A model generated the notes under the pieces. The model had not been told where the DNA came from. It saw only the letters and a list, made by a program, of their open reading frames with translations, and made no database searches. Positions 1 through 64,000 of a DNA stretch of 64,000 nucleotides are shown here, piece by piece. Origin of the DNA: an uncultured Actinomycetes bacterium (lineage in GTDB: Bacteria > Actinomycetota > Coriobacteriia > Anaerosomatales > PHET01); assembly GCA_947085035.1 (NCBI GenBank), contig CAMTUW010000010.1, forward strand, positions 2,356 to 66,355. The letters are read 5' to 3'. The first letter of the stretch is position 1. Each line of letters opens with the position of its first letter. The translations under genes were made by a program, and so were the position numbers.

Positions 1-1166
1 CGCATCGTCTCGCGAAGAGCCACCGGCGCTGTCCCATCGCCCGTCACGGGTGAGGCCTTCAGCAGCACCTCGAGATACTCGGCCGCAGAATCCGAGTCAT
101 AGGTGAGCCCGGCCCCCGTCCCCCAAAACGCTGAGCCGGATTCGCCCTGCTCGCCCTCGAGCGTGCGGATGAGCACCGAGGAGTCCATCTCGCCAGGCAT
201 CGCCACCAGCAGCGCGCCGCAGTACACCCCGCGCGCGGTCGCCTCGAGTCCGGCGATGATGCTCATCGCCGCCCGCTTCGGCGCACCCGTCACCGAGCCG
301 CACGGGAACGTGGCCTCGAGCAGGTCAGCGAAGGTCGTCTCGGGGCGAAGCGTGCTTCGCACGGTCGATACGAGCTGGTGGCAGTACGGGGTGGCCACGA
401 CCTCGTAGAGCGGCTCCACGTGGACGCTGCCGGGCACGCTGTTCACGCCCAGGTCGTTTCGCTCCATGTCGACCACCATCACGTGTTCGGCGCGCTCTTT
501 GTGGCTCGCAAGCAGTTCGGCGGCGAGACGCTCATCCGCCTCAGGAGTCGACCCCCGGGGGCGCGTGCCCTTGATCGGCTCGATCTGCGCGAGCAGTGGT
601 GCGTCGCTTCCCCGTCCGTCACGTCGCACCCGCAAGAACCGCTCGGGCGAGACGCTCGCGATCCACGGCGTCGCTCCCGGCAGCCCCGTGAACAGCGCCG
701 CCATATCAGCGGCAGCGCGCGCTTCGAGCACCGCGAAGGCGGCGTCAGGACCGTCGACGGCAAGGGTTCCTCGCAAGCGGGTCGTCAGGTTCAACACGTA
801 GACGTCTCCGGCCGCGATCCGCTCGCGGACTTCTTCGACGCCCGCCCGAAAAGCGCGTGGTGCGAGATCCCATGCGACCTCTGTCAGCAACGGGTCTGCA
901 GGCGAAAGAGGCGCCGGGGGCAGCGCGGCGTCGGGCACGCCGACGCTCACCGCCGAGAAGCGCACGACCGTGCAGACGCCGTCGTAGGCCGCGAGCACTG
1001 CGGTCAGGCCGCTGCCGGAGCCCTCGAACTCGGCCTGCAGGGCGTGGCCTGCCTCGGACAGCGAGACGTCCGCGTCGATGCGAACGACGTCGTGCGCGAC
1101 GAGGGCCCGGCCCCCGAACCACCCGCGCTCAGAGGCTGGCGACAGTACGAGACGACACGCGCTCAT
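1..1166 (-). CDS. chorismate-binding enzyme (aminodeoxychorismate/anthranilate synthase component I family); C-terminus cut by window edge
   Basis: Absent from the ORF track because it runs off the left edge. My translation of the minus strand from the ATG at 1166 gives IEPIKGTRPRG, HKERAEHVMVVDMERNDLG, FPCGSVTGAPKRAAMSIIAGLE and RGVYCGALL..VLIRTLE. These are classic TrpE/PabB signatures, all in one frame. Confidence 0.8.
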   Translation of the reverse strand, partial: MSACRLVLSPASERGWFGGRALVAHDVVRIDADVSLSEAGHALQAEFEGSGSGLTAVLAAYDGVCTVVRFSAVSVGVPDAALPPAPLSPADPLLTEVAWDLAPRAFRAGVEEVRERIAAGDVYVLNLTTRLRGTLAVDGPDAAFAVLEARAAADMAALFTGLPGATPWIASVSPERFLRVRRDGRGSDAPLLAQIEPIKGTRPRGSTPEADERLAAELLASHKERAEHVMVVDMERNDLGVNSVPGSVHVEPLYEVVATPYCHQLVSTVRSTLRPETTFADLLEATFPCGSVTGAPKRAAMSIIAGLEATARGVYCGALLVAMPGEMDSSVLIRTLEGEQGESGSAFWGTGAGLTYDSDSAAEYLEVLLKASPVTGDGTAPVALRETM

Positions 1167-1173
1167 GCCAGAC

Positions 1174-2736
1174 TCAGTGCCGGAAGTGACGGTGACCGGT
1201 GAAGACCATCGCGATGCCACGTTCGTCGGCCATGGCGATGACCTCTTCGTCGCGCACCGAGCCGCCTGGCTGGATGACTGCGGTCACTCCTGCGTCGGCG
1301 ACGACCTCGAGCGAGTCCGCGAACGGCATGAACGCGTCGCTTGCCGCCACCGCGCCGCGGGCCTTCTCGCCGGCCTGCGCCACAGCGATGCGCGCCGAGT
1401 TCACGCGATTCATCTGCCCGGCTCCCACGCCAACGCTCACGAAGTCGCGAGCGAGAAGGATCGCGTTGCTCTTCACGCTCTTGGCCACGCGCCACGCGAA
1501 CAACAGCTGCTCGAGTTCTTCGGCGGTCGGCTGACGCTTCGTGGGCACCGTGAACGTCGAGGGCTCCTCGACGATCGCGTCGCTCTCCTGGATCAGCATG
1601 CCGCCTTCGACCGCGCGGCTCTCGTAGTGACCGCCCACGGCGCGCACCCCACCCGTCTTCAGCACCCGGATATTCGGCTTGCTCGCGAGGAGCTCGAGCG
1701 CGGCCTGCTCATAATCCGGCGCGATGATGGCCTCCACGAACTGACCGTTCGCGTAGATGGCCTCGATGAGCGCGGCTGGGACGGTGCGGTTGAACGCCAT
1801 GACGCCGCCGAACGCGCTGATCGGGTCGGCGTCGTGTGCGCGCCGATACGCGGCGACGATGTCATCGCCGATCGCGGTGCCGCACGGGTTGGTGTGCTTG
1901 ACGATCACGACCGCCGACTGCTCGGTGAACTCACGCACCGCCGTCCAGCAGGCGTCGGTATCGAGGATGTTGTTGTAGCTGAGCTCCTTGCCCTGGAGCT
2001 GTTCGGCACGTGCGAGCGTGTTCTCCTTCGCGTCGACGAAGCGGTAGAACGCCGCGCCTTGGTGGGGGTTCTCGCCGTAGCGCAGGTTCTGGACTTTCTC
2101 GAGACGAAAACGAGCCTCGTTCGGGAAGGCGGTCGCGCGGTAGTCGGACAGGTACATCCAGATCGCGCTGTCATACGCGCTCGTGGTGCGAAAGACCTCG
2201 GTCGCGAAGGCGCGGCGGGTCTCAAGCGTGGTCGCCCCGCCGTTCGCGCGCATCTCGGCGAGCACGGAGTCGTAACACGCCGGGTCGGTCACCACGGTCA
2301 CGCTCGCGAAGTTCTTCGCGGCGCTGCGCAACATCGAGGGCCCGCCGATGTCGATGTTCTCGATGGCGTCTTCCTCGGTCACGCCGGGCTTGGCGATGGT
2401 CGCCTCGAAGGCGTAGAGGTTCACGCACACGAGATCGATCATCCCGATGCCGTGCTCATCAGCGGCCGCCATGTGCGCGGGCACGTCGCGCCTTGCGAGA
2501 AGCCCTCCGTGCACGCGCGGGTGCAGCGTCTTGACGCGACCGTCCATCATCTCGGGAAAGCCGGTCAGGTCATCGATCGGGCGCACGGGGACACCGGCGT
2601 CGGCAAGCGTCTTGGCAGTACCTCCGGTCGAGACGATCTCGACGCCGAACTCGGTCGACAGCGCGCGGCAGAACTCGACGACTCCGGACTTGTCGGTGAC
2701 CGAAACGAGTGCCCGACGGATAGGCGTGTCGTTCAT
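1174..2736 (-). CDS. purH: bifunctional AICAR transformylase / IMP cyclohydrolase
   Basis: ORF 1174..2898 trimmed to the ATG at 2736 (cat at 2734-2736). N-terminus is MNDTPIRRALVSVTDKSGVVEF. The protein aligns with PurH over its full length and ends ..VFTGHRHFRH. Confidence 0.93.
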   Translation of the reverse strand: MNDTPIRRALVSVTDKSGVVEFCRALSTEFGVEIVSTGGTAKTLADAGVPVRPIDDLTGFPEMMDGRVKTLHPRVHGGLLARRDVPAHMAAADEHGIGMIDLVCVNLYAFEATIAKPGVTEEDAIENIDIGGPSMLRSAAKNFASVTVVTDPACYDSVLAEMRANGGATTLETRRAFATEVFRTTSAYDSAIWMYLSDYRATAFPNEARFRLEKVQNLRYGENPHQGAAFYRFVDAKENTLARAEQLQGKELSYNNILDTDACWTAVREFTEQSAVVIVKHTNPCGTAIGDDIVAAYRRAHDADPISAFGGVMAFNRTVPAALIEAIYANGQFVEAIIAPDYEQAALELLASKPNIRVLKTGGVRAVGGHYESRAVEGGMLIQESDAIVEEPSTFTVPTKRQPTAEELEQLLFAWRVAKSVKSNAILLARDFVSVGVGAGQMNRVNSARIAVAQAGEKARGAVAASDAFMPFADSLEVVADAGVTAVIQPGGSVRDEEVIAMADERGIAMVFTGHRHFRH

Positions 2737-2807
2737 GGGCGTGATCCCCCTCTTGAGACGAGATGTGCCGAACTGCGGAAGTGCGCACATTGTAGCCTGT
2801 GCGGCCG

Positions 2808-2850
2808 AAGAGGAAACAGGCCGACCCCGCGATACGCGGGACCGGCCTGT
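2808..2850 (-). terminator. intrinsic terminator downstream of the binding-protein gene
   Basis: Minus strand reads ACAGGCCGGTCCCGCG-TAT-CGCGGGGTCGGCCTGT. This is a 16-bp stem with 2 G-U pairs, followed by TTTCCTCTTC. A TACAAT -10-like box (2789..2794, minus) follows, ahead of purH. Confidence 0.6.
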
Positions 2851-2876
2851 CAGAAACATCCGATGTCGCTTCTGCG

Positions 2877-4034
2877 TTACTCGGTGATCTGCTTCCACGC
2901 GCCCGCTTCGACCTTGTAGGCCGAGATGATCTGCTGTTTGTTGTCGCCGTTCTCGTCGAACGACACCACTCCGGTGACACCTTCGATCGAGCCCGCGCGA
3001 ATCGCCATCATGACTGCCGTCCGGTCGTTACCCGCACCGATGACCGCGTTGATGATCGTCCATGCGGCGTCGTAGGCGTAGCTGTCGTAGGCCTCGGGGG
3101 CCGCGCCGTACTTCTCCTGGTACTTGGCCGCGAACTCAACGCCCTTGGGCTGCTGCTCGAGCGGCAGACCGAGCGACGTGGCGATGTCACCTTCTGCGTT
3201 CGTGCCCCCGGCGATCTTCATGTACTCGGGGGTGTAGAGCATGTCGCCACCCATGACCGGCACCTTCAGGCCGGACTCCTTCATCTGCTTGGTGAGCAAG
3301 GCGCCCTCGGTGTGTGCGCCCGCGTAGTAGACCGCGGATGACTTGGCCCTCTTGAGTTTGGTCACGAGTGCCGAGAAGTCGACCTCTTTGGCCTGGATGC
3401 GATCCTCGGCGACCACGGTTCCGCCTGCGGCGGTAAACGCCTTCTTGAACTCGGCTGCCAGGCCCTGGCCGTAGGGAGTGCCGTCGTCGACGACTGCGAC
3501 CTTGTCAAAGCCCAGCCTCATCGCCAGCGCTCCGGCGTAGCCGCCCTGTGCGTCATCCTTCGCGACGATGCGGTTGACGTTCTGAAGTCCGGTGGCCGTC
3601 AACGCCGGATTCGACGAGACGGTCACCATGGCCAGAGACGCATCCTCGTAGACCGGAGCCGCCGGGATCGAACAGCCCGAGTTGAAGTGACCAACGACTC
3701 CCACCACGCCGGAGTCACCTGCGAGCACGGTGGCCACGTTGACCGCCTGCTTTGGATCACCGGCATCGTCTTGCGCGTTCAAGACGAACGTGTACCCGGC
3801 GTCCTTGACTTCCTGAGAGGCGTTCGCCTCATCGATGGCGATCTGGACGGCACGCTTCATGCCCTCGCCGTACAGCGCGTTGTCACCGGTCAACGGCGCG
3901 GCGAATCCGATCTTGACCTCTGTCGACGTCGGAGTCGACGTCTTGTCCTCGGTCGGCTCCGAGCAACCCACGAGCCCAGCCGAGAGCGCCGTGACGAGCG
4001 CGAACGCGAGTGCCGTGCGTACGTGACGCTTCAT
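2877..4034 (-). CDS. branched-chain amino acid ABC transporter substrate-binding lipoprotein (LivJ/LivK family), orphan
   Basis: ORF 2877..4124 trimmed to the ATG at 4034. Signal peptide plus lipobox: MKRHVRTALAFALVTALSAGLVGC. The body is type-I periplasmic-binding-fold-like (KIGFAAPLTGDNALYGEG..). No livHMGF genes lie adjacent. Confidence 0.8.
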   Translation of the reverse strand: MKRHVRTALAFALVTALSAGLVGCSEPTEDKTSTPTSTEVKIGFAAPLTGDNALYGEGMKRAVQIAIDEANASQEVKDAGYTFVLNAQDDAGDPKQAVNVATVLAGDSGVVGVVGHFNSGCSIPAAPVYEDASLAMVTVSSNPALTATGLQNVNRIVAKDDAQGGYAGALAMRLGFDKVAVVDDGTPYGQGLAAEFKKAFTAAGGTVVAEDRIQAKEVDFSALVTKLKRAKSSAVYYAGAHTEGALLTKQMKESGLKVPVMGGDMLYTPEYMKIAGGTNAEGDIATSLGLPLEQQPKGVEFAAKYQEKYGAAPEAYDSYAYDAAWTIINAVIGAGNDRTAVMMAIRAGSIEGVTGVVSFDENGDNKQQIISAYKVEAGAWKQITE

Positions 4035-4157
4035 ACCCGCTCCTTCCCTTACCAAGAGTCCCCGCCACCAGCAGGTGGCGCACAATGAGTGAATATAGCA
4101 GGGGGTGACGTGCGACGGGAACAACCGACGAGTGATGCGCGATCGCGCCTGACCGCA

Positions 4158-4709
4158 TCAGACGCCGACACGCACGCTGGTGCGGCGACGATAGAACCGC
4201 CACCACGCCCAGACGAACAGCACCAACACGGTCACGGTGAGCACCGGCATGAATATCGCCACAGCGGTCGTCGCGATCACAACGACGTCCTCGAGAACGC
4301 TCACGACCGGGGCGCCCACACCGCCGCTCGCAGCGTTGACGACCGGCCGCGCCGTCGCCTTGGCGGCATGCACCCCTCCGGCGAGCACCACGCCGAGTAC
4401 GACCATCACGACCGGGTAGTTCTCGCCAACCTGACCACTCGCGGCCACCGCCAGCACCGCGCCCGCTGCCGGACGCACCACCGTCTGCATCGCATCGTTG
4501 ATGTGATCGACCAGTGGGATCTTGTCGACGAACAGCTCGACCAGCAGCAGCACACTCACGAGCGCGATGACCCACCACTGACCGATACCGCTCCACGGAG
4601 CCCCGAGCTGAAGCACGCCGAAACGCTGTGCCAGAGCGAGGCCGAGAAGCGGGATGTAGGCGTTGAGCCCTGCGGGAAACGCGAGCCCAAGAGCGGTCAG
4701 AACGTCCAC
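4158..4709 (-). CDS. DUF4126-like integral membrane protein
   Basis: 183 aa with multiple TM helices. The pattern AGLNAYIPLLGLALAQRF ... ELFVDKIPLVDHINDAMQTVVRPAAGA resembles the DUF4126 family. Confidence 0.55.
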   Translation of the reverse strand: MDVLTALGLAFPAGLNAYIPLLGLALAQRFGVLQLGAPWSGIGQWWVIALVSVLLLVELFVDKIPLVDHINDAMQTVVRPAAGAVLAVAASGQVGENYPVVMVVLGVVLAGGVHAAKATARPVVNAASGGVGAPVVSVLEDVVVIATTAVAIFMPVLTVTVLVLFVWAWWRFYRRRTSVRVGV

Positions 4710-4728
4710 GTCGCCCCCTTCGAACGCC

Positions 4729-5355
4729 TCACAGTGGCGGCGCGATTCGGACTCGACGGCCCTCGACGCTCACGCGGCCCTCGGCGATCAGCTGCAGTGC
4801 GGCCGGGTAGAGCCGGTGCTCGACCTCGTGCATCTTCGCCTCCAGCGACGCGAGCGTGTCATCTTCTGCAACCCGAACGGACTCTTGGGCGATGATCGGG
4901 CCCTCGTCGAAGACCTCGTTCGCGAAATGTACGGTCACCCCCGTGACTTTCACGCCGTATTCGAAGGCGTCACGGATTCCGTTCGCGCCAACGAAGCCCG
5001 GCAGAAGGGCCGGATGGATGTTCACCACCGCGTTCGGGTAAGCGTCGAGCACCTCTTTGCCAAGCAGGCGCATGTAGCCGGCCATGACCACGAGGTCGAC
5101 GCCGCGCGACTGGAACTCGTCGAGCAGCCGAGCATTGTAGGCTGAGCCTGAGTCGAACGCTCCTCGATCGACGTGCATCGCGTCGATACCGTGGCGGCGA
5201 GCCCGCTCAAGCCCGGCTGCTGCCTCGTGACTCGAGATCACCACCGCGATTCTCGCATCAAGCGCGCCTGATTCGCTCGCGTCGATGATCGCCTGCAGAT
5301 TGGTGCCGGAGCCTGATATGAGCACGCCCAAGCGAAGTTGGTCTTGAGTCGTCAC
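4729..5355 (-). CDS. purN: phosphoribosylglycinamide formyltransferase
   Basis: ORF 4729..5472 trimmed to the GTG at 5355, which has GGAGG about 12 nt upstream. This start avoids overlap with the purM stop at 5408. Motifs: LGVLISGSGTNLQAIID and NIHPALLP. Confidence 0.9.
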   Translation of the reverse strand: MTTQDQLRLGVLISGSGTNLQAIIDASESGALDARIAVVISSHEAAAGLERARRHGIDAMHVDRGAFDSGSAYNARLLDEFQSRGVDLVVMAGYMRLLGKEVLDAYPNAVVNIHPALLPGFVGANGIRDAFEYGVKVTGVTVHFANEVFDEGPIIAQESVRVAEDDTLASLEAKMHEVEHRLYPAALQLIAEGRVSVEGRRVRIAPPL

Positions 5356-5407
5356 CGTGTCGTCACCCCTCCGGCCGCCCTTCTGTTCTGTTCCCGGTGC
5401 AGCTTGA

Positions 5408-6466
5408 CTACCCCGTGTAGAGCACCCTGCCCTGGCCAACCACGATCTCCCCGATCTCAGATACCGTCTCACCGGCGGCGCGCAACGCCACAGCGGCGGT
5501 CGGCGCGTCGGACGGATCCATCACGAGCGCCATGCCGATACCCATGTTGAATGTCCGGTGAGCCTCGTCCGCTGACAGCGCCGCGGCCTCGACGACCGTC
5601 TCGATGATGCGAGGCACCCGCCACGAACCTCGATGGATCACCGCATCGCAATCCTTGGGGAGCACGCGATCGAGGTTCTCAGTGATACCCCCGCCGGTGA
5701 TGTGGGCCATCGCCTTGATGGGTGCGCCCGAACGCACCACTCCCAACACCGTCTTGACGTAGATGCGAGTCGGGGTGAGTAGCGCCTCGCCCAAGCTCAC
5801 GCCTCCCAAGTCGACGCGCGCCAGCGCGAGCTCGCCCTCCCGCCCCTCGACAAGCGCTTTGCGCACAAGTGAGAATCCGTTGCTGTGCAGCCCGCTCGAG
5901 GCCAGTCCGAGCACCACGTCGCCCGGCTTCACCGTCGAGCCGTCGATCACGTCGGGCCGATCCACGACGCCGACGCAAAAACCCGACAGGTCGTAGTCAT
6001 CAACCGGCATCACGTCGGGGTGCTCGGCCATCTCGCCACCGATCAAGGCGCAGCCGGCTTGCCGGCATCCCTCGGCGATTCCCTCAACGATGCTCCCGAC
6101 CAACTCGCCATCGAGCTTCCCCGTGGCGATGTAGTCGAGGAAGAACAGTGGCTCCGCACCGGTCACGAGGATGTCGTTCACGCACATCGCGACCAGATCG
6201 ATCCCAACGGTGTCATGCTTTCCGAGAAGCTGCGCGACCCTGAGCTTCGTGCCAACGCCGTCGGTGGCCGAGACGAGGATCGGCTCGCGCATACCTTTGA
6301 AAGCCGCCGCCGAGAACATGCCTCCGAACCCGCCGATGTCGCCTATGACCTCGGGGCGGTAGGTGCTTCGCACACTCTCGCGGATTCTCTCAACGGCGTG
6401 CGCGCCCGCAGCGGTATCGACCCCTGCGTCGCGATACGTGATGGGACGGCGCTTCTCGTCAGTCAC
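5408..6466 (-). CDS. purM: phosphoribosylformylglycinamidine cyclo-ligase (AIR synthetase)
   Basis: 352 aa with YRDAGVDTAAG.., GIGGFGGMF and DGVGTKL. Its start overlaps the purF stop by 8 nt. Confidence 0.93.
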   Translation of the reverse strand: MTDEKRRPITYRDAGVDTAAGAHAVERIRESVRSTYRPEVIGDIGGFGGMFSAAAFKGMREPILVSATDGVGTKLRVAQLLGKHDTVGIDLVAMCVNDILVTGAEPLFFLDYIATGKLDGELVGSIVEGIAEGCRQAGCALIGGEMAEHPDVMPVDDYDLSGFCVGVVDRPDVIDGSTVKPGDVVLGLASSGLHSNGFSLVRKALVEGREGELALARVDLGGVSLGEALLTPTRIYVKTVLGVVRSGAPIKAMAHITGGGITENLDRVLPKDCDAVIHRGSWRVPRIIETVVEAAALSADEAHRTFNMGIGMALVMDPSDAPTAAVALRAAGETVSEIGEIVVGQGRVLYTG

Positions 6467-7934
6467 GAGTCTCGACCGCCCCGCACGACTCGAGCGCCAT
6501 CTTGCCGTTTCGGCTGGACTGGGGGATCTCGATGGGATACTCGCCGTTGAAACAGGCGAGACAGAAGTCTTCGGCAGCGGTTCCCGTCGCCCCCACCATG
6601 CCGGGCAGGGACAGATACGCCAAAGAATCCGCGCCGATGTGCTCGCGGATCTCTTCTACCGTATGCGACGCGGCGATGAGCTGCTCTTGCGTATCCGTGT
6701 CGATGCCGTAGAAACATGGCCACACGACGGGCGGAGAGGTGATTCTCATGTGCACTTCAGCCGCCCCTGCGTCCCGCAGCAGCTGTACGAGTTTCCTTGT
6801 GGTGTTGCCGCGCACGATGGAGTCGTCCACCACCACGAGGCGCTTGCCTTTGATCGCGTGCTTGAACGGGTTGAGTTTCAGCCGGATGCCCTGCTGTCGC
6901 AGCGTCTGCGACGGTGAGATGAACGTCCGCCCGACGTAGCGGTTCTTGGCGAGCCCCTCACCGAAGGGGATGCCGCTGCCTTGAGCGTAGCCGACCGCCG
7001 CCGGTACCCCTGAGTCCGGGACACCGATGACGAGATCGGCTTCGATCGGCGCTTCGCCGGCCAGTGCCACGCCCATGAGACGCCGCGCCTCATACAGCGA
7101 GCAGCCGTAGATCTCTGAGTCCGGACGCGCGAAGTAGACGAACTCGAACATGCACATGGAGCGCTTCTGACCCGGAACTGCCTGAAGCGTCTCGAGTCCA
7201 TCAGTCGATATCTTGAGCGCCTCGCCCGGCTCGACGTCACGAACGAATCGCGCGCCCACGATGTCGAGCGCGCACGTCTCGCTGGCCACGACCCATCCGT
7301 CGCCCTCGAGTCGACCCAACACGAGCGGCCTGACCCCGTGCGGATCGCGAAAGGCGTAAAGCGCGTGCTCGGTCATCAGCACAACGGCGTAGGCGCCGTC
7401 GATGAGTTGCATCGTCTCTCGGATCCCGTCCCGCAGACGATTGTGCTGCTGCGTGAACGCCGCGATGAGCGTCGCAATCACTTCCGAGTCCGTGGTGGAA
7501 CGGAAGCGGATGCCTCGCCCTTGAAGCGCGTCTCGCAGCTCACTCGTGTTGACGAGGTTGCCGTTGTGCGCCAAAGCGATGCCCTGGCGCCCGATCGTCG
7601 AGAGGTGCGGCTGGGCGTTCTCCCATGCCGATGAAGTGCCGGTCGTCGAGTAGCGGGTGTGACCGATCGCCACGTCGCCGGTGAGCGAGTCCAGGTCGCT
7701 TTCCTTGAACACCCGGCTCACCAGCCCGAGGTTCTTGGTCACCGTGACCGTCTCGCCGTCGCCCACGGCGATTCCCGCACTCTCTTGACCGCGATGTTGA
7801 AGAGCGTGCAGGCCGAAGTACGTCAAGCGCGCCACGTCTTCACCCGGCGCGTACACGCCGAAGACGCCGCACGCCTCCTCGGGGTGCTCGGGACGGTCGG
7901 CGAGGAGGGGCTCCTCGGGGTTGTGAGAAATCAT
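6459..7934 (-). CDS. purF: amidophosphoribosyltransferase
   Basis: 491 aa. It has the N-terminal propeptide plus catalytic Cys context (ACGVFGVYA), then HRGQESAGIA, the PRTase motif VVVDDSIVRGNT, and C-terminal Cys residues for an Fe-S cluster. Confidence 0.93.
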   Translation of the reverse strand: MISHNPEEPLLADRPEHPEEACGVFGVYAPGEDVARLTYFGLHALQHRGQESAGIAVGDGETVTVTKNLGLVSRVFKESDLDSLTGDVAIGHTRYSTTGTSSAWENAQPHLSTIGRQGIALAHNGNLVNTSELRDALQGRGIRFRSTTDSEVIATLIAAFTQQHNRLRDGIRETMQLIDGAYAVVLMTEHALYAFRDPHGVRPLVLGRLEGDGWVVASETCALDIVGARFVRDVEPGEALKISTDGLETLQAVPGQKRSMCMFEFVYFARPDSEIYGCSLYEARRLMGVALAGEAPIEADLVIGVPDSGVPAAVGYAQGSGIPFGEGLAKNRYVGRTFISPSQTLRQQGIRLKLNPFKHAIKGKRLVVVDDSIVRGNTTRKLVQLLRDAGAAEVHMRITSPPVVWPCFYGIDTDTQEQLIAASHTVEEIREHIGADSLAYLSLPGMVGATGTAAEDFCLACFNGEYPIEIPQSSRNGKMALESCGAVETRD

Positions 7935-8014
7935 ACGGTGCGGTCCTCGCGATACGTGGTCGGGCGTGGACGCGGCAAGAATAGCACGGCCGTCTGCGTT
8001 GCGGTCCCCGGAGA

Positions 8015-8194
8015 TTACGGAGCGGGCTGCCAGAAACAGCGCCTCGGTGACTCGATGTCGCCGGACTTCTTGAGGTCGGCCATCGCCTTGTCGACCACCT
8101 TGCGGTCGAGGCCTGTCATCTCCACGACCTTACCGGCGTTGAGCGGCTCTCCGGCTGCCTTCATGGCGTCGAGTACCTGCTGCGTCGCTTCCAC
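8015..8194 (-). CDS. small (59 aa) winged-helix-like DNA-binding protein
   Basis: Absent from the ORF track, which lists nothing under 60 aa. GTG at 8194 lies 5 nt after AGGAGG. Translation: VEATQQVLDAMKAAGEPLNAGKVVEMTGLDRKVVDKAMADLKKSGDIESPRRCFWQPAP, stop TAA at 8015-8017. The helix-turn-helix pattern resembles small MarR-like wHTH proteins. Confidence 0.5.
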   Translation of the reverse strand: MEATQQVLDAMKAAGEPLNAGKVVEMTGLDRKVVDKAMADLKKSGDIESPRRCFWQPAP

Positions 8195-8345
8195 GTCATC
8201 CTCCTGATGGTCGAATAGGGTTCCAAGAGAACCTTACCCCACTTCACCCGAAATGACGTGCGTTGTGTGTAGCGCCGCTCGATTGGCCTGAACCCTGCTA
8301 AGATGTCGCCTTGATCGACCGTCCATACTCGCTCCGGAGGTCTCG

Positions 8346-9584
8346 ATGCGCCGCGCACTGTCCACACTCATCCTGCTCGCCCTTGCCATCCCTCTGGTTC
8401 TTGTGGGACCGACAGCGGGATTTGCCGCAGCGAACTTCCCCGTGTGGGAGACCGTTGAAGTCACCCTCCACAGCGAGGACGGCTCAAGCGTGCTCCTCAT
8501 CTCCGGAAAACTGCCCGACGCGACGAAGTTGCCCGTCACGGTCCAACTCGCTGCTCCAGCCGGAGCCAAGCTTCAGTGGGCCGGCGAGATCTTGAACGGC
8601 CCGGCATCCGAGGATCCGACCGTGAAGTACGAAATCGCCACCGTGGGTGATTCGGACGTCTACACCTTCACACTGACACAGTCGCGCACAGGTCAGATCG
8701 AAGTCACCAGTCCTGGAGTGCTCCGATTCGACGGCACCGGCTACGTTGCCGCTGTGAAGTGGGCGCCTTCGTCTCCGGTGAAGCAGGTGAACCTGAATGT
8801 GCTCATCCCGCCGAATGGTCAGGTATCCACTGCCGACGAGGGTCTGCAGACGGTGCCCGCCGGGAGTGGCTACTCCTACCTTCGCAAGGTCGCGAAAGAT
8901 CCCAAGTTGGGTGAGCCGATCACCATCAACGTGAACTACACGCTGAGTGCCGTCGCTCCGGGCGCCGGGGCGCCCCAGACCAACAGCAGTTTCCCTGTAG
9001 TCCTTCTGGCGCTCCTGTTCGGCTTCGGAGGGCTGATCGCTGTTCTCGCGATCCGCAACAAGACCCGCGCGCGCGCCGCCGCATCACCAGTCGATGATGA
9101 CGAGGATGTACTGCTGTCCGTGGACGACGAACTTGTTGAGGACGCACCGACCGTGCGTCACGCCCCGGCACCGGCCCCCCCGCACGCGCCGGTGCAGCCT
9201 GGAAAACCACGCAACACGAAGCTCGTCCCGCTCGTGGTCATGGCGGTGATCGTCTTCGCGGGCGCCTTCGCCGTGAGCATCGGCAATCGCAGCGTGGCCA
9301 CCGGCGACATCGTATCGATGCAGTTCGCGACCGTCGACGAGTGCGCGAGCTCGGAGTTCCTTCTCCAGCCGAAAGGTAACGCAAGCCTTCGAGATGACGC
9401 CCAGAAGGTCTTGACCGCGCTGCGCGCTGTTGCGGGAATTGGAAGCGCTACCGTCGACTTGAAGGCATCCACGGTGACTGTCAGCTACTGCGGCTCGGTC
9501 GCGAACTCCGACCAGATTCTCGCGGCACTGCAAGCGACCGGCTACACCGTCACTCCCGCCGGCTTCGCGCCGGTCGTCGAGTAG
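8346..9584 (+). CDS. two-TM membrane protein with exported beta-rich N-domain and C-terminal HMA-like (ferredoxin-fold) domain
   Basis: 412 aa. Signal peptide MRRALSTLILLALAIPLVLVGPTAGFAAA. TM helices at about residues 215-237 and 295-315 flank an acidic, Pro-rich loop. The C-terminus (TVDLKASTVTVSYCGSVANSDQILAALQATGYTV) looks like a heavy-metal-associated fold but lacks the GMxCxxC motif. Confidence 0.6.
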   Translation: MRRALSTLILLALAIPLVLVGPTAGFAAANFPVWETVEVTLHSEDGSSVLLISGKLPDATKLPVTVQLAAPAGAKLQWAGEILNGPASEDPTVKYEIATVGDSDVYTFTLTQSRTGQIEVTSPGVLRFDGTGYVAAVKWAPSSPVKQVNLNVLIPPNGQVSTADEGLQTVPAGSGYSYLRKVAKDPKLGEPITINVNYTLSAVAPGAGAPQTNSSFPVVLLALLFGFGGLIAVLAIRNKTRARAAASPVDDDEDVLLSVDDELVEDAPTVRHAPAPAPPHAPVQPGKPRNTKLVPLVVMAVIVFAGAFAVSIGNRSVATGDIVSMQFATVDECASSEFLLQPKGNASLRDDAQKVLTALRAVAGIGSATVDLKASTVTVSYCGSVANSDQILAALQATGYTVTPAGFAPVVE

Positions 9585-9598
9585 CAGATCCTCAGGAA

Positions 9599-10309
9599 CT
9601 ACAGCCCGAGCGCCTTCTTGAGCGATGGAACACGCCTGCGCGAGACCGGGATCTGGGTTGATGCGGCGTCGGTGAGCGTGAGCAGGAGCGTGCCACCGTA
9701 CATAGGCACCACTTCTTTGACACAAGACAGGTTCACGAGGTACCGGCGATGAATCCGGAAGAACCCTGTCGCGTCCAGCTTGGCTTCGAGAGCCGCGAGA
9801 GACATGGTCGACAGATAGCGCTCGCTTGACGTGTGCAGGTAACTGTAATCGTCCTTCGCCATGATGTAGAGGATCTCCTCAACGGCGATGAGCAGCTTCT
9901 TGCCCGCTTTCTCGACGAGTACCCGATCGACCTTCGAGGGGGGCTGCTCGGCTACCGGCGTGAGTCGCGCCACGGTCTCTCGCAGGCGCTCCATCTCGAC
10001 AGGCTTGACCAGGTAGTCCGCCGCACGGACCTCGAAGGCCTTGATGGCATGCTCGGAATGCGCGGTGATGAACACGATCGCCGGGGGCCTGGGATGCGCG
10101 GCCAACGCTTCGGCGAGTTGCACGCCGGTCAACCCCGGCATCTGGATATCGAGCAGGATCACGTCGTAAGGGATGGCCTTGATGAGCTGCATCGCCTCCA
10201 TGGCGTTACCAGCCTCACCAACGACCTCGACGCCCCCGACCTCGCCGAGGAGGAAGCGCAACTCGGAGCGAGCCGGAGCTTCGTCATCGACTACCAGTGC
10301 CTTGAGCAT
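9599..10309 (-). CDS. LytR/AlgR-family response regulator (REC + LytTR)
   Basis: 236 aa. REC domain (MLKALVVDDE..DVILLDIQMPGLTG..) plus LytTR domain (FFRIHRRYLVNLSCVKEV). No cognate kinase lies adjacent. Confidence 0.88.
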   Translation of the reverse strand: MLKALVVDDEAPARSELRFLLGEVGGVEVVGEAGNAMEAMQLIKAIPYDVILLDIQMPGLTGVQLAEALAAHPRPPAIVFITAHSEHAIKAFEVRAADYLVKPVEMERLRETVARLTPVAEQPPSKVDRVLVEKAGKKLLIAVEEILYIMAKDDYSYLHTSSERYLSTMSLAALEAKLDATGFFRIHRRYLVNLSCVKEVVPMYGGTLLLTLTDAASTQIPVSRRRVPSLKKALGL

Positions 10310-10392
10310 TCACGCCTCCTTGGTAGAAGTGAGGCCTTTCGCCGTCAAGTGCCGCGCGGGAATCCGCAACGGCTCACCTCACAGTGTAGCCG

Positions 10393-11223
10393 CTATCGCG
10401 CACTGTGCGCATCCACCGTCAGAAGCACGTATCGCTCAACCATCTCGACGAAGCCCATCATGACGTAGAGCCCGCGCGAAGCCAGGTTCTCTTCCTGTGT
10501 GCACAACGACACGCCCAGCGCTCGCACCTCTCGACTCCACGAGACGCACTCGGCAAGCAGTGCTGTCGCGATCCCGCAGCGGCGAGTCTCAGGAAGCACC
10601 GCCAGTCGACTGATGGTCACACTGGCCCCGGACAGCGCACACGCGGCGTATCCGACGATACCACCATCCGGGTGTTCGTACACCGTCAGGCGCTCAGACG
10701 CGAACGACCTCGCGAACTCCTCGGGCCCCATGAGCCAGAACGCATCGAAGCACCGCCCGTCCACGTCGACGAGAGCGGGGAGGTCATCGGCGGTCGCGAG
10801 CCTCACCCCGCGTGACCGAAGAGACCGCGGCTCTGTAGCGGCGCCGACCGCACGCGTGAAGGCGACCAGTCTCACCTGGTCAACCATGCCAACCTCACGA
10901 TAGGGCCCCGCCAGCGATTCGGCGACGAGCGGCGACACGATGCCGCCTCGCCCCCACGATTCCGCGAGCAGGCGAACCTGGTCCAGAAGAGGTCCCATGC
11001 GCTCGATGGGGGCCCACAGACCTCGAATCGCGAGCAGGTCGAGGTGTGCACGCCAGCGACCCAACACGAGAACGTCTCCGGCGCGTGAGACCCGCACCCA
11101 TTCCGGATGCCCCTCGTGATACCGCATGAACTCGTCACGGTTGGCGATGATGTGGGCCGCCCGCACCGCAGGCCAGAGCTTCTTGGCTTCGGTGGTGCTC
11201 GCCGGGTGCGTCAGGCCTCTCAC
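10393..11223 (-). CDS. GNAT-family N-acetyltransferase (apparently two GNAT-like halves)
   Basis: ORF 10393..11256. I prefer the GTG at 11223, which forms a GTGA overlap with the TauE stop (11220-11222). The longest-ORF start is 11256. The C-terminal half carries a GNAT core (ISRLAVLPETRRCGIATALL..GLYVMMGF). Confidence 0.65.
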   Translation of the reverse strand: MRGLTHPASTTEAKKLWPAVRAAHIIANRDEFMRYHEGHPEWVRVSRAGDVLVLGRWRAHLDLLAIRGLWAPIERMGPLLDQVRLLAESWGRGGIVSPLVAESLAGPYREVGMVDQVRLVAFTRAVGAATEPRSLRSRGVRLATADDLPALVDVDGRCFDAFWLMGPEEFARSFASERLTVYEHPDGGIVGYAACALSGASVTISRLAVLPETRRCGIATALLAECVSWSREVRALGVSLCTQEENLASRGLYVMMGFVEMVERYVLLTVDAHSAR

Positions 11224-12011
11224 ATCATGCTCGCGATCTCGCTCGCGAACAGCCACACGGCCGCGCCCGCGAGTATGAGCGCGAACCCGACACGCACGGT
11301 CACCTCACGTGCCGATGCGGTGAATCGAGCGCCGAGAACGGCCCCCGGAACCACTCCGAGGGCCATGAGGGCCCCGATGTTCCAATCGACATGACCGAGC
11401 GCGGCGTGCGTGATCGCTCCCGGCACCGCCAGCACCGCCACCGCAACGAGAGACGTGCCCATGGCGTTCTTGATGGGGTAGCGCATCCAGCGCACAAGCA
11501 GCGGCACCAGCACGAACCCCCCACCCAGTCCGAAGAAGCCGGCGTACCCACCGGCGAGCAGTCCAATCACGGCGAGCCGCCAAGAGCCGATGCGCCCATG
11601 CCCGCGTGACGCATCGGTGGGACGCGCGGGCGGTGGCCTGAACGCCTGAAACGTCATGTCCGTGGCCACTGCCGCCATCAACACCGCTGTGCCGACAAGC
11701 ACGACCGAGCCGCCCACGAGTTCGGTGGCCAGCGCGCCCAGGACGGCGGCGACCGTACCTGTGATGCCCAGCCAGAACCCGGCACTGAGCTCGACGAGTC
11801 CTCGCCGCTGATACGAGAGCGCTCCCGCGATCGCGCCGGGGATGATGACCAGCAGCGGCGTTCCCACGGCGACCAGCGCAGGGGCACCGAGAACCAATCG
11901 GATCGCCGGCGTGGTCAGCATGCCGCCACCGATTCCGAAAGCGCCCGACAAGACTCCGGATAGAAAGCCTATCGCCCCGGCGAGAAGCCCCTCAGGCATC
12001 CAGAGCGCCAT
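11220..12011 (-). CDS. TauE/SafE (DUF81) family anion exporter permease
   Basis: 263 aa with about 8 TM helices and the repeated motif GxGGG (FGIGGGMLTTP; FFGLGGGFVLVP) typical of TauE/SafE. Confidence 0.8.
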   Translation of the reverse strand: MALWMPEGLLAGAIGFLSGVLSGAFGIGGGMLTTPAIRLVLGAPALVAVGTPLLVIIPGAIAGALSYQRRGLVELSAGFWLGITGTVAAVLGALATELVGGSVVLVGTAVLMAAVATDMTFQAFRPPPARPTDASRGHGRIGSWRLAVIGLLAGGYAGFFGLGGGFVLVPLLVRWMRYPIKNAMGTSLVAVAVLAVPGAITHAALGHVDWNIGALMALGVVPGAVLGARFTASAREVTVRVGFALILAGAAVWLFASEIASMM

Positions 12012-12017
12012 GGTGAC

Positions 12018-13277
12018 CTACTGCGAGGGCGGCACCACCGGGAAGCGCCCGGTGATCGCCGTGCGATCGATTCGCCGCTCGCCGGTGAACAGACTCGCGA
12101 GCGCGACATCCTCGCAGATACGCTCCATCAGCATCGGCCACCTGCGCTGGAACTCGAAGTAGTTCTGGCAGTTCTCGCGAGCATAGACGCCCGCTTCGCG
12201 CACCGAATACAGCGCCGCCTGGAAGTAGCGGCTCTTCTCCGGGCGCGAGATGGCGCGAAGCATCCCGGTGATGAACGCCCGCCAGCCAACGGAGGAGTCG
12301 ATGAACTCGCCCGGAAACGGCATCATCGACTGCGGCGTCACCTGGCGCAAGTCGACCTGGGACTTGGCGAACTCGATCTTGCGATGCTCATAGACGAATC
12401 GGTAGACGTCCTGGCGGAAACGCAGCGCCTCGCTGACGGGCTCCGGCGGCCGGTGGACCGCCTTCCAGCCGTCATCGATGAAGACATCCCCGCCGTGCAT
12501 GCGCACGTTGATGACGTAGTCCATGTCCTCGCCGCGCGTGACCCACGGGTCGAAGCTGACCGCCGAGAACATGTCGCGGTGCAACGCCATGATGCCACCG
12601 AACGCGATCTTCGCACGCTGGATGCGCGGCGGCTTCATCACCGCGTCGATCGCCTTGTTGAACGCGTCTCGCTGCCGCCAGAACATGTCGGACCAGTGAG
12701 CCGCGTCGTGCCTCTTCCAGTTGCCGGAGTGGTCCACGTAAAATCCGGTCTTGGCGAGAAGGGGGGTGCCGTCTTGCAGGCGCTCACCAAGCCCGTAGAG
12801 CGCGTTTTCGAGGAACTCGGGGCCCAAGACCACCTCGTCGTCATCGAAGAAGACGACCACGTCGTGGCCCAGCACAGCGGCGGCGATCAGTCCGACGTTT
12901 CGGACCGCGCCGTACCCTATGAGCGTCACGCCATCGATGAGGTCGGCGAACTCGAGTTGCTCGAGTCGGCGGTGGAGCGAGCCCATCTCGGCAGGACCGA
13001 ACACGAGCGCGTCGATTTCGGGGAACTCGTCGACGATCTCGCGAACCCGGTCCTCAGCCTGGTGGGCGATCGACGGATCGGTCACCGCCACGATGACGAC
13101 GACGCGACCGAGGCCGCGCACCTCGCGAAGTGACGCGAGGCAGTCGACCAGCGGTGGGTCGATCTCGTCGAGCGGAGTCGGATGATCGTAGGTGGCCGCG
13201 ATCTCATCGAGGGTTATGCGGTTGCGACCACCGCTGCGACGGGTCCAGAACGTGGGTATGACTACGACGGGATCCAC
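12018..13277 (-). CDS. GT-A-fold glycosyltransferase-like protein with helical C-terminal domain (function unknown)
   Basis: 419 aa, GTG start at 13277. Motifs are VVVIPTF.., RNVGLIAAAVLGHDVVVFFDDDEVV (a DxD-type motif) and a later GEDMDY. I cannot assign a family by eye. Confidence 0.45.
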   Translation of the reverse strand: MDPVVVIPTFWTRRSGGRNRITLDEIAATYDHPTPLDEIDPPLVDCLASLREVRGLGRVVVIVAVTDPSIAHQAEDRVREIVDEFPEIDALVFGPAEMGSLHRRLEQLEFADLIDGVTLIGYGAVRNVGLIAAAVLGHDVVVFFDDDEVVLGPEFLENALYGLGERLQDGTPLLAKTGFYVDHSGNWKRHDAAHWSDMFWRQRDAFNKAIDAVMKPPRIQRAKIAFGGIMALHRDMFSAVSFDPWVTRGEDMDYVINVRMHGGDVFIDDGWKAVHRPPEPVSEALRFRQDVYRFVYEHRKIEFAKSQVDLRQVTPQSMMPFPGEFIDSSVGWRAFITGMLRAISRPEKSRYFQAALYSVREAGVYARENCQNYFEFQRRWPMLMERICEDVALASLFTGERRIDRTAITGRFPVVPPSQ

Positions 13278-13327
13278 TATTGGCGAGACTCCTGTGACGG
13301 TTTCATGGCGAGGCGCCTGCGCGCCCG

Positions 13328-14002
13328 CTACATGATACCGCTACCGGCTTCGGATGTATCTGCCGCCAACAGGTCGCCCTCAGTGACGAGGCAGCGCTCC
13401 AAGGCCTCCGAGAGCACCTGATACGGTCGGGTGCCGATGAACAGCTCGTTACAGATGAGGGCTGCGGGCGTCCCGCTGATCCCCATTCCCGTTGCGAGGT
13501 GGAGGAACTGATGGAGGCGTTCGTCGAAGCGTCCCTCGGCAACTGCGGTCATGGCCTCTGCCGCGTCCAGTCCGGCTGCGGAGGCGATCCGCTCGAGCGC
13601 ACTCTCATCACCGATGTTCTCCGAGAATCCGTTGTATGCGGCAAAGATCGCCTCGTGAACCGCCTCGTGGACCTCGGGCCCGAGGTCGCGAGCGTACTCG
13701 CCCAGCGAGAGCGCGCGGTGCGTGTTCGGCACGAAGTCGGGAAACGTCAGCGTCAGTCCGCCCTCGCGCGCCATACGCGACATGTGCTCCCGGACCCGCT
13801 CGGAATGTCCCTCGCCAAGCGTCTCGATTCCTGCTCCCTCGACCGGGAAGTCAGGCCTGAGCTCGAACGGCACCACAAAGAGTTCGACGTCGTGCTCGGT
13901 ACGCAGGCGCTTGAGCCGGGGCCAATCGAGATAGCAGAACTGACAGGCGTAGTCGAAGAAGACGAGGATCCGTGGTCGCTCGACGCCCGCGCTCTCGGTC
14001 AT
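13328..14002 (-). CDS. cytoplasmic DsbA/FrnE-like thiol:disulfide oxidoreductase
   Basis: ORF 13328..14062 trimmed to the ATG at 14002, which forms an ATGA overlap with the upstream radical SAM stop. CxxC sits in ILVFFDYACQFCYL. There is no signal peptide. DsbA-like tail: GISGTPAALI. Confidence 0.75.
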   Translation of the reverse strand: MTESAGVERPRILVFFDYACQFCYLDWPRLKRLRTEHDVELFVVPFELRPDFPVEGAGIETLGEGHSERVREHMSRMAREGGLTLTFPDFVPNTHRALSLGEYARDLGPEVHEAVHEAIFAAYNGFSENIGDESALERIASAAGLDAAEAMTAVAEGRFDERLHQFLHLATGMGISGTPAALICNELFIGTRPYQVLSEALERCLVTEGDLLAADTSEAGSGIM

Positions 14003-15081
14003 CTGCGGTCCTTCCTGGTTTGCGCGACTGTGATGCCCAGATGACGACCGCACTGGGAGCACTCACCTGAATCGCCGAGCCCCACTGCGCGTGCCGAGAA
14101 ACCCCGTCGCTCGACCGCCAGTGCGTCACATGCGGGGCACCTGGTGTCCTCGCCGCCCACCACATCCACGTTTCCCAGATAGACGAAGCGCAACCCCTCC
14201 TCGATACCGATCGACCGCGCGCGCACGAGTGTCTCGAGCGGTGTCGGCGACAGGTGGGAGAACTCGAGACAGGGCGTGAACCTCGTCACGTGCCAAGGGG
14301 TCTCGGGGGAAAGCGATCGGGCGATCCACGAGGCGACGGCCCGGAGCTCCTCGTCGGAATCGTTCACGGTCGGAACAATGTTGGTCACGCACTCGACGTG
14401 CAGGCCGTGGGTGCGCAACGCGAGTTCTGCAGCGACGCGAACGGCCTCGGGATCGGACACGTGACACAGACGCTGGTAGGTCTCGTCGAAGAATCCTTTG
14501 ATGTCCGTGCGCCACACGTCGATCGCTTCCGCGAAGAGTTCGAGTCCGGCCGGGGTCACGTACCCGTTGGTCACCATGACGGTGTAGAGCCCTGCGGCCT
14601 TCGCCAGCCGAGCGCAGTCGAGCACGTACTCGAGCCAGATCACCGGTTCGTTGTACGTCCACGCAACGCCCTCGCACCCCTGATGAAGGGCCAGCGAGAC
14701 GACCTCGGATGGCTCCACGCGACGTAGAGCCGCGATCTGGGCTGCATCAGGATGAGAGATGCGCCAGTTCTGGCAGTGGCCGCACCTCATGGAGCAGCCG
14801 ACTCCGCCGACCGACAGAGCGCGTGAGCCCGGGCGGAAGTGGAAGACGGGCTTCTTCTCGATCGGGTCGGCCGCAATCGAGCTCACCAAGCCATAGGTGA
14901 GCGCTCTGAGGCTACCGCCGATGACGCCCCGCGCACCGCAGATTCCGCGGCCGCCTTCGGCTATCAAGCACGCGTTCGGACACAGACCGCAGCGAACACG
15001 CTCGTCTTCAAGCTTCCACAGCAGCGCGTCATGCACTGTACCCACCCTATCCCGAAGCCAGTTCCACGCGGTCACGCCCAT
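13999..15081 (-). CDS. radical SAM enzyme, AmmeMemoRadiSam / PFL-activase-like type
   Basis: ORF 13999..15306 trimmed to the ATG at 15081. Motifs: VRCGLCPNACLIAEGGRGICGARG, DPIEKKPVFHFRPGS, radical SAM CSMRCGHCQNW, and a C-terminal Cys pair (CPACD..CSQCG). The start overlaps the upstream GGDEF gene by 35 nt. Confidence 0.8.
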   Translation of the reverse strand: MGVTAWNWLRDRVGTVHDALLWKLEDERVRCGLCPNACLIAEGGRGICGARGVIGGSLRALTYGLVSSIAADPIEKKPVFHFRPGSRALSVGGVGCSMRCGHCQNWRISHPDAAQIAALRRVEPSEVVSLALHQGCEGVAWTYNEPVIWLEYVLDCARLAKAAGLYTVMVTNGYVTPAGLELFAEAIDVWRTDIKGFFDETYQRLCHVSDPEAVRVAAELALRTHGLHVECVTNIVPTVNDSDEELRAVASWIARSLSPETPWHVTRFTPCLEFSHLSPTPLETLVRARSIGIEEGLRFVYLGNVDVVGGEDTRCPACDALAVERRGFSARAVGLGDSGECSQCGRHLGITVAQTRKDRR

Positions 15082-16867
15082 GTCGCTTCGCACGGTACAG
15101 AGCCGCATCCGCGGCTTCGAGCAGCTTCTCGGCGGTGTGGTTCTCCTGCCCGTAGGCCGCCACACCAACCGAGGCCGCTGTGCGCAGACGTCGCCCGTCG
15201 CCCGAATCGACCCGCAACCCCCGAAGCGCCGCACGAATCTTCTCAGCGACCGCCCATGCGTCGGTCTTGGTCGTGCTGGGCAAGATGAGAGCGAACTCAT
15301 CTCCACCGTAGCGCACGGCGTGGTCCATCACCCGGATCTCCGAGTTCAGCAGGACCCCGACGCTGCGCAGCAACGCATCTCCGGCTGCATGACCGTAAGA
15401 ATCATTGACGTCTTTGAAGGAATCCAAGTCAAGCATTATGAGCGAGAACGGGGTCCCGTGACGCTCGGCGCGCGCAACCTCTTCGGCGAGTCTCGCATTG
15501 AACGCTCGGCGATTGAGCAGGCCCGTGAGCTCGTCGGTCACGGCTTCCATCGCGAAGCGCTCGCGCTCGCGAGTGAGACGTTTCCTCGCCAAGGGGAAAC
15601 ACAGGTCCCATGACGAGTTGCCCAGCCAGATCGCGGCCGCGTGCTCCACGCACGTATCGTAGCCGCAAGCGCCGCAGTCGATGACGGCGCTTCGGCTCGC
15701 GAACTCCCCCGCAACCAACACGCGATCGACCTCATCGTCATCGGGCACGATGACTGGCGCCGGACATGGCTCGAACCTGCGAATCATGTCGATGGGTGGG
15801 AGCGCCGAAAGGAAAGTGCGTGAGTCGACTTCAGGCGCCGGCAACCGCTCGCGATGGACCGCGTCGACATTGCGCTTCGCAAAGACCGACATCTTCTGGT
15901 TCACAGTGGGGCCGTCAACGCAGCCCTCGCAGCACAGCATGTCGACCACCGACGGGGCGGTCTCGCCGCGCACGATCGCGGTGAGTAGCCGATCGATATC
16001 GGCGAGCCCTCTGACCGAGACCATGTCGCGGTCGGTGCGGTCGCTCGCACGAAGAGTACGTCGCGGGAAGCCGTCAATCGCCGAGAGCTGCTTGGCGGCC
16101 TCGATGCGATGGGTCCGGCCGACCGCCATGGGCACCGCGAGCCCCTGCTCGATCAGCAAACGTAGTTCATCGAAGCCGATCGCGACGTCCACCGCGCCGG
16201 CCACCGAGGGGTGATGGATCTCGTCCTTGCGCGCCCAGCAGGGCGAGACATAGACGATAAGGACCTCATCCACGCGAAGTGCCCGCAGGAGTCGCGCTTG
16301 GACGACGTAGGGCGACATGAGGGGCACGAGCGCGGTGGTCAGTTCGGGGTAGAAGCGCCGGACCCAATCGACGGCCACGGGACACGTTGAACGCAGTCGA
16401 GGCAACGTCGCATCGACTCGAACATGTACCTGCTCGTAGGCCGCGGCGATGAGTTCCTCGCCCAAGACGGTCGATTCGACGTCGGCGAAACCGAGCGCGA
16501 AAAGAGCCTCGTCGACCTCTGTGCGAGACATCGGATGCATCGCGGCGATGTGCTCGCTGGCGAGAAGGGCGATGACCGGCACCGCGGATGCAAGCGCCGC
16601 ACGGACGCGCCCCAGATCATCTCGCACGACATTCGAGGTGGTCTTGCATCCGGTGACGCAGGCGCCACACTTCACGCACCGTTCGTGGATGACCTCGGTT
16701 CTGTCATCGACGACGCGCAGCGCGCGGGCGGGACACTGCCTGACACATCCCCAGCACGTCACACATTCATCGCGCGTATGGCTGATGAGCGCCTCGCCCG
16801 AAAACGGGATGACCACCCTGCGGATCGGTGGATCCGATACGCTCACGAACCTCTCCCCCCGGCTCAC
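15047..16867 (-). CDS. [FeFe]-hydrogenase-like Fe-S sensor domain fused to GGDEF diguanylate cyclase
   Basis: 606 aa. Two ferredoxin motifs (CVTCWGCVRQCP, CVKCGACVTGCK). H-domain-like motifs: LPRLRSTCPVAVDWVRRFYPEL (compare TSCCPxW), VYVSPCWARKDE (compare MPCxxKxxE) and DMLCCEGCVDGP (compare MACxGGCxxG). An RnfB-type FeS motif (CGACGYDTCVEHAAAI). GGDEF domain with an I-site (RVMDHAVRYGGDEF). The GTG start makes a GTGA overlap with the queT stop. Confidence 0.8.
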   Translation of the reverse strand: MSRGERFVSVSDPPIRRVVIPFSGEALISHTRDECVTCWGCVRQCPARALRVVDDRTEVIHERCVKCGACVTGCKTTSNVVRDDLGRVRAALASAVPVIALLASEHIAAMHPMSRTEVDEALFALGFADVESTVLGEELIAAAYEQVHVRVDATLPRLRSTCPVAVDWVRRFYPELTTALVPLMSPYVVQARLLRALRVDEVLIVYVSPCWARKDEIHHPSVAGAVDVAIGFDELRLLIEQGLAVPMAVGRTHRIEAAKQLSAIDGFPRRTLRASDRTDRDMVSVRGLADIDRLLTAIVRGETAPSVVDMLCCEGCVDGPTVNQKMSVFAKRNVDAVHRERLPAPEVDSRTFLSALPPIDMIRRFEPCPAPVIVPDDDEVDRVLVAGEFASRSAVIDCGACGYDTCVEHAAAIWLGNSSWDLCFPLARKRLTRERERFAMEAVTDELTGLLNRRAFNARLAEEVARAERHGTPFSLIMLDLDSFKDVNDSYGHAAGDALLRSVGVLLNSEIRVMDHAVRYGGDEFALILPSTTKTDAWAVAEKIRAALRGLRVDSGDGRRLRTAASVGVAAYGQENHTAEKLLEAADAALYRAKRHGRDRVELASG

Positions 16868-17427
16868 TCGTCACGCGAGATAATCTTCCCTAATCCTAGC
16901 CGTTCCAACGCGATCAGGAGAGGCATCCCCAGTCCGTAGAGGACCGTCGCCTGCCCGAGGCCGACGAAGACCACACCCACAAGGTACATCATCGCCCACT
17001 GGCCCTCAAAATCGATACCGAGAATGGGGATGCGGTACAGGCCCAACCCTTTGACCAGAAGCGGCAGGTACGCGGGCACGATCAGCGCGTTCGCAAGCAC
17101 CGGCCCCAGCAGCGCGAGCCACTTCGAGCTGCGAAAACGCCACGTCCACAGAGCACCGAGGGCGGTAGCGAGCGAGCCGAACACGACGTCGAGCAAGGCG
17201 AGAGGTCCAAGTGTCGCGAGATTGAACGCGTTGGCGATGGCAGACCCCAGCGCAAGCCCTGGAATCGCCGCGGGCGTGAACATGGCAAGTACGGTGACAG
17301 CCTCGCTCACGCGGAACTGGATGGGGCCCCATGCGAGAGCCGACATCGTCTGCAGCGCGAGCAGCGTGACGCCCGCGTACACGCCGGCGATCAGGGCGGC
17401 CCGAGCGATGAGGCGCGTTCGGTTCAC
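16864..17427 (-). CDS. queT: queuosine-precursor transporter QueT family (ECF S-component-like)
   Basis: 187 aa, GTG start. Pattern: ALIAGVYAGVTLL..GPIQFRVSEAVTVL...LLDVVFGSLATALGAL, typical of QueT (COG4708). Confidence 0.72.
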   Translation of the reverse strand: MNRTRLIARAALIAGVYAGVTLLALQTMSALAWGPIQFRVSEAVTVLAMFTPAAIPGLALGSAIANAFNLATLGPLALLDVVFGSLATALGALWTWRFRSSKWLALLGPVLANALIVPAYLPLLVKGLGLYRIPILGIDFEGQWAMMYLVGVVFVGLGQATVLYGLGMPLLIALERLGLGKIISRDE

Positions 17428-17502
17428 GGGTCAGGTCCTTTCCAGCGGAGTTGGCGCAGTGCGCCGAGGCAGCGGGATTCTAGCAACTGCCCGCCAGCCG
17501 CG
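17428..17502 (-). promoter_or_regulatory. structured queT leader (possible preQ1-type translational element; weak)
   Basis: Minus-strand RNA: GCGGG-CAGUUGCUAGAAU-CCCGC hairpin, then a GGCGC-ACU-GCGCC hairpin, then CAACU, which can pair with loop AGUUG, then AAGGA and GUG. It lacks the A-rich tail and CUA of canonical preQ1-I. Confidence 0.2.
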
Positions 17503-19581
17503 CTAGGAGGGAAGGACCGGCCCGGCCTCATCCCGGGCAACGAACAGACCGGTGCCGCCGGCCACAGCCATGCGTTCGAGCGCGTCGAGGAAGGCCGCGA
17601 CCACCCGCGGGTCGAACTGGGTGCCCACGGCTGTCTCCAGCTCTGCGCGGGCCTCCGGTGAAGTGAGCTTCTTCGCATAGGTGCGCTCACTTGTCATGGC
17701 GTCGTAGGCATCGGCCACACACAGGATGCGGGCGAGCAGCGGGATCTTCTCGCCTTTGAGACCATGCGGGTAACCCTTGCCGTCCCAGCGTTCATGGTGG
17801 TGGAGGATGATCGGTGTCAGCGACTTCAGGAATTCGATCTGATCAACGATCGAGGCTCCCAGCTCGACATGCTTTCGCACCAACGCCAACTCCTCGTCGC
17901 TGAGTTGACTCGGCTTGAGCAGGATCTCGCCAGGGATACCCGCCTTGCCCACGTCGTGAAGAATACCAGCGAACTTGAGTTGATCGACCGCCTCGTGGCC
18001 CAACCCGAGCTCCTCGCCGATCCTCACTGCGTAATCCATCACGCGGCCCGCGTGTCCGCTCGTCGCCCGCTCGCCCAAGTCGAGCGTGGCCGACAACGCC
18101 GCGATGGTCTTGGCGTAGTCGTTTCGAATGCGTGTGAACAGCGCAGCCCGACCGAAAGCCGCACCGCCGTGGGCGGCGATCCCCTCCAGGAGCGCATGGT
18201 CCTGAGCACCGAACGGGCACGCCTCCTCACGCGCGACGAACACCTGTCCGACATCGAGGTCGCCGTGGCGCAGATCCGCGATAGCAAGGGCCCAATCGTC
18301 GGAGTCCTCGCCTTCGACGAGACTTCCGCTGTGCGAGACGAACCGCACGTCTCGAATCGGATCCGCCTTCACGTCACGTCCCGAGACCTGCGAGAGGAAC
18401 TCGTCGACGGTCGCTCGCGAAACCTGGCCGCACAGCGCGACGTCGGCACGATCGCTGCCCCACCCGGTGAAGACGAGCCCGGCGACTCGATACGAGAACG
18501 CCTTCCCAAGCACACTGGACAGTAGATTCGCAACGCCGTCGATATCGGTCTGCGCACCCAGCGCGGTGGCGAGCTCATTGAGCTGCGCATAACCCATCAT
18601 CGCACGCTCCACCGCTTGGCGCTCGTCCTCACGATCGACGGCGATGGCGATGAACTGGCCGAATCGACCCAAGCGCGCCACGCGGTCCTGGGCCAGCGGT
18701 AGGACTGACTGGGACAGGCGTACTTCCAGCACGCCGAGTACGCGCTCGCCTTGGGTCAGGGGCATCGCCAACGTGGCGTAGCCCTCCTTCCCGGGTGCGA
18801 TGACGGTCCGTCTCGTTTCAGCGGCGCGACCAGCGGCCGTGGAGCGACTCGGAACGCGGGCGCCAAGCTGTCCTCGCCAGCCGTCTGTTCGTGCGACAAC
18901 CTCAAGCGATGCGCCGATTGGACGGAGAATCGCTCCGGCTTGGCCGCCCACAAGGTTGACTGCCTCCTCGGTGATTCCGCCCAGAGCCCCTGCGTCAAGA
19001 CGCTGGGTCGCTGCGACGTGTCTTCCCGCCGAGGCGAACAGTTTCAGCTCGTCTATTCGTTCACTCGCAGTGATGCGCTCCACGAACGCGTCGAGAACCG
19101 TGATCGCGCTCGAAGTGGCCATCGTCAGGTATGACTCAACCTGTCGTCTCGGGATGACCGGGAGCGCCTTGACCGTCCTGCGCGCCATCTCTTCGCTCAC
19201 GCCCCTCGCCAGCAGGTGTTCGTAGAGTCCCCGACGTTCGCGCGTCGACGTGACGAAGCCAGTCAGCACCACGTGAGCGAGTACCCGACCTCTATGCACC
19301 ACCGGCGAGTACAATGCCGCGAGTCCGGCTCGACAGATGATCCGACCGGTGTCCGCATCTGGCGCGGGACACGTGTCAAAGCAGGTCAACGGGCCCATGG
19401 TCCCAACATCGGTGGCAAGATGACAGTAGCCGCACCGATGACCGCCCGCCAACAACTCACACGCTCCGAAGTCCATGACAGAGACCGAGACCCCGGTCCC
19501 CTGGAACAGCGCGTCGGCGGCCGTACGCCACTCGGGAAGCGAGAAGGCACGAGCAGCGATTTCACGATCTGTTGCGGGCAC
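17503..19581 (-). CDS. PocR-like sensor + GAF domains + HD-GYP c-di-GMP phosphodiesterase
   Basis: 692 aa, GTG start. The N-terminus is Cys-rich and PocR-like (GHRCGYCHL..CFDTCP..RIICRAGL). Central GAF-like regions follow. The C-terminus has HDVGK and HHERWDGKGYPHGL (HD-GYP). Confidence 0.8.
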   Translation of the reverse strand: MPATDREIAARAFSLPEWRTAADALFQGTGVSVSVMDFGACELLAGGHRCGYCHLATDVGTMGPLTCFDTCPAPDADTGRIICRAGLAALYSPVVHRGRVLAHVVLTGFVTSTRERRGLYEHLLARGVSEEMARRTVKALPVIPRRQVESYLTMATSSAITVLDAFVERITASERIDELKLFASAGRHVAATQRLDAGALGGITEEAVNLVGGQAGAILRPIGASLEVVARTDGWRGQLGARVPSRSTAAGRAAETRRTVIAPGKEGYATLAMPLTQGERVLGVLEVRLSQSVLPLAQDRVARLGRFGQFIAIAVDREDERQAVERAMMGYAQLNELATALGAQTDIDGVANLLSSVLGKAFSYRVAGLVFTGWGSDRADVALCGQVSRATVDEFLSQVSGRDVKADPIRDVRFVSHSGSLVEGEDSDDWALAIADLRHGDLDVGQVFVAREEACPFGAQDHALLEGIAAHGGAAFGRAALFTRIRNDYAKTIAALSATLDLGERATSGHAGRVMDYAVRIGEELGLGHEAVDQLKFAGILHDVGKAGIPGEILLKPSQLSDEELALVRKHVELGASIVDQIEFLKSLTPIILHHHERWDGKGYPHGLKGEKIPLLARILCVADAYDAMTSERTYAKKLTSPEARAELETAVGTQFDPRVVAAFLDALERMAVAGGTGLFVARDEAGPVLPS

Positions 19582-19656
19582 GCGAAAACCTTCCGAACGG
19601 AAAGCGCACGATCTGAAGCAGATATCGGCTTCGCTGACACGGAACTTGAATCGACG

Positions 19657-21141
19657 TCAGACGCGACCACGGTTCAAAACGATCGCAAAGGTCGTGCCTA
19701 CTCCGGGCTGACTGTCGACCGCGATCGTGCCCCCCATGCTGTGAACGATACTTCTCGCGATCGCGAGTCCCAAGCCGAAGCCCGATTCGCCCTCCGCACG
19801 CGCCTGATCGCTTCGGAAGAAGCGATCGAACAGGCGGGGGATGTCTTCGGGGGGGATACCCCGTCCCGTGTCGCTCACGGTGATGGTGATCTCGTCACGC
19901 CGCCTCATGGTGTCAAGCGTGACACTTCCACCCGCTGGCGTGTACTTCCCAGCGTTGTCCAGGAGAATCGATAAGACGTCTTCGAGTCGATCCGAATCGC
20001 CGATCATGATGAGCGACTCATCTCTCGGTCCGACGAATTCGATGTCTCGGTCGAGGTACCTGCTCGCGGTCGCGGCGAGGCGCTCCCTCGCGAGGGCGTT
20101 GAGGTCGAGCCGTTCTGACTTGAGCCGGAGCCCCTGATCCGCGTGCAGCAGATTGAGCAGGTCACTCGTCAGTCGCGCCATGCGGGCGGATTCTCGATCG
20201 ATCGCGTCGACGGCCTCCTCGCGCACCGCCGCATCCGCACCACCCCATGCCCTCAGGATGCTCGTGTACCCGCGGATGCCCGCGACAGGAGTTGCGAGTT
20301 CGTGAGACGCGTCGGCCACGAAGCGACCCTGTGCCTCCGAGCGCCTCTGCAGCCGGTCGATGAGCCGGTTCAGCGACCGCGCCAACTGGGCGATCTCGTT
20401 GCTGCCCTCCTCCGGCAAACGATCATCCAAACGGCCCGCATCGATCGAGTCGGCGGCCCTGCGCAGATTCGCGATCAGATTCAGCACCCATGCCATCGAG
20501 GTCTGCATCAACACGACCATGACGAACATCGCGAGAATCGCAAGCGCGCTCATGGGCGTTCGAATCGTGTCGATCATGCGCTCTTCGGTGACCGGGTGGT
20601 AGATGACATCCAAGACACCGAGCCGCCCTCCAGGCAAGCGAACCGGCACGTGGGCGGCGTTCAGTCCCAGATCAGCTTGGGTGATCAGCCCCGTGACGAG
20701 CGGGCCTTTGCGCACGACGCTGTAGGTCGTCTTGCCCTGCGTGATAGCAGCGACATGATCGCCCGAAGTCGCGCCGGACGTGGCGGCACCCTCCGATGAC
20801 CAGATGTCCGTACCGTCAGATGCGCGCAAGACGAACTCCGCACCGGCGAGACCCGCCCCCTGCAGAAGCGCCGGAATTCGCTCGAGCAAGACCGCCTCGG
20901 CCACACGCGCCGCCTCTGCGCCGTGAAGCCCCTCCCTCTCAAGCGTCTGTTCGGACTCCGTTACGGCTTCGCCGAGCAGAACGGCTGCAGACGACGCGAC
21001 ACGAGCGCCCGTCTCACTGACGACGACCCGCATCCCCTCGGACACAACAACGTACGTCGTGAGCGCGAACCCTCCGACTACGAGTACGGCGAAGAGAACC
21101 GAGGCGAGGAAGAGCCACACCCTGAGTGAGCGGTCGCGCAT
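19657..21141 (-). CDS. sensor histidine kinase (2 TM, HAMP, HisKA, HATPase_c)
   Basis: 494 aa. H-box FVADASHELATP. N/G boxes LLDNAGKYTP, DTGRGIP and GFGLGLAIA. The ATG at 21141 abuts the regulator stop. Confidence 0.88.
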   Translation of the reverse strand: MRDRSLRVWLFLASVLFAVLVVGGFALTTYVVVSEGMRVVVSETGARVASSAAVLLGEAVTESEQTLEREGLHGAEAARVAEAVLLERIPALLQGAGLAGAEFVLRASDGTDIWSSEGAATSGATSGDHVAAITQGKTTYSVVRKGPLVTGLITQADLGLNAAHVPVRLPGGRLGVLDVIYHPVTEERMIDTIRTPMSALAILAMFVMVVLMQTSMAWVLNLIANLRRAADSIDAGRLDDRLPEEGSNEIAQLARSLNRLIDRLQRRSEAQGRFVADASHELATPVAGIRGYTSILRAWGGADAAVREEAVDAIDRESARMARLTSDLLNLLHADQGLRLKSERLDLNALARERLAATASRYLDRDIEFVGPRDESLIMIGDSDRLEDVLSILLDNAGKYTPAGGSVTLDTMRRRDEITITVSDTGRGIPPEDIPRLFDRFFRSDQARAEGESGFGLGLAIARSIVHSMGGTIAVDSQPGVGTTFAIVLNRGRV

Positions 21142-21828
21142 CTATCCCCTCGCGAAGAAATAGCCCACGCCCCTGATGGTACGGATGATCTGGTTGTCCT
21201 TGTCACCGATCTTGTTGCGCAGGTGACATACGAACACCTCGATGACGTTGCTGTCCGATGTGTGCTGGCCAGCCCAGACCTTGTCCAAGATCTCGTCGCG
21301 ACTGATCACCCGGCCGGCGTTGATGACGAAGAACTCGAGCAGATCGTACTCCTTGGCGGTGAACTTCTCGACCTCACCGGCTACCGTGATGGTGCGGGAC
21401 TGCGGATCGATTTCGATGTTGCCCGCCCTGTACTGCGAGGATTCCTTGTCAGGCTCAGCCCGCTTCAGCAGCGCGCGAACTCGAGACAAGAGCTCCGGCA
21501 CCTCGAACGGCTTGCGCAGATAGTCGTCAGCGCCAGCATCAAACCCCCTGACCACGTCTTGGGTCTCAGAGCGCGCGGTCAACATGAGGATCGGCATGAC
21601 GGCACCCTTCTCGCGCAGCGCGGTCGCGATCTCAAGACCGTCCATCCCCGGTAGCATCAGGTCCAGGATCATGAGGTCCGGGACGAACTGCTCGACCGCT
21701 GACAGGGCGTTGGAGCCGTCGGTGATCCTGAGGACATCGAAGCCGACGTGCCCCAGCTCGAGCTCGACGAAACGTCCGATGCTGGCGTCGTCTTCAACGA
21801 TCAGGATCCGTGTCTGCCTGCCTTCCAT
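21142..21828 (-). CDS. OmpR/PhoB-family response regulator
   Basis: 228 aa. REC domain (ILIVEDD..DLMILDLMLPGMDG) plus winged-helix trans_reg_C (IRTIRGVGYFF). Confidence 0.9.
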   Translation of the reverse strand: MEGRQTRILIVEDDASIGRFVELELGHVGFDVLRITDGSNALSAVEQFVPDLMILDLMLPGMDGLEIATALREKGAVMPILMLTARSETQDVVRGFDAGADDYLRKPFEVPELLSRVRALLKRAEPDKESSQYRAGNIEIDPQSRTITVAGEVEKFTAKEYDLLEFFVINAGRVISRDEILDKVWAGQHTSDSNVIEVFVCHLRNKIGDKDNQIIRTIRGVGYFFARG

Positions 21829-21840
21829 CTGATCACTCCT

Positions 21841-22896
21841 TCACTGATACGGCGAACAACGCGACGATGAAGCTCGACTCACCAACAGCTCCGCGATCTG
21901 GACCGCGTTGAGCGCGGCACCCTTGCGAATCTGATCGGCAACCACCCACATCGACAACCCGTGCGGGACGGTCGAATCCACCCTCAGGCGACCGACATAG
22001 ATGTCATCGGTCCCCTCGAGCATCGCGGGCATCGGATACGTGTTCGAGGCGGGCTCGTCGAGCAACGTGATCCCTCTGGCCCGCATGAGCGCGGCTCGGG
22101 CGTCGTCGAGGGTGATCGGTACAGAGAACTCGACGTTGATCGCCTCTGAATGACACCTGAGCACGGGTACTCGCACGCATGTCGCTGACACCTCGATGTC
22201 GGGTGCGTCCATGATCTTCTTCGTCTCGACAGCCATCTTCCATTCTTCTTTGGTCGAGCCGTCTTCGAGGAAGACATCGATGTGCGGGATGCAGTTGAAC
22301 GCTATCCGATGCACGAACTGCTCGACATGGATCTCTTGCCCGCGAAGAAGATCGCCTGTCTGGCTGTACAGCTCGTGCATGGCCGCCTGTCCTGCCCCGG
22401 ACGCCGCTTGGTACGTCGAGACAACGATGCGGCGTATCGGCGCGATGCGGTGCAGCGGGTTCAGGGCGACGACCATCTGGATGGTCGAGCAGTTCGGATT
22501 CGCGATGACGCCACGGTGCGTCTTCGCGACATTCGGGTTGACCTCCGGGACCACCAGCGGGACGTCTGCGTCCATGCGAAACGCCGATGAGTTGTCGATC
22601 ATCACCGCACCGGCACTCGTCACCGCGTCTCGATACTGCTTGCTCACGCTGGCCCCGGCACTGAACAAGGCGATGTCGACACCCTCAAAGCTGCCAGCGG
22701 TCAGCTCTTCGACGACGAGTTCGTCGTCACCGAAGGGAACGCTCTTACCCGCCGACCTTGCCGACGCGAGCGCGATCACCTGTTCGGCGGGAAACGCTCT
22801 TTGCGCGAGAACTCTCAGCATCTCGACGCCCACCGCCCCGGTGGCGCCCACCACCGCCACGACCGGCTGTTCGGGCATCGCCTTGCTCCAAGCCAT
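21841..22896 (-). CDS. asd: aspartate-semialdehyde dehydrogenase
   Basis: ORF 21841..22917 trimmed to the ATG at 22896 (GAGGAGG 6 nt upstream, 2 nt after the lysC stop). Motifs: VAVVGATGAVG and the active site NPNCSTI. Confidence 0.9.
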   Translation of the reverse strand: MAWSKAMPEQPVVAVVGATGAVGVEMLRVLAQRAFPAEQVIALASARSAGKSVPFGDDELVVEELTAGSFEGVDIALFSAGASVSKQYRDAVTSAGAVMIDNSSAFRMDADVPLVVPEVNPNVAKTHRGVIANPNCSTIQMVVALNPLHRIAPIRRIVVSTYQAASGAGQAAMHELYSQTGDLLRGQEIHVEQFVHRIAFNCIPHIDVFLEDGSTKEEWKMAVETKKIMDAPDIEVSATCVRVPVLRCHSEAINVEFSVPITLDDARAALMRARGITLLDEPASNTYPMPAMLEGTDDIYVGRLRVDSTVPHGLSMWVVADQIRKGAALNAVQIAELLVSRASSSRCSPYQ

Positions 22897-22898
22897 CC

Positions 22899-24158
22899 CT
22901 AACCCTCCTCGCCGCACGCAGGAGACGCCACGGACACCACGTCGCTTCTGTCCAGACCGAACTCCGTATGAAGGGCACGTACGGCATCGGCGACCTGATC
23001 GGCCGCGATCACGCAGCTGATCCGGATCGGTGAGGTGGATATGAGGTCGATGTTGACGCCCGCATCAGCGAGCGACTTGAACATCGAGGCCGCAACCCCG
23101 GGATGAGTGCGCATTCCCGCGCCGACCAGAGACACTTTCGCGACCGACTCCTCGACCGACCATTCACGTGCGCCCAGACCGTGCACGATCTCATCGAGCA
23201 CCTTCTTCGCGCGGGCGAGGTCGGCTTTGGGCGTGGTGAATGAGATGTCAGTCGCGCCATCCTCGGACACGTTCTGGATGATCATGTCGACGTTGACATG
23301 GCTCTCGGCAAGACTCCCGAAGACCGTCGCAGCCACACCTGGATTGTCAGGGACGTCTCTGATCGTGACCTTCGCCTCTGAGATGTCGTGCGTGACACCG
23401 GAGATGATCGCCTGCTCCATACTCTCGTCAGCCTCCTTGACGATGGTTCCCGGCTCGTCGTGAAAAGACGACCGGCAATGAATGACCACACCGTGATTTC
23501 GCGCGAACTCGACCGCTCGCATCTGCAGAACGTCAGCCCCACTCGCCGCCATCTCGAGCATCTCCTCGTACGAGATGACGTCGATCTTGCGTGCGCCAGG
23601 CGCGACGCGGGGATCTGCGGTGAAGACGCCATCGACGTCTGTGTATATCTCGCACACGTCCGCTCCCACACCGGCGGCGATGGCAACGGCGGTCGTGTCC
23701 GATCCGCCTCGACCGAGCGTCGTGATCTGTCCGTCGGCGGTCATGCCTTGGAACCCGGCGACGATGACGATACGCCCCTCATCAAGCGCGGCACGAACCC
23801 GCTCGGCGCGCACGGCGGTGATCTTCGCTTTGCTGTGCACCGCATCCGTCACGATGCCGACCTGCTGACCCGTGAAGGAGACCGCGTCTTCGCCACGTGC
23901 CTGGATCGCCATCGCGAGAAGCGCGATCGAAACCTGTTCGCCTGTGGAGAGCAGCATGTCCATCTCGCGCTCCGGCGGATGCGGGGAGACCTGTGTGGCG
24001 AGTTCGACGAGCTCGTCGGTGACGTGACCCATCGCCGAGACGACCGCGACGACCCGGTCGCCCGAGCGCTTGCGCGCGATCAGACGCTCGGCGACAGCAC
24101 AGATCCTCTCGGGTGTCCCGACAGATGTTCCTCCGAACTTGGTGACGACCAGAGCCAT
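22899..24158 (-). CDS. lysC: aspartate kinase (with a likely internal beta-subunit start at 23420)
   Basis: ORF trimmed to the ATG at 24158 (MALVVTKFGGTSVG), with GGAGGG upstream. Two C-terminal ACT domains. An in-frame ATG at 23420 is preceded by AAGGAGG. Confidence 0.92.
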   Translation of the reverse strand: MALVVTKFGGTSVGTPERICAVAERLIARKRSGDRVVAVVSAMGHVTDELVELATQVSPHPPEREMDMLLSTGEQVSIALLAMAIQARGEDAVSFTGQQVGIVTDAVHSKAKITAVRAERVRAALDEGRIVIVAGFQGMTADGQITTLGRGGSDTTAVAIAAGVGADVCEIYTDVDGVFTADPRVAPGARKIDVISYEEMLEMAASGADVLQMRAVEFARNHGVVIHCRSSFHDEPGTIVKEADESMEQAIISGVTHDISEAKVTIRDVPDNPGVAATVFGSLAESHVNVDMIIQNVSEDGATDISFTTPKADLARAKKVLDEIVHGLGAREWSVEESVAKVSLVGAGMRTHPGVAASMFKSLADAGVNIDLISTSPIRISCVIAADQVADAVRALHTEFGLDRSDVVSVASPACGEEG

Positions 24159-24280
24159 GAACACCCTCCGCTGCACGGCGACGGCGCAAACCTTGCCGCA
24201 CGCTTCGCACGTTAAGGTTTCTGCCAGTGTAGTGACTCCGGCGCACCAGCGCCACAGGTACGAAGCACACCGGGGATGCG

Positions 24281-26845
24281 TTATCCGGGCTCGCAGTAGT
24301 CGAGCATGAGTGCGAGATGTTTCATCCTGCCGGAGAACGTCTGGAGAGCGTCCGCGTAGAAATGACTCACGAGCGTAGTTCCGGACACGCGGCTCATGAT
24401 CACGTCGATGCGCCTCAATGCGGTCCGCATGCGCACGATCTCGGTCTCAGGATTCGTCTCACCGTCGCGGATGTGGCTGACTCTGCCTCTTACCACCCTG
24501 AACGGCATCTCATCGGACACGAAGTACTCGTCTATCTCGCGTTCGACGTTCGAAGACAGACGCGGGCCTCCCAGTTTCCTGAAGCTGATGAGTACGCCAT
24601 CGATCAGAGCGACGAATATCGCTCTGGCCTCCTCCGGCGCGATGTCGTCGACGCCCGAGACAGACACCGTCTCGCCTGACTCTTCAAGCTCGAGGAGCAG
24701 TTCCGCGAAGATCTCGACTACGGCGAAATCGAACTGCTTGCCGGCACAAGCGCGCAACTCCTCGATCGCTTCGCGCTGATCCCGGCCAACGCGATAGGGC
24801 CGGTCGGAGGTCATCGCCTCGTAGCTGTCCGCAACCGTGAGAATGCGTGCGAGCAGCGGGATCTCCTCGCCTCTGAGTCCTGCGGGATAGCCGGATCCAT
24901 CGTAGGACTCGTGATGGTGCCGGACCACCGGAGTGATGGCCCACGGGAAGGCGACGGGTTTGAGGATGTTGGCCCCGATGAGCGGGTGGTGACGCATCTC
25001 CGCCATCTCGTCGTCATCGAGGCGGCCGGGCTTGAGGAGGATCTCTTCGGGTACACCGATCTTGCCGATGTCGTGAAGATACGCGGCCATCTCGAGCGCG
25101 ATGCGCTGGTCGTGCGAAAGGCCCATGCGTTCGCCGATCATCATCGCGTACGTCGCCACCCGATCAGAGTGCCCCCGGGTGAACGTGTCCTTGGCGTCAA
25201 CCGCCGCCGCGAGCGAGCGGACGGTCGCGAGATACGCCTCCTGCAAGCTGCTGAACAGTTCGATGTTGCCGATCGCGATCGTGACGTGGTTCGCGATCGT
25301 CGAAAGCAGCCTGACGTCATCGCTTGAGAAGCGGTAGTCGGAACGACTCGAGCCGATGGTGATCGAACCGATGGTGCCCTCAGCCGAGACCAGCGGCACG
25401 CACAGTGCGGCCTTCGCCCCGGTGACGGTGTCGATCCGGTCGTGGCGGGAAGCGGTGTCCGGGTTGAAGATCAGCGGGCGCCCCTCTCGGACGACCCATT
25501 CGGACATGGACGAACGCACGGCGCCGTCGGTCGATGACTCCTGGGCACCACGGATCGCACGAAGTGCGAGCGCACCGCTCTCCCTGTCGCGAAGCGCGAC
25601 GTACCCGAGATCGAGATCGAAGATGCGCAGAGCGGATTCGAGCACGGTCCCGAGAAGCTCTTCCATGTCGAGGGAGGAACCGAGCGAGCGGCTCATCTCA
25701 TACAACGTCGCGAGTTCGAGCACCTTCTTCGTCAGAGACTCTGAGTGTTCGCGCAGCGAGTCGGTCATCACGTTGAACGTCCCGGCCAGCTCGGCGATCT
25801 CGTTGGAGCCGCGAACCTCGACCTTGGTCGAGAAGTCCCCGTCCGCGATGCGCCCGGCACCGGCCGCGAGGTCGGTCAGTGGGTCAGACACGGTTCGAGC
25901 GATCCACCCCCCCATGCCCACGAGGGCAAGGACTGCGATGAGCGACCACATGGCGATGAGATTGCGAGTCGTCGTCACCGTCTCCTGAGAGATCCCCTTG
26001 CTCGCTATTCCAACCAGGTAGCCTTGGGGAGCACCGGACTGGTCGAACGGAAGAACGACCGGCTCGACCCACAGCTGATAGGTGTCGTCACCGACCCGCA
26101 TCGAACCGCCCGTGAAGTCCCCGACGGCCGCTCTCTGCAGCGCATCCTCAATCTCGAGGGCTGTTCGTTTCATGGCGCTTTGAAGCGCACTCTCTCGTTG
26201 TGGGTCAAAGCCCTCCCCGACGACGCAGGCGAGGTTCGCGAAGTCAGCGCCGAAGAAGCAGACGGCGCGCTCAGCGCCAACGCCGAGACGACGGAGCAGG
26301 TGGTCGTCGATCGCATGAGACACGGCCAGGACCCGCCCCTGTCCGCCCAACGGGATCGGTTGCAACACGGTCATTGACGCGCGCCCGGTCAGGGTGGTCA
26401 TGAGACTGCTCGGGGTCTGGCCGACAAGTGAGGCGATCCGCGGGAGAACGACTGTCCCGACCTCAACGCCGCCGGTGCCGACCGAAGCCAATGCCCGCCC
26501 CTGGGCGTCGAGAACGACCATGTTGTCGAAAGCGAGTGCGCGTTCCTGGACGAGGATTCGATGACGCAGCGCCTGGAGGTCACCGACCCGTAGTGCTTCC
26601 AAGAGACGATCATCGTTCACGCACAGCTGCGCCTCGCGTTGCATCTGACCGACATGTTCACCGTAGCGCGCAGCGATGTTCTCGGTGGAGCTCTGAGCGA
26701 CCTGGGAGACCCATTTCGCGGTCAGGTCCTCGAGGAAGTATGAGGCGACGACCGTCGCGACGATCCCCACGATCACCGACGCGACAAGCAACGGGAAGAC
26801 GATCTGGTTGTACAGATGCGCTTTGACCCTGGACTTGCGTTTCAT
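24281..26845 (-). CDS. membrane sensor: extracytoplasmic domain + HAMP + GAF + HD-GYP phosphodiesterase, with an extra C-terminal domain
   Basis: ORF 24281..27166 trimmed to the ATG at 26845 (MKRKSRVKAHLYNQIVFPLLVASVIVGIV..). The longer form would overlap recR. HD-GYP motifs: HDIGK and HHHESYDGSGYPAGL. About 150 aa after the HD-GYP domain are unassigned. Confidence 0.8.
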   Translation of the reverse strand: MKRKSRVKAHLYNQIVFPLLVASVIVGIVATVVASYFLEDLTAKWVSQVAQSSTENIAARYGEHVGQMQREAQLCVNDDRLLEALRVGDLQALRHRILVQERALAFDNMVVLDAQGRALASVGTGGVEVGTVVLPRIASLVGQTPSSLMTTLTGRASMTVLQPIPLGGQGRVLAVSHAIDDHLLRRLGVGAERAVCFFGADFANLACVVGEGFDPQRESALQSAMKRTALEIEDALQRAAVGDFTGGSMRVGDDTYQLWVEPVVLPFDQSGAPQGYLVGIASKGISQETVTTTRNLIAMWSLIAVLALVGMGGWIARTVSDPLTDLAAGAGRIADGDFSTKVEVRGSNEIAELAGTFNVMTDSLREHSESLTKKVLELATLYEMSRSLGSSLDMEELLGTVLESALRIFDLDLGYVALRDRESGALALRAIRGAQESSTDGAVRSSMSEWVVREGRPLIFNPDTASRHDRIDTVTGAKAALCVPLVSAEGTIGSITIGSSRSDYRFSSDDVRLLSTIANHVTIAIGNIELFSSLQEAYLATVRSLAAAVDAKDTFTRGHSDRVATYAMMIGERMGLSHDQRIALEMAAYLHDIGKIGVPEEILLKPGRLDDDEMAEMRHHPLIGANILKPVAFPWAITPVVRHHHESYDGSGYPAGLRGEEIPLLARILTVADSYEAMTSDRPYRVGRDQREAIEELRACAGKQFDFAVVEIFAELLLELEESGETVSVSGVDDIAPEEARAIFVALIDGVLISFRKLGGPRLSSNVEREIDEYFVSDEMPFRVVRGRVSHIRDGETNPETEIVRMRTALRRIDVIMSRVSGTTLVSHFYADALQTFSGRMKHLALMLDYCEPG

Positions 26846-27005
26846 AGGCTTCCAGCGATCATGATTGCCGCTCACCTCTTGTCGTCCATGGTGACGACCG
26901 CGCCACACGAGAACCCGTGCAAGCACAGACCCTGCCGAACCGATGGCGCCGAGTCGCGCTCCGGCGATGATAACGCAATGATCGCCGGGTGAGGTATCGG
27001 ACCGC

Positions 27006-27602
27006 TCACATCTCGCGTCGGCACTCCATCGCCCGCCCGAGCGTGACCTCATCCGCGTACTCGAGATCGCCGCCGACCGGAAGCCCGCTCGCGATACGAG
27101 AAACCCGGACGCCGAGAGGCTTGATGAGTCGCGCGAGATACAGCGCGGTCGTCTCGCCCTCGACATTCGGGTTCGTGGCCGCGACGACTTCCCTGATCAG
27201 ACCGGAGCCGACGCGCTCGATGAGCTCCCGTATCCGCAGTTGATCGGGGCCGATTCCGTCAATCGGCGAGATCGCGCCGTGAAGGACATGGTAGACGCCC
27301 GCGAACCCATTCGTCCGCTCGATCGCCGCGACGTCGCGCGGCTCCTCGACCACGCACACGATGGTCGTGTCGCGTCCGGGCTCAGCACACACACCGCACA
27401 GCTCGCCCTCGGCGAAGTTGAAGCAGCGGGGGCAGAAGTGAATCCGCCTTTTGACGTCGACGATCGCTGAGGCGAGCCGCTCGGCATCGGAGGACTCGGC
27501 GGTCAACAGCCAGTACGCGATGCGCTGCGCGCTCTTCGGTCCGATGCCGGGTAGCCGCTCGAGCTCCTCGAGGAGTCCTTGGATCGGGGCGGGATAGCGC
27601 AC
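27006..27602 (-). CDS. recR: recombination protein RecR
   Basis: 198 aa. Motifs: [13 protein letters not shown] (HhH), the C4 zinc finger CPRCFNF..CGVC, and a Toprim domain. Confidence 0.93.
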
Positions 27603-27603
27603 G

Positions 27604-27912
27604 TTACGTGAGTCCTGGAATGCTCATACCGCCGGTGATCTCGGCCATCTTGCCACCCGCGAGCTCTTGCGCTGCACGGAGCGCCTCGTTGACCGCCGCA
27701 GTGATCATGTCTTCGAGCAGTTCGATGTCGTCGGGGTCGACTGCTGCGGGGTCGATATGGATGGAGCGCAGCGAGAGGTCACACGACATCACCACTCGAA
27801 CCATTCCGCCGCCCGTGGAGGCCTCGACGGTCTCGTTCTTGAGCTCTTCTTGTACCTGAGCCATCTTCTCCTGGGCCTGCTGGACCTGTTTCATCATCTT
27901 GCCGATGTTCAC
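27604..27912 (-). CDS. ybaB: YbaB/EbfC nucleoid-associated protein
   Basis: 102 aa ([24 protein letters not shown]..). It sits in the conserved dnaX-ybaB-recR position and overlaps the dnaX stop by 4 nt. Confidence 0.88.
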
Positions 27913-29633
27913 TGTCCGTCCTCTCCGTCCGGTCTGGCTGGGTTCTCGGTCACGATACTCGCACCCAGCTCGTTTCGTAGCATGTCTTCCAAGGCGCTCG
28001 CTGCGCTGGAAGTGTCGGCGTTCTTCTTCACTTCGACCGCGGCTGCTTTCGGGCCCGGTCGCACAGCCCCGCGCCCGCTCTGAAAGCGGAAGGGCGGCGC
28101 GCTTCCGAACACTGCGGCCAGCGCCTCTCGGAGAAGCTCCCGATTCTCCGGAGTCGACGCCATTTCCAGTGCGAACGCGGACTCGGCGGGCAGCTCGACC
28201 ACCAGCGTCTCACCGTCGGGGTCGACATCCACCTCGGCCTGCGCGAAGGTGGCTTCGCGGGCTGGCTTGCGCTTCCGCACCTCCAAGAGAACCGCGTGCC
28301 AGTGGCGCTTCGCGGTGCCACGATCGAGTACCACAGGCCCGGAAGAGACCTCTGCTGCGGGCTCAAGACACGGCTGTGGGTCTTCCGAAGACTGCTCGCT
28401 GAGAGCTCCATCGTCGGCTTCGACTGCAGGGACGCTCGGGGTGCGGCGCTCGGACACGGCCTGCACGGGAGCGCTTCTCGCCGGAATACCTCGCTCCAAA
28501 GCCTCGACGCGCTCGGCGAGCGCTGAAAGCGTCATCTCCCCCTTCGGGTGCGCCATGCGTGTCAGCGCGACCTCGATCGAAAGCCGCGGATCACTTGACC
28601 AGCGCAACTCGCCCGCCAGCTCGCCTAAAAGATCGAGCACGCGTGCGAGGCGGTCGGGACCGTCGAACTCGGCAGCCTGGGCCTCCAGCAAGGCGACATC
28701 GGCCGTCCTGCGGTCCACGAACCCTCCTGTCGCACCGGCGGCGGCGATCAGATAGAGGTCACGCACGTGCGCAGTCAACTCCCGGACCAGTTCCGCCAAG
28801 TCGGTTCCGGTCTCGACCGCGTCTGCGATCCAGCGGAAACACCCCGCGATGTCGCGACGCACGACGAGCCCCACGATCTCGAAGAGCTGCGCTACGTCCA
28901 CCTCTCCGAGCATCCCCTCGACATCATCGACGGTTATCTCGCCGCCCGTGTAGGCCGCGAGTTGCTCAAGCGAGGTTATCGCGTTGCGCATGCCACCGTC
29001 GGCATGCCGCGCCATGAGGGTGAAGGCGCCACGGTCGACGGTGAACCCCTCGGATTCGGCGATGAACCGGAGGTGGTCTGCGATGTCCTCCACGCTGATG
29101 CGCCGGAAGTCGAAGCGCTGACAGCGCGAATGGATGGTCTCGGGAACCTTGTGCGGATGGGTCGTGCACAGCACGAAAACGACGTGGGACGGCGGTTCTT
29201 CAAGCGTCTTGAGCAGCGCGTTGAATGACGAGGTGGAAAGCATATGGACCTCGTCGATGATGTAGATCTTGTAGTGCCCGCGCGATGCTGCGAACTGCAC
29301 GCGACCGATGATCTGCTCGCGCACGACCTCGACTTGCGTGTGCGAAGCCGCGTCGAGTTCGAAGACATCGGGATGATTGCCCGACGCGACGTCGAGACAC
29401 TGCGGACACGAGCCGTCCGGCTCGGCGGTGGGGCCCCGGTCGCACAGGAGCGCCTTGGCGAGCAGCCGCGCCGTGGTCGTCTTCCCCGTGCCGCGGGGAC
29501 CGGTGAACAGGTAGGCGTGCGCGACCTTGCCCTCGGCCACCGCGTTTCTGAGCGTTCGCTCGACATGCGACTGACCCACGACATCGTCGAAGGTCAATGG
29601 GCGGTACTTGCGATACAGAGACTGATGCGCCAT
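27909..29633 (-). CDS. dnaX: DNA polymerase III subunit gamma/tau
   Basis: ORF 27909..29795 trimmed to the ATG at 29633 (MAHQSLYRKYRPLTFDDVVGQ). Walker A GPRGTGKTT. Zinc module CDRGPTAEPDGSCPQC. Confidence 0.92.
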   Translation of the reverse strand: MAHQSLYRKYRPLTFDDVVGQSHVERTLRNAVAEGKVAHAYLFTGPRGTGKTTTARLLAKALLCDRGPTAEPDGSCPQCLDVASGNHPDVFELDAASHTQVEVVREQIIGRVQFAASRGHYKIYIIDEVHMLSTSSFNALLKTLEEPPSHVVFVLCTTHPHKVPETIHSRCQRFDFRRISVEDIADHLRFIAESEGFTVDRGAFTLMARHADGGMRNAITSLEQLAAYTGGEITVDDVEGMLGEVDVAQLFEIVGLVVRRDIAGCFRWIADAVETGTDLAELVRELTAHVRDLYLIAAAGATGGFVDRRTADVALLEAQAAEFDGPDRLARVLDLLGELAGELRWSSDPRLSIEVALTRMAHPKGEMTLSALAERVEALERGIPARSAPVQAVSERRTPSVPAVEADDGALSEQSSEDPQPCLEPAAEVSSGPVVLDRGTAKRHWHAVLLEVRKRKPAREATFAQAEVDVDPDGETLVVELPAESAFALEMASTPENRELLREALAAVFGSAPPFRFQSGRGAVRPGPKAAAVEVKKNADTSSAASALEDMLRNELGASIVTENPARPDGEDGQ

Positions 29634-29714
29634 GCGGTGGATACGCCCCCTACGAGGATCACGGATGCCGCGTCGAGTATAGCGCTGGCCACTGACACGG
29701 ACGCGAACATGCGA

Positions 29715-29829
29715 GAAGCGCGTCGAGCGGGCCCGGACGCTCGGCAGAGGCCCCTTATGGCTGCTGCCTTCCGACCCTGACCAGGTTCGTGACATGCCGC
29801 CGTCCGAACCCGCTCGACGCGCTCCAGTA
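29715..29829 (-). ncRNA. ffs: signal recognition particle RNA (small 4.5S-type)
   Basis: Minus strand contains CCUGGUCAGGGUCGGAAGGCAGCAGCCAUAAGG, the domain IV/helix 8 consensus with GGAA. It is closed by a long terminal stem, GGAGCGCGUCGAGCGGG / CCCGCUCGACGCGCUUC. It sits in the conserved position upstream of dnaX. The ends are approximate (+/- 5 nt). Confidence 0.88.
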
Positions 29830-29836
29830 CAAGGGC

Positions 29837-29842
29837 ATTATA
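29837..29842 (-). promoter_or_regulatory. -10 box (TATAAT) for the SRP RNA
   Basis: A perfect TATAAT on the minus strand lies about 7-11 nt upstream of the first base of the SRP terminal stem. I found no convincing -35. Confidence 0.45.
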
Positions 29843-30276
29843 GCGAACGCATCCTCGTGTGATCGCGGAGAAGTGTGTCGAGGGCGCGATACACCATGCG
29901 GGCGGGTCATCGATCCACCCTTATACGCCGCCCTTGAGTGCCCACAGACCATGAGGAGTTGCACGCCGTCAGGGACCGCGTGACTCGCATTGAGCTTCGT
30001 GTCGGCGGAGGCTACGTCCTGTTCAGCGGATCTGACTGGTACGATCAATGGCATGGGAACGTGACTGACTTTGCCGTACAGGGTGCCGCTGCATTCTTCG
30101 CGGACCTGCCGCGGCTGGCGATGTGACCGCCTCCTGCTCAGCAAGCGTTTCGACCTGATATCCTCGACCCCGGAATGCGGGACCGAGCCCGAGGCCGGGC
30201 CTCGGATACAGACACGTCTGACACGGGTCATGTCCCGGACGCTGGGCAAGACCCTAGACGCGATCCGGAGGTTCAG

Positions 30277-31335
30277 GTGTCCGCACACTCGCCCGCCACC
30301 CGTAAGGCGATATTCGATCGGTTCGAACCGCTCCCGCAGCGGGCGGAGCGCAACCGAAGGCGTCTCAGGATCTACATGGCGCTCTATGTGACCCTGTCGA
30401 GCGCGCTGGTGGCGATCGCCCTCGTGGGCGGCGTGTACCTGGCGGTAGCGCTCGTGGCCTTGAGACTGGGCGATCCCGATTTGATGCGTCTGCTCGCAGC
30501 ATTCACCGTGCGACTGCCTGTCTACATCGGTCTGACGTGGGCCGTGTGTCTGCCGATGTTCGGCGTCTGGTGCGCGCGTGCGGCCAAGCGTCCGCTATCA
30601 GCGCTCCTGAGACGTCTGTCGGCCACTCCGGTCGCGCCCGGTGAGCACAGCCACGCGAAGGCCGCGCTCCATCAAGCGGTGATCGCAAGTGGGATGCGCA
30701 TGCCGCGACTGGCGCTGATCCCGGATCAATCGGTCAACGCGTTCGTGATCGCCCAAGACACCGATACCGCGTGGATCGGTGTGACGGGTGGGCTTCTCGA
30801 CATCCTTTCGCAAGATGAGCTCCGTGCGGTCTTCGCTCACCTCGTGTCGCGCGTCCGTGACGGATCCGCGCTGACCACGACGGTCCTCGCTGAGCTGTTC
30901 GACGCGGCATCCCGCGCCGGAGGTTCGGGCGATGCCTTGGTGGACTCTTACGCACCGGACGCCTACGACAGTGTTGGCGCGCAGTTTCTCAAGACGCTCG
31001 TGTCCCCGATGGCTCTCCTCTACCTCATGGTGAGAATGTGTCTCGGCATCTCCTCGGCCTTCATCCTGCCCGGGTACAGGCGCGCCCAGGAAGTCACCGC
31101 CGAAGCCGCAGACTCGGAAGGCATGCTGCTCACGAGAGACCCTGCGGGGATGCTGGGCGCCCTTGAGAAGGTGCTCCCCGCAGACAACCGACCGGGGACC
31201 GTCTGGGATCAGCGGTTTCGCGAGGATGTGTTCGGTGCGCTGTTCTTTGCGTGGCCCACGTTCAGTTTCATCGACGATCGGGAACTGATTCGTATTCAGA
31301 GGATGCGAGAGGTGCTGGGCGCGGCAGGGGCGTAG
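30277..31335 (+). CDS. M48 (HtpX/Ste24)-like membrane protein with degenerate zinc motif (probable pseudo-peptidase)
   Basis: ORF 30175.. trimmed to the GTG at 30277 (GGAGG 5 nt upstream). N-terminal TM helices. The M48 core VNAFVI..WIGVTGGLLDILSQDELRAVFAHLVSRV has HLVSR where HExxH is expected. The downstream RRAQEVTAEAAD..DPAGMLGALEKV matches the M48 third-ligand region. Confidence 0.7.
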   Translation: MSAHSPATRKAIFDRFEPLPQRAERNRRRLRIYMALYVTLSSALVAIALVGGVYLAVALVALRLGDPDLMRLLAAFTVRLPVYIGLTWAVCLPMFGVWCARAAKRPLSALLRRLSATPVAPGEHSHAKAALHQAVIASGMRMPRLALIPDQSVNAFVIAQDTDTAWIGVTGGLLDILSQDELRAVFAHLVSRVRDGSALTTTVLAELFDAASRAGGSGDALVDSYAPDAYDSVGAQFLKTLVSPMALLYLMVRMCLGISSAFILPGYRRAQEVTAEAADSEGMLLTRDPAGMLGALEKVLPADNRPGTVWDQRFREDVFGALFFAWPTFSFIDDRELIRIQRMREVLGAAGA

Positions 31336-31362
31336 CGTGCTCGTACCGGCTGGGAGACTGAG

Positions 31363-31629
31363 ATGGCCGTCTTGATTGCCGCATACATCGTGGCCGGTCT
31401 TGCTTGGGGATTCGCCTACTGGTTCGGTCTCAGAAACGGGCGTGCCGGAGTCAGTCGGCGTGTAGCGTGGGTCCGCGCCTTGAGCATGTTGTTGCTCTTG
31501 ATGGTTGTGTCCGGCTTCCAGGGCTCCTCATCAGTTCTCGCGTCATCGTTCGTACTCCCGTGCTGCTACTTACTCGGCTGGCACCGCACGAGGCGTACCG
31601 AAATCGCCGCGAGGGCCAAGATCATCTGA
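31363..31629 (+). CDS. small hypothetical membrane protein (88 aa)
   Basis: The ATG lies 8 nt after GGGAGA and 27 nt after the M48-like stop. Two to three hydrophobic helices. Its 3' end overlaps the convergent ORF 31566..32780 by 64 nt. Confidence 0.4.
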   Translation: MAVLIAAYIVAGLAWGFAYWFGLRNGRAGVSRRVAWVRALSMLLLLMVVSGFQGSSSVLASSFVLPCCYLLGWHRTRRTEIAARAKII

Positions 31630-32780
31630 CCTGCGACAACTGAGTGAATGGACTCGCACCCCACGTGCGTGCACTTCACTACGCGAGGTGATGGCCGCTG
31701 GTAGGTGGAGACATACGTGTGAGGAGGTGTCCCCCATGGAACGACACAACGCACCCGCCAAGTCACTCGCGTCGTCGACGCACTCATCGGCGGCCCAGTG
31801 ACCAAAGAGGATTCCACTTTCAGCATCTCATCAGGAATCGCGTACGTGATGCCCGTGAATCCGCGTCCGTCCTCGCTGGAGCCCTCGAGAAGGTAGAACG
31901 GCAGGACGTAGAGCTGGTCGTAGCCGAGAGGGTCATTCATGTAGCTCATCGAGATGCTCTCGACAGTTCCTGCCGACTGCCCATCGAGGCCGAAGAACTG
32001 GGCCCGCCCGTTCCGAGCCGCGTCCAGCGCCTGCTCGGGAGTCTTGAGAGCGTATTCTGCGAAGGGCTCGATGTTTCGCCATACCGACATGGCGCCGAGA
32101 ATCCTTCCATCCTCTCCGAACTGAACGATGACCTTGGGGCCCACGCCTTTGTCGAATGCGAATCCGGCGAGCGGCTTGTGGCTGAAGCGGGCTTCGACCA
32201 TGTAGGGCCTCGCGACCCAGGCACCATTCTCGTATGTGCTGACGACGTTGCCCCTGTTCACGTCCCGGAACTCGGCTGCCTCCGGCATCAGATCCATGTC
32301 GTTGAGAAAGGTCTCGGCGCGCTCACGGTATTGCTCGTCGGATAGGAACCGCTTCAGCGGCTGAGCCTGTTTCTCGAACCCCTTCGTGGTGTAGTCGAAA
32401 GACCCCGTTGCTCTATCCACCTCGAAAGAGGCGTTCGAGTCCGCGATGACGAACGAGGCGGGCAACTCCTGAGCCTTACCCGCGAAGCCGAGCCTGCGGG
32501 CCTGGGACTCGAATGAGGCCCGCGAGACATCCGCCGGCTTCACCCTGTACACCATCATCCGCGTCGGCAGGGATTCCGTCGCCGCCCGGGATTCAAGCGC
32601 ACGAGGGCCACCACCGGGGCCCATGCCGTCCTGAGGCGAGATGGTGAGTACGACGTTGCGCTCCGCAGGTCTGGTTTGTGACTGCGGTCGCGTCGCGCTT
32701 GACGTAATCTCGCAGCCGACCACCAGCGCCCCCAAGGCGAGGACCAAGACGACTCTGAGCGCAGAAACCAAGCTTCTCAC
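31566..32780 (-). CDS. hypothetical lipoprotein
   Basis: ORF 31566..32789; I prefer the GTG at 32780 (GGGAGG 8 nt upstream). Signal plus lipobox: VRSLVSALRVVLVLALGALVVGC. The last ~75 codons (31566..~31790) have atypical composition and lower GC3, so the true 3' end is uncertain. Confidence 0.6.
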   Translation of the reverse strand: MRSLVSALRVVLVLALGALVVGCEITSSATRPQSQTRPAERNVVLTISPQDGMGPGGGPRALESRAATESLPTRMMVYRVKPADVSRASFESQARRLGFAGKAQELPASFVIADSNASFEVDRATGSFDYTTKGFEKQAQPLKRFLSDEQYRERAETFLNDMDLMPEAAEFRDVNRGNVVSTYENGAWVARPYMVEARFSHKPLAGFAFDKGVGPKVIVQFGEDGRILGAMSVWRNIEPFAEYALKTPEQALDAARNGRAQFFGLDGQSAGTVESISMSYMNDPLGYDQLYVLPFYLLEGSSEDGRGFTGITYAIPDEMLKVESSLVTGPPMSASTTRVTWRVRCVVPWGTPPHTYVSTYQRPSPRVVKCTHVGCESIHSVVAGQMILALAAISVRLVRCQPSK

Positions 32781-32809
32781 GTACTGCACCTCCCGCAGAC
32801 ATCGTACCG

Positions 32810-32845
32810 AAAAAAGTGGAAGGGACCGCTTTCGCAGTCCCTTCC
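32810..32845 (-). terminator. intrinsic terminator after the surface-protein gene
   Basis: Minus strand: GGAAGGGAC-UGCGAAAGCG-GUCCCUUCC followed by ACUUUUUUCGG. A second 8-bp hairpin (AGCGACUC-GCGUU-GAGUCGCU) lies just upstream at 32857..32877. Confidence 0.8.
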
Positions 32846-32885
32846 GGCTTCGCGGAGCGACTCAACGCGAGTCGCTGGGGAACCG

Positions 32886-35800
32886 TCACGAAACAAACGA
32901 GCGACCCAAGCGACGCAGGGCGACACCAAGTGCGCCCGCCGCAAGCGCTGCCAGAGCGAGAAGCGTCCACTCCCCACCCGTGAAGGGCAGGAAGGGTTCC
33001 CCGGTCTGGACTCGCCAGTCGTCACGATCATTCGTGCTGTTGTCATCGCCGGGAGTCGTAACGACGACGACGTTGTCGATCCTGGTCACGCTGTCTGGAA
33101 GATCACTGTCGATGCGGACGCTGTAGGTGAACTCCTGAGGGCCGGCCTCAGGACTCAAGGGACCAGCGACCTCCCACGTGATCCGACCGCCCGCGACCGA
33201 GCCTCCACCGGCATTCGTCACCGTGACATACCGCTCGTCGAAGTCATCGACGATCGTGATGCCGGATGCGTCCCCATCGCCTACATTCTCGTAGGTGACG
33301 GTGTAGATGACGGTGTCCCCCGCAATGGCGCGGGTCTTGTTGGCGGACTTTTCGATGCTCATGTCTGGCTTGGGAGTGAAAGGCAGCGCAACGTCGACGA
33401 ATGCATCGTCTTCGCCTCTCACCTCATGGCCTGCGGCGTCAACCGCGGTGGCCACCACGACGTTCGTGGTGGGTTCTGCAGGCGATGCGGTCATGGTGAA
33501 CGTGACCGGCTCACCTTCGATCGGCAGAGATGCGAGCGTACCCACGACACCGAGCTTATCGTCGGTCAGAGCCACGTTGAACAGATCGACGTCCCCGAGG
33601 TTCGACACCACGTAGGTGTAGACCACGGATTCTCCGAGCACGATCTCTGTCGGTGAAACCGTCTTCACGACGCCGATCGCAGGAGCGACCACGTCGACGA
33701 ATTCGGGCTCACTGCTATCAACAGACCCGTAGAACTCCGTCTCGGGAGTGCCGTACCAGCCAGTGGCCGTGCCGATGTTGGTGACGTCAGCAGCTATGGC
33801 CTGGATGATGCTCACCGTGTCAGACGCCCCCGGAGCGAGTGCCGGTATCGTCCCGACCGGACCGAGTATGTCGTCGGTCACCGCTATGTTGAACAAGGCG
33901 ATGTCGCCCTCGTTCTTCACCAGGAAGGTGTAGGTGACCGGAGTACCGCTGAGTACGACGTTACTCGAGGCGGACTTGAGGATGCTGATGCCGGGATTGA
34001 AGACCTGCACCGTCACGGTGTCGGTCTCACTGTACTCGTTCTCGAACTCGTCGTAGCCCGTGACCGTGACGACGTTGGTCGTGGTCTCGTCGAGCACCGC
34101 GCTCTTGGTGAGCGTGACCGGCTCGCCCCCGACAGGGAGTTCGTCGATCGTGCCGATGTGACCAAGCTTGTCGTCGTGGACCATGAGCGAGTAAAGCGGT
34201 GCGTCACCCGTGTTGGTGACGGTGAACGTGTATTCCACCGTCGACCCTGAGACCACCGGGCTGGGTGAAGCGGACTTCTCGACCGTGAACGACGGAGAGA
34301 GCGCGTCGACACTGGCCGGATCGGTAGCGAGCACCGAGCCTGCGAAGTCCGTCTCCTCCGTGCCGTAGGAGGCCTCAACAGTGCCGATGTTGGTGACGTC
34401 GCCACTGATGACGGCGCTCTTGGTGAGCTGTGTCGGAGCACCGGGCATCAGGTGCTCGATGGTTCCGATCTCACCGAGGATGTCGTCGGTGACGACGACG
34501 TCATGGAGCATGATGTCGCCGGTGTTCTCGATCGTGTAGGTGTAGACGACGGTGTCGCCCACGACCACGCGCTCGCGATCGACGGTCTTTTCGATCCGGA
34601 TGCGCGGGTCGAACACCTCGACCGTGGCGCTGTCTGAATCGGAGACCCGGTGCTGGTACTGGTCGCGTCCGGTGACCTCACCGAGGTTCTCGGTGGTGTC
34701 GAAGAGCGCGACACCCGCGGTGAGCGTGGAGGACTGTCCCACGCCGAGCATCGGGATCGTGCCGATACCTCCCAGCTTGTCGTCGGTCACAACCAGGTCG
34801 TAGAGCACGACATCACCGACGTTTTCGACGACGTAGGTGTAGGTCACCATGCCGCCCTTGATGGTCGGGTTCGGCGAACCCTGCTTGTCGATCTCGACCT
34901 TCGGCGAGACCACGCGAACGCTGGCCTCGCTCGAATCTGTCACCGACCCGTAGAACTCCGTCTCGGGAGTGCCGTACCAGCCGGTGGCCGCGCCGACGTT
35001 GGTCGTGTCTTCGGCCAGGTTCGTCGTGATGCTCACCGTGTCAGAGGCCCCCGGAGCGAGCGCCGGGATCACCCCGACCGGACCGAGCTTGTCGTCGGTC
35101 ACCTCTATGCCGAACAGGGCGATGTCGCCCTCGTTCTTCACGAGGTAGGTGTAGATGACCTCGCCGCCCGGCAGCACCACGCCGCTCGAGGCGGACTTGA
35201 CGATGCTGAGAGCGGGGTTGAAGACCTGCACCATAGCCTCGTCGCGATCCGTCACTCGCAGAGCGAGTGCGTCATCACCGCGCACGGTGGCCACGTTGGT
35301 GGTCGTCGTGGTGAGAACCGCTTCTGCGGTCAGGGTCACCGTCTGGCCAGGGGCCATCGTTCCGATGGCGGCACCGGGAACAGCGAGCTTGTCGTCGCTA
35401 AGGGTCACGTCATACAGCGTGTCCTGACCGGAGTTGGTCACGACGTAGGTGTACTCGACATCAGCCGGGTTCACCGCTCTTGTCGGCGCCGCGGTCTTCT
35501 TGACCGAGATCGCCGGCTTGAGGATATCTACGCTGTGTCCGTCCTGCGCGAAGATCGGCGCCCCGATGATCGGTGTGCCGTCCACCCGTGCGGTGTTCGG
35601 CAACGGGTCGGGGTCGCCCGCGAGCACTGTGCGCGTCGCGTTGATCGTCTGGCTCGCGCCTGAGGCAAGCGTGCCGAGATTCCGGTTCAGCCCGAGGAGC
35701 GGGTCTGTCACGACCACATTCGTCAAGGCGTAGTTGCCCGAGTTCGTGACTTCGATTCTGTAGGTGATCACGTCTCCGACATGGGCAAGAGCAGGTCCGC

Positions 35801-37625
35801 TCTTGTCAATCGTCAGTGCCGACGTGATGAAGAGGTTCCCGAAGTCCTTACCGGTGATATTCGAACCATTGGCGACCGAGAAGCTGCCTGTCGGCTCGAC
35901 CAAGGCCAACCAGCCGGACTTCTGGACCTCGTAGACCTTGTACGAACCAGGAATCACGCCGGCGAAGCTGTAGGCGCCACCGGCCCCTGTGACAACCTGC
36001 GCGTATGTGGTCTCCACCGAACCGACGACCCGCTTCAGCACGATGTCCCAGCCGGGCAGGCCCGCGCTTGAAGCCGAGTCGAACTTGCGGCCGCTGACCG
36101 ATGAGTCATACGTGAAGGAGTTCGTCCGGTTGGCGTTCAAGGTCTCATTCGGCGATGTGCCAAGGAGGACATCGGCGCCACCGTAACTCACGAACCAACT
36201 GATGTTGGTGATGCTCGCCCCCATGGGTACCGATACGGAAGCCGTGTAGGGACCTGAGCCTATTAAGTTCGTGGTGACTGCAGGAGCGCCGTTGACCGAG
36301 TAGCGCACGAACGGCACTCCGCCCACAGGCACAGCATCGATCGACAGCGACCACGTCTTGATGACGTCAGGCACGTAGTTGCCGACTACGATGTTCCTGA
36401 CCTCATCGCGAGCAAGCGACAGGCTCATGGGGAGTGGTGTGGAGTTCGTCCACGGTGTCTGCAGCGTCTCGTTCAGACTGTAGTCACCTGCAAGAAGCCC
36501 CGTGAACGTGAACGCCCCGCCAGCGCCGGAAGTAGCGGTCGCTGTGAACGGGAACTCGCCCAGGTAGTTCAATGTGAACTGCCAACCGCTCAGGCCCGGC
36601 TCGTTCGTCTGCTTCACACCGTCACGATTGATGTCATGGAACTTGACGCCCCGGATCTCACCCTTGGGCGCGGCCTGCTTGCCAACGGGAACAGAGATCG
36701 TGTTCTGACCGACGCCATCACCGTTCCACGTGATGAAGCGGCCCTGCGCGCTCGAGCCTGGGTACTCCATGGCGCCGAAGCGCGGGGTGGGCCTTGACTG
36801 CCAGTACGGAGTGAGAGCGAGATGCACTTGGAAGTAGACGACCCCGTAAGACCCTTTGGGGATCACGAGGTCGCTTGAGGGAGTGCTCATCTCCACGTTG
36901 TAGTACTGGGTCCCCGGACCGACGTACTCGGAGAAGTACGAAGATATGTCCTGCGATCCCGCGGGATACGGGACCGCGTTCGTCAGAGTCGAGCCCGGAG
37001 TGGCGAAGAACCGGAAGTCGCGTGCGCCGTCAACGGCGATGGCGTTCTTGCCGGTGTCCAGATAGTCCCACGCCGTCTTGAAGCCCGGGAAGCGCAGGTC
37101 TCCAGCGCCGCCCGTGTTGTCGACGACTATTCGAACGGGAATCCAATCCCCCTCCTTATACTCGCCGAGATTCGATTTCTGCCAGCCCACTTGTGACGCA
37201 GGCGAAACGCGCCACGCCTCCCAGTCGGCGCTCGTGAAACCAGCGTACGGGGCTGTCGAAAGAACCGAGAGGGCGCTCATCGGCGCCATCCTCAGTACTG
37301 CTGCCGGGGCTTGGGGCTCATCGCCCGAGCCTGTTGACGTGTCTGCCGACCCCTCCTGTGCGTCACCGGACTCGGGCTCTGTCGTCGTCGGGGCAGCTTC
37401 GACCGAAGGGTCGGGCGCTGGATCCGATGACGTCTTGCCCTCGTCCGGCGTGCCGACGTCAGGTACGGGAACCTCTGCTACCGGAACCGACTCGTTTGAG
37501 TTCGACTCTGATACCGGAGGGGCCGCGAAGCCTGAGCCGGCGAGTGACAGGGTGAAGGTCATGGCGACGAATGCTGACATGACTCGCATGAACATGCTGT
37601 CGCGCCTGTACAGTGAGTGTGTCAT
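32886..37625 (-). CDS. giant cell-wall-anchored surface protein: signal peptide, Pro/Glu-rich spacer, 2 SdrD-B/Cna-B-like domains, ~9 DUF11-type repeats, LPxTG-like sorting signal
   Basis: 1579 aa. The ATG at 37625 has GGAGG 9 nt upstream. Signal MFMRVMSAFVAMTFTLSLAGSGFAAPP. The repeated pattern xIxKxxxP...VxYTYxVxNxGDxxLxxVxVTDDKLG is the DUF11 'conserved repeat domain'. The C-terminus is LPFTGG, then a hydrophobic helix, then RRLGRSFVS. Confidence 0.85.
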   Translation of the reverse strand: MTHSLYRRDSMFMRVMSAFVAMTFTLSLAGSGFAAPPVSESNSNESVPVAEVPVPDVGTPDEGKTSSDPAPDPSVEAAPTTTEPESGDAQEGSADTSTGSGDEPQAPAAVLRMAPMSALSVLSTAPYAGFTSADWEAWRVSPASQVGWQKSNLGEYKEGDWIPVRIVVDNTGGAGDLRFPGFKTAWDYLDTGKNAIAVDGARDFRFFATPGSTLTNAVPYPAGSQDISSYFSEYVGPGTQYYNVEMSTPSSDLVIPKGSYGVVYFQVHLALTPYWQSRPTPRFGAMEYPGSSAQGRFITWNGDGVGQNTISVPVGKQAAPKGEIRGVKFHDINRDGVKQTNEPGLSGWQFTLNYLGEFPFTATATSGAGGAFTFTGLLAGDYSLNETLQTPWTNSTPLPMSLSLARDEVRNIVVGNYVPDVIKTWSLSIDAVPVGGVPFVRYSVNGAPAVTTNLIGSGPYTASVSVPMGASITNISWFVSYGGADVLLGTSPNETLNANRTNSFTYDSSVSGRKFDSASSAGLPGWDIVLKRVVGSVETTYAQVVTGAGGAYSFAGVIPGSYKVYEVQKSGWLALVEPTGSFSVANGSNITGKDFGNLFITSALTIDKSGPALAHVGDVITYRIEVTNSGNYALTNVVVTDPLLGLNRNLGTLASGASQTINATRTVLAGDPDPLPNTARVDGTPIIGAPIFAQDGHSVDILKPAISVKKTAAPTRAVNPADVEYTYVVTNSGQDTLYDVTLSDDKLAVPGAAIGTMAPGQTVTLTAEAVLTTTTTNVATVRGDDALALRVTDRDEAMVQVFNPALSIVKSASSGVVLPGGEVIYTYLVKNEGDIALFGIEVTDDKLGPVGVIPALAPGASDTVSITTNLAEDTTNVGAATGWYGTPETEFYGSVTDSSEASVRVVSPKVEIDKQGSPNPTIKGGMVTYTYVVENVGDVVLYDLVVTDDKLGGIGTIPMLGVGQSSTLTAGVALFDTTENLGEVTGRDQYQHRVSDSDSATVEVFDPRIRIEKTVDRERVVVGDTVVYTYTIENTGDIMLHDVVVTDDILGEIGTIEHLMPGAPTQLTKSAVISGDVTNIGTVEASYGTEETDFAGSVLATDPASVDALSPSFTVEKSASPSPVVSGSTVEYTFTVTNTGDAPLYSLMVHDDKLGHIGTIDELPVGGEPVTLTKSAVLDETTTNVVTVTGYDEFENEYSETDTVTVQVFNPGISILKSASSNVVLSGTPVTYTFLVKNEGDIALFNIAVTDDILGPVGTIPALAPGASDTVSIIQAIAADVTNIGTATGWYGTPETEFYGSVDSSEPEFVDVVAPAIGVVKTVSPTEIVLGESVVYTYVVSNLGDVDLFNVALTDDKLGVVGTLASLPIEGEPVTFTMTASPAEPTTNVVVATAVDAAGHEVRGEDDAFVDVALPFTPKPDMSIEKSANKTRAIAGDTVIYTVTYENVGDGDASGITIVDDFDERYVTVTNAGGGSVAGGRITWEVAGPLSPEAGPQEFTYSVRIDSDLPDSVTRIDNVVVVTTPGDDNSTNDRDDWRVQTGEPFLPFTGGEWTLLALAALAAGALGVALRRLGRSFVS
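33040..35820 (-). repeat. tandem array of ~9 DUF11-type coding repeats, including a recently duplicated pair
   Basis: The units begin LTIDKSGP, ISVKKTAAP, LSIVKSASS, VEIDKQGSP, IRIEKTVDR, FTVEKSASP, ISILKSASS, IGVVKTVSP and MSIEKSANK. Units at ~34905..35230 and ~33690..34006 share long, nearly identical DNA runs, for example cccgtagaactccgtctcgggagtgccgtaccagcc in both. Confidence 0.8.
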
Positions 37626-37706
37626 CGCCGCTCACCTCCTGCCATGATCTGGCCGGAGACACGTCTCGCCTGCAGGGGGTACGGTCGAGACGTCTGAAGA
37701 ACGACG

Positions 37707-37796
37707 AAAACCGACCTGCTCTCCTTGGAGAGTCCTGGGTCGGTTTCACTATTAGCTCCCCGCTGACGAGATGAGTGACCAGTGTGCGGTCAGCGG
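37707..37796 (-). promoter_or_regulatory. structured leader of the surface-protein gene: hairpin plus terminator-like hairpin with U-tract
   Basis: Minus strand: CCGCUGAC(N21)GUCAGCGG at 37760..37796. Then AAACCGACC-CAGGACUCUCCAAGGAGAGCA-GGUCGGUUU at 37707..37746, with an inner CUCUCC/GGAGAG stem, followed by UUUUCGUCGUUCUUC. This sits about 70 nt before the RBS and ATG at 37625. Confidence 0.5.
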
Positions 37797-38026
37797 ATCA
37801 ATGCTTCCCATGGATTGAAGAAGATCCTGTATGGAAACGTGTCAACCGGCGCTCCGCCGTGTGAGATACGTCACAATTCGCACCTCACCCCATATTTACC
37901 CAATGAGCCGGTCTTAAACATCGCTCTTTCAGTGCTATTTCTTCACATCCTCACTTCACCCCTCACGAAGCGTCAGTTTCGCGCGCATAACGACGAACCG
38001 CCATGGCGATGCGTTAGCCATCCTCG

Positions 38027-38929
38027 TCAGCGAGGCGAGGGGGATCTGCGAGAGCGCCGCAGCACGCGTTGCACCTGCGTGTCCGCGAGGTTGAGCGCCT
38101 CGACGGCGATCCACAGCGTGACGAAGTACGCGAGCAGATACTGCGTGCTCTCGAGCCCCGCTAGCATCGGGGAGCGCTGCACCGCGTAGTGGATGAGGTA
38201 CGCCGGGAACGACAGCAGGCTCAGGTGGGCCATCACACGTAGCACGCCCTCTGGCCACGAGGCCATCCGGCGCTGTAGCCAACCCACGACCCAGGCCGAT
38301 CGCATGAGTGCGATGCCAAGCCCGAACTCGAAGACCCTCGCGAACGTGAACCAGTCTGCGGCGCGCGACGTTGGCCAATAGCGGTACAAAAGCACACGCG
38401 ACAGGAGCGACACCGCCAGCAGGACCGCCAGCGTGATGCCCGGCCGACTCCGCATGGCGGCCGACAGCCACGGGAACAGCAGGTAGAGCGTGAATATGAC
38501 GCCGATGAACCAGCCGGTTGGAAGTACCATATCGGTCCACGGACGGCCGGTGAACGCGAAAAGGCCAGCGGCGTCCAGTATCCACGAGACGACGTCGGCG
38601 CCGTGGCCGCGAGCCGCCTCGAAGCCCATGATCAGCGGAGTGACGGCCATCGACATCCAGTAGACCGGGTAGATGCGGGCAAAGCGCCTTCGCAAGAAGG
38701 TGAACGCGTAAGCGCGCGGATCGGGGTGGTTGTACTCGAGGACGGCTCCGCTCAGCACTATGAGGAACGTGACACCCAGCCCGCCCAACGTGACGTAGTA
38801 GATCCCGGGCAGGCCGAAGGCATTGCCGAAAGGGTGGTCGAACCGCTGGAGGAGGTGCACTCCGATGACGAGCGCCACGCCAAGAATCCGCCACAGGTCG
38901 AAAAGCGGAATCCTCGCCTTGACCGTCAT
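38027..38929 (-). CDS. acyltransferase family 3 (membrane O-acyltransferase)
   Basis: ORF 38027..38956 trimmed to the ATG at 38929. MTVKARIPLFDLWRILGVALVIGVHL.. and about 9-10 TM helices, typical of Acyl_transf_3. Confidence 0.75.
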   Translation of the reverse strand: MTVKARIPLFDLWRILGVALVIGVHLLQRFDHPFGNAFGLPGIYYVTLGGLGVTFLIVLSGAVLEYNHPDPRAYAFTFLRRRFARIYPVYWMSMAVTPLIMGFEAARGHGADVVSWILDAAGLFAFTGRPWTDMVLPTGWFIGVIFTLYLLFPWLSAAMRSRPGITLAVLLAVSLLSRVLLYRYWPTSRAADWFTFARVFEFGLGIALMRSAWVVGWLQRRMASWPEGVLRVMAHLSLLSFPAYLIHYAVQRSPMLAGLESTQYLLAYFVTLWIAVEALNLADTQVQRVLRRSRRSPSPR

Positions 38930-38961
38930 GTCACCTCTACTATCGGATTCCCTCACCGGTT

Positions 38962-41373
38962 CTAAACGTCATTCTTCGGCACAGACTTCTTGCCTGGGTT
39001 CTTAGGGTCCGCTGCTCCGTTACGACGCTTCGCCGGGGCGCAGTTCTTCACCAAGGCAAGCGAGAGGACCTCGTCCATCCCGGACACCGGAACGATAGCC
39101 ATGTCCTCACGCACATGCGGAGGCAACAGGTCGAGATCGCGGACGTTGTCCTTCGGGACGATCACCGTGGTGATGCCGGCCCGGTGAGCGGCAAGTAGCT
39201 TCTCCTTCAATCCGCCGATGGGCAGCACTCGACCACGCAAGGTGATCTCGCCCGTCATCGCTATGTCTTTGCGCACAGGGCACCCCATGACGACCGAGGC
39301 AATGGCGACGGCCATCGTGATTCCCGCGCTGGGGCCGTCCTTCGGAATCGCCGCAGCAGGCACGTGGATATGCAGATCGACCTCGTCCGGGAACCCGGGG
39401 GCGATACCCAGGTCCTTCGCGCGCGTACGGATGTAGGACAGCGCGGCGGTGGCGGATTCGCGCATCACCTCGCCCAGCTGACCGGTGAGGATCACCTTGC
39501 CCTTCCCGGGCATGACCGTGGCCTCGATGAAGATCACATCTCCGCCGACCTCGGTCCACACGAGTCCGGTCGAGACACCGATCTCGTCTTTCTCCTCGGC
39601 CAGTCCGAATGAGAACCTGGGCGGACCCAGGTACTTGTGGAGCGTACGGGCACTCGCGACGGTCTTTCCCTTGCGGCCCTCGACCACTTTGCGGGCTATC
39701 TGGCGACATACGGCCGCGATCGTGCGCTCGAGATTTCGCACGCCGGCCTCACGCGTGTGACGGCGGATGATCTCGCTCAAACCGTCTCCGCGAATCTCCA
39801 ACTTCCCGGGCGTGAGCCCGTGTTCCCGGAGCTGCTTGGGAACCAGATACTTCTGCGCGATGTGGAGCTTCTCGTCTTCCGTGTAGCCTGGGAAATGAAT
39901 GACCTCCATGCGGTCGCGCAGTGGTGCGGGGATGGGGTCCAACAGGTTCGCGGTCGTGATGAACATGACGTCTGAGAGGTCGAACGGCACCTCGAGGTAG
40001 TGGTCCTGGAAGGCGTTGTTCTGCTCGGGGTCGAGCACCTCCAGAAGAGCCGACGTGGGGTCGCCTCGGAAGTCCATCCCCACCTTGTCGATCTCATCCA
40101 TCATGAAAACGGGGTTTCGCGTCTTGGCCTGACTGATCTGCTGGACGATGCGCCCCGGCAGCGCGCCCACGTAGGTGCGACGATGACCACGGATCTCCGC
40201 CTCGTCACGAACACCGCCGAGCGAGATGCGGATGAACTCACGGTTCAACGAGCGGGCGATCGATTTGCCGATGGATGTCTTGCCAACACCCGGAGGCCCG
40301 ACGAAACACAGGATCGGCCCGCGCATCTTGTCAGTGAGCTTGTGGACAGCCAGGTACTCGAGTACCCGCTCCTTCACCTTCTCCAGACCGTAGTGATCAT
40401 GGTCCAGGATCGCTTGAGCGGCCACCAGGTCGAGCTTCTCTTCGGATTCGGCGTTCCAAGGCATGCCGATCAGCCAGTCCAGATAGGTGCGGATGACGCC
40501 GGTCTCGGCGCTTGCCGGCGGCATCTTCTCGAGACGGCCCAGCTCCTTGAGCGCCTTTTCCTCGACAGGCTCCGGCATCACCGCGGCGCGGATCTTCTCG
40601 GTGTACTCGTCGATCTCGGCTTGGGCCTCGTCGAACGTGCCGAGCTCCTGCTGGATGGCCTTGAGCTGCTCGCGCAAGAAGTACTCGCGCTGTGACTTGC
40701 TCATCTGCTCCTTGACGCGACTCTGGATCTTCGAGCCCAACTCGAGGATCTCGAGTTCCTTTCGCAGGAAACGCGACGCACGCTCGAGACGGTCTCGCGG
40801 TACGACAGCCTCGAGAATCTCTTGCTTCTCCTCGGTCTTCAGGTTCAAGTGGAAGGAGACGAAGTCGCCCAACCGGCCCGGCTCTTCGATGGCGGATGAC
40901 GCGACGAGAACCTCTTGTGGGATCGGTTTGCCCAACTCCGAGGCCTTCTCGAAGTCATTGATGAGCGCGCGCATGAGCGCCTCGGTCTCGACGTCGATCT
41001 CGTTGCTCTCGGGAATCGGTTCGACACGAACGATGAAGTACGGCTCCGTCTGAACGTACTCGAGGATGCGAAAGCGCTGCTTGCCCTCGACAAGCGCTTT
41101 GGCGGTGCCGTCGGGGAGCTTGAGCTCCTGCATCACCGTGGCGATGCAGCCGATCTCGTAGATGTCTGCGGAGTCGGGATCCTGGGTCTCCGCCGACTTC
41201 TGGGTGGCCAGCGCCACGTAGTGATCCGCGCGCATGGCCTCCTCGAGCGCGCGGATCGAGCGCTCGCGGCCCACGAACAGCGGCACGACGAGATTCGGGA
41301 ACAAGATGAGATCGCGCAGCGGAATGAGCGGCAGCAGCTCGGGTATCTCATTGACGTGGTGGCTCTGTGACAT
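38962..41373 (-). CDS. lon: ATP-dependent Lon protease
   Basis: ORF 38962..41772 trimmed to the ATG at 41373 ([39 protein letters not shown]). Walker [10 protein letters not shown]. Protease motif [12 protein letters not shown]. Confidence 0.93.
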
Positions 41374-41457
41374 GCGGCTGGGGGTCCTTTCACGAGGGCA
41401 TGCGATAATCATTGCCCATACACGCCCAATGGTACACGTCCCCGGCCCGGCTCGTCG

Positions 41458-43554
41458 GTGGCCGATGACGATGGAGACGCCTTGACCGGTCGAGAGCATC
41501 ACAGCATCGCGCGCCGTGGTTCGAGATGTACGTGGCTCGCAGCGCTCGTCCTCGCCGTCATGGTCTTCTCGGCGTCCCCGACGCCTGCCGAGCCTCGTCC
41601 GGGCGACAGTGTCGCCGGTGTCCCGACGGCGAGAGGGATGGCTGGCCCGGCGACGTTCGCGTTGCGCTCGGACTCTGTGTCGATCGCATCGGGCGAGGAG
41701 TTCGCCTTCACCGCCATCGCGCAAGTCCCCGAGGGGACCGACAGTGTGACGATGCGTTTCCAGCTCAAACACCCCACAGGCAAGCTGATCTTCCAGCGCA
41801 CTCGAATCGTGAACGAGCCAACGTCTCGCCGGGTCGAGGAACCCTTCTCACGCGAGACCGGCGACCTTTCGCTTCGACCGGGCCTCTACCCCGTGACCCT
41901 CGCTGCCAGCGCGCGTATCGACGGAACGGTGCACGAGACCGTCGTCGAGTCCTTCCTGCTGGTGTTCGATCCGGACGCGACCGCGGTTCCCGTCGTGTTC
42001 GTCGCCAGGATCAGCGGAGCCCCTCTCTCGGATTCCCAGGGCCGCTTCGTCTCCGATCCGGGCCGGTTCACCCGGACGCTCGACGAGGCCGGGAGCCTCG
42101 CTTCTTGGGTGATCGCGAATCCGTGGGCGAGGATCACCGTCGCGATCCCTCCGCTGCTTCTCGAGGAGTGGGTCCGCATCGCCGGCGGATTCGAGCTTGT
42201 CGGCCCCGAGGGCGTGGAAGACGTCTCGGCCGACTCTGCGGTCGCTCGTGAGTACGCCGCGACGCTCGGGCTGCTCACGGCGGCCATCGAGACCGGCAGG
42301 CTGGAACTCGCCGCGATCGGCTTCGCTGACCCCGACATCCGCGGCCTCGAGTCGGCGGGACTGACCGACGACCTCGTCGCGCACTACGAAAGCGGCCTGT
42401 CCTCCACGTTCGCCTCGCTCAAGACCTCTCCGTCGACCGGAACGGTCCCGGCTGGCGGGTGTCTGCCGGAGAAAGCGGCTCACGCGCTTGAAACGGCGGG
42501 AATCGGGTACGCGGTGGTCGACGCCGACTGCGTGCGCTCGAAGGAGACGTCCGTGGCGCCGTCATCGTACAGAGTGGTCGGCAGCGGAGTCGTGGCGCTC
42601 GTTTCCGATGCGGGCGTCTCGCAGGCGGTTGCCTCGGGGGATGCGGCTCTTCTCGTCGACAGCGCCTTTCGGCGTCTGCTGTCGGGAAGCACGGGGCCGC
42701 TCACGATCTCGGTCGTATTGGGGCCCGGATCCTCGGATGCCGCGAAGCTGATCGCGTGCGCCACATCCCTCGCGCCGCATCGTTGGGTATCGATGCGCAC
42801 CGGTCGCGAAGCCGCCTCTCGACCGAAACGCACGGTCAAGCTCGTGGAGAGAGGACCCAAGGGCTCGGCGCCCGATGGCTACTGGGCCGACGTCGCCGAC
42901 GCGCGTCGATGGGCGGGCGCTTTGCGAGCGGCGATCGGGGACGCGGCCGCCGAGACGGTGATAGCTGAGCGCAGTTCGCTCATCGCGGCCTCGTCGACGT
43001 GGGCGGGCGCCGACGATGGCTGGGTTCTCGCCGACAGAGGGCGCACGTTCGCCGACACCGCCACGAGATTGGGCCGCGAGGTACTCTCGAAGGTGACGGC
43101 CTCGGTCGAGCCGATCACACTTGCGGGTACCGCCGGGGACCTGCCGGTCACCATCAGCAACGATTCCGGGCGTGCGCTTGATGTTCGGATGGTGGCCCGA
43201 ACGAGCAAGGGTGTGACCGTCCAGGGCTCCGACTCGGTCACGATGACCCTCGACCCGCAGGACAACTTCGTGAAGATCCCCATCGCTTTGAGCAACGTGG
43301 TCGAAGGCGAGGTCCGTGTCGCCGTCCTCGCGGGCGCCGTCGAGCTGAGCTCGAAGACGGTCACCGTGCGTGCCTCGTACTTGGACAGAATCGCGCTTGT
43401 AGGGGGAATCGTCTTGATGATGATTGGAGTTCTCGTGTTCATCATCAGGAGAGTGCGTGCGCAAGAGGCCGCCATGGATGCCACGAGTTCCGGCGAGCGA
43501 TACACTGACCGGGACCGGCGCTCTTCAACCGTGACTGAGAAAGGCTTCCGATGA
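41458..43554 (+). CDS. large exported protein with C-terminal membrane anchor (function unknown)
   Basis: 698 aa, GTG start. N-terminal hydrophobic segment [20 protein letters not shown]-terminal [21 protein letters not shown]. Its position upstream of trxB-trxA recalls the actinobacterial Rv3909-type (DUF6049) neighbourhood; this is inference, not verified. Confidence 0.55.
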
Positions 43555-44681
43555 GCAAGGTCGTGATCCTCGACACAAACGTCTTACTCGCCGACCCCAA
43601 CGCGCTGTTGGGCTTCCCTCACGCCGACGTGGTGATTCCGGAGCCCGTGTTGGGAGAGCTCGACAAGCTCAAGACCGCGCGCGTGGACCCGGACCTTCGT
43701 TTTCGCGGGCGCGAGGTCAGCCGGATTCTCTTCGAGCTCTCGGAGGACGGATCCCTCATCGACGGCGTGGCCCTTCCCGACGGAGGAACCCTGCGCGTGG
43801 CGCCAATGCCCGAGAGCGCCGGGCTGCCGGATGGACTCTCGCTCAGGCAGACCGACGACAGGATCCTCGCTACCGCCTATCAGGTCTGCGCATCAAAGCC
43901 GGACTGCGAGGTCGTACTCGTGACGAACGACCTCAACATGCTTTTGAAAGCGCAGACGCTGGGAATCTCGGTGCACCGTCACGGCGAGGGCGTGGAAGGC
44001 GGCTTCGCGCGGCGCTACATCATCCGGCCCTTCCAGCGCTACAAGATACCGCTCGGGATCCTCGCCATCGCTGTCGCCGTGTTCGCCGCGATCGTGGTCA
44101 TCGTGATCACCACGCGCCCGCAGGCGGCCGACGTCGCCACCCTTCCTCCTGAGTTCAAGCAGCTGCTCTCCCCCGCCCAGCAGACGGCTTTCGACTCTCT
44201 CCTGATTCTGCGCAGCGCCCCCAACGACCCTGAAGCGCTGCTGTCGATGGGCAACTTCTACTACGGTCTGACCGAGCAGGCGCGCATCACCAACGACCCG
44301 GCCGGCCAGCTGCGGTGGGCACAGCCGGGGATTCGCTACTACCAGCGATACCTCACCGTCTCCCCCACCGACAACGACGCCCGCGCGGACTTCGCCACCG
44401 TCTTGTTCTACTCGGGACAGACCGACCGCGCGATCCAAGAGATCGGCAAAGTGCTCGAGAGCGATCCGAACCACGTGAACGCCAATTTCAACCTGGGCGT
44501 CATCACGCTGAACGGGCGAAAGGATCCGCAGGCCGCTCGCGAGCAGTTCGTGCAGGTGGTCAGACTCACTGCGAACAAGCCGGACCAGCACCTCATCAAA
44601 GAGCAGGCCCAGCACCTGATCGAACAGATCGACAAGGACCTCGCGGGGAGCCGCTCGTCAACCGAAGGAGTGGTGCAGTGA
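43551..44681 (+). CDS. PIN-domain protein with TM helix and C-terminal TPR repeats
   Basis: 376 aa. ATGA overlap with the upstream stop. PIN: VVILDTNVLLADP..TDDRILATAY..LVTNDLNMLLKA. TM: IPLGILAIAVAVFAAIVVIVI. TPR-like: ALLSMGNFYY..YYQRYL..ADFATVLFYSGQTDRAIQ. Confidence 0.7.
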   Translation: MSKVVILDTNVLLADPNALLGFPHADVVIPEPVLGELDKLKTARVDPDLRFRGREVSRILFELSEDGSLIDGVALPDGGTLRVAPMPESAGLPDGLSLRQTDDRILATAYQVCASKPDCEVVLVTNDLNMLLKAQTLGISVHRHGEGVEGGFARRYIIRPFQRYKIPLGILAIAVAVFAAIVVIVITTRPQAADVATLPPEFKQLLSPAQQTAFDSLLILRSAPNDPEALLSMGNFYYGLTEQARITNDPAGQLRWAQPGIRYYQRYLTVSPTDNDARADFATVLFYSGQTDRAIQEIGKVLESDPNHVNANFNLGVITLNGRKDPQAAREQFVQVVRLTANKPDQHLIKEQAQHLIEQIDKDLAGSRSSTEGVVQ

Positions 44682-45625
44682 CTCCCGAGGCCATTGACGT
44701 CGCGATCGTCGGAGGCGGCCCAGGAGGCCTCGCGGCAGCTCTCTACGCCGCGCGCGGTCGCGCCAAGACGGTCGTGTTCGAGCGGGGCATCCCCGGCGGG
44801 CAGATCATCACCACCGACCACGTCGAGAACTATCCGGGCTTCCCGGGCGGCCTTTCAGGAGCTGAGCTTGGCGACCTGATGACCAGGCAGGCCGAGGAGC
44901 ACGGCGCTGTCATCCGCACCTTCTCGCCCGTCGAGAAGGTGGTCCAGCAAGACAACGGCCGCTTCTTGCTCGAGTGCGAAGGCGAGCAGTTCGACGCTGC
45001 GACGGTGATCCTCGCCCCCGGCGCCATCCCCCGAAAGCTGGGAGTGCCCGGTGAGGCCCAGTTCACGGGCCGCGGCGTCTCCTGGTGCGCGACATGCGAC
45101 GGAGCCCTCTTCAGAGACAAGATCGTAGCAGTCGTTGGAGGAGGCGACGCGGCGGTCGAGGAGGCGATGTTCCTGACCAAGTTCGCGGCGCGCGTTCACC
45201 TCATCCACCGCCGAGACGAGTTGCGCGCGACCAAGTGTCTGCGGGAGCGATGTTTCGCCAACGAGAAGGTCGAGGTGCACTGGAATCGCACCGTGGCAGA
45301 GATCGTCGGCACCGACAGCAAGGTGACCGGCGTGCTGCTCGAATCGACCGTGGGTGAGTCCGTGAAGAGTCTCGCCCTCGACGGCGTCTTCATCTTCGTG
45401 GGAATCCATCCGGTCAACGAACTCGCCGAGGGACTGTGCGAACTCACCGAAACCGGGTACATCAAGGTGGACCACGACGGGCGCACGAACATTCCGGGCC
45501 TCTTCGCAGCCGGTGACGTCACCGATTCTGAGTTGAAGCAGGTAATAACCGCTGCGGCCAAAGGTGCCTCGGCGGCGTTTGAGGCAGTACGCTACATTGA
45601 CAGCGGCGAAGTATGTTCCATCTGA
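44678..45625 (+). CDS. trxB: thioredoxin-disulfide reductase
   Basis: The long ORF 44315.. trimmed to the GTG at 44678 (AAGGAG 7 nt upstream; GTGA overlap with the PIN-TPR stop). Motifs: DVAIVGGGPGGLAAA, the redox site CATCDG and GGGDAAVEEA. Confidence 0.92.
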   Translation: MTPEAIDVAIVGGGPGGLAAALYAARGRAKTVVFERGIPGGQIITTDHVENYPGFPGGLSGAELGDLMTRQAEEHGAVIRTFSPVEKVVQQDNGRFLLECEGEQFDAATVILAPGAIPRKLGVPGEAQFTGRGVSWCATCDGALFRDKIVAVVGGGDAAVEEAMFLTKFAARVHLIHRRDELRATKCLRERCFANEKVEVHWNRTVAEIVGTDSKVTGVLLESTVGESVKSLALDGVFIFVGIHPVNELAEGLCELTETGYIKVDHDGRTNIPGLFAAGDVTDSELKQVITAAAKGASAAFEAVRYIDSGEVCSI

Positions 45626-45650
45626 CGGCAGGAAACGAAAGGGGAATCTC

Positions 45651-45974
45651 ATGTCCGACCTGGTAACGGTCACCGACGCGAACTTCACAGATACCGTGGA
45701 GAAGAGCGGCAAGGCGTTCCTGCTCGATTTCTGGGCCCCATGGTGCGGCCCATGCCGCATGATGGAACCGGTCCTCAAAGAGATCGCAGCGGAAAACGAC
45801 ACGCTCACGGTCGGCAAGCTCAACGTCGATGAGAGCCCGATGGTCGCTCAGAAGTTCGAGATACTGTCGATTCCCACGCTACTCATCTTCAAGGACGGCA
45901 AGGTCGTCAAGAAGCTCGTGGGCGCGATGCCCAAGAAGCGACTTCTCGACGAGCTCGCCCCGTGGATGGGCTGA
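45651..45974 (+). CDS. trxA: thioredoxin
   Basis: ORF trimmed to the ATG at 45651. 107 aa with the WCGPC active site (FWAPWCGPCRMM). Confidence 0.93.
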   Translation: MSDLVTVTDANFTDTVEKSGKAFLLDFWAPWCGPCRMMEPVLKEIAAENDTLTVGKLNVDESPMVAQKFEILSIPTLLIFKDGKVVKKLVGAMPKKRLLDELAPWMG

Positions 45975-45978
45975 CGCC

Positions 45979-46230
45979 ATGTGTCAGAAGGGCGTCAACA
46001 CCGAGCAGATGCGGCTCATGATCTCTCAAGCCGGTGACGCGATCTCGATGGCTCAGCAGTGGCTCGAGCGCATCCACCACATGGCCGACCACGCGGACCT
46101 CACCGAATCGAGCAAGCACGTCGCGCAGGCATCGGTGATGCTTGGCGAGGCGCGCGCGAGACTCGAGACCGCATCCAACGACCTCGAGAACCGCGACGAG
46201 AACCCGAACGCGAGCGTCGAGCTCGTCTGA
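45979..46230 (+). CDS. small helical hypothetical protein (83 aa)
   Basis: The ATG lies 4 nt after the trxA stop. Predicted helical hairpin (MRLMISQAGDAISMAQQWLERIHHMADH..). I recognise no family, and no clear RBS. Confidence 0.3.
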   Translation: MCQKGVNTEQMRLMISQAGDAISMAQQWLERIHHMADHADLTESSKHVAQASVMLGEARARLETASNDLENRDENPNASVELV

Positions 46231-46261
46231 AGTCGTCTCGGCACCGATCCTGAGCACCCAG

Positions 46262-46290
46262 GGCCTCTCTCACGCAGTGTGAGGGGGGCC
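46262..46290. terminator. GC-rich hairpin between convergent trx operon and cbiM (possible bidirectional terminator)
   Basis: GGCCTCTCTCAC-GCAGT-GTGAGGGGGGCC (12-bp stem including G-U pairs). It overlaps the last codons of cbiM. The + strand has only a weak T-run afterwards (TTGTCCGTTG). Confidence 0.35.
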
Positions 46291-47286
46291 TTGTCCGTTG
46301 CGTCTCGACCGGTTACGCAGGAGGAGCCCGATCCCGGCGGCTACGAGCAGCGTGACCAACCCGCCCACGAGACCGGCAACCGTCGTGTCACCGCCCTTCT
46401 CGGGATCGGCGAACTCATAGTCCGGCATGAAGGCGAACCGCTCCTGCCAAGCACTCGCCGCCCGATGCGCGCTCCCGGTCGCACCCGCGAACTCGCCGCT
46501 CCCGGTCACGCGCTCGATCGACCACTCCAGCCCGTCGGGGCTGCTGGACGCGAGCCACGCCACGCCGCCGCCGATGATGACTGCGGCCGCGAGCAGGGCG
46601 GCCGCGACTCCTCGCAACGCCACACCTCGCAGGTCTCTCCCACCGGTCACCCGCGCGAGGATCTCGGGTTGGGCCTTGCCCACGAAGACGACCACGGCCG
46701 CCGTCACCAGTCCCTCGACGAGTCCGATGGGCATGTGGATCGACAGCATGATGCCGGCGAACGCCGCGAAGGGCAGCGAGCTGATCCCCGACAGCGTGGT
46801 CTGCGTGACCACGCCAAGCGCTCCGAGCGACAGTCCGAGAAGTGCCGCCACTACCGAACCGACCGTGACGCGCGTGACGTTGGCGTGCGAACCGGCCACG
46901 GCGCGATAGATGAGCGGGTAGGCGACGAACGCGGGAAACACTCCCAGGTTCACTATGTTGGCCCCCAGCGCGAGAAGCCCGCCGTCCGCGAAGAACAGCG
47001 CCTGCACGGTGAGCACGGAGGCGATGACCAGAAACGCCGCATGGGGCCCCAGCAAAACGGCCAGGAGCAGCCCGCCGCCCAAGTGGCCGCTCGACCCGGT
47101 TCCGGGGATCTGGAAGTTCACCATCTGTGCGGCGAAGACGAAGGCCCCCAACACTCCCATCAGCGGGACCTTCGCGGGATCGTTGTCCTCACGCACCTTC
47201 TTGGCACAGTAGGCCGTCGTGCCAGCGGCCACGACCCACATGGCCGCACCGACCGCAGGTGAGACAAGCGCGTCTGCCATGTGCAT
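46270..47286 (-). CDS. cbiM: ECF-type Ni/Co transporter substrate component CbiM/NikM fused to a PDGLE (CbiN/NikL-like) domain
   Basis: 338 aa. N-terminus MHMADALVSP (compare the metal-binding MHIPDG). Also SSGHLGGGLL, then SSPDGLEWSIERV (PDGLE motif) and a terminal TM. GAGGAG lies 6 nt upstream. Confidence 0.82.
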   Translation of the reverse strand: MHMADALVSPAVGAAMWVVAAGTTAYCAKKVREDNDPAKVPLMGVLGAFVFAAQMVNFQIPGTGSSGHLGGGLLLAVLLGPHAAFLVIASVLTVQALFFADGGLLALGANIVNLGVFPAFVAYPLIYRAVAGSHANVTRVTVGSVVAALLGLSLGALGVVTQTTLSGISSLPFAAFAGIMLSIHMPIGLVEGLVTAAVVVFVGKAQPEILARVTGGRDLRGVALRGVAAALLAAAVIIGGGVAWLASSSPDGLEWSIERVTGSGEFAGATGSAHRAASAWQERFAFMPDYEFADPEKGGDTTVAGLVGGLVTLLVAAGIGLLLRNRSRRNGQGPPHTA

Positions 47287-47353
47287 GGTCGTTCTCCTCG
47301 CCGGTAGCAGGTGTATCGTGCCGGGCGCATTCTCGATGCGAATCCTTAAGTGC

Positions 47354-47366
47354 TATGACTTTCATA
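47354..47366. promoter_or_regulatory. palindrome TATGA-CTT-TCATA, candidate NikR operator
   Basis: A perfect 5-3-5 inverted repeat in the only AT-rich patch between divergent cbiM and nikR. The half-site resembles the E. coli NikR half-site GTATGA/TCATAC, but the spacing differs (N3, not N16). Confidence 0.3.
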
Positions 47367-47385
47367 TTCGTGCTACGATACCGAA

Positions 47386-47414
47386 AGCCTAGAATGGCGC
47401 TCGTCGCCCGTCAA
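47386..47414 (-). promoter_or_regulatory. candidate sigma70-type promoter for cbiM (TTGACG-17 nt-TAGGCT)
   Basis: Minus strand has -35 TTGACG (47409..47414), a 17-nt spacer, and -10 TAGGCT (47386..47391). It overlaps back-to-back with a plus-strand TAGAAT (47390..47395) that could serve nikR. Confidence 0.35.
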
Positions 47415-47490
47415 CGTGCAATCGGAGCGACGTTCGTGTTACCGGGCGTGCGGCACGCCAACGCCACGCCGTCTCGACGAAGGAGGCGCC

Positions 47491-47910
47491 ATGCCAGAAG
47501 TGGTCCGCTTCAGCGTCTCGACCGAGGAACGCCTGCTCAGGCGCTTCGACGCACTCATCGACGCGCAGGGCTACGCCAACCGCTCGGAGGCTATCCGCGA
47601 CCTGATCCGCGGCGCTCTCGTCGAAGACGCGCTCGCCGACGAGGACTCCGACGCGGTGGGAACGGTCACCCTCGTCTACGACCACCACTTCTCCGACCTC
47701 TCGGACAAGCTCACCGAGCACCAGCACACCCATCACGAGTCGATCGTGTCGACTCTGCACATCCATCTCGATCACCACCACTGTCTCGAGGTCATCGTCT
47801 TGCGCGGCCGCATCGGCGAGATCAAGCGGCTGGCTGATTCCCTGATCGGCACGAAGGGCGTCAAGCACGGCCGCTTCGTTGCCACGACCGCCTCGGACGC
47901 GGTCATCTAG
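47491..47910 (+). CDS. nikR: nickel-responsive regulator NikR (RHH + ACT-like Ni-binding domain)
   Basis: ORF trimmed to the ATG at 47491 (AGGAGG upstream). RHH VVRFSVSTEERLLRRFDALI..GYANRSEAIRDLIR. Ni site HQHTHHESIVSTLHIHLDHHHCLEVIVLRG (compare E. coli HVHINHDDCLE). Confidence 0.9.
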   Translation: MPEVVRFSVSTEERLLRRFDALIDAQGYANRSEAIRDLIRGALVEDALADEDSDAVGTVTLVYDHHFSDLSDKLTEHQHTHHESIVSTLHIHLDHHHCLEVIVLRGRIGEIKRLADSLIGTKGVKHGRFVATTASDAVI

Positions 47911-47922
47911 CGAGGTCTGAGC

Positions 47923-48735
47923 ATGCCAAGTTTCCACGAGGGCCTCTACGAGATCGGGCGACTGGACAGCTTCGCGATGACCGACACCCCGGTGCATCGT
48001 GTGGACCCGCGCGCCAAGGTGATCGCGACGTTCGTCTTCCTCGTTTGCGTGGTCTCGTTCGATAAGTACTCGGTCCTTGCGCTGCTGCCGTTCGTGCTCT
48101 TCCCCGTCGTGATGGGCAGTGAGGGCCGGGTGCCGCTCGCGTGGTTGGCCGGGCGATTGCTCACCGCCGCTCCCTTCGCGCTCATCGTGGGCGTTTTCAA
48201 CCCGCTCATCGACCGAGAGATCATGGTCACGCTCGGCTCGCTGGGCATCTCGGGCGGCTGGATCTCCTACACCTCGATCGTGCTGCGCTTCCTGCTCACG
48301 ACCGCGGCGGCTCTCACGCTTATCGCCACGACGAGCTTCAACGGGGTGTGCGCTGCGCTCTCGCGTCTGGGCGTCCCGGACGTGTTCTCGACGCAGTTGC
48401 TCTTCTTGTACCGCTACATCTTCGTTCTCGCCGAAGAAGCGCTCACCACGGCGCGTGCACGCGACCTGCGCTCTTTCGGCCGCCGTGGCCGCGGGATGCG
48501 CGTTTACGGCCAGCTGCTGGGCCACCTCCTGCTGCGCACCTATGCGCGGGCCGGACGCATCCACTCGGCCATGCTGTGTCGCGGGTTCGACGGACACGTT
48601 CGCGTGCGGCGCGCCTCGCGGTTCGGCGCGAGCGACGCCGCGTTCGTCTTGGGATGGAGCGCCGTCTTCGTCTTGTTCCGACTGGTGAACGTGCCCCTCG
48701 CGGTGGGCACGCTTGTGACGGGAGTACTCTCATGA
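47923..48735 (+). CDS. cbiQ: ECF transporter transmembrane (T) component CbiQ/NikQ
   Basis: 270 aa. Motifs: VHRVDPRAKVIATFVFLV.. and the conserved ARxxR region (TTARARDLRSFG). Confidence 0.82.
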   Translation: MPSFHEGLYEIGRLDSFAMTDTPVHRVDPRAKVIATFVFLVCVVSFDKYSVLALLPFVLFPVVMGSEGRVPLAWLAGRLLTAAPFALIVGVFNPLIDREIMVTLGSLGISGGWISYTSIVLRFLLTTAAALTLIATTSFNGVCAALSRLGVPDVFSTQLLFLYRYIFVLAEEALTTARARDLRSFGRRGRGMRVYGQLLGHLLLRTYARAGRIHSAMLCRGFDGHVRVRRASRFGASDAAFVLGWSAVFVLFRLVNVPLAVGTLVTGVLS

Positions 48736-49502
48736 CCCACCACCGCATCGACATCCAAGACCTCGAGTTCGCCTACCCTGACGGTACGCAGGCGCTCCGT
48801 GGAGTCTCGCTCGAGGTCACTCACGGCGAATCGATCGCCCTCGTCGGAGCCAACGGCGCCGGCAAGTCCACGCTCCTCTTGCACCTCGTGGGGCTGCACC
48901 ATCCCCAGACCGGCTGCGTCTCAATCGGCGAAGTGCCGGTCACCCACGACACGCTCGCGGATGTTCGAAAAAGCGTCGGGATGGTGTTCCAGGATCCCGA
49001 CGACCAGCTCTTCATGCCCACCGTGGAAGAAGACGTGGCGTTCGGCCCCGTCAACTTGGGGCTGCCCCCCGAGGTGATCGAGGAGCGCGTGACCGAGGCG
49101 CTCACCACCGTAGGCGCTCTGAAGCTCAGGGACCGGCCGCCGTACCGGCTCTCGGGTGGCGAGAAGCGAGCGGTGGCCATCGCGACGATCCTTGCGATGA
49201 GGCCCAACGTGCTTGTCATGGACGAGCCGTCCTCGAACCTCGACCCACGGGCGCGCCGCAGGCTGATAGAGCTGCTCTGCACCTTCGAGCACACGAAACT
49301 GATCGCGACGCACGACCTCGACCTGGCGCTGGAGCTGTGCGATCGCACAGTGGTGATGAAAGAGGGGCTCGTTCGTGCCGACGGTCCGACGGCCGAGATC
49401 TTCTCCGATGCGGCGCTTCTCGAAGAATGCGGGCTGGAACAGCCGCTCTCGATGCGTCCGTGCGGCGCATGTGGCTCGCGCGCTGGTATCATCCAGCCAT
49501 GA
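48732..49502 (+). CDS. cbiO: ECF transporter ATPase CbiO/NikO
   Basis: The long ORF trimmed to the ATG at 48732 (ATGA overlap with cbiQ). Walker A GANGAGKST, signature LSGGEKRAVAIA, Walker B VLVMDEP. Confidence 0.9.
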   Translation: MTHHRIDIQDLEFAYPDGTQALRGVSLEVTHGESIALVGANGAGKSTLLLHLVGLHHPQTGCVSIGEVPVTHDTLADVRKSVGMVFQDPDDQLFMPTVEEDVAFGPVNLGLPPEVIEERVTEALTTVGALKLRDRPPYRLSGGEKRAVAIATILAMRPNVLVMDEPSSNLDPRARRRLIELLCTFEHTKLIATHDLDLALELCDRTVVMKEGLVRADGPTAEIFSDAALLEECGLEQPLSMRPCGACGSRAGIIQP

Positions 49503-50158
49503 GCTCGAAACGCCGCATCGTACATGACTCGCACCGACGCTGTTCTGCGGACGGCGAGCACGCGACCACGGCTCCCTTCCTCTACGAATGCTCGGTGTGT
49601 CGCCACCTCTCAACCGACCAGAGGTTCGCGGCCGGCGACGAAGCCTGCCCTGCGTGCGGTGTGAAGGGCGTCGCTCGCAAGGCCGTGCCCGCCGATCACC
49701 TGCGCCGCTTCGATGAGCGAATCCGCCACTACCACACCCAAGACGAGCACGAGATCGTGGTCATCCTCGTCTCGACGTTCCTCGAGACGCTCTTCGAAGA
49801 CATCCTCGCGAGGATGATGGAGGCTGGCGGCGCCGAGACGAGAGTGATCGCGCTGGTTCTCGACACCGAACGCTCGGTGGGGATGCGACTGGGCAAGCTC
49901 TTCCCGACGCTGTCGGGTGTGTCTTTCGAGGGCCTGGCCGTCGAGCTCGGCTACAACGACTTCCCACGTCGCTGGCGCGACATGCGCTCAGCCCGAAACG
50001 CGTTCATCCACGGTGAATCCTTCACCGATCCGCGCACGACACTCGACGAACGCGCCGCGTGCGAGGCGATGAAGCTACTCGACCAGGCATACGCTCTGTT
50101 CGTGCTCATCAACAACCGCTTCGTGGCGACCGCAACCGCTCCCAAGAAGCGCAAGTAG
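49499..50158 (+). CDS. unknown protein: N-terminal CxxC..CxxC zinc ribbon + helical domain with an RNxxxH (HEPN-like) signature
   Basis: ORF 49337.. trimmed to the ATG at 49499 (ATGA overlap with the cbiO stop). 219 aa. Motifs: YECSVCRH..EACPACGV, a helical body, and WRDMRSARNAFIHG. It ends 8 nt before hypF. Confidence 0.6.
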   Translation: MSSKRRIVHDSHRRCSADGEHATTAPFLYECSVCRHLSTDQRFAAGDEACPACGVKGVARKAVPADHLRRFDERIRHYHTQDEHEIVVILVSTFLETLFEDILARMMEAGGAETRVIALVLDTERSVGMRLGKLFPTLSGVSFEGLAVELGYNDFPRRWRDMRSARNAFIHGESFTDPRTTLDERAACEAMKLLDQAYALFVLINNRFVATATAPKKRK

Positions 50159-50166
50159 GCGAACCG

Positions 50167-52551
50167 ATGCCGGTCAAAGCGTTGTCACTCCACATCACCG
50201 GCATCGTGCAGGGCGTGGGGTTTCGCCCGTTCGTCTACAACCTCGCCGTGGCCTGTGGCCTCACCGGTTGGGTGCTCAACGCGAGCGACGGCGTGCACTG
50301 CGTGGTGGAGGGACCACCCTCCACCGTCGACGCCTTCCCGGATGCGCTGTGCGGCAACGCTCCCCCGATGGCGGTGATAGAGCGCGTCGTCACCGAGGAA
50401 GTCGAGCCCGAGGGCTTCAGCGACTTCGGGATCCGCGCGAGCCAAGCGGAGGCGGGCGCGATGACGCTCGTGAGCCCGGATATCGCCACGTGCGCCCAGT
50501 GCGTGAGCGAGATGAGCGACTCCGACGACCGGCGGCACGACTACCCGTTCACGAACTGCACCAACTGCGGTCCTCGCTTCACGATCATCGCCGACGTTCC
50601 CTACGACCGACCAACCACGACGATGCGGGACTTCCCACTGTGCGCCGAGTGTCTCGCCGAGTACGAGGACCCCTCGAACCGCCGTTTCCACGCCCAGCCG
50701 AACGCCTGCTTCCGCTGTGGGCCTCGGCTGTACCTCAACATCGCCGACCACGCCTCCGTCACCAGCGAGGACTCTTGGCGATGGACGCCCGAATGCGAGG
50801 TGGCCCCCCGTCCGCACCGTGACCCCGAAGCCGAGCGCGCCCGGACCAACGCGATCCTCGATACGGTGGTCGAAGCGCTTGGCGAGGGTGCCATCGTGGC
50901 GATCAAGGGGCTCGGCGGATTCCATCTGGCCTGCGCCGCCGGAGACGTCGATGCGGTCGAGCGACTGCGCGCCCGCAAGCACCGCTGGGGCAAACCTCTC
51001 GCAGTGATGGTTCCCGACATCGAATCGGCCGCCGCGTACTGCGTGGTGGGCGAGGCCGAGGAGAAGCTGCTCACCGGGACCGTGCGGCCGATCGTCTTGC
51101 TGCGACGACGTGCTGACGCCAACCCCGCGCCTGCCGTGCCGCTCGCGTCCGGCGTCGCGGGCGGTCTGGCCGAGATCGGCGTCGTCTTGCCCTACACCCC
51201 GCTCCACCACCTGCTGCTTCAACGTTTCGGCGGCCCGCTCGTGATGACCAGCGGAAACCTCTCCGACGAGCCCATCGCGACCAACAACGCCGAGGCACTC
51301 ACACGGCTCGGCGACATCGCCGACCTCTTCGTGTTGCACGACCGCACCATCCGCAGCCGTTACGACGACAGCGTCGTGCGCGTGGTCGACGACCTCGTCG
51401 AGCCGGTCCGCCGAGCACGCGGCTTTGCTCCGCACCCCCTGACCCTGCCGTTTCACACCGACACCCACATCCTCGCGGTTGGACCGGAGCAGAAGAACAC
51501 GTTCACGCTGCTGAAGGGCGGCCACGCCTTCGTCTCACAGCACATCGGTGACCTCGAGAACGCCGAGACGCTCACGAGCTTCGAGGAGACGATCGCGTTG
51601 TACCAGCAGTTGTTCCGGGTCGAGCCGCACATCATCGCCCACGACCTGCACCCCGAGTACCTGTCCACGAAGTGGGCGCTCGAATCCGACCTGCCGAGAA
51701 TCGGCGTCCAGCACCACCACGCGCACGTCGCGAGTGTGACCGCCGAGCACGGCATCAGCGAGCGGGTGGTGGGCGTCGCCTTCGACGGAACCGGCTACGG
51801 AGAGGACGGACGGATCTGGGGCGGAGAGGTGTTGCTCGCCGACTGGGTCGGCTACGAGCGTGCCGCGCACCTGCGCTACGTGCCGATGCCGGGCGGCTCC
51901 GCTGCGGTGAAACGCCCCGCGCGCATGGCGATCGGCACGCTCGCGTCGCTCGGGCTGCTCGAGCACCCGGGCGCGGCGCCGTTGCGCTCCCGTCTCGTGG
52001 CGGGTGAGGAGCGGACACTTCTCGCGATGCTCGAACACGGGCTGAACTGCCCGCTCACGAGTTCGATGGGGCGCCTGTTCGACACCGTATCGGCGATCGT
52101 CGGCGTGGCTGACGACGCGCGCTACGAGGGCGAGGCCGCGATCCTGCTCGAGGCGTGCGTGGAGCCGGGTGAGACCGGCTCGTACGAATTCGGTTGGCTC
52201 GATGCGGCCGGGCCCGGCGAGCCCGCGATCATCGACTCGGCGCCGGTGCTCGTCTCCACGCTCGACGACGTGGCAGCCGGGCTGCCCCCCGGCGTGATCG
52301 CGGCCCGGTTCCACGAGGCCGTGGTACGGTGTATCATCCGCATTGGCGAGCGGTTCGCTTACGAGACCGGCACACGCTATGTCGCGCTGAGCGGCGGCGT
52401 GCTCATGAATCGCATCGTCTTGGGTAAGGCGCTCCGCGGACTTCGCGACGCCGGGCTCGAGCCATTGACGCACAAACACCTGCCTGTGAACGATGCTGCG
52501 GTGTCATTTGGTCAAGCGGTCGTCGCATGGGCGCGACGACACGACGCTTGA
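50167..52551 (+). CDS. hypF: [NiFe]-hydrogenase maturation carbamoyltransferase HypF
   Basis: Trimmed to the ATG at 50167. Acylphosphatase domain (HITGIVQGVGFRPFVY), four CxxC zinc-finger motifs (CAQC, CTNCGPRFTI, CAEC, CFRCGPR), and YrdC plus Kae1-like domains. Confidence 0.93.
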   Translation: MPVKALSLHITGIVQGVGFRPFVYNLAVACGLTGWVLNASDGVHCVVEGPPSTVDAFPDALCGNAPPMAVIERVVTEEVEPEGFSDFGIRASQAEAGAMTLVSPDIATCAQCVSEMSDSDDRRHDYPFTNCTNCGPRFTIIADVPYDRPTTTMRDFPLCAECLAEYEDPSNRRFHAQPNACFRCGPRLYLNIADHASVTSEDSWRWTPECEVAPRPHRDPEAERARTNAILDTVVEALGEGAIVAIKGLGGFHLACAAGDVDAVERLRARKHRWGKPLAVMVPDIESAAAYCVVGEAEEKLLTGTVRPIVLLRRRADANPAPAVPLASGVAGGLAEIGVVLPYTPLHHLLLQRFGGPLVMTSGNLSDEPIATNNAEALTRLGDIADLFVLHDRTIRSRYDDSVVRVVDDLVEPVRRARGFAPHPLTLPFHTDTHILAVGPEQKNTFTLLKGGHAFVSQHIGDLENAETLTSFEETIALYQQLFRVEPHIIAHDLHPEYLSTKWALESDLPRIGVQHHHAHVASVTAEHGISERVVGVAFDGTGYGEDGRIWGGEVLLADWVGYERAAHLRYVPMPGGSAAVKRPARMAIGTLASLGLLEHPGAAPLRSRLVAGEERTLLAMLEHGLNCPLTSSMGRLFDTVSAIVGVADDARYEGEAAILLEACVEPGETGSYEFGWLDAAGPGEPAIIDSAPVLVSTLDDVAAGLPPGVIAARFHEAVVRCIIRIGERFAYETGTRYVALSGGVLMNRIVLGKALRGLRDAGLEPLTHKHLPVNDAAVSFGQAVVAWARRHDA

Positions 52552-52598
52552 AGGACCGGCGCGGACATGCTGCGCCGATGAGGCGAAGGAGCACGTAT

Positions 52599-52847
52599 AT
52601 GTGTCTCGCAATCCCCGCTCGTGTGATTGAACTCCAGGACAACCACATGGCACAGGTCGACATCGTCGGAGTCTCGCGGGTCATCTCGCTTGACTTGGTG
52701 GAAAGCGCGAATCCCGGTGACTGGGTGCTCGTCCACGCCGGCTTCGCGATCCAGCTCATCGATGAGGAGTACGCCAAAGAGACGCTTGAGCTGCTGAAGA
52801 CCCTGCCGTTCTTCGATGAGGAGCCCCTACTGGCCGAAGGGGCGTAA
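52599..52847 (+). CDS. hypC: hydrogenase maturation chaperone HypC
   Basis: Trimmed to the ATG at 52599 (GAAGGAG upstream). 82 aa with the canonical N-terminus MCLAIPARV. Confidence 0.9.
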   Translation: MCLAIPARVIELQDNHMAQVDIVGVSRVISLDLVESANPGDWVLVHAGFAIQLIDEEYAKETLELLKTLPFFDEEPLLAEGA

Positions 52848-52850
52848 CAC

Positions 52851-53942
52851 GTGGACCTCTCAGCGTTTCGCGATCCCGGGATCGCACGCGGCCTCATCGA
52901 GGCCATCAACGCGACGAAGACCGGTCCCGTCAAGATCATGGAGGTCTGCGGCACGCATACCGTCGCTATCGCCAAGAACGGCCTGCGAGCCGTCATGCCT
53001 GAACGCGTCACTCTGCTCTCCGGCCCCGGTTGCCCCGTCTGCGTCACCGCGAACCGCGACATCGACACCGCGATCGAGCTCGCGCGGCGCCCCGAAGTCA
53101 TCATCACCACCTTCGGCGACATGATGAAGGTCCCGGGGAGCCACTCCTCGCTTTCGGCCGAGAAGGCCGACGGTCGCGACGTCCGGATCGTCTACTCGCC
53201 GCTCGATGCGCTTGCGCTCGCCGCGAAAGAGCCCACACGCGAGGTCGTCTTCGTCGCCGTGGGATTCGAGACGACAGCCCCGCTCATCGCCGCCGCCATC
53301 TTGCGCGCCGAGGAGCAGGGACTCAAGAACTTCAGCGTGTTCTGTGCCCACAAGACAGTGCCGATCGCGCTTGAGGCGCTGGTCAACGACCCCGAGGTCG
53401 AGATCGACGCGTTCATCCTGCCCGGTCACGTCTCGACGATCATCGGCACGGAACCCTACAAGATGCTCGCCGAGAAGTACGGCGTGCCGGGCGCGATCAC
53501 CGGCTTCGAGCCGGTCGACGTGCTCCAGGGTGTGCTGATGCTACTGCGACAGATCGAACAGGGCCGCGCCGAGATCGAGATCGCCTACCATCGCGGAGTG
53601 TTGCCGGAGGGAAACCCCACGGCCCGCGAGATGGTCGAGCGCGTCTTCGAGCCGATCGACGCCGACTGGCGCGGCATCGGCGTCATTCCCGGAACAGGGC
53701 TTGGTATCCGCGAGAAGTACGCCGCCTTCGACGCGGTCAAGCGGTTGCCGATCACCGTACCGGAGCCCACAGAGATCAAGGGATGTCAGTGCGGCGAAGT
53801 GCTGCGCGGCATCATCCTTCCGTTCCAGTGCAAGATCTTCGCGAAGGGCTGCACGCCCGAGCACCCCATAGGGCCTTGCATGGTCTCATCCGAAGGCAGC
53901 TGCGCGGCCTACTACCGATTCACCGACTACGGAAGGGCGTGA
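52851..53942 (+). CDS. hypD: hydrogenase maturation protein HypD
   Basis: 363 aa, GTG start. Motifs: MEVCGTHT, GPGCPVCV and FETT. C-terminal Cys cluster. Confidence 0.92.
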   Translation: MDLSAFRDPGIARGLIEAINATKTGPVKIMEVCGTHTVAIAKNGLRAVMPERVTLLSGPGCPVCVTANRDIDTAIELARRPEVIITTFGDMMKVPGSHSSLSAEKADGRDVRIVYSPLDALALAAKEPTREVVFVAVGFETTAPLIAAAILRAEEQGLKNFSVFCAHKTVPIALEALVNDPEVEIDAFILPGHVSTIIGTEPYKMLAEKYGVPGAITGFEPVDVLQGVLMLLRQIEQGRAEIEIAYHRGVLPEGNPTAREMVERVFEPIDADWRGIGVIPGTGLGIREKYAAFDAVKRLPITVPEPTEIKGCQCGEVLRGIILPFQCKIFAKGCTPEHPIGPCMVSSEGSCAAYYRFTDYGRA

Positions 53943-53950
53943 GCGCCTCT

Positions 53951-54961
53951 ATGCACTCTGACCGAATCCTGCTCGCACACGGCTCCGGTGGCACGATGAT
54001 GCGCAATCTGATCGACGAGGTGTTCGTCGTCGGTTTCGACGATGACGCCCTCTCGCGCCTCGACGACGCGGCCGCGCTCCCCTTCCCCGGCTCACGCCTC
54101 GCGTTTTCCACCGACACCTACGTCGTGCACCCGCTGTTCTTCCCGGGTGGCGACATCGGACGACTCGCCGTCTGCGGCACCGTCAACGACGTCGCGACCA
54201 GCGGAGCGACCCCGCTCTACCTCTCGGTGGGCTTCATCCTCGAGGAGGGTTTTCCCCTTGATGACCTGCGCCGCATCCTCGTCTCGATGCGCGATGCGGC
54301 CCGCGAAGCCGGAGTCCACATCGTCACCGGTGACACGAAGGTCGTCGAGAAGGGCAAGGGCGACGGCTGCTTCATCAACACCGCTGGCGTGGGCATCTTG
54401 CCCGAGGGCCTCGACCTGTCGGGCGCACATTGCCGTGCCGGCGATGTCGTGATCGTCTCCGGTACGCTGGGCGACCACGGCATCGCGATCGTGTCGACCC
54501 GCGAGGGGCTCGAGTTCTCGACCGATATCGAAAGCGATGCCGCACCGCTGAACGCGCTCGTCGCCGCGACGCTCGTCGCCGCACCGGACGCACGCTGCTT
54601 CCGCGATCCCACGCGTGGCGGGCTGGCCTCGACGCTCAACGAACTCGCCGCCTCATCAGGCGTCGGCATCACGGTCGACGAGACGCTCGTACCGGTGAAG
54701 CCGCAGGTCAGAGGCGCAAGCGAGATGCTCGGCTACGATGTCTTCCAGGTCGCCAACGAAGGCAAGATGGTCGCCGTCGTGCCCGCCGAGCAGGCCGAAG
54801 CCGCGCTTCTCGCGATGAAGGCCGCGCCTTATGGCGCAGACGCCGCGATCATCGGCGAGGTGACCGAGGGTCCGGCTGGTCGCGTGCACGTCAAGACCGC
54901 GTTCGGCGCCACCCGGGTGATGGACATGCTCGTGGGAGAGCAACTGCCGCGCATCTGCTGA
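53951..54961 (+). CDS. hypE: hydrogenase maturation protein HypE
   Basis: Trimmed to the ATG at 53951. 336 aa, PurM-like fold (LAHGSGG..), with the canonical C-terminus ..PRIC. Confidence 0.92.
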   Translation: MHSDRILLAHGSGGTMMRNLIDEVFVVGFDDDALSRLDDAAALPFPGSRLAFSTDTYVVHPLFFPGGDIGRLAVCGTVNDVATSGATPLYLSVGFILEEGFPLDDLRRILVSMRDAAREAGVHIVTGDTKVVEKGKGDGCFINTAGVGILPEGLDLSGAHCRAGDVVIVSGTLGDHGIAIVSTREGLEFSTDIESDAAPLNALVAATLVAAPDARCFRDPTRGGLASTLNELAASSGVGITVDETLVPVKPQVRGASEMLGYDVFQVANEGKMVAVVPAEQAEAALLAMKAAPYGADAAIIGEVTEGPAGRVHVKTAFGATRVMDMLVGEQLPRIC

Positions 54962-55036
54962 GTCACCCTCTTGGGGAGAGACCGAAAGCGCTCCTGAAGT
55001 GGTAGATTCCTTGTGGCCACGGCTCAAGGAGGCACC

Positions 55037-55918
55037 ATGACTCAGTTCGATGCGACGCCCGCCGCCGCTATCGAGGTTGACGGCCTTTGCTACAGCTACG
55101 GCGACCTCGAGGCCGTCAAAGACGTGAGCTTCGGGGTGCGTCCGGGTGAGATCCTCGGGTTTCTCGGGCCCAACGGTGCCGGGAAGTCGACCACCATCAA
55201 GATGCTGACCGGGCAGCTCACCCCGAAAGGCGGCACGGCTCGAATCCTGGGCCGCGAGATCGGTCACGACGATCCCGAGATCCAGGCCCGCATCGGGGTG
55301 TGCTTCGAGGAGAAGAACCTCTACCTGAACATGACGGCGCTTGAGAATCTGGATTTCCATGCGTCGTTGTTCGGCATCAAGCGCCCGGACTCGATGGAGA
55401 TCCTGCGCCGCGTCGGTCTCGCCGATCGAGCGAAGGACCGGGTGTCCACCTTCTCGAAGGGCATGCGCCAGCGCATGATGATCTCGCGTGCCTTCATCAA
55501 CCAGCCAAGCATCCTGTTCCTCGACGAGCCGACCGACGGGCTGGACCCGGTGACCTCGGCGGCCATCCGCACGACCATCAAGCAGGAAGCCGAGCGCGGA
55601 GCGGCGGTGCTCCTCACCACACACGACATGTTCGAGGCCGATGCGCTCTCTGACAGGGTCGCGTTCATCAACGAGGGCCGGATCGTCGCGATCGACACCT
55701 CCGAGAACCTCAAGCTCAAGTACGGCAAGCGCTCAGTGAAGATCCGTCTGCGTGACGGTGAGGGCGTACGCGAGGAGCACATTCCGCTTGACAGCGACGA
55801 CACCTCCGGCCGCCTGGCCGAACTGGCAGCCTCGCCCGATCTCCTGACGATTCACACCGAGGAGGCCACCCTCGAGGCGATCTTCATCGAGCTCACGGGC
55901 AGGGGGCTGGCGGGATGA
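55037..55918 (+). CDS. ABC transporter ATP-binding protein (ABC-2/DrrA-like)
   Basis: Trimmed to the ATG at 55037 (AAGGAGG upstream). Walker A GPNGAGKST, signature FSKGMRQR, Walker B ILFLDEPT. Confidence 0.88.
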   Translation: MTQFDATPAAAIEVDGLCYSYGDLEAVKDVSFGVRPGEILGFLGPNGAGKSTTIKMLTGQLTPKGGTARILGREIGHDDPEIQARIGVCFEEKNLYLNMTALENLDFHASLFGIKRPDSMEILRRVGLADRAKDRVSTFSKGMRQRMMISRAFINQPSILFLDEPTDGLDPVTSAAIRTTIKQEAERGAAVLLTTHDMFEADALSDRVAFINEGRIVAIDTSENLKLKYGKRSVKIRLRDGEGVREEHIPLDSDDTSGRLAELAASPDLLTIHTEEATLEAIFIELTGRGLAG

Positions 55919-57162
55919 GCCGCCCGGTCTCGCGCAGGGCCATCATCGGTGCGCTGCTCAAAAAGGAGCTCATCGCCTACTCGCGCGACACGCTCTACCT
56001 GGTGCTGACGGCGATGACTCTGATCCTGGTCTTCGTGCTGTTCTGGGTCCTGCCCGACTCGGTCGACGAGACGATCACGTTGGCCGTTTCACCTCCCGTG
56101 AAGACCCTCGTGAGCGAGGGCGAGAGTTCGCTCAGGGCGCTGGGGGCGACCGAGGAGCAGCTCGCCCGGCTCGACCAGGCCGACCTCACACGAAAGCAGC
56201 CGGGGCTGGACCTCGTCGAGTTCGACCGGGAAGCGGACATGGCGGCCGTCATCGAAGGCAGACTCGAGGCCTGGCGCACAGACGACGGCGAACTCATCTT
56301 GCGCGACCCCGCCACCGGCGAGAAGAAGCCCGAGGGCGCCACGCGGCTTGTCATCGACATCGGCATCGCGTTTCCCGCGCGCTTCATCGGCGAAGTGGCC
56401 GCGGGTGCGCGCGACGTCCGGGTGACGGTCTATTCAGACGCGACTGTCCCCGAGGAGATACAAAGCGCGATGAAGAGCTTCATACGCGAGGCGGCCTACC
56501 AACTGGCCGGCGCGAAAGTACCGGTCACGATGTTGGATGAGACTTCACTCGTGCTGGGAACCGATCGCGCAGGAGACCAGATCTCCATGCGAGACAAGAT
56601 CGTTCCGCTGCTCGCGTTCATCATCTTGCTGATGGAGACGTTCTCGATGTCGTCTCTCATCAGCGTCGAGGTGCTCCAGCGTACCGTCTCGGCCGTGCTC
56701 GTGACGCCCGCGCGGGTCTCAGACCTTCTGGCCGCCAAGACGATCTTCGGCACGGGCCTCGCCTTCGGCCAAGGCATTATCGTGCTCGCGCTTCTCGGTG
56801 CCTTCACGGCCTCGAACTGGCCGGTTCTCGTGCTGACCATGCTGATCGGCGCAACGATGTTCACCGGCGTGGCCATGATCGTGGGTGCCGCCGGAAAGGA
56901 CTTCATCGGTCAGCTGTTCTACGCGATGCTCTTCACGATGCCGCTTCTCATCCCGGCGGTGTCGATACTGCTTCCGGGCTCGACCGCCGCCTGGGTCCAG
57001 GTCCTCCCCACGTACCCGATCATCGAGGCCCTGGTAGGCGCCACCGTCTACGACCAGACGCTCGCCCAGCTGTGGCAACCGCTCGCCTACGGTGCGGCAT
57101 GGCTCGTCGTCTTATACGGGACAGGGCTCGTCACACTGAAGCGGAAGGTGGAATCCTTATGA
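55915..57162 (+). CDS. ABC-2 type transporter permease with a large extracytoplasmic loop
   Basis: 415 aa. It overlaps the ATPase stop by 4 nt. One N-terminal TM, a loop of about 180 aa, then five TM helices. Confidence 0.7.
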   Translation: MSRPVSRRAIIGALLKKELIAYSRDTLYLVLTAMTLILVFVLFWVLPDSVDETITLAVSPPVKTLVSEGESSLRALGATEEQLARLDQADLTRKQPGLDLVEFDREADMAAVIEGRLEAWRTDDGELILRDPATGEKKPEGATRLVIDIGIAFPARFIGEVAAGARDVRVTVYSDATVPEEIQSAMKSFIREAAYQLAGAKVPVTMLDETSLVLGTDRAGDQISMRDKIVPLLAFIILLMETFSMSSLISVEVLQRTVSAVLVTPARVSDLLAAKTIFGTGLAFGQGIIVLALLGAFTASNWPVLVLTMLIGATMFTGVAMIVGAAGKDFIGQLFYAMLFTMPLLIPAVSILLPGSTAAWVQVLPTYPIIEALVGATVYDQTLAQLWQPLAYGAAWLVVLYGTGLVTLKRKVESL

Positions 57163-58223
57163 GCTTCGCGCATGTGTGGACGGTGCTTCGCAAGGACTTC
57201 GCGATAGGCCCGCGCTCGCCATTCTTCCTCTACACCATCATCTTGCCGGTCGCGCTGACGCTCATTCTGCAGGTGACGTTCGGCTCCCTGTTCGCCCCTC
57301 ATCCCCGCATGGGAATCGTCGACGAGGGGAGCTCGGCGATCACGGCGGCCATCAGGGCCACAGAGGGCATCGACGTCACGATGCTCGGCGATGCCGAGGA
57401 GCTCAAGCGGCTGGTCGAGGGCAACGACCTCGACGCGGGGCTCATCCTCCCCGTCGGCTTCGACAAAGCGCTGAGAGGCGGCGAGCAGCCCTTGCTGCAG
57501 TTCTTCGTCGGCGGTCAGAGCCATGCCGCCAACCGGATCGTGCTGAGTGTCACCGCACTGGATGCGGTTCGCGGGGTCGAAGGTGGGCCGACGCCCGTCG
57601 ACGTCAGAATCGTGACCTTCGGGGACAAGGGGTTGCCGATGTCGATTCGCCTCGTACCGGTCATCGTCTTTTACGCGCTCGTGATGGCGGGAGTCTTCTT
57701 GCCCGGTTCGAGTCTGGTCGAGGAGAAGGAGACCGGCACGCTCGCGGCGATGCTCGTCACGCCTCTGCGCATGCGCGAGATCCTGCTCGCCAAGTGGACG
57801 TTCGGGGTCGTGCTCGCCACCGTGATGAGCGTGGCGACCCTGCTGCTGAACGGCGCGCTCGGCTCAAGGCCGATCGAGGTCTTTCTCGTGGTGCTGATGG
57901 CGGCTGGGCTCTCTGCGATGATCGGGCTTCTCGTTGGCGTGGTCTCCAAGGACTCGACGATGCTTTTCGGCCTGATCAAGGGGGCCGGGATCGTGCTCTT
58001 CGCGCCGGTGCTCTTCTACCTGTTCCCCGCTTGGCCGCAGTGGATCGCGAAGCTATTCCCGCTGTACTGGGTCATCGAGCCGATCTGGCGGGTCTCGATC
58101 ATGGGCGAGTCGATCACGACGGTGTGGTTCGAGATGGGTGTGGCGCTGGCGATCACCGTCGCCCTCGTGCCGGTGACCCTTACGCTCGCACGCCGCATGC
58201 AGACACACGCGGCCAACCGATGA
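57159..58223 (+). CDS. ABC-2 type transporter permease (second subunit)
   Basis: Trimmed to the ATG at 57159 (ATGA overlap). 354 aa with the same topology as the preceding permease. Confidence 0.7.
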   Translation: MSFAHVWTVLRKDFAIGPRSPFFLYTIILPVALTLILQVTFGSLFAPHPRMGIVDEGSSAITAAIRATEGIDVTMLGDAEELKRLVEGNDLDAGLILPVGFDKALRGGEQPLLQFFVGGQSHAANRIVLSVTALDAVRGVEGGPTPVDVRIVTFGDKGLPMSIRLVPVIVFYALVMAGVFLPGSSLVEEKETGTLAAMLVTPLRMREILLAKWTFGVVLATVMSVATLLLNGALGSRPIEVFLVVLMAAGLSAMIGLLVGVVSKDSTMLFGLIKGAGIVLFAPVLFYLFPAWPQWIAKLFPLYWVIEPIWRVSIMGESITTVWFEMGVALAITVALVPVTLTLARRMQTHAANR

Positions 58224-58258
58224 GGGAGACGCCGCGGGGTGGGTGATAGACTCGCCCG

Positions 58259-59215
58259 ATGACTGTCGACGTCGCCATCGATTCCCGCGCACGCCTCATC
58301 GGCTTGGGCCGCATCGCACTCGCGGGCCTGATCTGGGGCTCGATTCCCCTCGTGTTGCGCTCGGCCGACGGCGCATCGGTCGTCAAGGTGTTCTTCCGAG
58401 TCTTCTTCGCGTGGCTCGTCATCGGCGGATGGATGCTCGCCCAGGGTGGATGGCGAGAAGTACTCGGGCTGACGCGCGCCAAGTTCTTGCAGGTCGTCGG
58501 GCAGGGCCTCATCCTCACGCTCAACTGGTTCCTCTTCCTGACCGCCCTCGACATGACCACGGTGGCCACAGCCGCGTTGCTCGCCTACACGGGCCCCGTC
58601 TTCGTAGCGGCCCTCGCCTTCTACGTGACCGGTGAGCGGTTCGACCGCCGCATCGTGCCACCTCTGGCGCTCGCCGTTCTGGGAATCGTCGTCGTCTTGG
58701 CGCCGCACGGACTCGATGTTGGGAGCCGTCGCGAGCTCATCGGCGCGGTACTCGCGTTTTGCTCCGCACTGACGTACGCGGTACTGCTTCTGCGCTCCAA
58801 GAAGATATTGCGCGGCATCTCGAGCGGTGCGCTCATGTTCGTCGAGTACGCGACCGCATCGATCGTGCTCACCCCGTTCGTCGTCGCGGCGTATCTGCGT
58901 GGCGACGTGCCCAGCTCGCCCGGGGCGTATGCGGCGCTCGTCTCGCTCGGCGTGATCCACACCGCGTTCGCTGGCTTCCTCTTCCTGGGCGGCCTGCGAC
59001 GGGTGCGCACCGATCACGCCGCGATTCTGACCTACGTCGAGCCGATCGCCGCGATCCTCATGGCGGCGGCCTTCCTCTCGGAGGCGCTCTCGTGGACGAC
59101 GATGGTCGGCGGCGCGCTGGTCATCGGCGGCGGGGTGCTCGTCGCCCGCATGGATTCGCGAGATGGTGTCGAGACCGTGCCGCTCGAAGCCGCCGGAAGC
59201 GAGGAGCAGCGGTGA
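58259..59215 (+). CDS. EamA/DMT-family transporter
   Basis: 318 aa with about 10 TM helices in two EamA-like halves (LIWGSIPLVLR..; ..LGVIHTAFAGFLFLGGL). Confidence 0.75.
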   Translation: MTVDVAIDSRARLIGLGRIALAGLIWGSIPLVLRSADGASVVKVFFRVFFAWLVIGGWMLAQGGWREVLGLTRAKFLQVVGQGLILTLNWFLFLTALDMTTVATAALLAYTGPVFVAALAFYVTGERFDRRIVPPLALAVLGIVVVLAPHGLDVGSRRELIGAVLAFCSALTYAVLLLRSKKILRGISSGALMFVEYATASIVLTPFVVAAYLRGDVPSSPGAYAALVSLGVIHTAFAGFLFLGGLRRVRTDHAAILTYVEPIAAILMAAAFLSEALSWTTMVGGALVIGGGVLVARMDSRDGVETVPLEAAGSEEQR

Positions 59216-59282
59216 TGTCATCGTTCGGGAATACACTTCGGGTACGACGACACAGGAAGCTCGCCTGACGAGAGGTGCGAGG

Positions 59283-60890
59283 ATGACGCATCCCCGATTC
59301 GCTTTCGCCGATGACGCCGTCACGCGCATCGCAGCGCGTGACGGTTCGCTGTTCGCCGACGACCCCCTGGTGGCTGCCGACGTCGCCGCGTTCATGGGCT
59401 GGACCGACCTCGCCGAACAGGCCGCCAGCGTGCTGCCCGCCATCGAGCAACTCGTCGGCGAGGTGCGTGCCGAAGGGCTCACCGACGTGGTGTTGCTCGG
59501 CATGGGCGGCTCCTCGCTTGCAACGCTCGTCATGGGAGCGATTCTTCCCGGCGATGGCCCGCGACTGCACGTGCTCGACACGACCTCGCCTGTCACGGTC
59601 GCGCGAGCGCTCGCAGCGACGGATCCCGCGACCACGATTCACCTCGTGTCCAGCAAGTCCGGTGGCACGATCGAGCCCAACGCGTTGTACGCGATCTTTC
59701 GCGCGCGGGCCGACGAGTCGCTGGGCCGCGAAGCCGCCGGACAGCGCTTCATCGCGATCACGGATCCCGGATCGGCGCTCGAGCGGCTGGCCGCCCACGA
59801 GGGGATGCGCGCCTGCGTGCTCGCGCCGCCCGCTGTCGGAGGCCGCTACTCAGCCCTCACCGTGTTCGGACTGGTGCCGACGGGGCTTCTCGGCGTCGAT
59901 GTGCGGCGGCTCGTGGAGAGCGCACTCGAGGTCGAACGCAGGTTCACGCAAGGACCGGGAGACACCGATCTCGCCGACTTCATCGCGACAGCTCACGCGC
60001 GCGGCATCGACAAGCTCTCCATCGTCGCGCCACCCGAGCTGCACGTGTTCGGCCTGTGGATCGAACAGTTGGTCGCCGAATCGCTGGGCAAGATGGGTCG
60101 CGGAATCGTGCCTGTCATCGAGACCCGCACGCTCGATACCGTGCGAGGAGACCAGGCGATCGTGGTGCTCGAGCGCGCTGGCGATGCGCCCGCGGTGCTT
60201 GGCTGTGCACCCGAGACGCCACTGCTGACGATGACGCTGACGGATCCACACGATATCGGTGGCTGGTTCGTGCTGTGGGAGTACTCGGTCGCGCTGGTCG
60301 GCCTCGCGCTGGGAGTGAATCCTTTCGACCAGCCCAACGTCGCCGAGGCCAAGGCCGCGACGAACGCGGTGCTGGAAGGTTCGATCGACGCCGAGGCGCC
60401 CCATGCTGTGACCGACGGGGTCCGCCTGATGTTCGGCGGAGGACTCGAACCGCCCCCACAGCCTCAGCTCGACCTCCGAGTCGCTGTGAGACACGCGCTT
60501 CAAGCGCTGAGACCCGGCGATTACCTGGTGCTTCTCGCCTACCTGCCCGACGATGAGGCGATCCTCGCGCCGTTGCGTGACGCCATGGCTCTCGCGGGAC
60601 GTGACGCAGGGGTGTCAGCCTGTTTCGAGCTGGGGCCGCGCTACCTGCACTCGACCGGACAGCTGCACAAGGGCGGTCCGAACACCGGCGTCTTCGTGAT
60701 GGTGACCACGCGAGACGCGACAGACATAGAGATCCCGGGGTGGCCCTTCGGTCTGCGCGCGCTTCACGCGGCACAGGCCGAAGGAGACCTCACCGCACTC
60801 ATGGCACACGGGCGACGGGTGTTGCGGCTCGATCTCCCGGACGCAAGCCCCGTATCGATCGCCGCCGTGGTTGCCGCGCTGCACGACTGA
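59283..60890 (+). CDS. pgi: glucose-6-phosphate isomerase family protein (SIS domains; the type found in Tal-Pgi fusions)
   Basis: Trimmed to the ATG at 59283. Motifs: DVVLLGMGGSSLA, VSSKSGGTIEP, GGRYSALT and a PGI-like C-terminus. Confidence 0.7.
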   Translation: MTHPRFAFADDAVTRIAARDGSLFADDPLVAADVAAFMGWTDLAEQAASVLPAIEQLVGEVRAEGLTDVVLLGMGGSSLATLVMGAILPGDGPRLHVLDTTSPVTVARALAATDPATTIHLVSSKSGGTIEPNALYAIFRARADESLGREAAGQRFIAITDPGSALERLAAHEGMRACVLAPPAVGGRYSALTVFGLVPTGLLGVDVRRLVESALEVERRFTQGPGDTDLADFIATAHARGIDKLSIVAPPELHVFGLWIEQLVAESLGKMGRGIVPVIETRTLDTVRGDQAIVVLERAGDAPAVLGCAPETPLLTMTLTDPHDIGGWFVLWEYSVALVGLALGVNPFDQPNVAEAKAATNAVLEGSIDAEAPHAVTDGVRLMFGGGLEPPPQPQLDLRVAVRHALQALRPGDYLVLLAYLPDDEAILAPLRDAMALAGRDAGVSACFELGPRYLHSTGQLHKGGPNTGVFVMVTTRDATDIEIPGWPFGLRALHAAQAEGDLTALMAHGRRVLRLDLPDASPVSIAAVVAALHD

Positions 60891-60912
60891 ACTTCGTGAG
60901 CGGACTTGCATA

Positions 60913-60952
60913 CATAAGGACATTCAGATATGCTCATATATATTCCTTCATG
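60913..60952. promoter_or_regulatory. nested inverted repeat in the AT-rich arsR upstream region (candidate ArsR-type operator/promoter)
   Basis: CATAAGGA-cattcag-ATATG-CT-CATAT-atat-TCCTTCATG. The inner repeat is a perfect 5-2-5 palindrome (60928..60939); the outer arms are imperfect. It ends about 27 nt before the arsR ATG. Confidence 0.4.
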
Positions 60953-60978
60953 TGAGCCAGCGTGGCCGGAGGCGCACC

Positions 60979-61314
60979 ATGAACGATGAGTTCTTCTGCA
61001 TGCACTCTGAGCTCTGCAAGACACTCGCTAACGACAAGCGTCAGATGATCATGAGTGCCCTGCGCGAAGGCGAGCGGACCGTCTCTGATCTCGTCGAGAT
61101 GACCGGACTCACGCAGTCGAACCTCTCGCAACACCTTGCACGCATGCGCGCGAACCATGTCGTGTGTGCGCGCCGCTCTGGGGTCAACATCCACTACTCG
61201 ATCGCGAATCCGAAACTCATACAGGCATTCGACCTCATCACCGAGGTCATGCAAGAAGCCATGGACGAACGCGCGAATGCGGTCGAACCGCGTAAGGAGG
61301 AGGATGCGTCATGA
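60979..61314 (+). CDS. ArsR/SmtB-family transcriptional regulator
   Basis: Trimmed to the ATG at 60979 (GGAGG upstream). 111 aa. Motifs: ELCKTLANDKRQMIMSAL and VSDLVEMTGLTQSNLSQHLARMR (wHTH). Cys at positions 7, 13 and 63. Confidence 0.85.
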   Translation: MNDEFFCMHSELCKTLANDKRQMIMSALREGERTVSDLVEMTGLTQSNLSQHLARMRANHVVCARRSGVNIHYSIANPKLIQAFDLITEVMQEAMDERANAVEPRKEEDAS

Positions 61315-61844
61315 CAGACGTCTCTGCACAGATGAACCAGGTGGCGGCGGTCGCCGAAGCCACAGGCTCCGCACCGAAGAAACTCACGCTGGTGGTGATG
61401 AGCGGCGACATGGACAAGCTCTTCGGCGCCTTCATCATCGCCACAGGTGCCGCTGCGATGGGCTTTGACGTGGTCATGTTCTTCACCTTCTGGGGATTGC
61501 GCGCCCTGAAGCGCGCGGATGCCAGAACAGGCAAGACGTTCTTCGGTCGCATGCTCGGCATGATGTACGGCGGGGGCATCGAGAAGGCCAACCCTTCCAA
61601 GTTCAGCTTCGGGGGTATGGGCCGCTGGATGTTCGGCAAGATGATGGGCTCTCACAACGTGGCCACGCTGGTGGAACTGCGCGATCTCGCGGTGGCGCTC
61701 AACGTGCGCATGTACGGCTGCCAGATGTCGATGGATGTCATGGAGATACCACAGGACACGTTCGTGAAGGGTGTGCGGGAGCCCGTGGGCGTCGGCTTCA
61801 TGCTCGCCGAGGCGGAGACGTCCAAGGTCCAGCTCTTCATCTAG
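61311..61844 (+). CDS. DsrE2-like (DsrE/DsrF/DrsH-like family) sulfur-relay protein
   Basis: 177 aa. ATGA overlap with the arsR stop. Motifs: KKLTLVVMSGDMDKLFGAFIIATGAAAMG..VMFFTFWGL and a conserved Cys in VRMYGCQMSMD. Confidence 0.7.
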   Translation: MTDVSAQMNQVAAVAEATGSAPKKLTLVVMSGDMDKLFGAFIIATGAAAMGFDVVMFFTFWGLRALKRADARTGKTFFGRMLGMMYGGGIEKANPSKFSFGGMGRWMFGKMMGSHNVATLVELRDLAVALNVRMYGCQMSMDVMEIPQDTFVKGVREPVGVGFMLAEAETSKVQLFI

Positions 61845-61876
61845 ACACGATCAAGCCGAGAAGAAGGAGAATCACC

Positions 61877-62116
61877 ATGAGCGATCTCACCCCCGATCTG
61901 GAGCTGGACCTACGCGGGTTGCTGTGCCCGATGCCGATGGTCAAGGTGTCCCAGAACATCAACAACGTGCCCGTAGGTGGAGTCATACGCGCCATCGCGA
62001 CCGACGCAGGCGCCATGGCCGACATCCCGGCCTGGGCGAAGTCGACAGGTAACGATGTCCTCCAGGCAGAGAAGGTCGAGGGCGAGTACGTCTTCTTAGT
62101 CAAGCGCGTGAAGTAG
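61877..62116 (+). CDS. tusA: TusA/SirA-family sulfurtransferase
   Basis: 79 aa. AAGGAG upstream. Canonical LDLRGLLCPMPMVK motif. Confidence 0.88.
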   Translation: MSDLTPDLELDLRGLLCPMPMVKVSQNINNVPVGGVIRAIATDAGAMADIPAWAKSTGNDVLQAEKVEGEYVFLVKRVK

Positions 62117-62123
62117 GCTGGAG

Positions 62124-62846
62124 ATGGACACCTTCTCCTTCATCGCGTCCGCGCTTCTGGTATACGTCGCGCTCACCGTCTTCACGCTGGGCATGGCGTG
62201 GCGTGTGTGGCAGTGGACACGCACGCCAAAGTCGCCCGTTCGTCTGGCGATGTATCCGAAGCCGAAGAGTGGCGCCGGGCGCCTGGCGAAGCTGCTCAAA
62301 GACACCTTCGTCGCCCCGCAGAGTTTCGCGATCGCGCCCGGCGTCATGATCGCCGCGATGGCGTTTCATCTGGCCGCACTGGCCGCGTTCGTTGGTCACT
62401 TGCGGCTCGTGCGCGAGTTCACGCCTCTTGTCGCGCTCTGGGGCGACGCGGGCATGGCCCGGTTCGCCGCATGGTCCGGCGGCACCGCTGGTCTCGTGAT
62501 GATGCTCGCCACGTTCTACTGGATCGGACGGCGCACCTTCGGCCCGTATCGCAAGCTCTCGACTCCCGAGGACTACCTACTACTCTTCTTGCTCCTCGGC
62601 GTCATCCTCATGGGCAACCACATGCGCTTCGTCGGTCACATACCGGGGCCGGTCTACATCGAGTGGTTCCAAAGCGTGCTCGCCTTCCGGCCAGCGTTTC
62701 CACCGGAACTCGCAAACTCGAACACCAGATGGGTGCTTGACGCACACATGCTCTTCGTCAACGCGCTCTTGATCTACTTTCCGTTCAGCAAGCTCACGCA
62801 CGCGATCGGCGCGTTCGCGACGAACCTCGTCAGGACGGGTGAATAG
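62124..62846 (+). CDS. NarI-fold membrane cytochrome b subunit, DsrM/HdrE/HmeC-like
   Basis: 240 aa with about 5-6 TM helices and conserved His in TM helices (MAFHLAALAAFVGHLRL; GNHMRFVGH). It sits immediately upstream of a DsrK/HdrD-like gene. Confidence 0.65.
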   Translation: MDTFSFIASALLVYVALTVFTLGMAWRVWQWTRTPKSPVRLAMYPKPKSGAGRLAKLLKDTFVAPQSFAIAPGVMIAAMAFHLAALAAFVGHLRLVREFTPLVALWGDAGMARFAAWSGGTAGLVMMLATFYWIGRRTFGPYRKLSTPEDYLLLFLLLGVILMGNHMRFVGHIPGPVYIEWFQSVLAFRPAFPPELANSNTRWVLDAHMLFVNALLIYFPFSKLTHAIGAFATNLVRTGE

Positions 62847-62849
62847 GCC

Positions 62850-64000
62850 ATGGAGCAGACGACCATCGACACGATCGTCGGCGTGCTTGACAAGCGCATG
62901 AACCGCCAGCTCAAGCAGTACATGGATATCTGCGTGCGCTGCGCGATCTGCAAAGACGCGTGCCACCAGTACGTAGCCACACAGGACATGCGCTACCTGC
63001 CCGCCCACAGAGCAGAGCTCGTGAGGGGAATCTACCGCAAGTACTTCACGAAGGCCGGCCGGTTTCTCCCGGCGCTCTATGAAGCACGCGAGCCGGGCGA
63101 GAACCTCTTGGACGAGCTCTACGATTCGACCTACGCGTGCACAGGCTGTCGACGCTGCATGTACTACTGCCCGTTCTCGATCGACACGCAGTGGGTCGTC
63201 TCCGCGGCCAAAGGCATCCTGCTGGCGGCAGGACGCGGTAATGAGATGCTGGGGCAGCTGGCTGATGCCGCGCTTTTCAAGGGCGACAACGCCGAGATGT
63301 TCAAAGAACCGCTCACCGCTGGCTTTCGTGACATCGAAGCCGAGGTGCGCGATCTCACGGGTAACCCGAACGCAGAGATCCCGCTTGATCGAGAAGGCGC
63401 GGACATACTCTATGTCGCGCTGGCCGGCTCGCACTCGATTCTGCCCGCAGCGGTCATCTTCAACGAGGCCGGAGCCAGCTGGACCCTCTCATTCTTCGAA
63501 TCGGCCAACTACGGCTACTTCCTCGGGGACCCGGAAAAGGCTCGGCTCATCGCCAAGCGCTTCATGGATGAGGCGCTGCGTCTGGGCGTCAAGGAGGTCG
63601 TGATCACCGAGTGCGGACATGCCTACCGCGTCGCCGAGATGTTCTACGAGGCCTGGGCGAAGGAGAAGATGCCGTTCAAGGTGCGCCACATCCTCGACGT
63701 GATAGATGAGTACATCAAAGACGGCCGCATCACGGTCGATCAGGCGGCGATCAGGGAGCGCGTCACGTACCACGACCCTTGCCAGATCGGTCGCAACGGA
63801 GGCATCTACGAGCAACCGCGCGCCATCGTCTCGGCGATCTCTGAGAACTTCGTCGACATGACACCGAACCGCGAGAAGCAATGGTGCTGCGGCGGCGGTG
63901 GCGGCATCGTCGCGATGGAGGAGTTCAACAAGATGCGCTTGGCGAGCGGGGCCGAGAAGGTGCGGCAGATCAAAGAGACCGGCGCAAGCGTGCTCGCTTG
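62850..64000 (+). CDS. DsrK/HdrD-like Fe-S oxidoreductase with CCG domains (C-terminus cut by window edge)
   Basis: Absent from the ORF track because it runs off the right edge. My translation from the ATG at 62850: MEQTTIDTIVG..CVRCAICKDACH..CTGCRRCMYYCP..ITECGHAY..YHDPCQIGR..KQWCCGGGGG. That gives two 4Fe-4S motifs plus CCG-type cysteine motifs. Confidence 0.8.
   Translation, partial: MEQTTIDTIVGVLDKRMNRQLKQYMDICVRCAICKDACHQYVATQDMRYLPAHRAELVRGIYRKYFTKAGRFLPALYEAREPGENLLDELYDSTYACTGCRRCMYYCPFSIDTQWVVSAAKGILLAAGRGNEMLGQLADAALFKGDNAEMFKEPLTAGFRDIEAEVRDLTGNPNAEIPLDREGADILYVALAGSHSILPAAVIFNEAGASWTLSFFESANYGYFLGDPEKARLIAKRFMDEALRLGVKEVVITECGHAYRVAEMFYEAWAKEKMPFKVRHILDVIDEYIKDGRITVDQAAIRERVTYHDPCQIGRNGGIYEQPRAIVSAISENFVDMTPNREKQWCCGGGGGIVAMEEFNKMRLASGAEKVRQIKETGASVLA

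Follow-up and report, generated by a model that had tools for sequence, protein, structure and literature searches.

The window analysed here, a 64-kb stretch of DNA (64,000 nucleotides) from an uncultured actinobacterium, carries a gene that joins a HydS-like iron-sulfur module to a GGDEF domain in a single polypeptide. We propose, with moderate confidence, that this fusion gene encodes a one-component iron-sulfur redox-sensing diguanylate cyclase. The first-pass annotation had suggested a one-component sensor that converts H2 or redox state into c-di-GMP. The general logic of that suggestion is supported, with c-di-GMP synthesis as the predicted output. H2 as the specific signal is weakened, since the CN-contact residues are not kept, the H-domain scores 100 bits, and no hydEFG was found in the 64-kb window.

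Architecture of the fusion protein

The features of the fusion gene are listed by position, all on the minus strand.

15047..16867, minus strand: whole open reading frame, HydS-like Fe-S sensor module fused to GGDEF (606 aa as maximal ORF)
16628..16783, minus strand: F-domain, two CxxCxxCxxxC [4Fe-4S] motifs (Pfam Fer4_10, 3.2e-6; regular expression)
15908..16579, minus strand: H-domain (Fe_hyd_lg_C), residues 97-320 (Pfam 1.7e-28, 100 bits; PDB profile; Foldseek)
16550..16564, minus strand: LASEH, corresponding to "APS" (A230-P231-S232) of group A (residue map, family columns, clade comparison)
16364..16402, minus strand: L1 motif, PRLRSTCPVAVDW (C162 = CpI C300, a cubane ligand; T161 = C299)
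16220..16255, minus strand: L2 motif, VYVSPCWARKDE (C210 = C355, S208 = M353, R213 = K358, E216 = E361)
15908..15943, minus strand: L3 motif, DMLCCEGCVDGP (L311 = M497, C313 = C499, C316 = C503)
15593..15679, minus strand: accessory cluster site, Cx2Cx4Cx16C, with C398, C401, C406 and C423 (regular expression; Pfam FeS, 9.3e-6)
15539..15598, minus strand: linker helix, residues 424-443 (helix 424-443 by DSSP in the AF2 model, pLDDT >90)
15059..15544, minus strand: GGDEF diguanylate cyclase domain (Pfam 8.6e-47; TIGR00254 1.2e-51; PDB matches to PleD, DosC and WspR)
15293..15334, minus strand: RVMD I-site (R512, D515) followed by the GGDEF motif, 521-525 (regular expression)

The maximal reading frame opens with a GTG codon, and the stop of the neighbouring queT gene overlaps this start by 4 nt. 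Since GGGGGAGAGG stands directly upstream of codon 8, an in-frame GTG at 16846, translation probably begins there; the resulting 599 aa agree with the length of the relatives (596-600 aa). A scan for promoters and terminators returned nothing exceeding shuffled expectation.

The domain architecture is as the first-pass annotation had described it, and every motif that it quoted is present. In the HMM scan that it had proposed (Fer4, PF02906, PF04060 and PF00990), the matches to GGDEF (8.6e-47), Fe_hyd_lg_C (1.7e-28), Fer4_10 (3.2e-6) and FeS (9.3e-6) all lie above their gathering scores. Specifically, Fe_hyd_lg_C is matched at 100.4 bits against a cut-off of 22.1 bits, over profile positions 9-245 of 245, and PF04060, a putative Fe-S site of RnfB/CdhD type, at 25.7 bits against a gathering score of 23, where relatives reach 34-44 bits. 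Compared with the PDB, the family profile matches TmHydA at 9.3e-24. The full-length AlphaFold model has a pLDDT of 92.4 with an alignment of 104 sequences (70.8 with 16 sequences), and in a Foldseek comparison with the PDB an N-terminal model matches solved [FeFe] hydrogenases at a TMq of 0.55-0.64 (best match 8a6t, 4.3e-16; DdH and CpI, 1e-13 to 1e-15). In the predicted structure, then, the N-terminal part has the [FeFe]-hydrogenase fold.

The cluster ligands are strongly conserved. The F-domain cysteines, C35/38/41/45 and C64/67/70/74 (motifs at residues 35-45 and 64-74), are invariant or nearly so among 104 homologues, and a regular-expression search recovered all three quoted H-domain motifs, LPRLRSTCPVAVDWV, VSPCWARKDE and MLCCEGCVDG. 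All four H-cluster cysteines had been described as kept, which stands with one correction to the residue assigned: the third ligand is C313, which is invariant in 104 family members, and not C312, which varies among N, S, C and A. A one-residue deletion in L3 gives Cx2C spacing (C313-x2-C316), and C162, C210, C313 and C316 (CpI C300, C355, C499 and C503) are invariant in a wider set of 126 relatives as well as in the 104 family members. In hydrogenases, the C503-equivalent cysteine bridges to [2Fe]. The Thr noted earlier at the first position of the TSCCP motif is borne out, with T161 aligned to the proton-relay residue CpI C299. Finally, the CGACGYDTC motif once labelled RnfB-type is present, and its label can be refined: it is part of an exact Cx2Cx4Cx16C at residues 398-423, the C-terminal cluster that marks group C/D HydS (PMC8163306) and that TamHydS has as well. 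The motif set as a whole is far beyond chance.

No PAS domain was matched in the protein by Pfam, and the GGDEF domain begins 20 residues after C423. The length of the linker is fixed, with columns 423-455 gapless among the four commonest characters of the 104 homologues. The GGDEF domain is complete and carries an RxxD I-site, as had been stated, with RVMD at 512-515, five residues upstream of GGDEF at 521-525. R512 and D515 are kept in 104/104 homologues and the GGDEF motif in 102-104 of 104; each of GGDEF 521-525, D482, N488, D497, K594, R598 and R512/D515 is kept in at least 99 of the 104. Having all catalytic, metal/GTP-binding and I-site residues, the domain is predicted to be an active diguanylate cyclase.

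Family, relatives and placement among HydS-type proteins

The fusion protein's family is found in no fewer than 136 reference species, which are without exception uncultured Coriobacteriia or other Actinomycetota; among the carriers are the closed or near-closed genomes OW818687.1 (GCA_942493275.1), OY968780.1 and DDXA01000004.1. The closest proteins beyond this family are colinear with it at about 30% identity, and the kinship to HydS-type putative sensory [FeFe] hydrogenases claimed earlier is confirmed by a PAS-type relative that aligns over residues 26-430 (31%, E 3e-56). In these relatives, the same sensor module is attached to MCP, HisKA/HATPase, sigma54-activator, PAS and GAF-HK outputs, which marks it as a modular signalling input; the GGDEF domain is thus one more output of a module known on MCP, kinase, sigma54-activator and PAS proteins. 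The published HydDB subtypes of [FeFe] group C are C1 (His-kinase), C2 (MCP) and C3 (phosphatase), and a diguanylate cyclase output is absent from HydDB's published [FeFe] subtypes. Our literature searches turned up no description of GGDEF-linked [FeFe] hydrogenases, and the first-pass annotation, which was aware of no biochemically characterised example, agrees with the literature searched.

The protein falls outside the catalytic groups A and B: T161 occupies the C299 position, and TIGR/NCBIfam hydrogenase models stay below their cut-offs (TIGR02512, 57 vs 406; TIGR04105, 112 vs 450; NF040763, 50 vs 765). It shows the group C/D HydS-type combination of two N-terminal [4Fe-4S] motifs, an H-domain without C299 and a C-terminal Cx2Cx4Cx16C. 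With group C (M2f), of which Thermotoga maritima HydS is an example, it shares the 2x[4Fe-4S] domain, the four-Cys H-domain lacking C299 and the C-terminal Cx2Cx4Cx16C; many group C proteins also have its Cx2C spacing in L3, and they are its closest sequence relatives. However, the PAS domain that follows the C-terminal cluster in group C is absent, and a single helix joins the GGDEF domain directly. The fusion protein also differs from group C in having Ser rather than Gly at M353, Glu at S232, Arg at K358 and R-S-T-C-P in L1, and in belonging to a separate clade. This clade, comprising the family and its distant orthologues, is monophyletic in 86 of 100 neighbor-joining (NJ) bootstraps, and its Fe_hyd_lg_C scores are 97-130 bits, compared with 145-197 for most other relatives; of nine relatives scanned, eight lie at 145-197 bits and the ninth at 113.

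TamHydS, the characterised group D (M2e) protein of Thermoanaerobacter mathranii, shares with the fusion protein the three-part Fe-S module and the lack of a PAS domain, as well as Ser at M353 and Leu at M497. In both proteins a helix follows the last cysteine, which in TamHydS is C-terminal with a predicted parallel-dimer pairing. TamHydS differs from the fusion protein in its Cx3C spacing (as in group A, versus Cx2C), in having no output domain, and in lying farther away in the NJ tree than group C-like proteins (distance 2.27 vs a median of 1.76; 23% identity, E 4e-25). Along the group D proton path, D309 aligns with E289, and E252 has no clear equivalent, the alignment being ambiguous there. 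Membership of group D, which Ser at M353 and Leu at M497 had suggested, was rejected on identity, tree position and the missing E252.

The [2Fe] pocket looks remodelled, with many residues invariant

In group A enzymes, the APS segment (A230-P231-S232) hydrogen-bonds the proximal CN. The canonical CN-contact residues are not kept in the fusion protein, where P231 and S232 are replaced by S104 and E105 of the LASEH segment (E105 being invariant in the family) and K358 by R213. Across the family's clade, the S232 position is Glu in 12 of 13 members, the K358 position is R, K, A, Q, M or H, and the P231 position is S, T, A or P. The comparison set of 110 other HydS-like relatives has P231 in 105 proteins, S, A or T at S232 in all 110, and K358 in 103; Arg takes the place of K358 in 4 that are otherwise canonical, and all three residues are present in TamHydS.

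The pocket residues R159 (clade-specific), T161, E105, Y187, S208, R213, D265 and E314 are invariant, as are the four H-cluster cysteines. This invariance points to a strongly constrained pocket, which may still bind a cofactor. Where C299 would stand, Thr could yet relay protons slowly, and Arg in place of K358 could still contact CN. Nonetheless, the H-domain of this actinobacterial clade most likely lacks the canonical [2Fe] subsite. A precedent for an H-domain without the H-cluster is provided by Nar1/NARFL (IOP1), H-domain proteins that bind only [4Fe-4S], presumably with no [2Fe] subsite. These are eukaryotic cytosolic Fe-S assembly factors with neither a Cx2Cx4Cx16C nor a signalling output.

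Gene neighbourhood and hydrogen context

Within the 64-kb window, no model match to HydE, HydF or HydG was found, and the flanks annotated with Pfam, at two loci of the family and five of distant relatives, likewise show no hyd genes. The window does carry NikR, CbiMQO (nickel uptake) and HypF-C-D-E. The published description of cultured Anaerosomatales lists only [NiFe] 1i/3b hydrogenases together with HypA-F (PMC9686372). Active [FeFe] hydrogenases are made without hydEFG by Archaea (PMC11216029).

Around the fusion gene, the gene order is near-invariant: HD-GYP phosphodiesterase, QueT, fusion gene, radical SAM and DsbA-like. The neighbours in the window are:

17503..19581, minus strand: PocR-GAF-HD-GYP protein, putative c-di-GMP phosphodiesterase (Pfam HD_5, 9.4e-40; PocR; GAF)
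16864..17427, minus strand: QueT-family transporter gene (Pfam QueT, 1.1e-34; adjoins in 79/79 related loci)
13999..15108, minus strand: AmmeMemoRadiSam-type radical SAM gene, directly downstream (TIGR04337, 298.5 bits vs a 220-bit cut-off)
13328..14002, minus strand: DsbA-like thioredoxin-fold gene, next in the co-directional string (Pfam DSBA, 7.8e-29)

The HD-GYP gene lies 75 nt upstream of queT, retains an intact HD...GYP motif and is present in 59 related loci. The radical SAM gene, whose start is uncertain (15108 or 15081), adjoins the fusion gene in 75 of 77 related loci; of four orthologue loci inspected from the RSTCP clade, just one shows this adjacency. An Rfam scan of 12-21 kb found no riboswitch, preQ1 or other, ahead of queT at E <= 1. 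The idea that the fusion gene is functionally tied to queT or to the radical SAM gene was dropped, since the housekeeping aspartate kinase and ASD genes are equally syntenic; vertical collinearity explains the adjacency of both neighbours, and no linkage is claimed.

Proposed mechanism and alternative readings

In the mechanism that we favour, residues 1 to about 430 are a diverged HydS-type (group C/D) input module, from which a rigid 20-residue linker helix is predicted to lead from C423 into the GGDEF domain. The protein would be a parallel homodimer in which a change of redox state or ligand in the Fe-S chain alters the packing of the two linker helices, and this packing would decide whether the two GGDEF half-sites meet and synthesise c-di-GMP. 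The I-site would limit the output, and the neighbouring HD-GYP enzyme would degrade the product. More probably than H2 itself, the signal would be the redox state of the low-potential electrons in the cell, or else damage done to the clusters by oxidants. H2 availability could then be reported only indirectly, through the organism's [NiFe] hydrogenases and not by H2 binding to the fusion protein. Sensor cyclases such as PleD, WspR and DosC, whose GGDEF domains are 35-45% similar to that of the fusion protein and have the same catalytic and I-site residues, are as a rule controlled through dimer geometry and a helix at the N-terminal side; the inputs there are a receiver or a haem globin.

A direct H2 sensor is a possible but doubtful reading. 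It would have a complete, perhaps modified, H-cluster, and H2, by binding or by being slowly oxidised, would reduce the cluster chain or shift the H-domain conformation, thereby switching the GGDEF domain. Consistent with this, the four ligating cysteines are invariant, HydS proteins show precisely this absence of C299 and this C-terminal cluster, and the two relatives that have been characterised, TmHydS and TamHydS, both bind the H-cluster and are reactive towards H2, with very low turnover (PMC8163306). H2 would also be a meaningful cue, given that the host lineage lives on H2 and that hypFCDE and nickel uptake genes lie in the window; group C enzymes have been reported only where the genome has further H2 genes (PMC5520028). 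In chemical terms, Arg213 and Thr161 could plausibly stand in for K358 and C299. Yet the CN contacts are unconserved even across orthologues, with Ala or Met at K358 in some and Glu at S232, and the H-domain HMM score is weaker. That hydEFG turned up neither in the 64 kb nor in the flanks annotated at related loci also argues against this reading, as does the report of only [NiFe] enzymes in Anaerosomatales isolates. In TamHydS, the C-terminal cluster is not reduced by H2 (PMC13104023).

It is improbable, in our view, that the Fe-S module is only a structural or electron-storage remnant, leaving the cyclase controlled by expression level and I-site feedback alone. Degenerate or orphan N-terminal domains are common among GGDEF proteins, and the H-domain is diverged (100 bits), but the 16 cluster cysteines and the pocket residues are invariant over 104 homologues and at least 136 species, the linker length is fixed, and the same module drives varied signalling outputs in relatives. 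To a catalytic [FeFe] hydrogenase that happens to bear a GGDEF domain we give almost no credence: the Fe_hyd_lg_C match and the hydrogenase fold would fit it, whereas the proton-relay Cys at C299 is absent, the NCBIfam models fall far under their cut-offs, partner subunits are absent nearby, and even TmHydS and TamHydS turn over very slowly.

The logic of the proposed redox-sensing cyclase, in which a hydrogenase-derived sensor feeds c-di-GMP or a kinase, has also been put forward for the [NiFe] group 2c "diguanylate cyclase-linked" putative H2 sensors (HydDB) and for the regulatory [NiFe] hydrogenases HoxBC/HupUV-HoxJ. Those systems differ in having an unrelated metal site and fold and in being multi-subunit rather than a single polypeptide. 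Whether HydS-type "sensory hydrogenases" truly sense H2 is unsettled, and proteins with PAS outputs or none are hard to measure. A single polypeptide ending in a predicted intact diguanylate cyclase would offer a direct enzymatic readout under H2, N2, reductant or air. The canonical-pocket GGDEF fusions P0137 and P0144, set against the remodelled-pocket clade, provide a natural contrast for the residues needed in H-cluster binding. In ecological terms, the family would connect behaviour under c-di-GMP control with redox or hydrogen status in subsurface Coriobacteriia living on H2, a widespread and for the most part uncultured group.

One further reading, which we consider very improbable, is that the clade binds a non-canonical H2-reactive cofactor, matured without HydEFG and possibly aided by the downstream radical SAM enzyme, and would so be a genuine H2-to-c-di-GMP sensor. 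In that reading the cofactor would sit in the remodelled pocket with its invariant Arg159, Thr161 and Glu105, and the bacteria would otherwise be [NiFe]-only.

The window protein joins a HydS-type Fe-S module to a diguanylate cyclase

A motif search located all motifs that the first-pass annotation had named in the sensor ORF, namely CxxCxxCxxxC twice (residues 35-45 and 64-74), the H-cluster-type LPRLRSTCPVAVDWV, VSPCWARKDE, and MLCCEGCVDG, CGACGYDTC, and GGDEF (residues 521-525) with RVMD five residues upstream.

15047-16867 (-): sensor ORF, 606 aa from GTG

Since an SD-like GGGGGAGAGG precedes the in-frame GTG at codon 8 (position 16846), translation probably starts there. The proposed architecture was borne out by a Pfam scan, in which Fer4_10 (3.2e-6), Fe_hyd_lg_C (1.7e-28, whole profile covered), FeS (PF04060; 9.3e-6), and GGDEF (8.6e-47) all exceeded their gathering scores; these profile matches are far above chance. 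CGACGYDTC, previously called RnfB-type, is present, and is rather part of an exact Cx2Cx4Cx16C (C398, C401, C406, and C423), the C-terminal accessory-cluster signature common to group C (M2f) and group D (M2e) HydS, the putative sensory [FeFe] hydrogenases (Land et al., PMC8163306).

In an alignment of 104 homologues, C162, C210, C313, and C316 are invariant, C312 varies (N/S/C/A), and next to no variation is seen in the GGDEF motif, D482, N488, D497, K594, R598, or the I-site (R512/D515). The linker from C423 to D445 has one length throughout the family formed by these homologues. A structure model from a shallow alignment was mediocre (pLDDT 70.8) but still had [FeFe] hydrogenases as PDB matches (8a6t, 4.3e-16; also DdH and CpI; TMq ~0.6). 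In the full-length model from the 104-sequence alignment (pLDDT 92.4, pTM 0.79), a single unbroken helix (424-443) joins the last cluster cysteine to the GGDEF domain.

To number the H-domain residues by the reference hydrogenase CpI, the family profile was aligned to solved hydrogenases.

Table. Window residues and their CpI equivalents
A103: A230; S104: P231; E105: S232
T161: C299; C162: C300
P186: P324; Y187: Q325
S208: M353; C210: C355; R213: K358; E216: E361
L311: M497; C313: C499; C316: C503

All four cluster-ligating cysteines are thus retained and Thr occupies the proton-relay Cys position (T161), as had been noted. The C313-C316 spacing is Cx2C, one residue being deleted relative to the solved hydrogenases.

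The H-domain belongs to a separate clade with a remodelled pocket

The sensor module alone, used as query, returned 531 clusters, the best 120 of which all combine Fe_hyd_lg_C with GGDEF (~600 aa, 55-72% identity), with named entries reading "diguanylate cyclase [Coriobacteriia bacterium]". When 1.84 billion representatives were searched exhaustively, 2867 matched, and among these the family reduces to about 15 representatives (≥43% identity). Beyond it, identity falls to ~30% in a very large set colinear over residues 27-431, which shares the 2xFer4, H-domain, and PF04060 module and varies in output: MCP signalling domains, HisKA/HATPase with or without a receiver domain, GAF-GAF-kinase, sigma54 activators with or without PAS, PAS alone, or no output domain.

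Eight more distant proteins (31-36% identity) carry the family's R-S-T-C-P motif at L1, the first H-cluster-type motif. Seven have a GGDEF domain shown or confirmed; the eighth, P0138, has a GGDEF-motif match only. Neighbor-joining groups them with the family at a bootstrap of 86/100 (family alone, 100/100). Their loci also have the aspartate kinase-ASD ... TauE/LytS-LytTR/GNAT neighbourhood, which suggests that the eight are orthologues from other anaerobic Actinomycetota.

In group A enzymes such as CpI and HydA1, P231, S232, and K358 form hydrogen bonds to both cyanides of the [2Fe] subsite. These positions diverge in the clade formed by the family and the eight proteins.

Table. Pocket positions in 110 other HydS-like relatives, in TamHydS (the characterised group D HydS of Thermoanaerobacter mathranii), and in the clade
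P231: kept in 105; kept in TamHydS; S/T/A/P in the clade
S232: S/A/T in 110; kept in TamHydS; Glu in 12/13 of the clade
K358: Lys in 103, Arg in 4; kept in TamHydS; Arg in the family, K/A/Q/M/H in the orthologues

Clade members score 97-130 bits with Fe_hyd_lg_C; outside the clade, eight of nine scanned relatives score 145-197 bits (P0146, 113 bits). Three canonical-pocket GGDEF fusions also lie outside the clade (P0137, P0144, and P0265; canonical-pocket fusions score 156-181 bits), so the GGDEF output has been acquired more than once. P0265 (locus L090, 434-2824; 796 aa) combines a canonical-pocket HydS-like module with both GGDEF and HD-GYP, and is potentially a bifunctional make-and-break enzyme with one Fe-S input.

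We reconstructed the TamHydS sequence from the PMC13104023 supplement, and all residue numbers given for it in the literature fit, which validates the reconstruction. TamHydS is 23% identical to the window module (E 4e-25), whereas a PAS-type relative is 31% identical (E 3e-56). The neighbor-joining distance of TamHydS is 2.27 versus 1.76 for the median relative. The window protein is therefore nearest to group C-like proteins. Although it shares Ser at M353 and Leu at M497 with TamHydS, assignment to group D was rejected on identity and distance.

HydDB lists C1 (histidine kinase), C2 (chemotactic), and C3 (phosphatase) as published sensory [FeFe] subtypes and gives a diguanylate cyclase link only for [NiFe] group 2c. 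No paper joining GGDEF to an H-cluster domain was found in the searchable literature, where the fusion is unreported. The fusion adds a new output, and a clade of its own, to an already known type of putative sensor.

Gene order around the sensor is conserved

At least 136 relatives occur in species-representative genomes. The 80 listed are all from uncultured Coriobacteriia or other Actinomycetota MAGs (Anaerosomatales, HGW-Actinobacteria, and UBA bins among them), plus two closed chromosomes. The highest identity to the window protein is 63%, so its own species is absent from the species representatives. P0001 (Logan ERR3478701), a database protein reported as identical, has Ile (FPRRILRAS, locus L001) at residue 271 (about 16055-16057), where the window has Thr (FPRRTLRAS); the window therefore comes from a different, though almost identical, assembly or strain.

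13999-15108 (-): AmmeMemoRadiSam-type radical SAM gene (TIGR04337, 298 bits; related loci L003-L082)
16864-17427 (-): QueT transporter gene, its stop codon overlapping the maximal start of the sensor ORF
17503-19581 (-): HD-GYP protein with PocR and GAF input, PocR region cysteine-rich, HD...GYP motif intact
24281-27166 (-): HD-GYP protein with HAMP and GAF, HD...GYP motif intact

QueT adjoins the sensor gene in 79/79 loci and the radical SAM gene adjoins it downstream in 75/77; a PocR-GAF-HD-GYP phosphodiesterase gene lies upstream in 59 related loci. A search ahead of queT for preQ1 or other riboswitches gave no match, and no AMMECR1 or MEMO partner was evident among annotated neighbours. 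The wider neighbourhood holds aspartate kinase, ASD, a two-component pair, TauE, GNAT, and a LytTR regulator. Since housekeeping genes are just as collinear, we read the conserved order as vertical inheritance, not as proof of functional linkage. Both upstream HD-GYP proteins form, with the cyclase, a local, conserved c-di-GMP make-and-break module. The same gene string includes a 419-aa protein (12018-13277, -) kept at ~66% identity in 71 related loci and without a Pfam match.

Redox state is favoured over H2 as the signal

In the window protein, an Fe-S input module of the HydS type is joined by a rigid helix, constant in length, to a GGDEF domain in which every catalytic and feedback residue is present; an HD-GYP protein is a conserved neighbour. 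GGDEF catalysis requires two half-sites, and for TamHydS pairing through the C-terminal helix is predicted. The cyclase would accordingly be a parallel dimer, with the helices passing on the condition of the cluster chain and so switching c-di-GMP synthesis.

A nickel-uptake and [NiFe]-maturation cluster (46270-54961) lies ~33 kb from the sensor gene, indicating that the host makes [NiFe] hydrogenases.

46270-47286 (-): CbiM+PDGLE, part of a CbiM/Q/O-type ECF transporter
47416-47910: NikR
47923-48735: CbiQ
48141-49502: ORF containing an ECF ATPase match from residue 203
50059-52551: HypF
52527-52847: HypC
52851-53942: HypD (477 bits)
53783-54961: HypE (455 bits)

HydE, HydF, and HydG had no model match among the window ORFs scanned. 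Cultured Anaerosomatales use H2 for growth, and the paper on them describes [NiFe] 1i/3b hydrogenases with HypA-F but does not mention [FeFe] enzymes or maturases (PMC9686372); archaea make active [FeFe] hydrogenases without HydE/F/G (PMC11216029).

The architecture proposed earlier holds, and H2 as the signal of this protein has only partial support. That a genuine H-cluster senses H2 directly is a minority reading that we consider rather unlikely, given the pocket divergence, the weaker Fe_hyd_lg_C score, and surroundings that so far show [NiFe] genes only. On the same grounds, the best explanation, to which we give about an even chance, is an H-domain that would lack the canonical [2Fe] site and sense redox or an oxidant; non-sensing or other readings take up the remainder. 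The main value of the fusion is that an enzymatic output would let the disputed sensory role of HydS-type proteins be tested directly.

Other observations in the window

A DsrE2-like sulfur carrier (NF047629, below cut-off) adjoins a NarI/DsrM-like membrane cytochrome b gene (61311-62846), a pair that hints at sulfur-linked respiration. Three long ORFs gave no match in the NCBIfam scan (41458-43554, +; 31566-32789, -; 57176-58246, +), and some may be non-coding shadows, the window being 64% GC. A putative surface protein of 1579 aa (32886-37625, -) carries three DUF7507 repeats with DUF11, CARDB, and SpaA-like domains.

What the first reader, a model, noticed from the sequence alone, without database searches (positions are those of the whole stretch)
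49499..50158. Unknown Zn-ribbon + HEPN-like protein translationally coupled between the Ni-transporter ATPase and hypF
The 219-aa ORF starts in an ATGA overlap with the cbiO stop and ends 8 nt before hypF, so it is an integral member of the nikR-cbiQO-hypFCDE transcription unit.

Sequence features:
- An N-terminal four-Cys ribbon (CSVC..N19..CPAC).
- A helical domain ending in WRDMRSARNAFIHG. This contains an R-N-x-x-x-H (Rx4H) signature like the HEPN/DUF4145 superfamily, usually associated with RNases, toxins or defence.

It is not HypA: there is no MHE N-terminus and the ribbon is at the wrong end. It is not HypB: there is no GTPase motif. hypA and hypB are both absent from the window.

Either this is an undescribed nickel/hydrogenase-maturation accessory factor, or it is a selfish HEPN gene lodged in an operon.
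Basis: partly seen in the sequence, partly recalled or inferred. Interest (0 to 1): 0.6.

Follow-up and report, generated by a model that had tools for sequence, protein, structure and literature searches.

The report
Zinc-ribbon HEPN gene heading hypFCDE operon
A well-conserved 219-residue protein with a zinc ribbon and an RNase-type HEPN domain, whose distant relatives sit next to restriction enzymes, is the fixed first gene of the hydrogenase-maturation operon (hypFCDE) in one clade of Coriobacteriia; it is not a stray selfish gene, but what it does there is unknown.

Summary
The ORF is real (49499-50158, 219 aa): 4-nt ATGA overlap with the cbiO stop, 8 nt before hypF. It has a Cys4 zinc ribbon and a helical domain with the HEPN sequence hallmarks (invariant R166-N-x3-H171 at the end of one helix, conserved Glu96 in an earlier helix). 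Sub-threshold HEPN profile hits recur among its relatives; fold matches are not significant. No curated family matches it.

In about 115 loci its orthologue lies directly upstream of hypF (median gap 4 nt). A hypF-based scan that ignores the ORF found it in all 30 measured loci with HypF identity of 58% or more (plus one at 56%) and in none of about 44 more distant loci: one acquisition, then full retention. It evolves as slowly as HypC/HypF and is absent from plasmids and phages.

A -10 box (TANNNT, mostly TACAAT) lies 6-7 nt before its start codon in 104/118 loci. So it probably heads a leaderless X-hypFCDE mRNA, not the nik unit.

Distant full-length homologues (hhalign E 9e-45) sit behind MmeI/Eco57I-type restriction enzymes or in toxin-antitoxin/Abi contexts.

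Best reading: a defence-type HEPN RNase taken over by the hyp operon. Its role is inferred, not shown.

The parts
49499..50158 (+). CDS of protein X (219 aa plus stop): Zn ribbon plus HEPN-like domain
   Evidence: the same gene is called independently. 428 homologues. AF2 model pLDDT 89.6, pTM 0.85.
49487..49492 (+). -10 promoter hexamer TATCAT, with an extended TG at 49484-49485, lying 6 nt upstream of the X start codon and inside the last codons of cbiO. Implies a leaderless X-hypFCDE transcript.
   Evidence: TANNNT lies 6-7 nt upstream of the X start in 104/118 loci (TACAAT 74, TAGAAT 14, TATCAT 10), with an extended TG in 71. Controls upstream of other genes: hypF 4/163, hypC 2/94, hypD 1/90, hypE 1/78, cbiO 0/63. 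The generic sigma-70 scan did not flag it. That transcription is leaderless is inferred.
49502..49579 (+). Disordered N-terminal tail (residues 2-27), basic and His-rich, with H9, H12, C15 and H21
   Evidence: pLDDT 61-63. Mean pairwise identity 0.16. In 114 homologues the tail has His 9.0% versus 2.6% in the rest of the protein, and Lys 9.5% versus 2.1%.
49580..49687 (+). Cys4 zinc ribbon (residues 28-63); knuckles C31-x2-C34 (49589-49600) and C50-x2-C53 (49646-49657), separated by a 15-residue spacer
   Evidence: Cysteines invariant or nearly invariant. Sub-threshold Zn_ribbon_8 / FmdB hits. Beta strands at 28-30 and 61-63 in the model.
49688..50128 (+). HEPN-like helical domain (residues 64-210). 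Helices 66-80 and 84-109 are assigned as helix-1 and helix-2; three short helices at 114-149 form the insert; helix 155-171 is helix-3; helix 184-208 is helix-4.
   Evidence: secondary structure. The order of elements fits the HEPN description in PMC3710099. Foldseek best hits are the HEPN proteins 1wol, 5yjc and 2q00, but at E 0.6-2.6, which is not significant.
49784..49786 (+). Glu96, the conserved acidic residue of helix-2. E100, D101 and R105 are also invariant within the clade.
   Evidence: E96 is invariant in the clade and >=90% conserved across the superfamily.
49994..50011 (+). R166-N167-A-F-I-H171, an Rx4H motif with a polar residue after R, at the C-terminal end of helix 155-171
   Evidence: Sequence read directly. 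Invariant in 52 sequences. R, N and H are >=90% conserved across distant relatives. This is the most conserved block of the protein, with mean pairwise identity 0.77.
50167..52551 (+). hypF, always the next gene after X, 8 nt downstream here
   Evidence: Pfam Acylphosphatase + zf-HYPF + Sua5_yciO_yrdC + HypF_C + HypF_C_2. Gap from X stop to hypF start: median 4 nt in 114 loci, about 35 of them with a 4-nt overlap.
52599..54961 (+). hypC (52599-52847), hypD (52851-53942) and hypE (53951-54961): the rest of the operon
   Evidence: Pfam; gene calls; conserved order in the loci.
48732..49502 (+). cbiO (ECF/ABC ATPase of the Ni/Co transporter); its stop overlaps the X start (ATGA). This neighbour is variable across the clade.
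   Evidence: Upstream neighbour across loci: cbiO+ 55, cbiMN+ 14, other 26, nikR- 1.

Best explanation
X is a HEPN-type ribonuclease (or at least an RNA-binding protein) with an N-terminal Cys4 zinc ribbon. It descends from a family that accompanies MmeI/Eco57I-type restriction enzymes. It was captured once at the 5' end of the hypFCDE operon in an ancestor of an Anaerosomatales-containing clade of Coriobacteriia and has been retained ever since.

It is the first cistron of a leaderless X-hypFCDE mRNA and is translationally coupled to hypF, so it is made whenever the Fe(CN)2CO-assembly proteins are made.

By analogy with other HEPN enzymes, two HEPN domains would pair to form a metal-independent RNase site from R166/N167/H171 and E96. 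The zinc ribbon plus the basic, His-rich tail would act as the targeting or gating module.

The most likely role is post-transcriptional control linked to hydrogenase maturation. The simplest case is cleavage or binding of its own operon RNA, or of hydrogenase/nickel transcripts.

Shown: architecture, conservation, gene linkage, promoter motif, evolutionary history. Inferred: RNase activity, dimerisation, leaderless transcription, and any role in hydrogenase maturation.
For: HEPN hallmarks:
- The invariant R-N-x3-H sits at the end of helix 155-171, followed by a loop and a last helix. There is a conserved Glu in the long helix 84-109 and a helical insert between the two. This matches the definition in PMC3710099.
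- 11 of 40 family members hit Pfam HEPN_RiboL-PSP (best E 3e-5); others hit HEPN_Apea (6e-5), HepT, and PADLOC Csx1/Csm6/CARF_HEPN models.
- Foldseek's top hit is the HEPN protein 1wol.

Linkage to hyp:
- X-hypF adjacency holds in all of the GTDB-species loci that extend downstream of X (57 with a near-full-length HypF match) and in 34 metagenome loci.
- The X-to-hypF gap has a median of 4 nt in 114 loci.

Unbiased hypF-based scan: X is present in all 30 measured loci with HypF identity of 58% or more (plus one at 56%) and absent in about 44 loci at 57% or less.

Hyp-like evolutionary rate: mean pairwise identity X 0.62, HypC 0.61, HypF 0.66.

Own promoter: a TANNNT box 6-7 nt before the start codon in 104/118 loci, versus 0-2.5% for control genes.

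Not mobile: no hits on plasmids or phages.

Origin:
- Full-length homology to a diverse Zn-ribbon+HEPN family (hhalign probability 100%, E 9e-45).
- Its members lie directly behind MmeI/Eco57I-type enzymes in 4 of 6 looked-up cases, next to an AbiJ_NTD4 protein in one, and near HicB and nucleotidyltransferase genes.
Against: - No experiment and no RNA target.
- The HEPN assignment rests on a motif, helix order and sub-threshold profile hits. X itself matches no HEPN model, and the Foldseek E-values (0.6 and above) are not significant.
- The whole neighbourhood (PIN-TPR, trxB, trx, hyp, EamA, PGI) is syntenic in this clade. Adjacency to hypF is therefore partly a product of shared ancestry.
- Pairwise distances of X correlate less with the Hyp proteins (r 0.32-0.56) than the Hyp proteins do with each other (0.42-0.77).
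- HypF works without X in every other lineage.
- No known step of [NiFe] maturation needs an RNase.
Confidence: 0.4

Rival explanations
1. X is still an immune protein: a single-gene, RAZR-like abortive-infection RNase. Its zinc ribbon would sense a phage protein, and it would merely share a transcript with hypFCDE without serving hydrogenase maturation.
For: - It has the same two-domain layout as RAZR/PD-T7-4 (N-terminal Cys4 ribbon, linker, C-terminal HEPN RNase), which acts alone (PMC13017515).
- All informative contexts of the distant homologues are restriction-modification, Abi or toxin-antitoxin neighbourhoods.
- The catalytic motif is intact.
- The ribbon and tail are the fastest-evolving parts (0.50 and 0.16 identity versus 0.63-0.77 for the HEPN part), as expected for a sensor.
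Against: - Defence genes are typically patchy and mobile. X shows a single acquisition, presence in every sampled descendant, a fixed position, and Hyp-like sequence divergence.
- It is absent from plasmids and phages.
- No PADLOC model matches it.
- It is translationally coupled to hypF in about 110 loci.
- It has many clade-specific invariant residues in the helix-2/helix-3 insert, which is normally the least conserved part of HEPN domains.
Confidence: 0.22
2. X is a protein-level accessory factor of the maturation machinery. It would be a partner or scaffold of HypF (or of the Ni-delivery step) that uses the HEPN fold for nucleotide or protein binding rather than RNA cleavage, and the Cys4 site or His-rich tail for metal handling.
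For: - The X-hypF adjacency is never broken, with 4-nt overlaps, which suggests fixed co-production.
- The clade-specific invariant surface lies in the insert region.
- The N-terminal tail is His-enriched (9.0% versus 2.6%), with an H..C....H pattern in the window's subclade.
- In outgroup loci hypA-hypB or hypB occupy the slot directly upstream of hypF.
- Some metagenome ORFs read as X-HypF fusions.
- Non-catalytic, nucleotide-binding HEPN domains exist (PMC3710099).
Against: - Non-catalytic HEPN domains usually lose the R/H motif, whereas here it is invariant.
- Cultivated Anaerosomatales are reported to encode HypABCDEF (PMC9686372), so HypA/B are probably present elsewhere and need no replacement.
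- The His-rich tail is poorly conserved (13 of 114 tails have no His).
- The fusions may be frameshift artefacts.
- There is no detectable similarity to HypA beyond a generic ribbon.
Confidence: 0.2
3. X is a selfish toxin gene lodged in the operon and kept by addiction rather than by benefit to the host.
For: HEPN toxins are common in toxin-antitoxin modules. One distant relative lies near HicB-like and nucleotidyltransferase genes.
Against: - There is no adjacent antitoxin or nucleotidyltransferase partner in any of about 115 loci.
- There is no sign of mobility, duplication or patchy loss.
- Conservation over a clade whose HypF proteins have diverged to about 58% identity is at the level of housekeeping partners.
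Confidence: 0.04

Closest known systems
RAZR / PD-T7-4 (ring-activated zinc-finger RNase; PMC13017515)
   Same: Size of about 200-220 aa. N-terminal Cys4 zinc ribbon, conserved linker, and a C-terminal HEPN-type domain with catalytic Arg and His. A single polypeptide without a partner gene.
   Different: - There is no detectable sequence relationship: no PADLOC hit for X or its 39 relatives to PD-T7-4 models, and no PDB sequence hit.
- No RAZR entry appears among the 50 Foldseek PDB hits shown for either model.
- RAZR's HEPN is DUF4145 with R146...H154 spacing (as the paper reports); X has Rx4H.
- RAZR is a mobile defence gene, whereas X is fixed in a housekeeping operon.
Restriction-modification-associated HEPN proteins (DUF4145-like and related families in PMC3710099)
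   Same: The distant full-length homologues of X (about 25% identity; hhalign E 9e-45) lie directly downstream of MmeI/Eco57I-type enzymes. This is the kind of context described for DUF4145, which is also listed as fused to zinc ribbons.
   Different: Neither X nor these relatives match Pfam DUF4145. The X clade has left the restriction-modification context entirely.
Pfam HEPN_RiboL-PSP (PF18735) and HEPN_Apea (PF18739)
   Same: These are the best profile matches to the helical domain among family members: 11/40 for RiboL-PSP (best E 3e-5) and one for Apea (E 6e-5).
   Different: All hits are below the curated thresholds, and X itself does not hit them at E<=1.
HypA (Ni metallochaperone of [NiFe]-hydrogenase maturation)
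   Same: A small protein of hyp clusters with a CxxC...CxxC zinc site. In outgroup loci hypA-hypB lie in the slot directly upstream of hypF.
   Different: - There is no N-terminal MHE nickel site.
- The ribbon is N-terminal and followed by a 150-residue helical domain.
- X does not match Pfam HypA; the weak HypA hits in 6 relatives (best E 0.003) are generic ribbon matches.
- Cultivated members of the order are reported to have HypA and HypB elsewhere.
HepT/MNT-HEPN type II toxin-antitoxin toxins
   Same: Rx4H HEPN active-site motif, with dimeric RNases as the mechanistic model.
   Different: No MNT partner gene, an added zinc ribbon, no mobility, and a much larger insert between helices 2 and 3.

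Membership tests
HEPN superfamily | Rx4-6H motif with a polar residue (N/H/D) right after the Arg | tested here: met
   R166-N167-A-F-I-H171 is invariant in 52 sequences. R, N and H are >=90% conserved in distant relatives. The feature is defined in PMC3710099.
HEPN superfamily | [quoted passage not shown] | tested here: met
   In the AF2 model (pLDDT 89.6) helix 155-171 ends at H171, followed by loop 172-183 and helix 184-208. Long helix 84-109 precedes a three-helix insert at 114-149. Judged from the order of secondary-structure elements only; coordinates were not inspected.
HEPN superfamily | Second conserved acidic residue in helix-2 (often Ex3[KR]) | tested here: met
   E96 is invariant in the clade and >=90% conserved across the superfamily. 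D101-x3-R105 is invariant in the clade.
HEPN superfamily | Significant profile or fold match to an established HEPN family | tested here: inconclusive
   X itself has no HEPN hit in Pfam, NCBIfam or PADLOC. Relatives give recurrent sub-threshold hits (RiboL-PSP 11/40, best 3e-5; Apea 6e-5; Csx1/Csm6 1e-4). Foldseek top hits include the HEPN proteins 1wol, 5yjc, 2q00 and 8xeh, but at E 0.6-6.
HEPN superfamily | Metal-independent RNase activity from a dimeric composite site | not testable with these tools
   Needs purified protein; no multimer prediction was available.
RAZR / PD-T7-4 | N-terminal Cys4 zinc ribbon followed by a C-terminal HEPN domain in one ~200-aa protein | tested here: met
   architecture as described in PMC13017515.
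RAZR / PD-T7-4 | Sequence membership (DUF4145 domain / PADLOC PD-T7-4 model) | tested here: not met
   X has 0 PADLOC families at E<=10. None of the 40 relatives hits such a model. No DUF4145 hit in Pfam. No PDB sequence hit.
RAZR / PD-T7-4 | Anti-phage function triggered by phage ring proteins | not testable with these tools
   Needs phage challenge assays.
HypA | N-terminal Met-His-Glu nickel site and match to the HypA profile | tested here: not met
   The N-terminus is MSSKRR. There is no PF01155 hit for X at E<=1.
HypB | G3E P-loop GTPase domain | tested here: not met
   No P-loop family hit. An E. coli HypB probe (written from memory) finds HypB only in outgroup loci.
hyp operon component (operational definition) | Conserved co-directional adjacency and co-transcription with hypFCDE across species | tested here: met
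   Adjacency in about 115 loci with gaps mostly <=22 nt. A shared promoter upstream of X is inferred from the -10 box. Transcription itself was not tested.
hyp operon component (operational definition) | Requirement for hydrogenase maturation | not testable with these tools
   Needs a deletion mutant and hydrogenase assays.
HEPN-MNT toxin-antitoxin | Adjacent minimal nucleotidyltransferase antitoxin gene | tested here: not met
   The neighbours are cbiO/cbiMN/other upstream and hypF downstream in all loci.

The most novel reading that the evidence does not exclude
X is a seventh, lineage-specific hydrogenase-maturation factor. It would be a gated HEPN RNase whose Cys4 ribbon and His-rich tail sense nickel (or redox state, given the conserved trxB-trx neighbours). 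It would couple that signal to the stability or translation of hyp/hydrogenase/nickel-transport mRNAs, making it the first RNase wired into [NiFe]-hydrogenase biogenesis and a clear case of a defence enzyme converted into a metabolic regulator.
Probability: 0.13. Interest if true: 0.75.

Novelty: new variant of a known kind. Interest (0 to 1): 0.55.

Why it matters
Zinc-ribbon+HEPN proteins are known as phage-defence or toxin RNases. Here a branch of such a family has been fixed for a long evolutionary span as the leading, translationally coupled gene of the hypFCDE operon in a clade of subsurface, H2-using Coriobacteriia.

If the link is functional, it adds an unexpected RNA-level (or otherwise new) component to [NiFe]-hydrogenase maturation, a pathway thought to be fully enumerated (HypA-F plus a few lineage-specific helpers). 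It would also give a datable example of a defence enzyme being taken over for housekeeping.

It is testable. Two members of the order are in culture and grow on H2 (PMC9686372), though whether they carry the gene still needs checking.

The result also corrects the operon picture: hyp expression in these genomes is probably driven by a leaderless promoter at the X start codon, not only by the NikR-controlled nickel-transporter promoter.

Tried and rejected
- **Curated families.** Pfam, NCBIfam and PADLOC scans of X gave only sub-threshold zinc-ribbon hits. PHROGs was not scanned.
- **PDB sequence searches** with X and with two profiles gave only ribbon-level or spurious hits, e.g. BceA at E 0.08.
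- **Foldseek** of two good models (X and the distant homologue P0147) against PDB, and of the X model against BFVD, had HEPN proteins near the top but no significant E-value. Fold evidence is therefore treated as weak.
- **Membership of RAZR or DUF4145** was rejected on sequence.
The literature says cultivated Anaerosomatales have HypABCDEF, so this reading was down-weighted. The paper's supplement held no gene table.
- **Fetching many distant-family loci from metagenomes** failed because the alignments were too diverse for the pattern search. Six contexts were obtained one by one instead.
- **Names for homologues:** all are 'hypothetical', or misnamed as rubredoxin/L32/L37AE because of the ribbon.
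- **Literature:** no paper holds both the terms hypF and HEPN.
- **Regulatory scans:** Rfam found no riboswitch or leader near the operon. The generic sigma-70 and terminator scan found nothing useful.
- **A cryptic, diverged X upstream of hypF in the nearest X-less loci** was looked for and not found.
- **dN/dS** was not computed because synonymous sites are saturated at these divergences.
Full report
**1.

- The ORF runs from the ATG at 49499 to the TAG at 50156-50158 (219 codons). Its ATG shares three bases with the cbiO stop (ATGA, 49499-49502), and the hypF ATG at 50167 follows after 8 nt.
- Codon-position GC (0.64/0.46/0.82) is that of a real gene in this 64% GC window.
- An independent gene caller on three metagenome contigs predicts exactly the same product.
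- Pfam confirms the neighbours: divergent cbiM-PDGLE, then nikR, cbiQ, cbiO, X, hypF, hypC, hypD, hypE.
- Two details of the finding need correcting. The spacer between C31-x2-C34 and C50-x2-C53 is 15 residues, not 19. The WRDMRSARNAFIHG block is not the end of the helical domain, because a loop and a 25-residue helix follow.
- No hypA, hypB or [NiFe]-hydrogenase structural gene was found in the window. This rests on Pfam scans of about 38 ORFs and on tblastn probes that did detect hypA/hypB in outgroup loci.

**2. What the protein is**

- No curated family claims it. Pfam, NCBIfam and PADLOC give only sub-threshold zinc-ribbon hits, and PDB sequences give nothing.
- It nevertheless has 428 homologues at E<=1e-3, all unnamed or misnamed after the ribbon.
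- In an alignment of 52 of them, 39 columns are invariant. These include three of the four Cys (the fourth is nearly invariant), E96, E100, D101, R105, D122, R125, W159, R163 and R166-N167-x-F-I-H171.
- AlphaFold2 gives a confident model (pLDDT 89.6, pTM 0.85). It shows a disordered tail (1-27), a small ribbon (28-63) and seven helices (66-208).
- Read against the published definition of the HEPN domain, the order of elements fits. That definition is a four-helix up-down bundle, an insert between helices 2 and 3, Rx4-6H at the end of helix-3 running into the loop to helix-4, a polar residue after the Arg, and an acidic residue in helix-2 (PMC3710099).
  - Helix 84-109 carries E96.
  - Residues 114-149 form a three-helix insert.
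  - Helix 155-171 ends in RNAFIH.
  - Helix 184-208 closes the bundle.
- Profile evidence is indirect but consistent.
  - An exhaustive profile search found 355 relatives, many at only about 25% identity, with the same ribbon+helical layout.
  - Of 40 members scanned, 11 hit Pfam HEPN_RiboL-PSP (best E 3e-5). Others hit HEPN_Apea (6e-5), HepT, and PADLOC Csx1/Csm6/CARF-HEPN models.
  - All of these hits are below curated thresholds.
- Foldseek places HEPN structures (1wol, Csm6 5yjc, 2q00/2jpu, 8xeh) among the best matches for two independent models, but at E 0.6 or worse. I count the fold evidence as weak.
- Overall, HEPN is the best-supported assignment, but its formal significance is inconclusive.

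**3. Where it lives**

- A scan of one genome per GTDB species found 106 stretches encoding a relative; 80 loci were fetched. These come from Coriobacteriia, Anaerosomatales, 'Actinomycetota' MAGs and a few evidently mislabelled bins.
- In every locus that extends downstream, X is followed on the same strand by hypF-hypC-hypD-hypE.
- The upstream neighbour varies: cbiO on the same strand (55 loci), cbiMN with a divergent nikR-cbiQ-cbiO (14), or unrelated genes (26).
- The wider region is syntenic in the clade (unknown large protein, PIN-TPR, trxB, trx, an 83-aa protein, [nik], X, hypFCDE, EamA, PGI). Adjacency alone could therefore reflect shared ancestry.
- Three further results make the hyp link stronger than plain synteny:
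  - The gap from the X stop to the hypF start has a median of 4 nt in 114 loci. About 35 have a 4-nt overlap and nearly all are 22 nt or less.
  - A scan that ignores X, using the first 300 residues of HypF against metagenome contigs, returned 80 hypF loci at 39-76% identity. X is directly upstream in all 30 measured loci at 58% or more, in one at 56%, and in four more loci with truncated hypF. It is absent from about 44 assessable loci at 57% or less. The nearest X-less loci have unrelated divergent genes upstream and no decayed copy. This is the signature of one acquisition followed by complete retention.
  - X diverges at the pace of its partners: mean pairwise identity 0.62, against 0.61 for HypC, 0.66 for HypF, 0.74 for HypD and 0.79 for HypE. 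The RNxxxH helix is its most conserved block at 0.77.
- X has no relatives on 72,556 plasmids or 50,697 phage genomes.

**4. A promoter at the start codon**

- Aligning the DNA upstream of X in loci without nik genes showed a recurring TGnTACAAT a few bases before the start.
- Counted over all loci, a TANNNT hexamer lies 6-7 nt upstream of the X start codon in 104 of 118 loci (TACAAT 74, TAGAAT 14, TATCAT 10). Of these, 71 have an extended TG.
- The same test upstream of hypF, hypC, hypD, hypE and cbiO scores 0-2.5%.
- In the window the element is TGGTATCAT (49484-49492), inside the last codons of cbiO, with ATG at 49499.
- From general knowledge of actinobacterial promoters (not checked here), a -10 box whose last T lies 6-7 nt from an A/G start codon is the usual layout of leaderless mRNAs.
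- I therefore infer that X is the first cistron of a leaderless X-hypFCDE transcript. The ATGA overlap with cbiO is a local arrangement rather than the defining coupling. Read-through from the nik promoter is not excluded. Transcription itself has not been measured.
- In the two nearest X-less loci, hypF itself is preceded by TGnGAnAAT plus 6 nt. This hints that X was inserted between an older leaderless promoter and hypF.

**5. Where it came from**

- The X clade aligns over its full length with a diverse set of 190-290-aa ribbon+HEPN proteins (hhalign probability 100%, E 9e-45, 198 columns).
- Six of these could be placed on contigs:
  - Four lie directly downstream of MmeI/Eco57I-type restriction-modification enzymes.
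  - One lies two genes upstream of an AbiJ_NTD4 protein.
  - One lies after groES-groEL.
  - One of the restriction-linked loci also carries HicB-like and nucleotidyltransferase genes.
  - None is near hyp or nickel genes.
- The superfamily therefore behaves like the restriction-linked HEPN proteins described in PMC3710099. The hyp-linked clade is a single, tight offshoot.

**6. How it most likely works**

- *Best explanation (about 0.4).* X is a defence-derived HEPN RNase now working with the hyp operon.
  - Two HEPN domains would form the composite site (R166, N167, H171, E96).
  - The ribbon and the basic, His-rich tail (His 9.0% versus 2.6% in the rest) would target or gate it.
  - Being first on the leaderless mRNA and coupled to hypF, it is made together with the Fe(CN)2CO-assembly proteins.
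  - It plausibly acts on RNA connected with hydrogenase maturation.
  - Only the anatomy, linkage and history are shown; activity and role are inferred.
- *Rival 1: still a RAZR-like immune sensor RNase that merely shares the transcript (0.22).* The architecture and family contexts favour it. The fixed position, complete retention and slow evolution argue against it.
- *Rival 2: a protein-level partner of HypF or of nickel delivery (0.2).* It is favoured by the tight coupling, the strongly conserved insert surface, the His-rich tail, the fact that hypA-hypB occupy this slot in outgroups, and possible X-HypF fusions. Against it are the intact catalytic motif and the report that cultivated Anaerosomatales encode HypABCDEF (PMC9686372).
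- *Rival 3: a selfish addiction toxin (0.04).* It lacks a partner gene and shows no mobility.
- The remaining probability covers roles not considered here.

**7. Comparison with known systems**

- X works most like RAZR/PD-T7-4 in layout (Cys4 ribbon + linker + HEPN RNase, acting alone). It fails membership on sequence: no DUF4145, PADLOC or PDB match.
- It meets the sequence and helix-order hallmarks of the HEPN superfamily, without a significant profile or fold match of its own.
- It is not HypA (no MHE site, no profile match) and not HypB (no GTPase domain).
- I rate it a new variant of a known kind: a new, unannotated HEPN family in a context not previously described for HEPN proteins. A search for papers holding both 'hypF' and 'HEPN' returned none.

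**8. Verdict**

- The finding is real and more interesting than a stray ORF, but its function is open.
The 'selfish gene' option is now unlikely, and the gene belongs to the hyp unit rather than the nik unit.
- Interest 0.55. It is a clean, testable case of a defence-type enzyme fixed in a metallo-enzyme maturation operon, with cultivable relatives available, but with no mechanism demonstrated.

Noticed in passing
window 15047-16867 (-): A 606-aa protein that combines a 4Fe-4S dicluster domain, an [FeFe]-hydrogenase large-subunit-like domain (Fe_hyd_lg_C, E 2e-28), a putative Fe-S motif and a C-terminal GGDEF diguanylate cyclase. It looks like a sensory-hydrogenase-type domain wired to c-di-GMP synthesis.
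   Followed up: no
window 37730-37817 (-), upstream of the ORF at 32886-37625 (-): A c-di-GMP-II riboswitch (RF01786, 54.7 bits, just above the gathering score) lies about 100 nt upstream of a 1579-aa repeat-rich surface protein (DUF7507 x8, DUF11, CARDB). Together with the GGDEF and HD-GYP-type (HD_5) proteins nearby, the window is rich in c-di-GMP signalling.
   Followed up: no
window 41458-46230 (+) and loci L001-L080: A conserved synteny block lies upstream of X across the clade: an unknown 640-700-aa protein with no Pfam match, a PIN_4+TPR protein (43551-44681), thioredoxin reductase, thioredoxin, and an 83-aa unknown protein.
   Followed up: partly
L116 and L117, about 15 nt upstream of hypF (locus position ~4001 / ~3948): In the nearest hypF loci that lack X (HypF 56-57% identical), hypF itself is preceded by TGAGACAAT or TGAGAGAAT plus 6 nt and the start codon. 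hypF may be leaderless there, and X may have been inserted between that promoter and hypF.
   Followed up: partly
proteins P0140, P0137, P0148 (metagenome representatives): These predicted ORFs join an X segment to an N-terminal HypF segment. For example, P0140 has X residues 102-210, a 12-residue link, then HypF residues 2-84. They could be true fusions or frameshift artefacts; their contigs could not be fetched.
   Followed up: partly
L163 (2956-3946), L166 (2048-2725), L167 (27-416): In distant hypF loci, hypA-hypB or hypB sit directly upstream of hypF, the position that X occupies in the clade.
   Followed up: no
window 49502-49579 (+) and homologues P0001-P0037: The disordered N-terminal tail of X is His- and Lys-rich. 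In the window's subclade it carries a loose H-x2-3-C-x3-6-H pattern, a possible metal-binding or RNA-binding tail.
   Followed up: partly
window 29721-29816 (-): Bacterial small SRP RNA (RF00169, 61.4 bits), next to dnaX and ybaB-type genes. An ordinary feature.
   Followed up: no

Follow-up and report, generated by a model that had tools for sequence, protein, structure and literature searches.

Unlike the hosts of DsrMKJOP, an uncultured subsurface actinobacterium that carries a DsrMK-like membrane pair lacks DsrC, DsrAB and DsrJOP, and what such a pair does in this setting is the question raised by five co-directional genes at positions 60979 to 64000 of the window (the whole 64,000-nucleotide stretch of DNA analysed here). 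A sequence-only reading had described the cluster; all the sequence features that it listed were found, and the five-gene cluster was confirmed, in the following order.

60917..60944, + strand: promoter-like site AGGACA-16-TATATT, from the promoter scan.
60920-60939, + strand: operator-like 20-bp pseudo-palindrome ACATTCAGATATGCTCATAT, inside the promoter-like site.
60979..61314, + strand: arsR, 111-aa winged-helix repressor of the ArsR/SmtB family (HTH_5 7e-13; NF033788 72 bits).
61311..61844, + strand: dsrE2-like gene, single-cysteine DsrE-family sulfur carrier of 177 aa (DrsE_2 PF13686, 141 bits).
61877..62116, + strand: tusA, 79-aa TusA-family sulfur carrier (PF01206, 77 bits).
62124..62846, + strand: DsrM/NarI-like membrane cytochrome b of dihaem type, 240 aa (PF02665 2.6e-15).
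62850..64000, + strand: DsrK-like CCG iron-sulfur protein, cut by the window end, 430 aa at full length (L002 3206-4498; CCG 1.4e-18).

The gene identities proposed from the sequence were borne out by Pfam searches (HTH_5 7e-13, DrsE_2 3.8e-41, TusA 1e-21, Nitrate_red_gam 2.6e-15, CCG 1.4e-18 and Fer4_8 1.2e-9). The arsR gene starts at the conserved ATG at 60979, which follows a GGAGG; reading from the TTG at 60871 over-extends it. The arsR stop overlaps the start of the dsrE2-like gene as ATGA, the ATG of the latter lying at 61311 and being preceded by AAGGAGGAGG. On the extended contig, the DsrK-like gene runs 142 nt beyond the window end, and Pfam searches past 64000 revealed nrdD and nrdG and no dsr operon; the operon stops before nrdDG. 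About 60 other genomes, from four lineages (environmental Coriobacteriia, Dehalococcoidia, Humimicrobium-like Actinomycetota and one Desulfobacterales), have these five genes in the same order, so the arrangement is not due to chance, and the flanks of the cassette are unrelated between carrier genomes. No published description of the five-gene cassette was found in the literature.

The assignment of the membrane subunit to the NarI fold and the dihaem type was confirmed both by the HMM match and by the haem-ligand histidines, as His82, His92, His208 and His226 align with His56, His66, His187 and His205 of E. coli NarI and all four (helices 2 and 5) are invariant in 64/64 sequences. This DsrM-like protein scores 74 bits against a cut-off of 300 on the DsrM model NF038037, and its 240 aa compare with 320 positions in the NCBIfam DsrM model and 385 aa in the DsrM ORF beside the true DsrK of the Desulfobacterales genome. 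For the DsrK-like protein, the motifs read earlier as those of a DsrK/HdrD-like protein with two 4Fe-4S and CCG motifs (CVRCAICKDAC, CTGCRRCMYYCP, HDPCQIGR and WCCGGGGG) are all in the translation. The two [4Fe-4S] ferredoxin motifs comprise C28/31/34/38 and C97/100/103/107, the second CCG motif is complete (C311-X34-C346C347-X38-C386xxC389), and the first CCG domain is degenerate and retains E254-C255-G256-H257; all cluster cysteines are invariant among 43-60 relatives. The protein has the motifs that define DsrK, namely two [4Fe-4S] motifs, a single complete CCG motif and the (G)ECGH cysteine, the last of which was proposed as catalytic (PMC10861901). On the DsrK equivalog model NF045796, on the other hand, it reaches 290 bits against a cut-off of 400. 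In the Desulfobacterales genome (G038), the only sulfate reducer among the carriers and one with both forms, the true DsrK scores 731 bits on this model and the cassette copy 280 bits, and the window protein is 30% identical to the former and 55% to the latter. Judged by sequence, the DsrK-like protein is a distinct paralogue that keeps the catalytic layout of DsrK. The best structural matches of its AF2 model (pLDDT 84.7) are EtfD 9OJN and HdrB.

DsrC (PF04358) was found neither in the host's own 99%-complete genome nor in 44 of the 45 other carrier genomes and is therefore not the substrate of the cassette. The only NIR_SIR gene of the host genome encodes a small assimilatory sulfite reductase of 295 aa inside a cys operon which, together with the lack of DsrC, fits the earlier description of the host as non-sulfate-reducing. 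The membrane haem/iron-sulfur enzyme is related to the terminal enzyme of sulfate respiration, and since the rest of that pathway is lacking, it probably acts on carrier-bound sulfur. These results bear directly on the reading of the pair as a regular DsrMK working for DsrC and DsrAB whose genes lie elsewhere in the genome, in dissimilatory sulfite reduction. Although the DsrK and DsrM models are the top NCBIfam matches, and the ECGH motif and single CCG cluster are as in DsrK, that reading is already contradicted by the absence of DsrC, the assimilatory nature of the sole NIR_SIR gene, the scores under both equivalog cut-offs and the low identity to true DsrK, with a distinct paralogue where a genome has both; it retains next to no probability.

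The CPMP motif by which TusA had been recognised is present as L-C17-P-M-P, and the protein belongs to the TusA family (PF01206 77 bits against a gathering threshold of 28.6), the E. coli-type TusA equivalog giving 42 bits against a cut-off of 78. A second TusA of the same genome is located within the cysteine-biosynthesis operon. The dsrE2-like gene is the sole DrsE_2 gene of the genome, and the active-site candidate of its product is Cys137 in the motif YGCQMSMD; this residue and Cys17 in the CPxP motif of TusA are both kept in 59/59 relatives. The DsrE2-like protein scores 79 bits on the DsrE2 equivalog NF047629 (cut-off 210), and its nearest structures are 3PNX and 2QS7. Members of the DsrE2A group have two strictly conserved cysteines (PMC4175335), and with its single conserved cysteine the protein was rejected as a DsrE2A; it resembles DsrE2B.

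Complex prediction with the DsrK-like protein and TusA gave ipSAE values of 0.84, 0.84 and 0.85, compared with 0.00 for the best of three controls, which passes a mark reached in calibration by 58 of 80 solved complexes and by 2 of 110 mismatched pairs. The runs had at least 94% of their contacts in common, with a partner pLDDT of at least 88. The predicted interface involves residues 16-19 (the Cys17 loop) and helix 43-57 of TusA, and residues 191-195, 217, 219, 355, 357 and 391 of the DsrK-like protein, which correspond to the CCG-1 remnants and the CCG-2 flanks. As no solved complex of DsrK or TusA was found by sequence or fold search, it is unlikely that the predictor passed by reproducing a known complex. 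TusA is consequently a predicted partner of the DsrK-like protein, with its Cys17 loop modelled on the CCG region. The earlier proposal that the carriers feed the DsrMK-like pair is hence backed by strict synteny, by the absence of DsrC in 44/45 genomes and by this prediction.

One close known system is DsrMK, the core of DsrMKJOP, an established menadiol:DsrC-trisulfide oxidoreductase that releases sulfide (PMC10861901). Both have a NarI-type dihaem cytochrome b with a cytoplasmic two-[4Fe-4S] protein, one complete CCG motif (noncubane cluster) with an ECGH cysteine from a degenerate CCG domain, and a small cysteine-bearing sulfur carrier as presumed substrate; unlike DsrMK, the cassette always co-encodes its carriers TusA and single-cysteine DsrE2-like protein and has its own ArsR-type repressor. 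The closest solved structure to the DsrK-like protein is mycobacterial EtfD (Rv0338c/MSMEG_0690; PDB 9OJN; PMC13083937; Foldseek E 4.9e-13, TMq 0.71), which has the same wire of haem b, 2x[4Fe-4S] and CCG as the cassette between a cytoplasmic partner and a membrane quinone or phenazine pool; archaeal HdrDE is a further close system. EtfD differs in being one fused chain that has a single haem and in which two CCG domains are occupied, and it passes electrons from ETF to menaquinone; HdrDE differs in reducing CoM-S-S-CoB, and neither is linked to TusA or DsrE. TusA and a DsrE2-type protein, both with their active-site cysteines, are likewise encoded side by side and in genetic linkage with an Hdr/Dsr-type CCG enzyme in rhd-tusA-dsrE2 of Allochromatium vinosum and dsrE3A-dsrE2B-tusA of Metallosphaera cuprina (PMC4175335). 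Those sulfur-oxidiser clusters, however, feed soluble sHdr (HdrABC-like, lipoate-dependent) or rDsr, whereas the partner here is a membrane DsrMK-like pair in strict anaerobes, and the cassette has no linked genes for rhodanese, DsrE3, LbpA or Hdr.

The control by the ArsR protein suggested earlier gained support from an operator-like palindrome conserved within the promoter. The promoter scan gave 3 sites against 0.6 expected in shuffles, and 47 loci have a member of the palindrome family (consensus ACATTCGCATATTCGAATGT) ahead of arsR, with a mean of 3.7 mismatches, against 9.9 in random segments from the same loci. The protein belongs to the ArsR/SmtB family (NF033788 cut-off 55 bits), its nearest solved relatives being Rv0081 and SqrR, and SqrR is among its best PDB sequence matches (4e-11). 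SqrR, BigR, sHdrR and SoxR are of the same winged-helix family, and likewise the repressor heads a sulfur-handling operon. Cys7, Cys13 and Cys63, noted earlier, are all in the translation; among relatives, Cys13 alone is invariant, Cys63 is not conserved, and Cys7, within Cys7-x-His9, is restricted to Coriobacteriia. The idea of BigR/SqrR-type persulfide sensing, which had been flagged as speculative, was not supported: the SqrR pair of Cys41 and Cys107 is missing, the Cys41 position being Ser26 with no C-terminal cysteine, the invariant Cys13 sits in helix 1, and the BigR model gives 50 bits against a cut-off of 155 (NCBIfam).

What the substrate is chemically, which way electrons flow, what induces the operon and what it does for the cell are inferred in the following explanation, which we give an even chance as a whole: the locus would be an autoregulated five-gene operon for a stand-alone membrane redox module that uses electrons from the membrane (in this genome from menaquinol) to convert sulfane sulfur on TusA/DsrE2 into sulfide. 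Its dihaem DsrM-like cytochrome b would exchange electrons with the membrane pool and pass them, via the two [4Fe-4S] clusters of the cytoplasmic DsrK-like protein, to the one noncubane CCG cluster of that protein and the ECGH cysteine next to it. TusA would replace DsrC as the protein substrate and offer Cys17 to the CCG site, with the single-cysteine DsrE2-like protein as loader or second thiol. The most likely reaction would be reduction of carrier-bound sulfane sulfur to free thiol(s) and sulfide. TusA could present this sulfur as a persulfide or polysulfide, or share it with DsrE2 in a mixed TusA-S(n)-DsrE2 bridge that parallels the DsrC trisulfide. The module would probably serve to rid a strict anaerobe of reactive sulfane sulfur, and might conserve energy in doing so. 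The repressor would bind the 20-bp promoter palindrome and respond probably via Cys13.

That the membrane pool of this genome is menaquinol is indicated by the futalosine-pathway genes present, MqnC (472 bits) and an SCO4490-type decarboxylase (525 bits), alongside a PF02621 MqnA/D-family gene, an MqnP-like gene and UbiX. The quinol link is not general, since MqnC and MenA are both under cut-off in 15 of the 58 carriers tested, among them every one of the 7 Dehalococcoidia and two Coriobacteriia genomes of 98-100% completeness. Persulfide reduction by quinol is thermodynamically unfavourable at standard potentials, which counts against our best explanation, as does a repressor that lacks the known persulfide-sensing cysteine pair. 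Cultured relatives of the same order, whose quinones were not detectable (PMC9686372), likewise speak against a general quinol link. The reactivity of the M. cuprina proteins also counts against the explanation, DsrE2B having reacted with no sulfur compound tested and TusA with tetrathionate only (PMC4175335).

Thermodynamically, electrons run downhill from thiol or sulfide couples to menaquinone, and this favours a complex working in the opposite direction, oxidising carrier thiols, or sulfide with TusA-SH, and sending electrons through the DsrK-like and DsrM-like proteins to menaquinone. Its product would be TusA persulfide or a (poly)sulfide bridge between TusA and DsrE2, and it would either supply biosynthesis with activated sulfane sulfur independently of oxygen or oxidise sulfide to feed the respiratory chain. 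The architecture does not fix the direction, because EtfD, the closest solved structure, runs this way in M. smegmatis, passing electrons from a cytoplasmic protein to menaquinone over the same wire (PMC13083937); DsrMKJOP is also thought to operate in reverse in sulfur oxidisers (PMC10504309), and the TusA docking result is compatible with either direction. The hosts, however, live strictly anaerobically, and no high-potential acceptor chain was evident within the present analysis; an operon that makes sulfane sulfur would also come under positive feedback if sulfane sulfur released its repressor, and neither the carriers without MqnC and MenA nor the separate TusA of the cysteine-biosynthesis operon fits well, so that we consider this direction, product included, unlikely.

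Lower in probability, and quite unlikely in our view, is that tetrathionate forms Cys-S-thiosulfonates on TusA and DsrE, as in M. cuprina, which the DsrMK-like pair cleaves reductively, making the module one of cytoplasmic tetrathionate/thiosulfate reduction or detoxification. M. cuprina TusA and DsrE3A, whose genes adjoin an Hdr-like complex, reacted with tetrathionate only, but the DsrE here is of the single-cysteine, DsrE2B-like kind that reacted with nothing (PMC4175335), and none of the flanks examined has a linked gene for handling tetrathionate or thiosulfate. Anaerosoma tenue, a cultured OPB41/Anaerosomatales member, does respire thiosulfate and sulfur, although its thiosulfate respiration was ascribed to a molybdoenzyme (PMC9686372). 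A non-sulfur module, in which TusA and DsrE2 are carriers or redox partners for another chalcogen or a metalloid (e.g. in selenotrisulfide reduction) or serve general thiol-disulfide exchange under a metalloid-sensing regulator, appears more improbable still: the regulator is of a metalloregulator family and has an N-terminal Cys7-x-His9-x3-Cys13 in Coriobacteriia, yet alignment reveals no canonical ArsR/SmtB metal site (no helix-3 CVC and no helix-5 His/Asp/Glu set), and outside Coriobacteriia Cys7 and His9 are lost while the remaining module is unchanged. The match of TusA to the YedF selenium-metabolism model is weak (34 bits, far under the cut-off of 79), and no selenium, arsenic or tellurium genes are linked at this locus or in the flanks examined.

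Returning to reduction of carrier-bound sulfane sulfur, a more specific form of it is put forward tentatively and is itself rather doubtful: TusA and the single-cysteine DsrE2 would together be a two-protein DsrC substitute, and the cassette an autonomous, horizontally mobile, oxygen-independent carrier-persulfide/trisulfide reductase, with which anaerobes would respire or detoxify sulfane sulfur in a new way. DsrC-dependent DsrMK might moreover have been recruited from an ancestral form close to this cassette; basal DsrM sequences come from Chloroflexi without DsrAB (PMC10504309).

DsrMK-type enzymes serve as markers of dissimilatory sulfite reduction in genomes and metagenomes, and the cassette is a widespread DsrMK paralogue without DsrAB or DsrC that is predicted to be wired to the universal sulfur carrier TusA. 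It lends itself to direct testing: besides one membrane subunit there are three small proteins, soluble or peripheral, along with three single-cysteine targets and a 20-bp operator-like site. If its function is confirmed, 'dsrMK' matches would need a different interpretation, and subsurface anaerobes, OPB41-type Coriobacteriia and Dehalococcoidia among them, would have in this cassette a way of handling reactive sulfane sulfur that does not depend on oxygen.

Five co-directional genes, as the sequence-only reading had proposed, were recovered at the locus by ORF listing and HMM scans, and the arsR stop does overlap the start of the DrsE_2-family gene as ATGA:

60979-61314, + strand: arsR, ATG with GGAGG upstream, the same start being used in relatives
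61311-61844, + strand: DrsE_2-family gene (dsrE2), ATG preceded by AAGGAGGAGG
61877-62116, + strand: tusA, with an LC17PMP motif
62124-62846, + strand: NarI-like gene (dsrM)
from 62850, + strand: DsrK-like gene (dsrK), truncated by the window end

The window spans positions 2356-66355 of contig C10 in a 2.05 Mb assembly that is 99% complete, and extension along the contig gave a DsrK-like protein of 430 aa ending 142 nt beyond the window. Downstream lies a spacer of about 150 nt with a separate promoter-like site, followed by nrdD and nrdG; the operon thus comprises five genes. No terminator was found 3' of dsrK by a simple scan. A possible sixth gene, a 101-aa ORF overlapping the dsrK stop, gave zero Pfam matches and had no counterpart in other loci, and is treated as a high-GC artefact. 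The nrdD gene itself (4649-6906 in L002, the extended stretch of C10) encodes 683 aa with an ATP-cone and lacks the final ~30 residues, NRDD model positions 531-562 of 562 being encoded in a different frame (L002 5722-6906); this split is a frameshift or assembly error near L002 6700.

A canonical Dsr pathway was ruled out, as neither DsrC nor DsrAB is encoded in the window's 99%-complete genome and the genes downstream are nrdD/nrdG, not a dsr operon. The sole NIR_SIR gene of the genome belongs to an assimilatory cysPTWA-cysH-cysDN operon, and its product is a sulfite reductase of the ferredoxin type (295 aa). Among 45 other genomes carrying the cassette, DsrC is absent from 44, the exception being a Desulfobacterales sulfate reducer; in this genome the NCBIfam DsrK model scores the true DsrK at 731 bits and the cassette copy at 280 bits, and the window's DsrK-like protein is 30% identical to the former and 55% to the latter. 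Four of the window's proteins fall under the cut-offs of the respective equivalog models: 290 bits against 400 for DsrK, 74 against 300 for DsrM, 79 against 210 for DsrE2 and 42 against 78 for E. coli-type TusA. The DsrM-like and DsrK-like pair is not a canonical DsrMK. Literature searches on DsrE2/TusA/DsrMK and TusA/DsrE/HdrD found no published description of the cassette, the nearest statement being that basal DsrM sequences of Chloroflexi stem from organisms without DsrAB (PMC10504309).

The catalytic features of such a complex are retained. The four NarI haem histidines align in the DsrM-like protein and are invariant in 64 sequences, and in the DsrK-like subunit the two ferredoxin-type cluster motifs are intact, as is a single full CCG motif (C311-X34-CC-X38-CxxC). 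The first CCG domain of this subunit is degenerate and preserves an invariant E254-C255-G256-H257. DsrK is distinguished from HdrD by a single noncubane cluster and a strictly conserved GECGH cysteine (Barbosa et al., PMC10861901), and this exact layout is shared by the window's protein. Its AF2 model (pLDDT 84.7) has Mycobacterium smegmatis EtfD as nearest structure (9OJN; E 4.9e-13, TMq 0.71), followed by LutA and HdrB. The active-site cysteines of the sulfur carriers, whose loss would have spoken against the sequence-only reading, are invariant (TusA Cys17 and DsrE2 Cys137). The DsrE protein, with closest structures 3PNX and 2QS7, has one conserved cysteine only, which indicates that it is not a DsrE2A in the sense of PMC4175335.

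With DsrC missing and the TusA and DsrE2 genes invariably part of the cassette, complex formation between TusA and the DsrK-like protein was predicted from purpose-built alignments of both partners. The prediction gave ipSAE values of 0.84, 0.84 and 0.85, compared with 0.00 for the best of three controls; in calibration, 58 of 80 solved complexes reached the same mark versus 2 of 110 mismatched pairs. At least 94% of predicted contacts were common to the runs, with partner pLDDT of at least 88. On the TusA side, the predicted interface comprises the active-site loop 16-19 and the invariant helix 43-57; on the DsrK-like side, it comprises helices 133-162 together with residues 191-195, 217 and 219, where the CCG-1 cysteines have been lost, and residues 355, 357 and 391, which flank CCG-2. 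By homology, this patch would correspond to the disulfide-binding site of HdrB-type enzymes. Sequence and fold searches turned up no solved complex of DsrK or of TusA-Hdr, so the passing prediction is unlikely to be recall of a known structure. The second TusA of the genome, from the cysteine operon, is just 26% identical to the cassette TusA and differs at interface positions. Binding of TusA to the DsrK-like protein is thus supported by the model, as a prediction and not a demonstration.

A homologue scan with one genome per species yielded 71 loci encoding relatives of the DsrK-like protein, and tblastn with the five proteins found the order arsR-dsrE2-tusA-dsrM-dsrK in essentially all sufficiently long loci. 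DsrK identity to the window is 70-86% in uncultured Coriobacteriia, 55-61% in Dehalococcoidia, about 55% in Humimicrobium-like Actinomycetota and 55% in one Desulfobacterales MAG, where arsR is absent. The cassette occurs in 68 of 301 sampled Coriobacteriia genomes, all 68 belonging to the window's own order, and in none of 153 genomes from other Coriobacteriia orders. Within the order it is patchy (3/19 genomes of the window's family versus 36/44 of one sister family), and Dehalococcoidia gave a match in just 6 of 251 genomes. Comparison of the flanks in several clades revealed no conserved neighbours: pilus/CheR genes adjoin the cassette in one Coriobacteriia clade and the flanks are heterogeneous in others, with no relation to sulfur. 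The Desulfobacterales MAG (CP070746; L086, L087, L059) holds two diverged cassette copies (DsrK identity to the window 55% and 47%) besides a true dsrMK, and one copy has as neighbours an integrase-like gene (DUF6538) and a gene for the reverse transcriptase of a group II intron. Given these clade-specific, unrelated flanks and the intron and integrase neighbours, the cassette behaves as a self-contained unit that is sometimes horizontally transferred.

Other neighbours were noted. In Humimicrobium-like loci, a convergent single-domain rhodanese gene directly follows dsrK (L061:8271-8600, L060:8283-8615), and in L060 no arsR, dsrE2 or tusA was detected upstream of dsrK. Upstream of the window's cassette (59163-60890) is a 575-aa PGI-family protein resembling the C-terminal half of bifunctional transaldolase/phosphoglucose isomerase (413 bits, cut-off of 712 not reached). 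The assimilatory sulfate operon lies on the minus strand ~5-16 kb past the window end (L002:9512-19995), where cysPTWA, cysH, cysD, cysN and the sulfite reductase gene are followed by the second TusA (L002 11971-12207, LCPLN), a JAB/Mec protease, a 71-aa CysO-like protein ending GGGDV, cysM and thiF/moeZ; it is unusual for a TusA gene to stand between those of sulfite reductase and of the CysO pathway. Linkage of the sulfate operon to the cassette is absent in relatives.

Most Coriobacteriia loci carry ACATTCGCATATTCGAATGT or near variants upstream of arsR (best match over 47 loci with a mean of 3.7 mismatches, versus 9.9 in random segments), and other lineages carry AT-rich palindrome variants there. 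A promoter-like site (60917-60944) has the window's palindrome (60920-60939) between its two hexamers, an arrangement typical for ArsR repressors that control their own operon. Top PDB sequence matches of the repressor include SqrR and BigR. Persulfide sensing in their manner, raised earlier, was not borne out, as the SqrR Cys41 position is Ser and the repressor has no C-terminal Cys. Among the cysteines singled out with it, Cys13 in helix 1 is invariant (49/49) and Cys63 is not conserved, while Cys7, like His9, is restricted to Coriobacteriia. The repressor weakly matches the NCBIfam regulator model 'TsoR', on which the literature gave nothing relevant.

Concerning the electron partner, the window's genome encodes futalosine-pathway menaquinone genes, which makes a quinol link plausible there. 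Across 58 carriers, MqnC was found in 30, MenA in a further 13 and neither in 15, the last including every one of the 7 Dehalococcoidia as well as two Coriobacteriia genomes of 98-100% completeness. In these 15 (G114, G118, G140, G194, G232, G234, G238, G242, G031-G033, G035-G037 and G042), neither exceeds the cut-off and the haem histidines are invariant. No association of the cassette with menaquinone genes was apparent within the order (MqnC in 30/49 carriers versus 10/15 non-carriers), and cultured OPB41/Anaerosomatales members had no detectable quinones (PMC9686372). Elsewhere in the genome, contig C9 (53710-54978) encodes a molybdopterin oxidoreductase whose 937-aa open frame contains a single in-frame TGA; it is probably a selenocysteine formate-dehydrogenase-type enzyme. 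A second molybdoenzyme lies at C9:38163-39290.

Oxygen-dependent persulfide dioxygenases are unusable by anaerobes, and this, together with the repressor-controlled, cassette-like character of the operon and the DsrMK analogy, favours reduction over the same enzyme run oxidatively. The latter, which has a precedent in EtfD, in which electrons from a cytoplasmic protein can reach menaquinone along the same wire (PMC13083937), is considered unlikely, and a carrier-borne thiosulfonate as substrate very unlikely. Barbosa et al. (PMC10861901) showed DsrMKJOP to be a menadiol:DsrC-trisulfide oxidoreductase, with sulfide as a product. By this analogy, and with about an even chance of being correct, the cassette would serve to reduce carrier-bound sulfane sulfur to sulfide.
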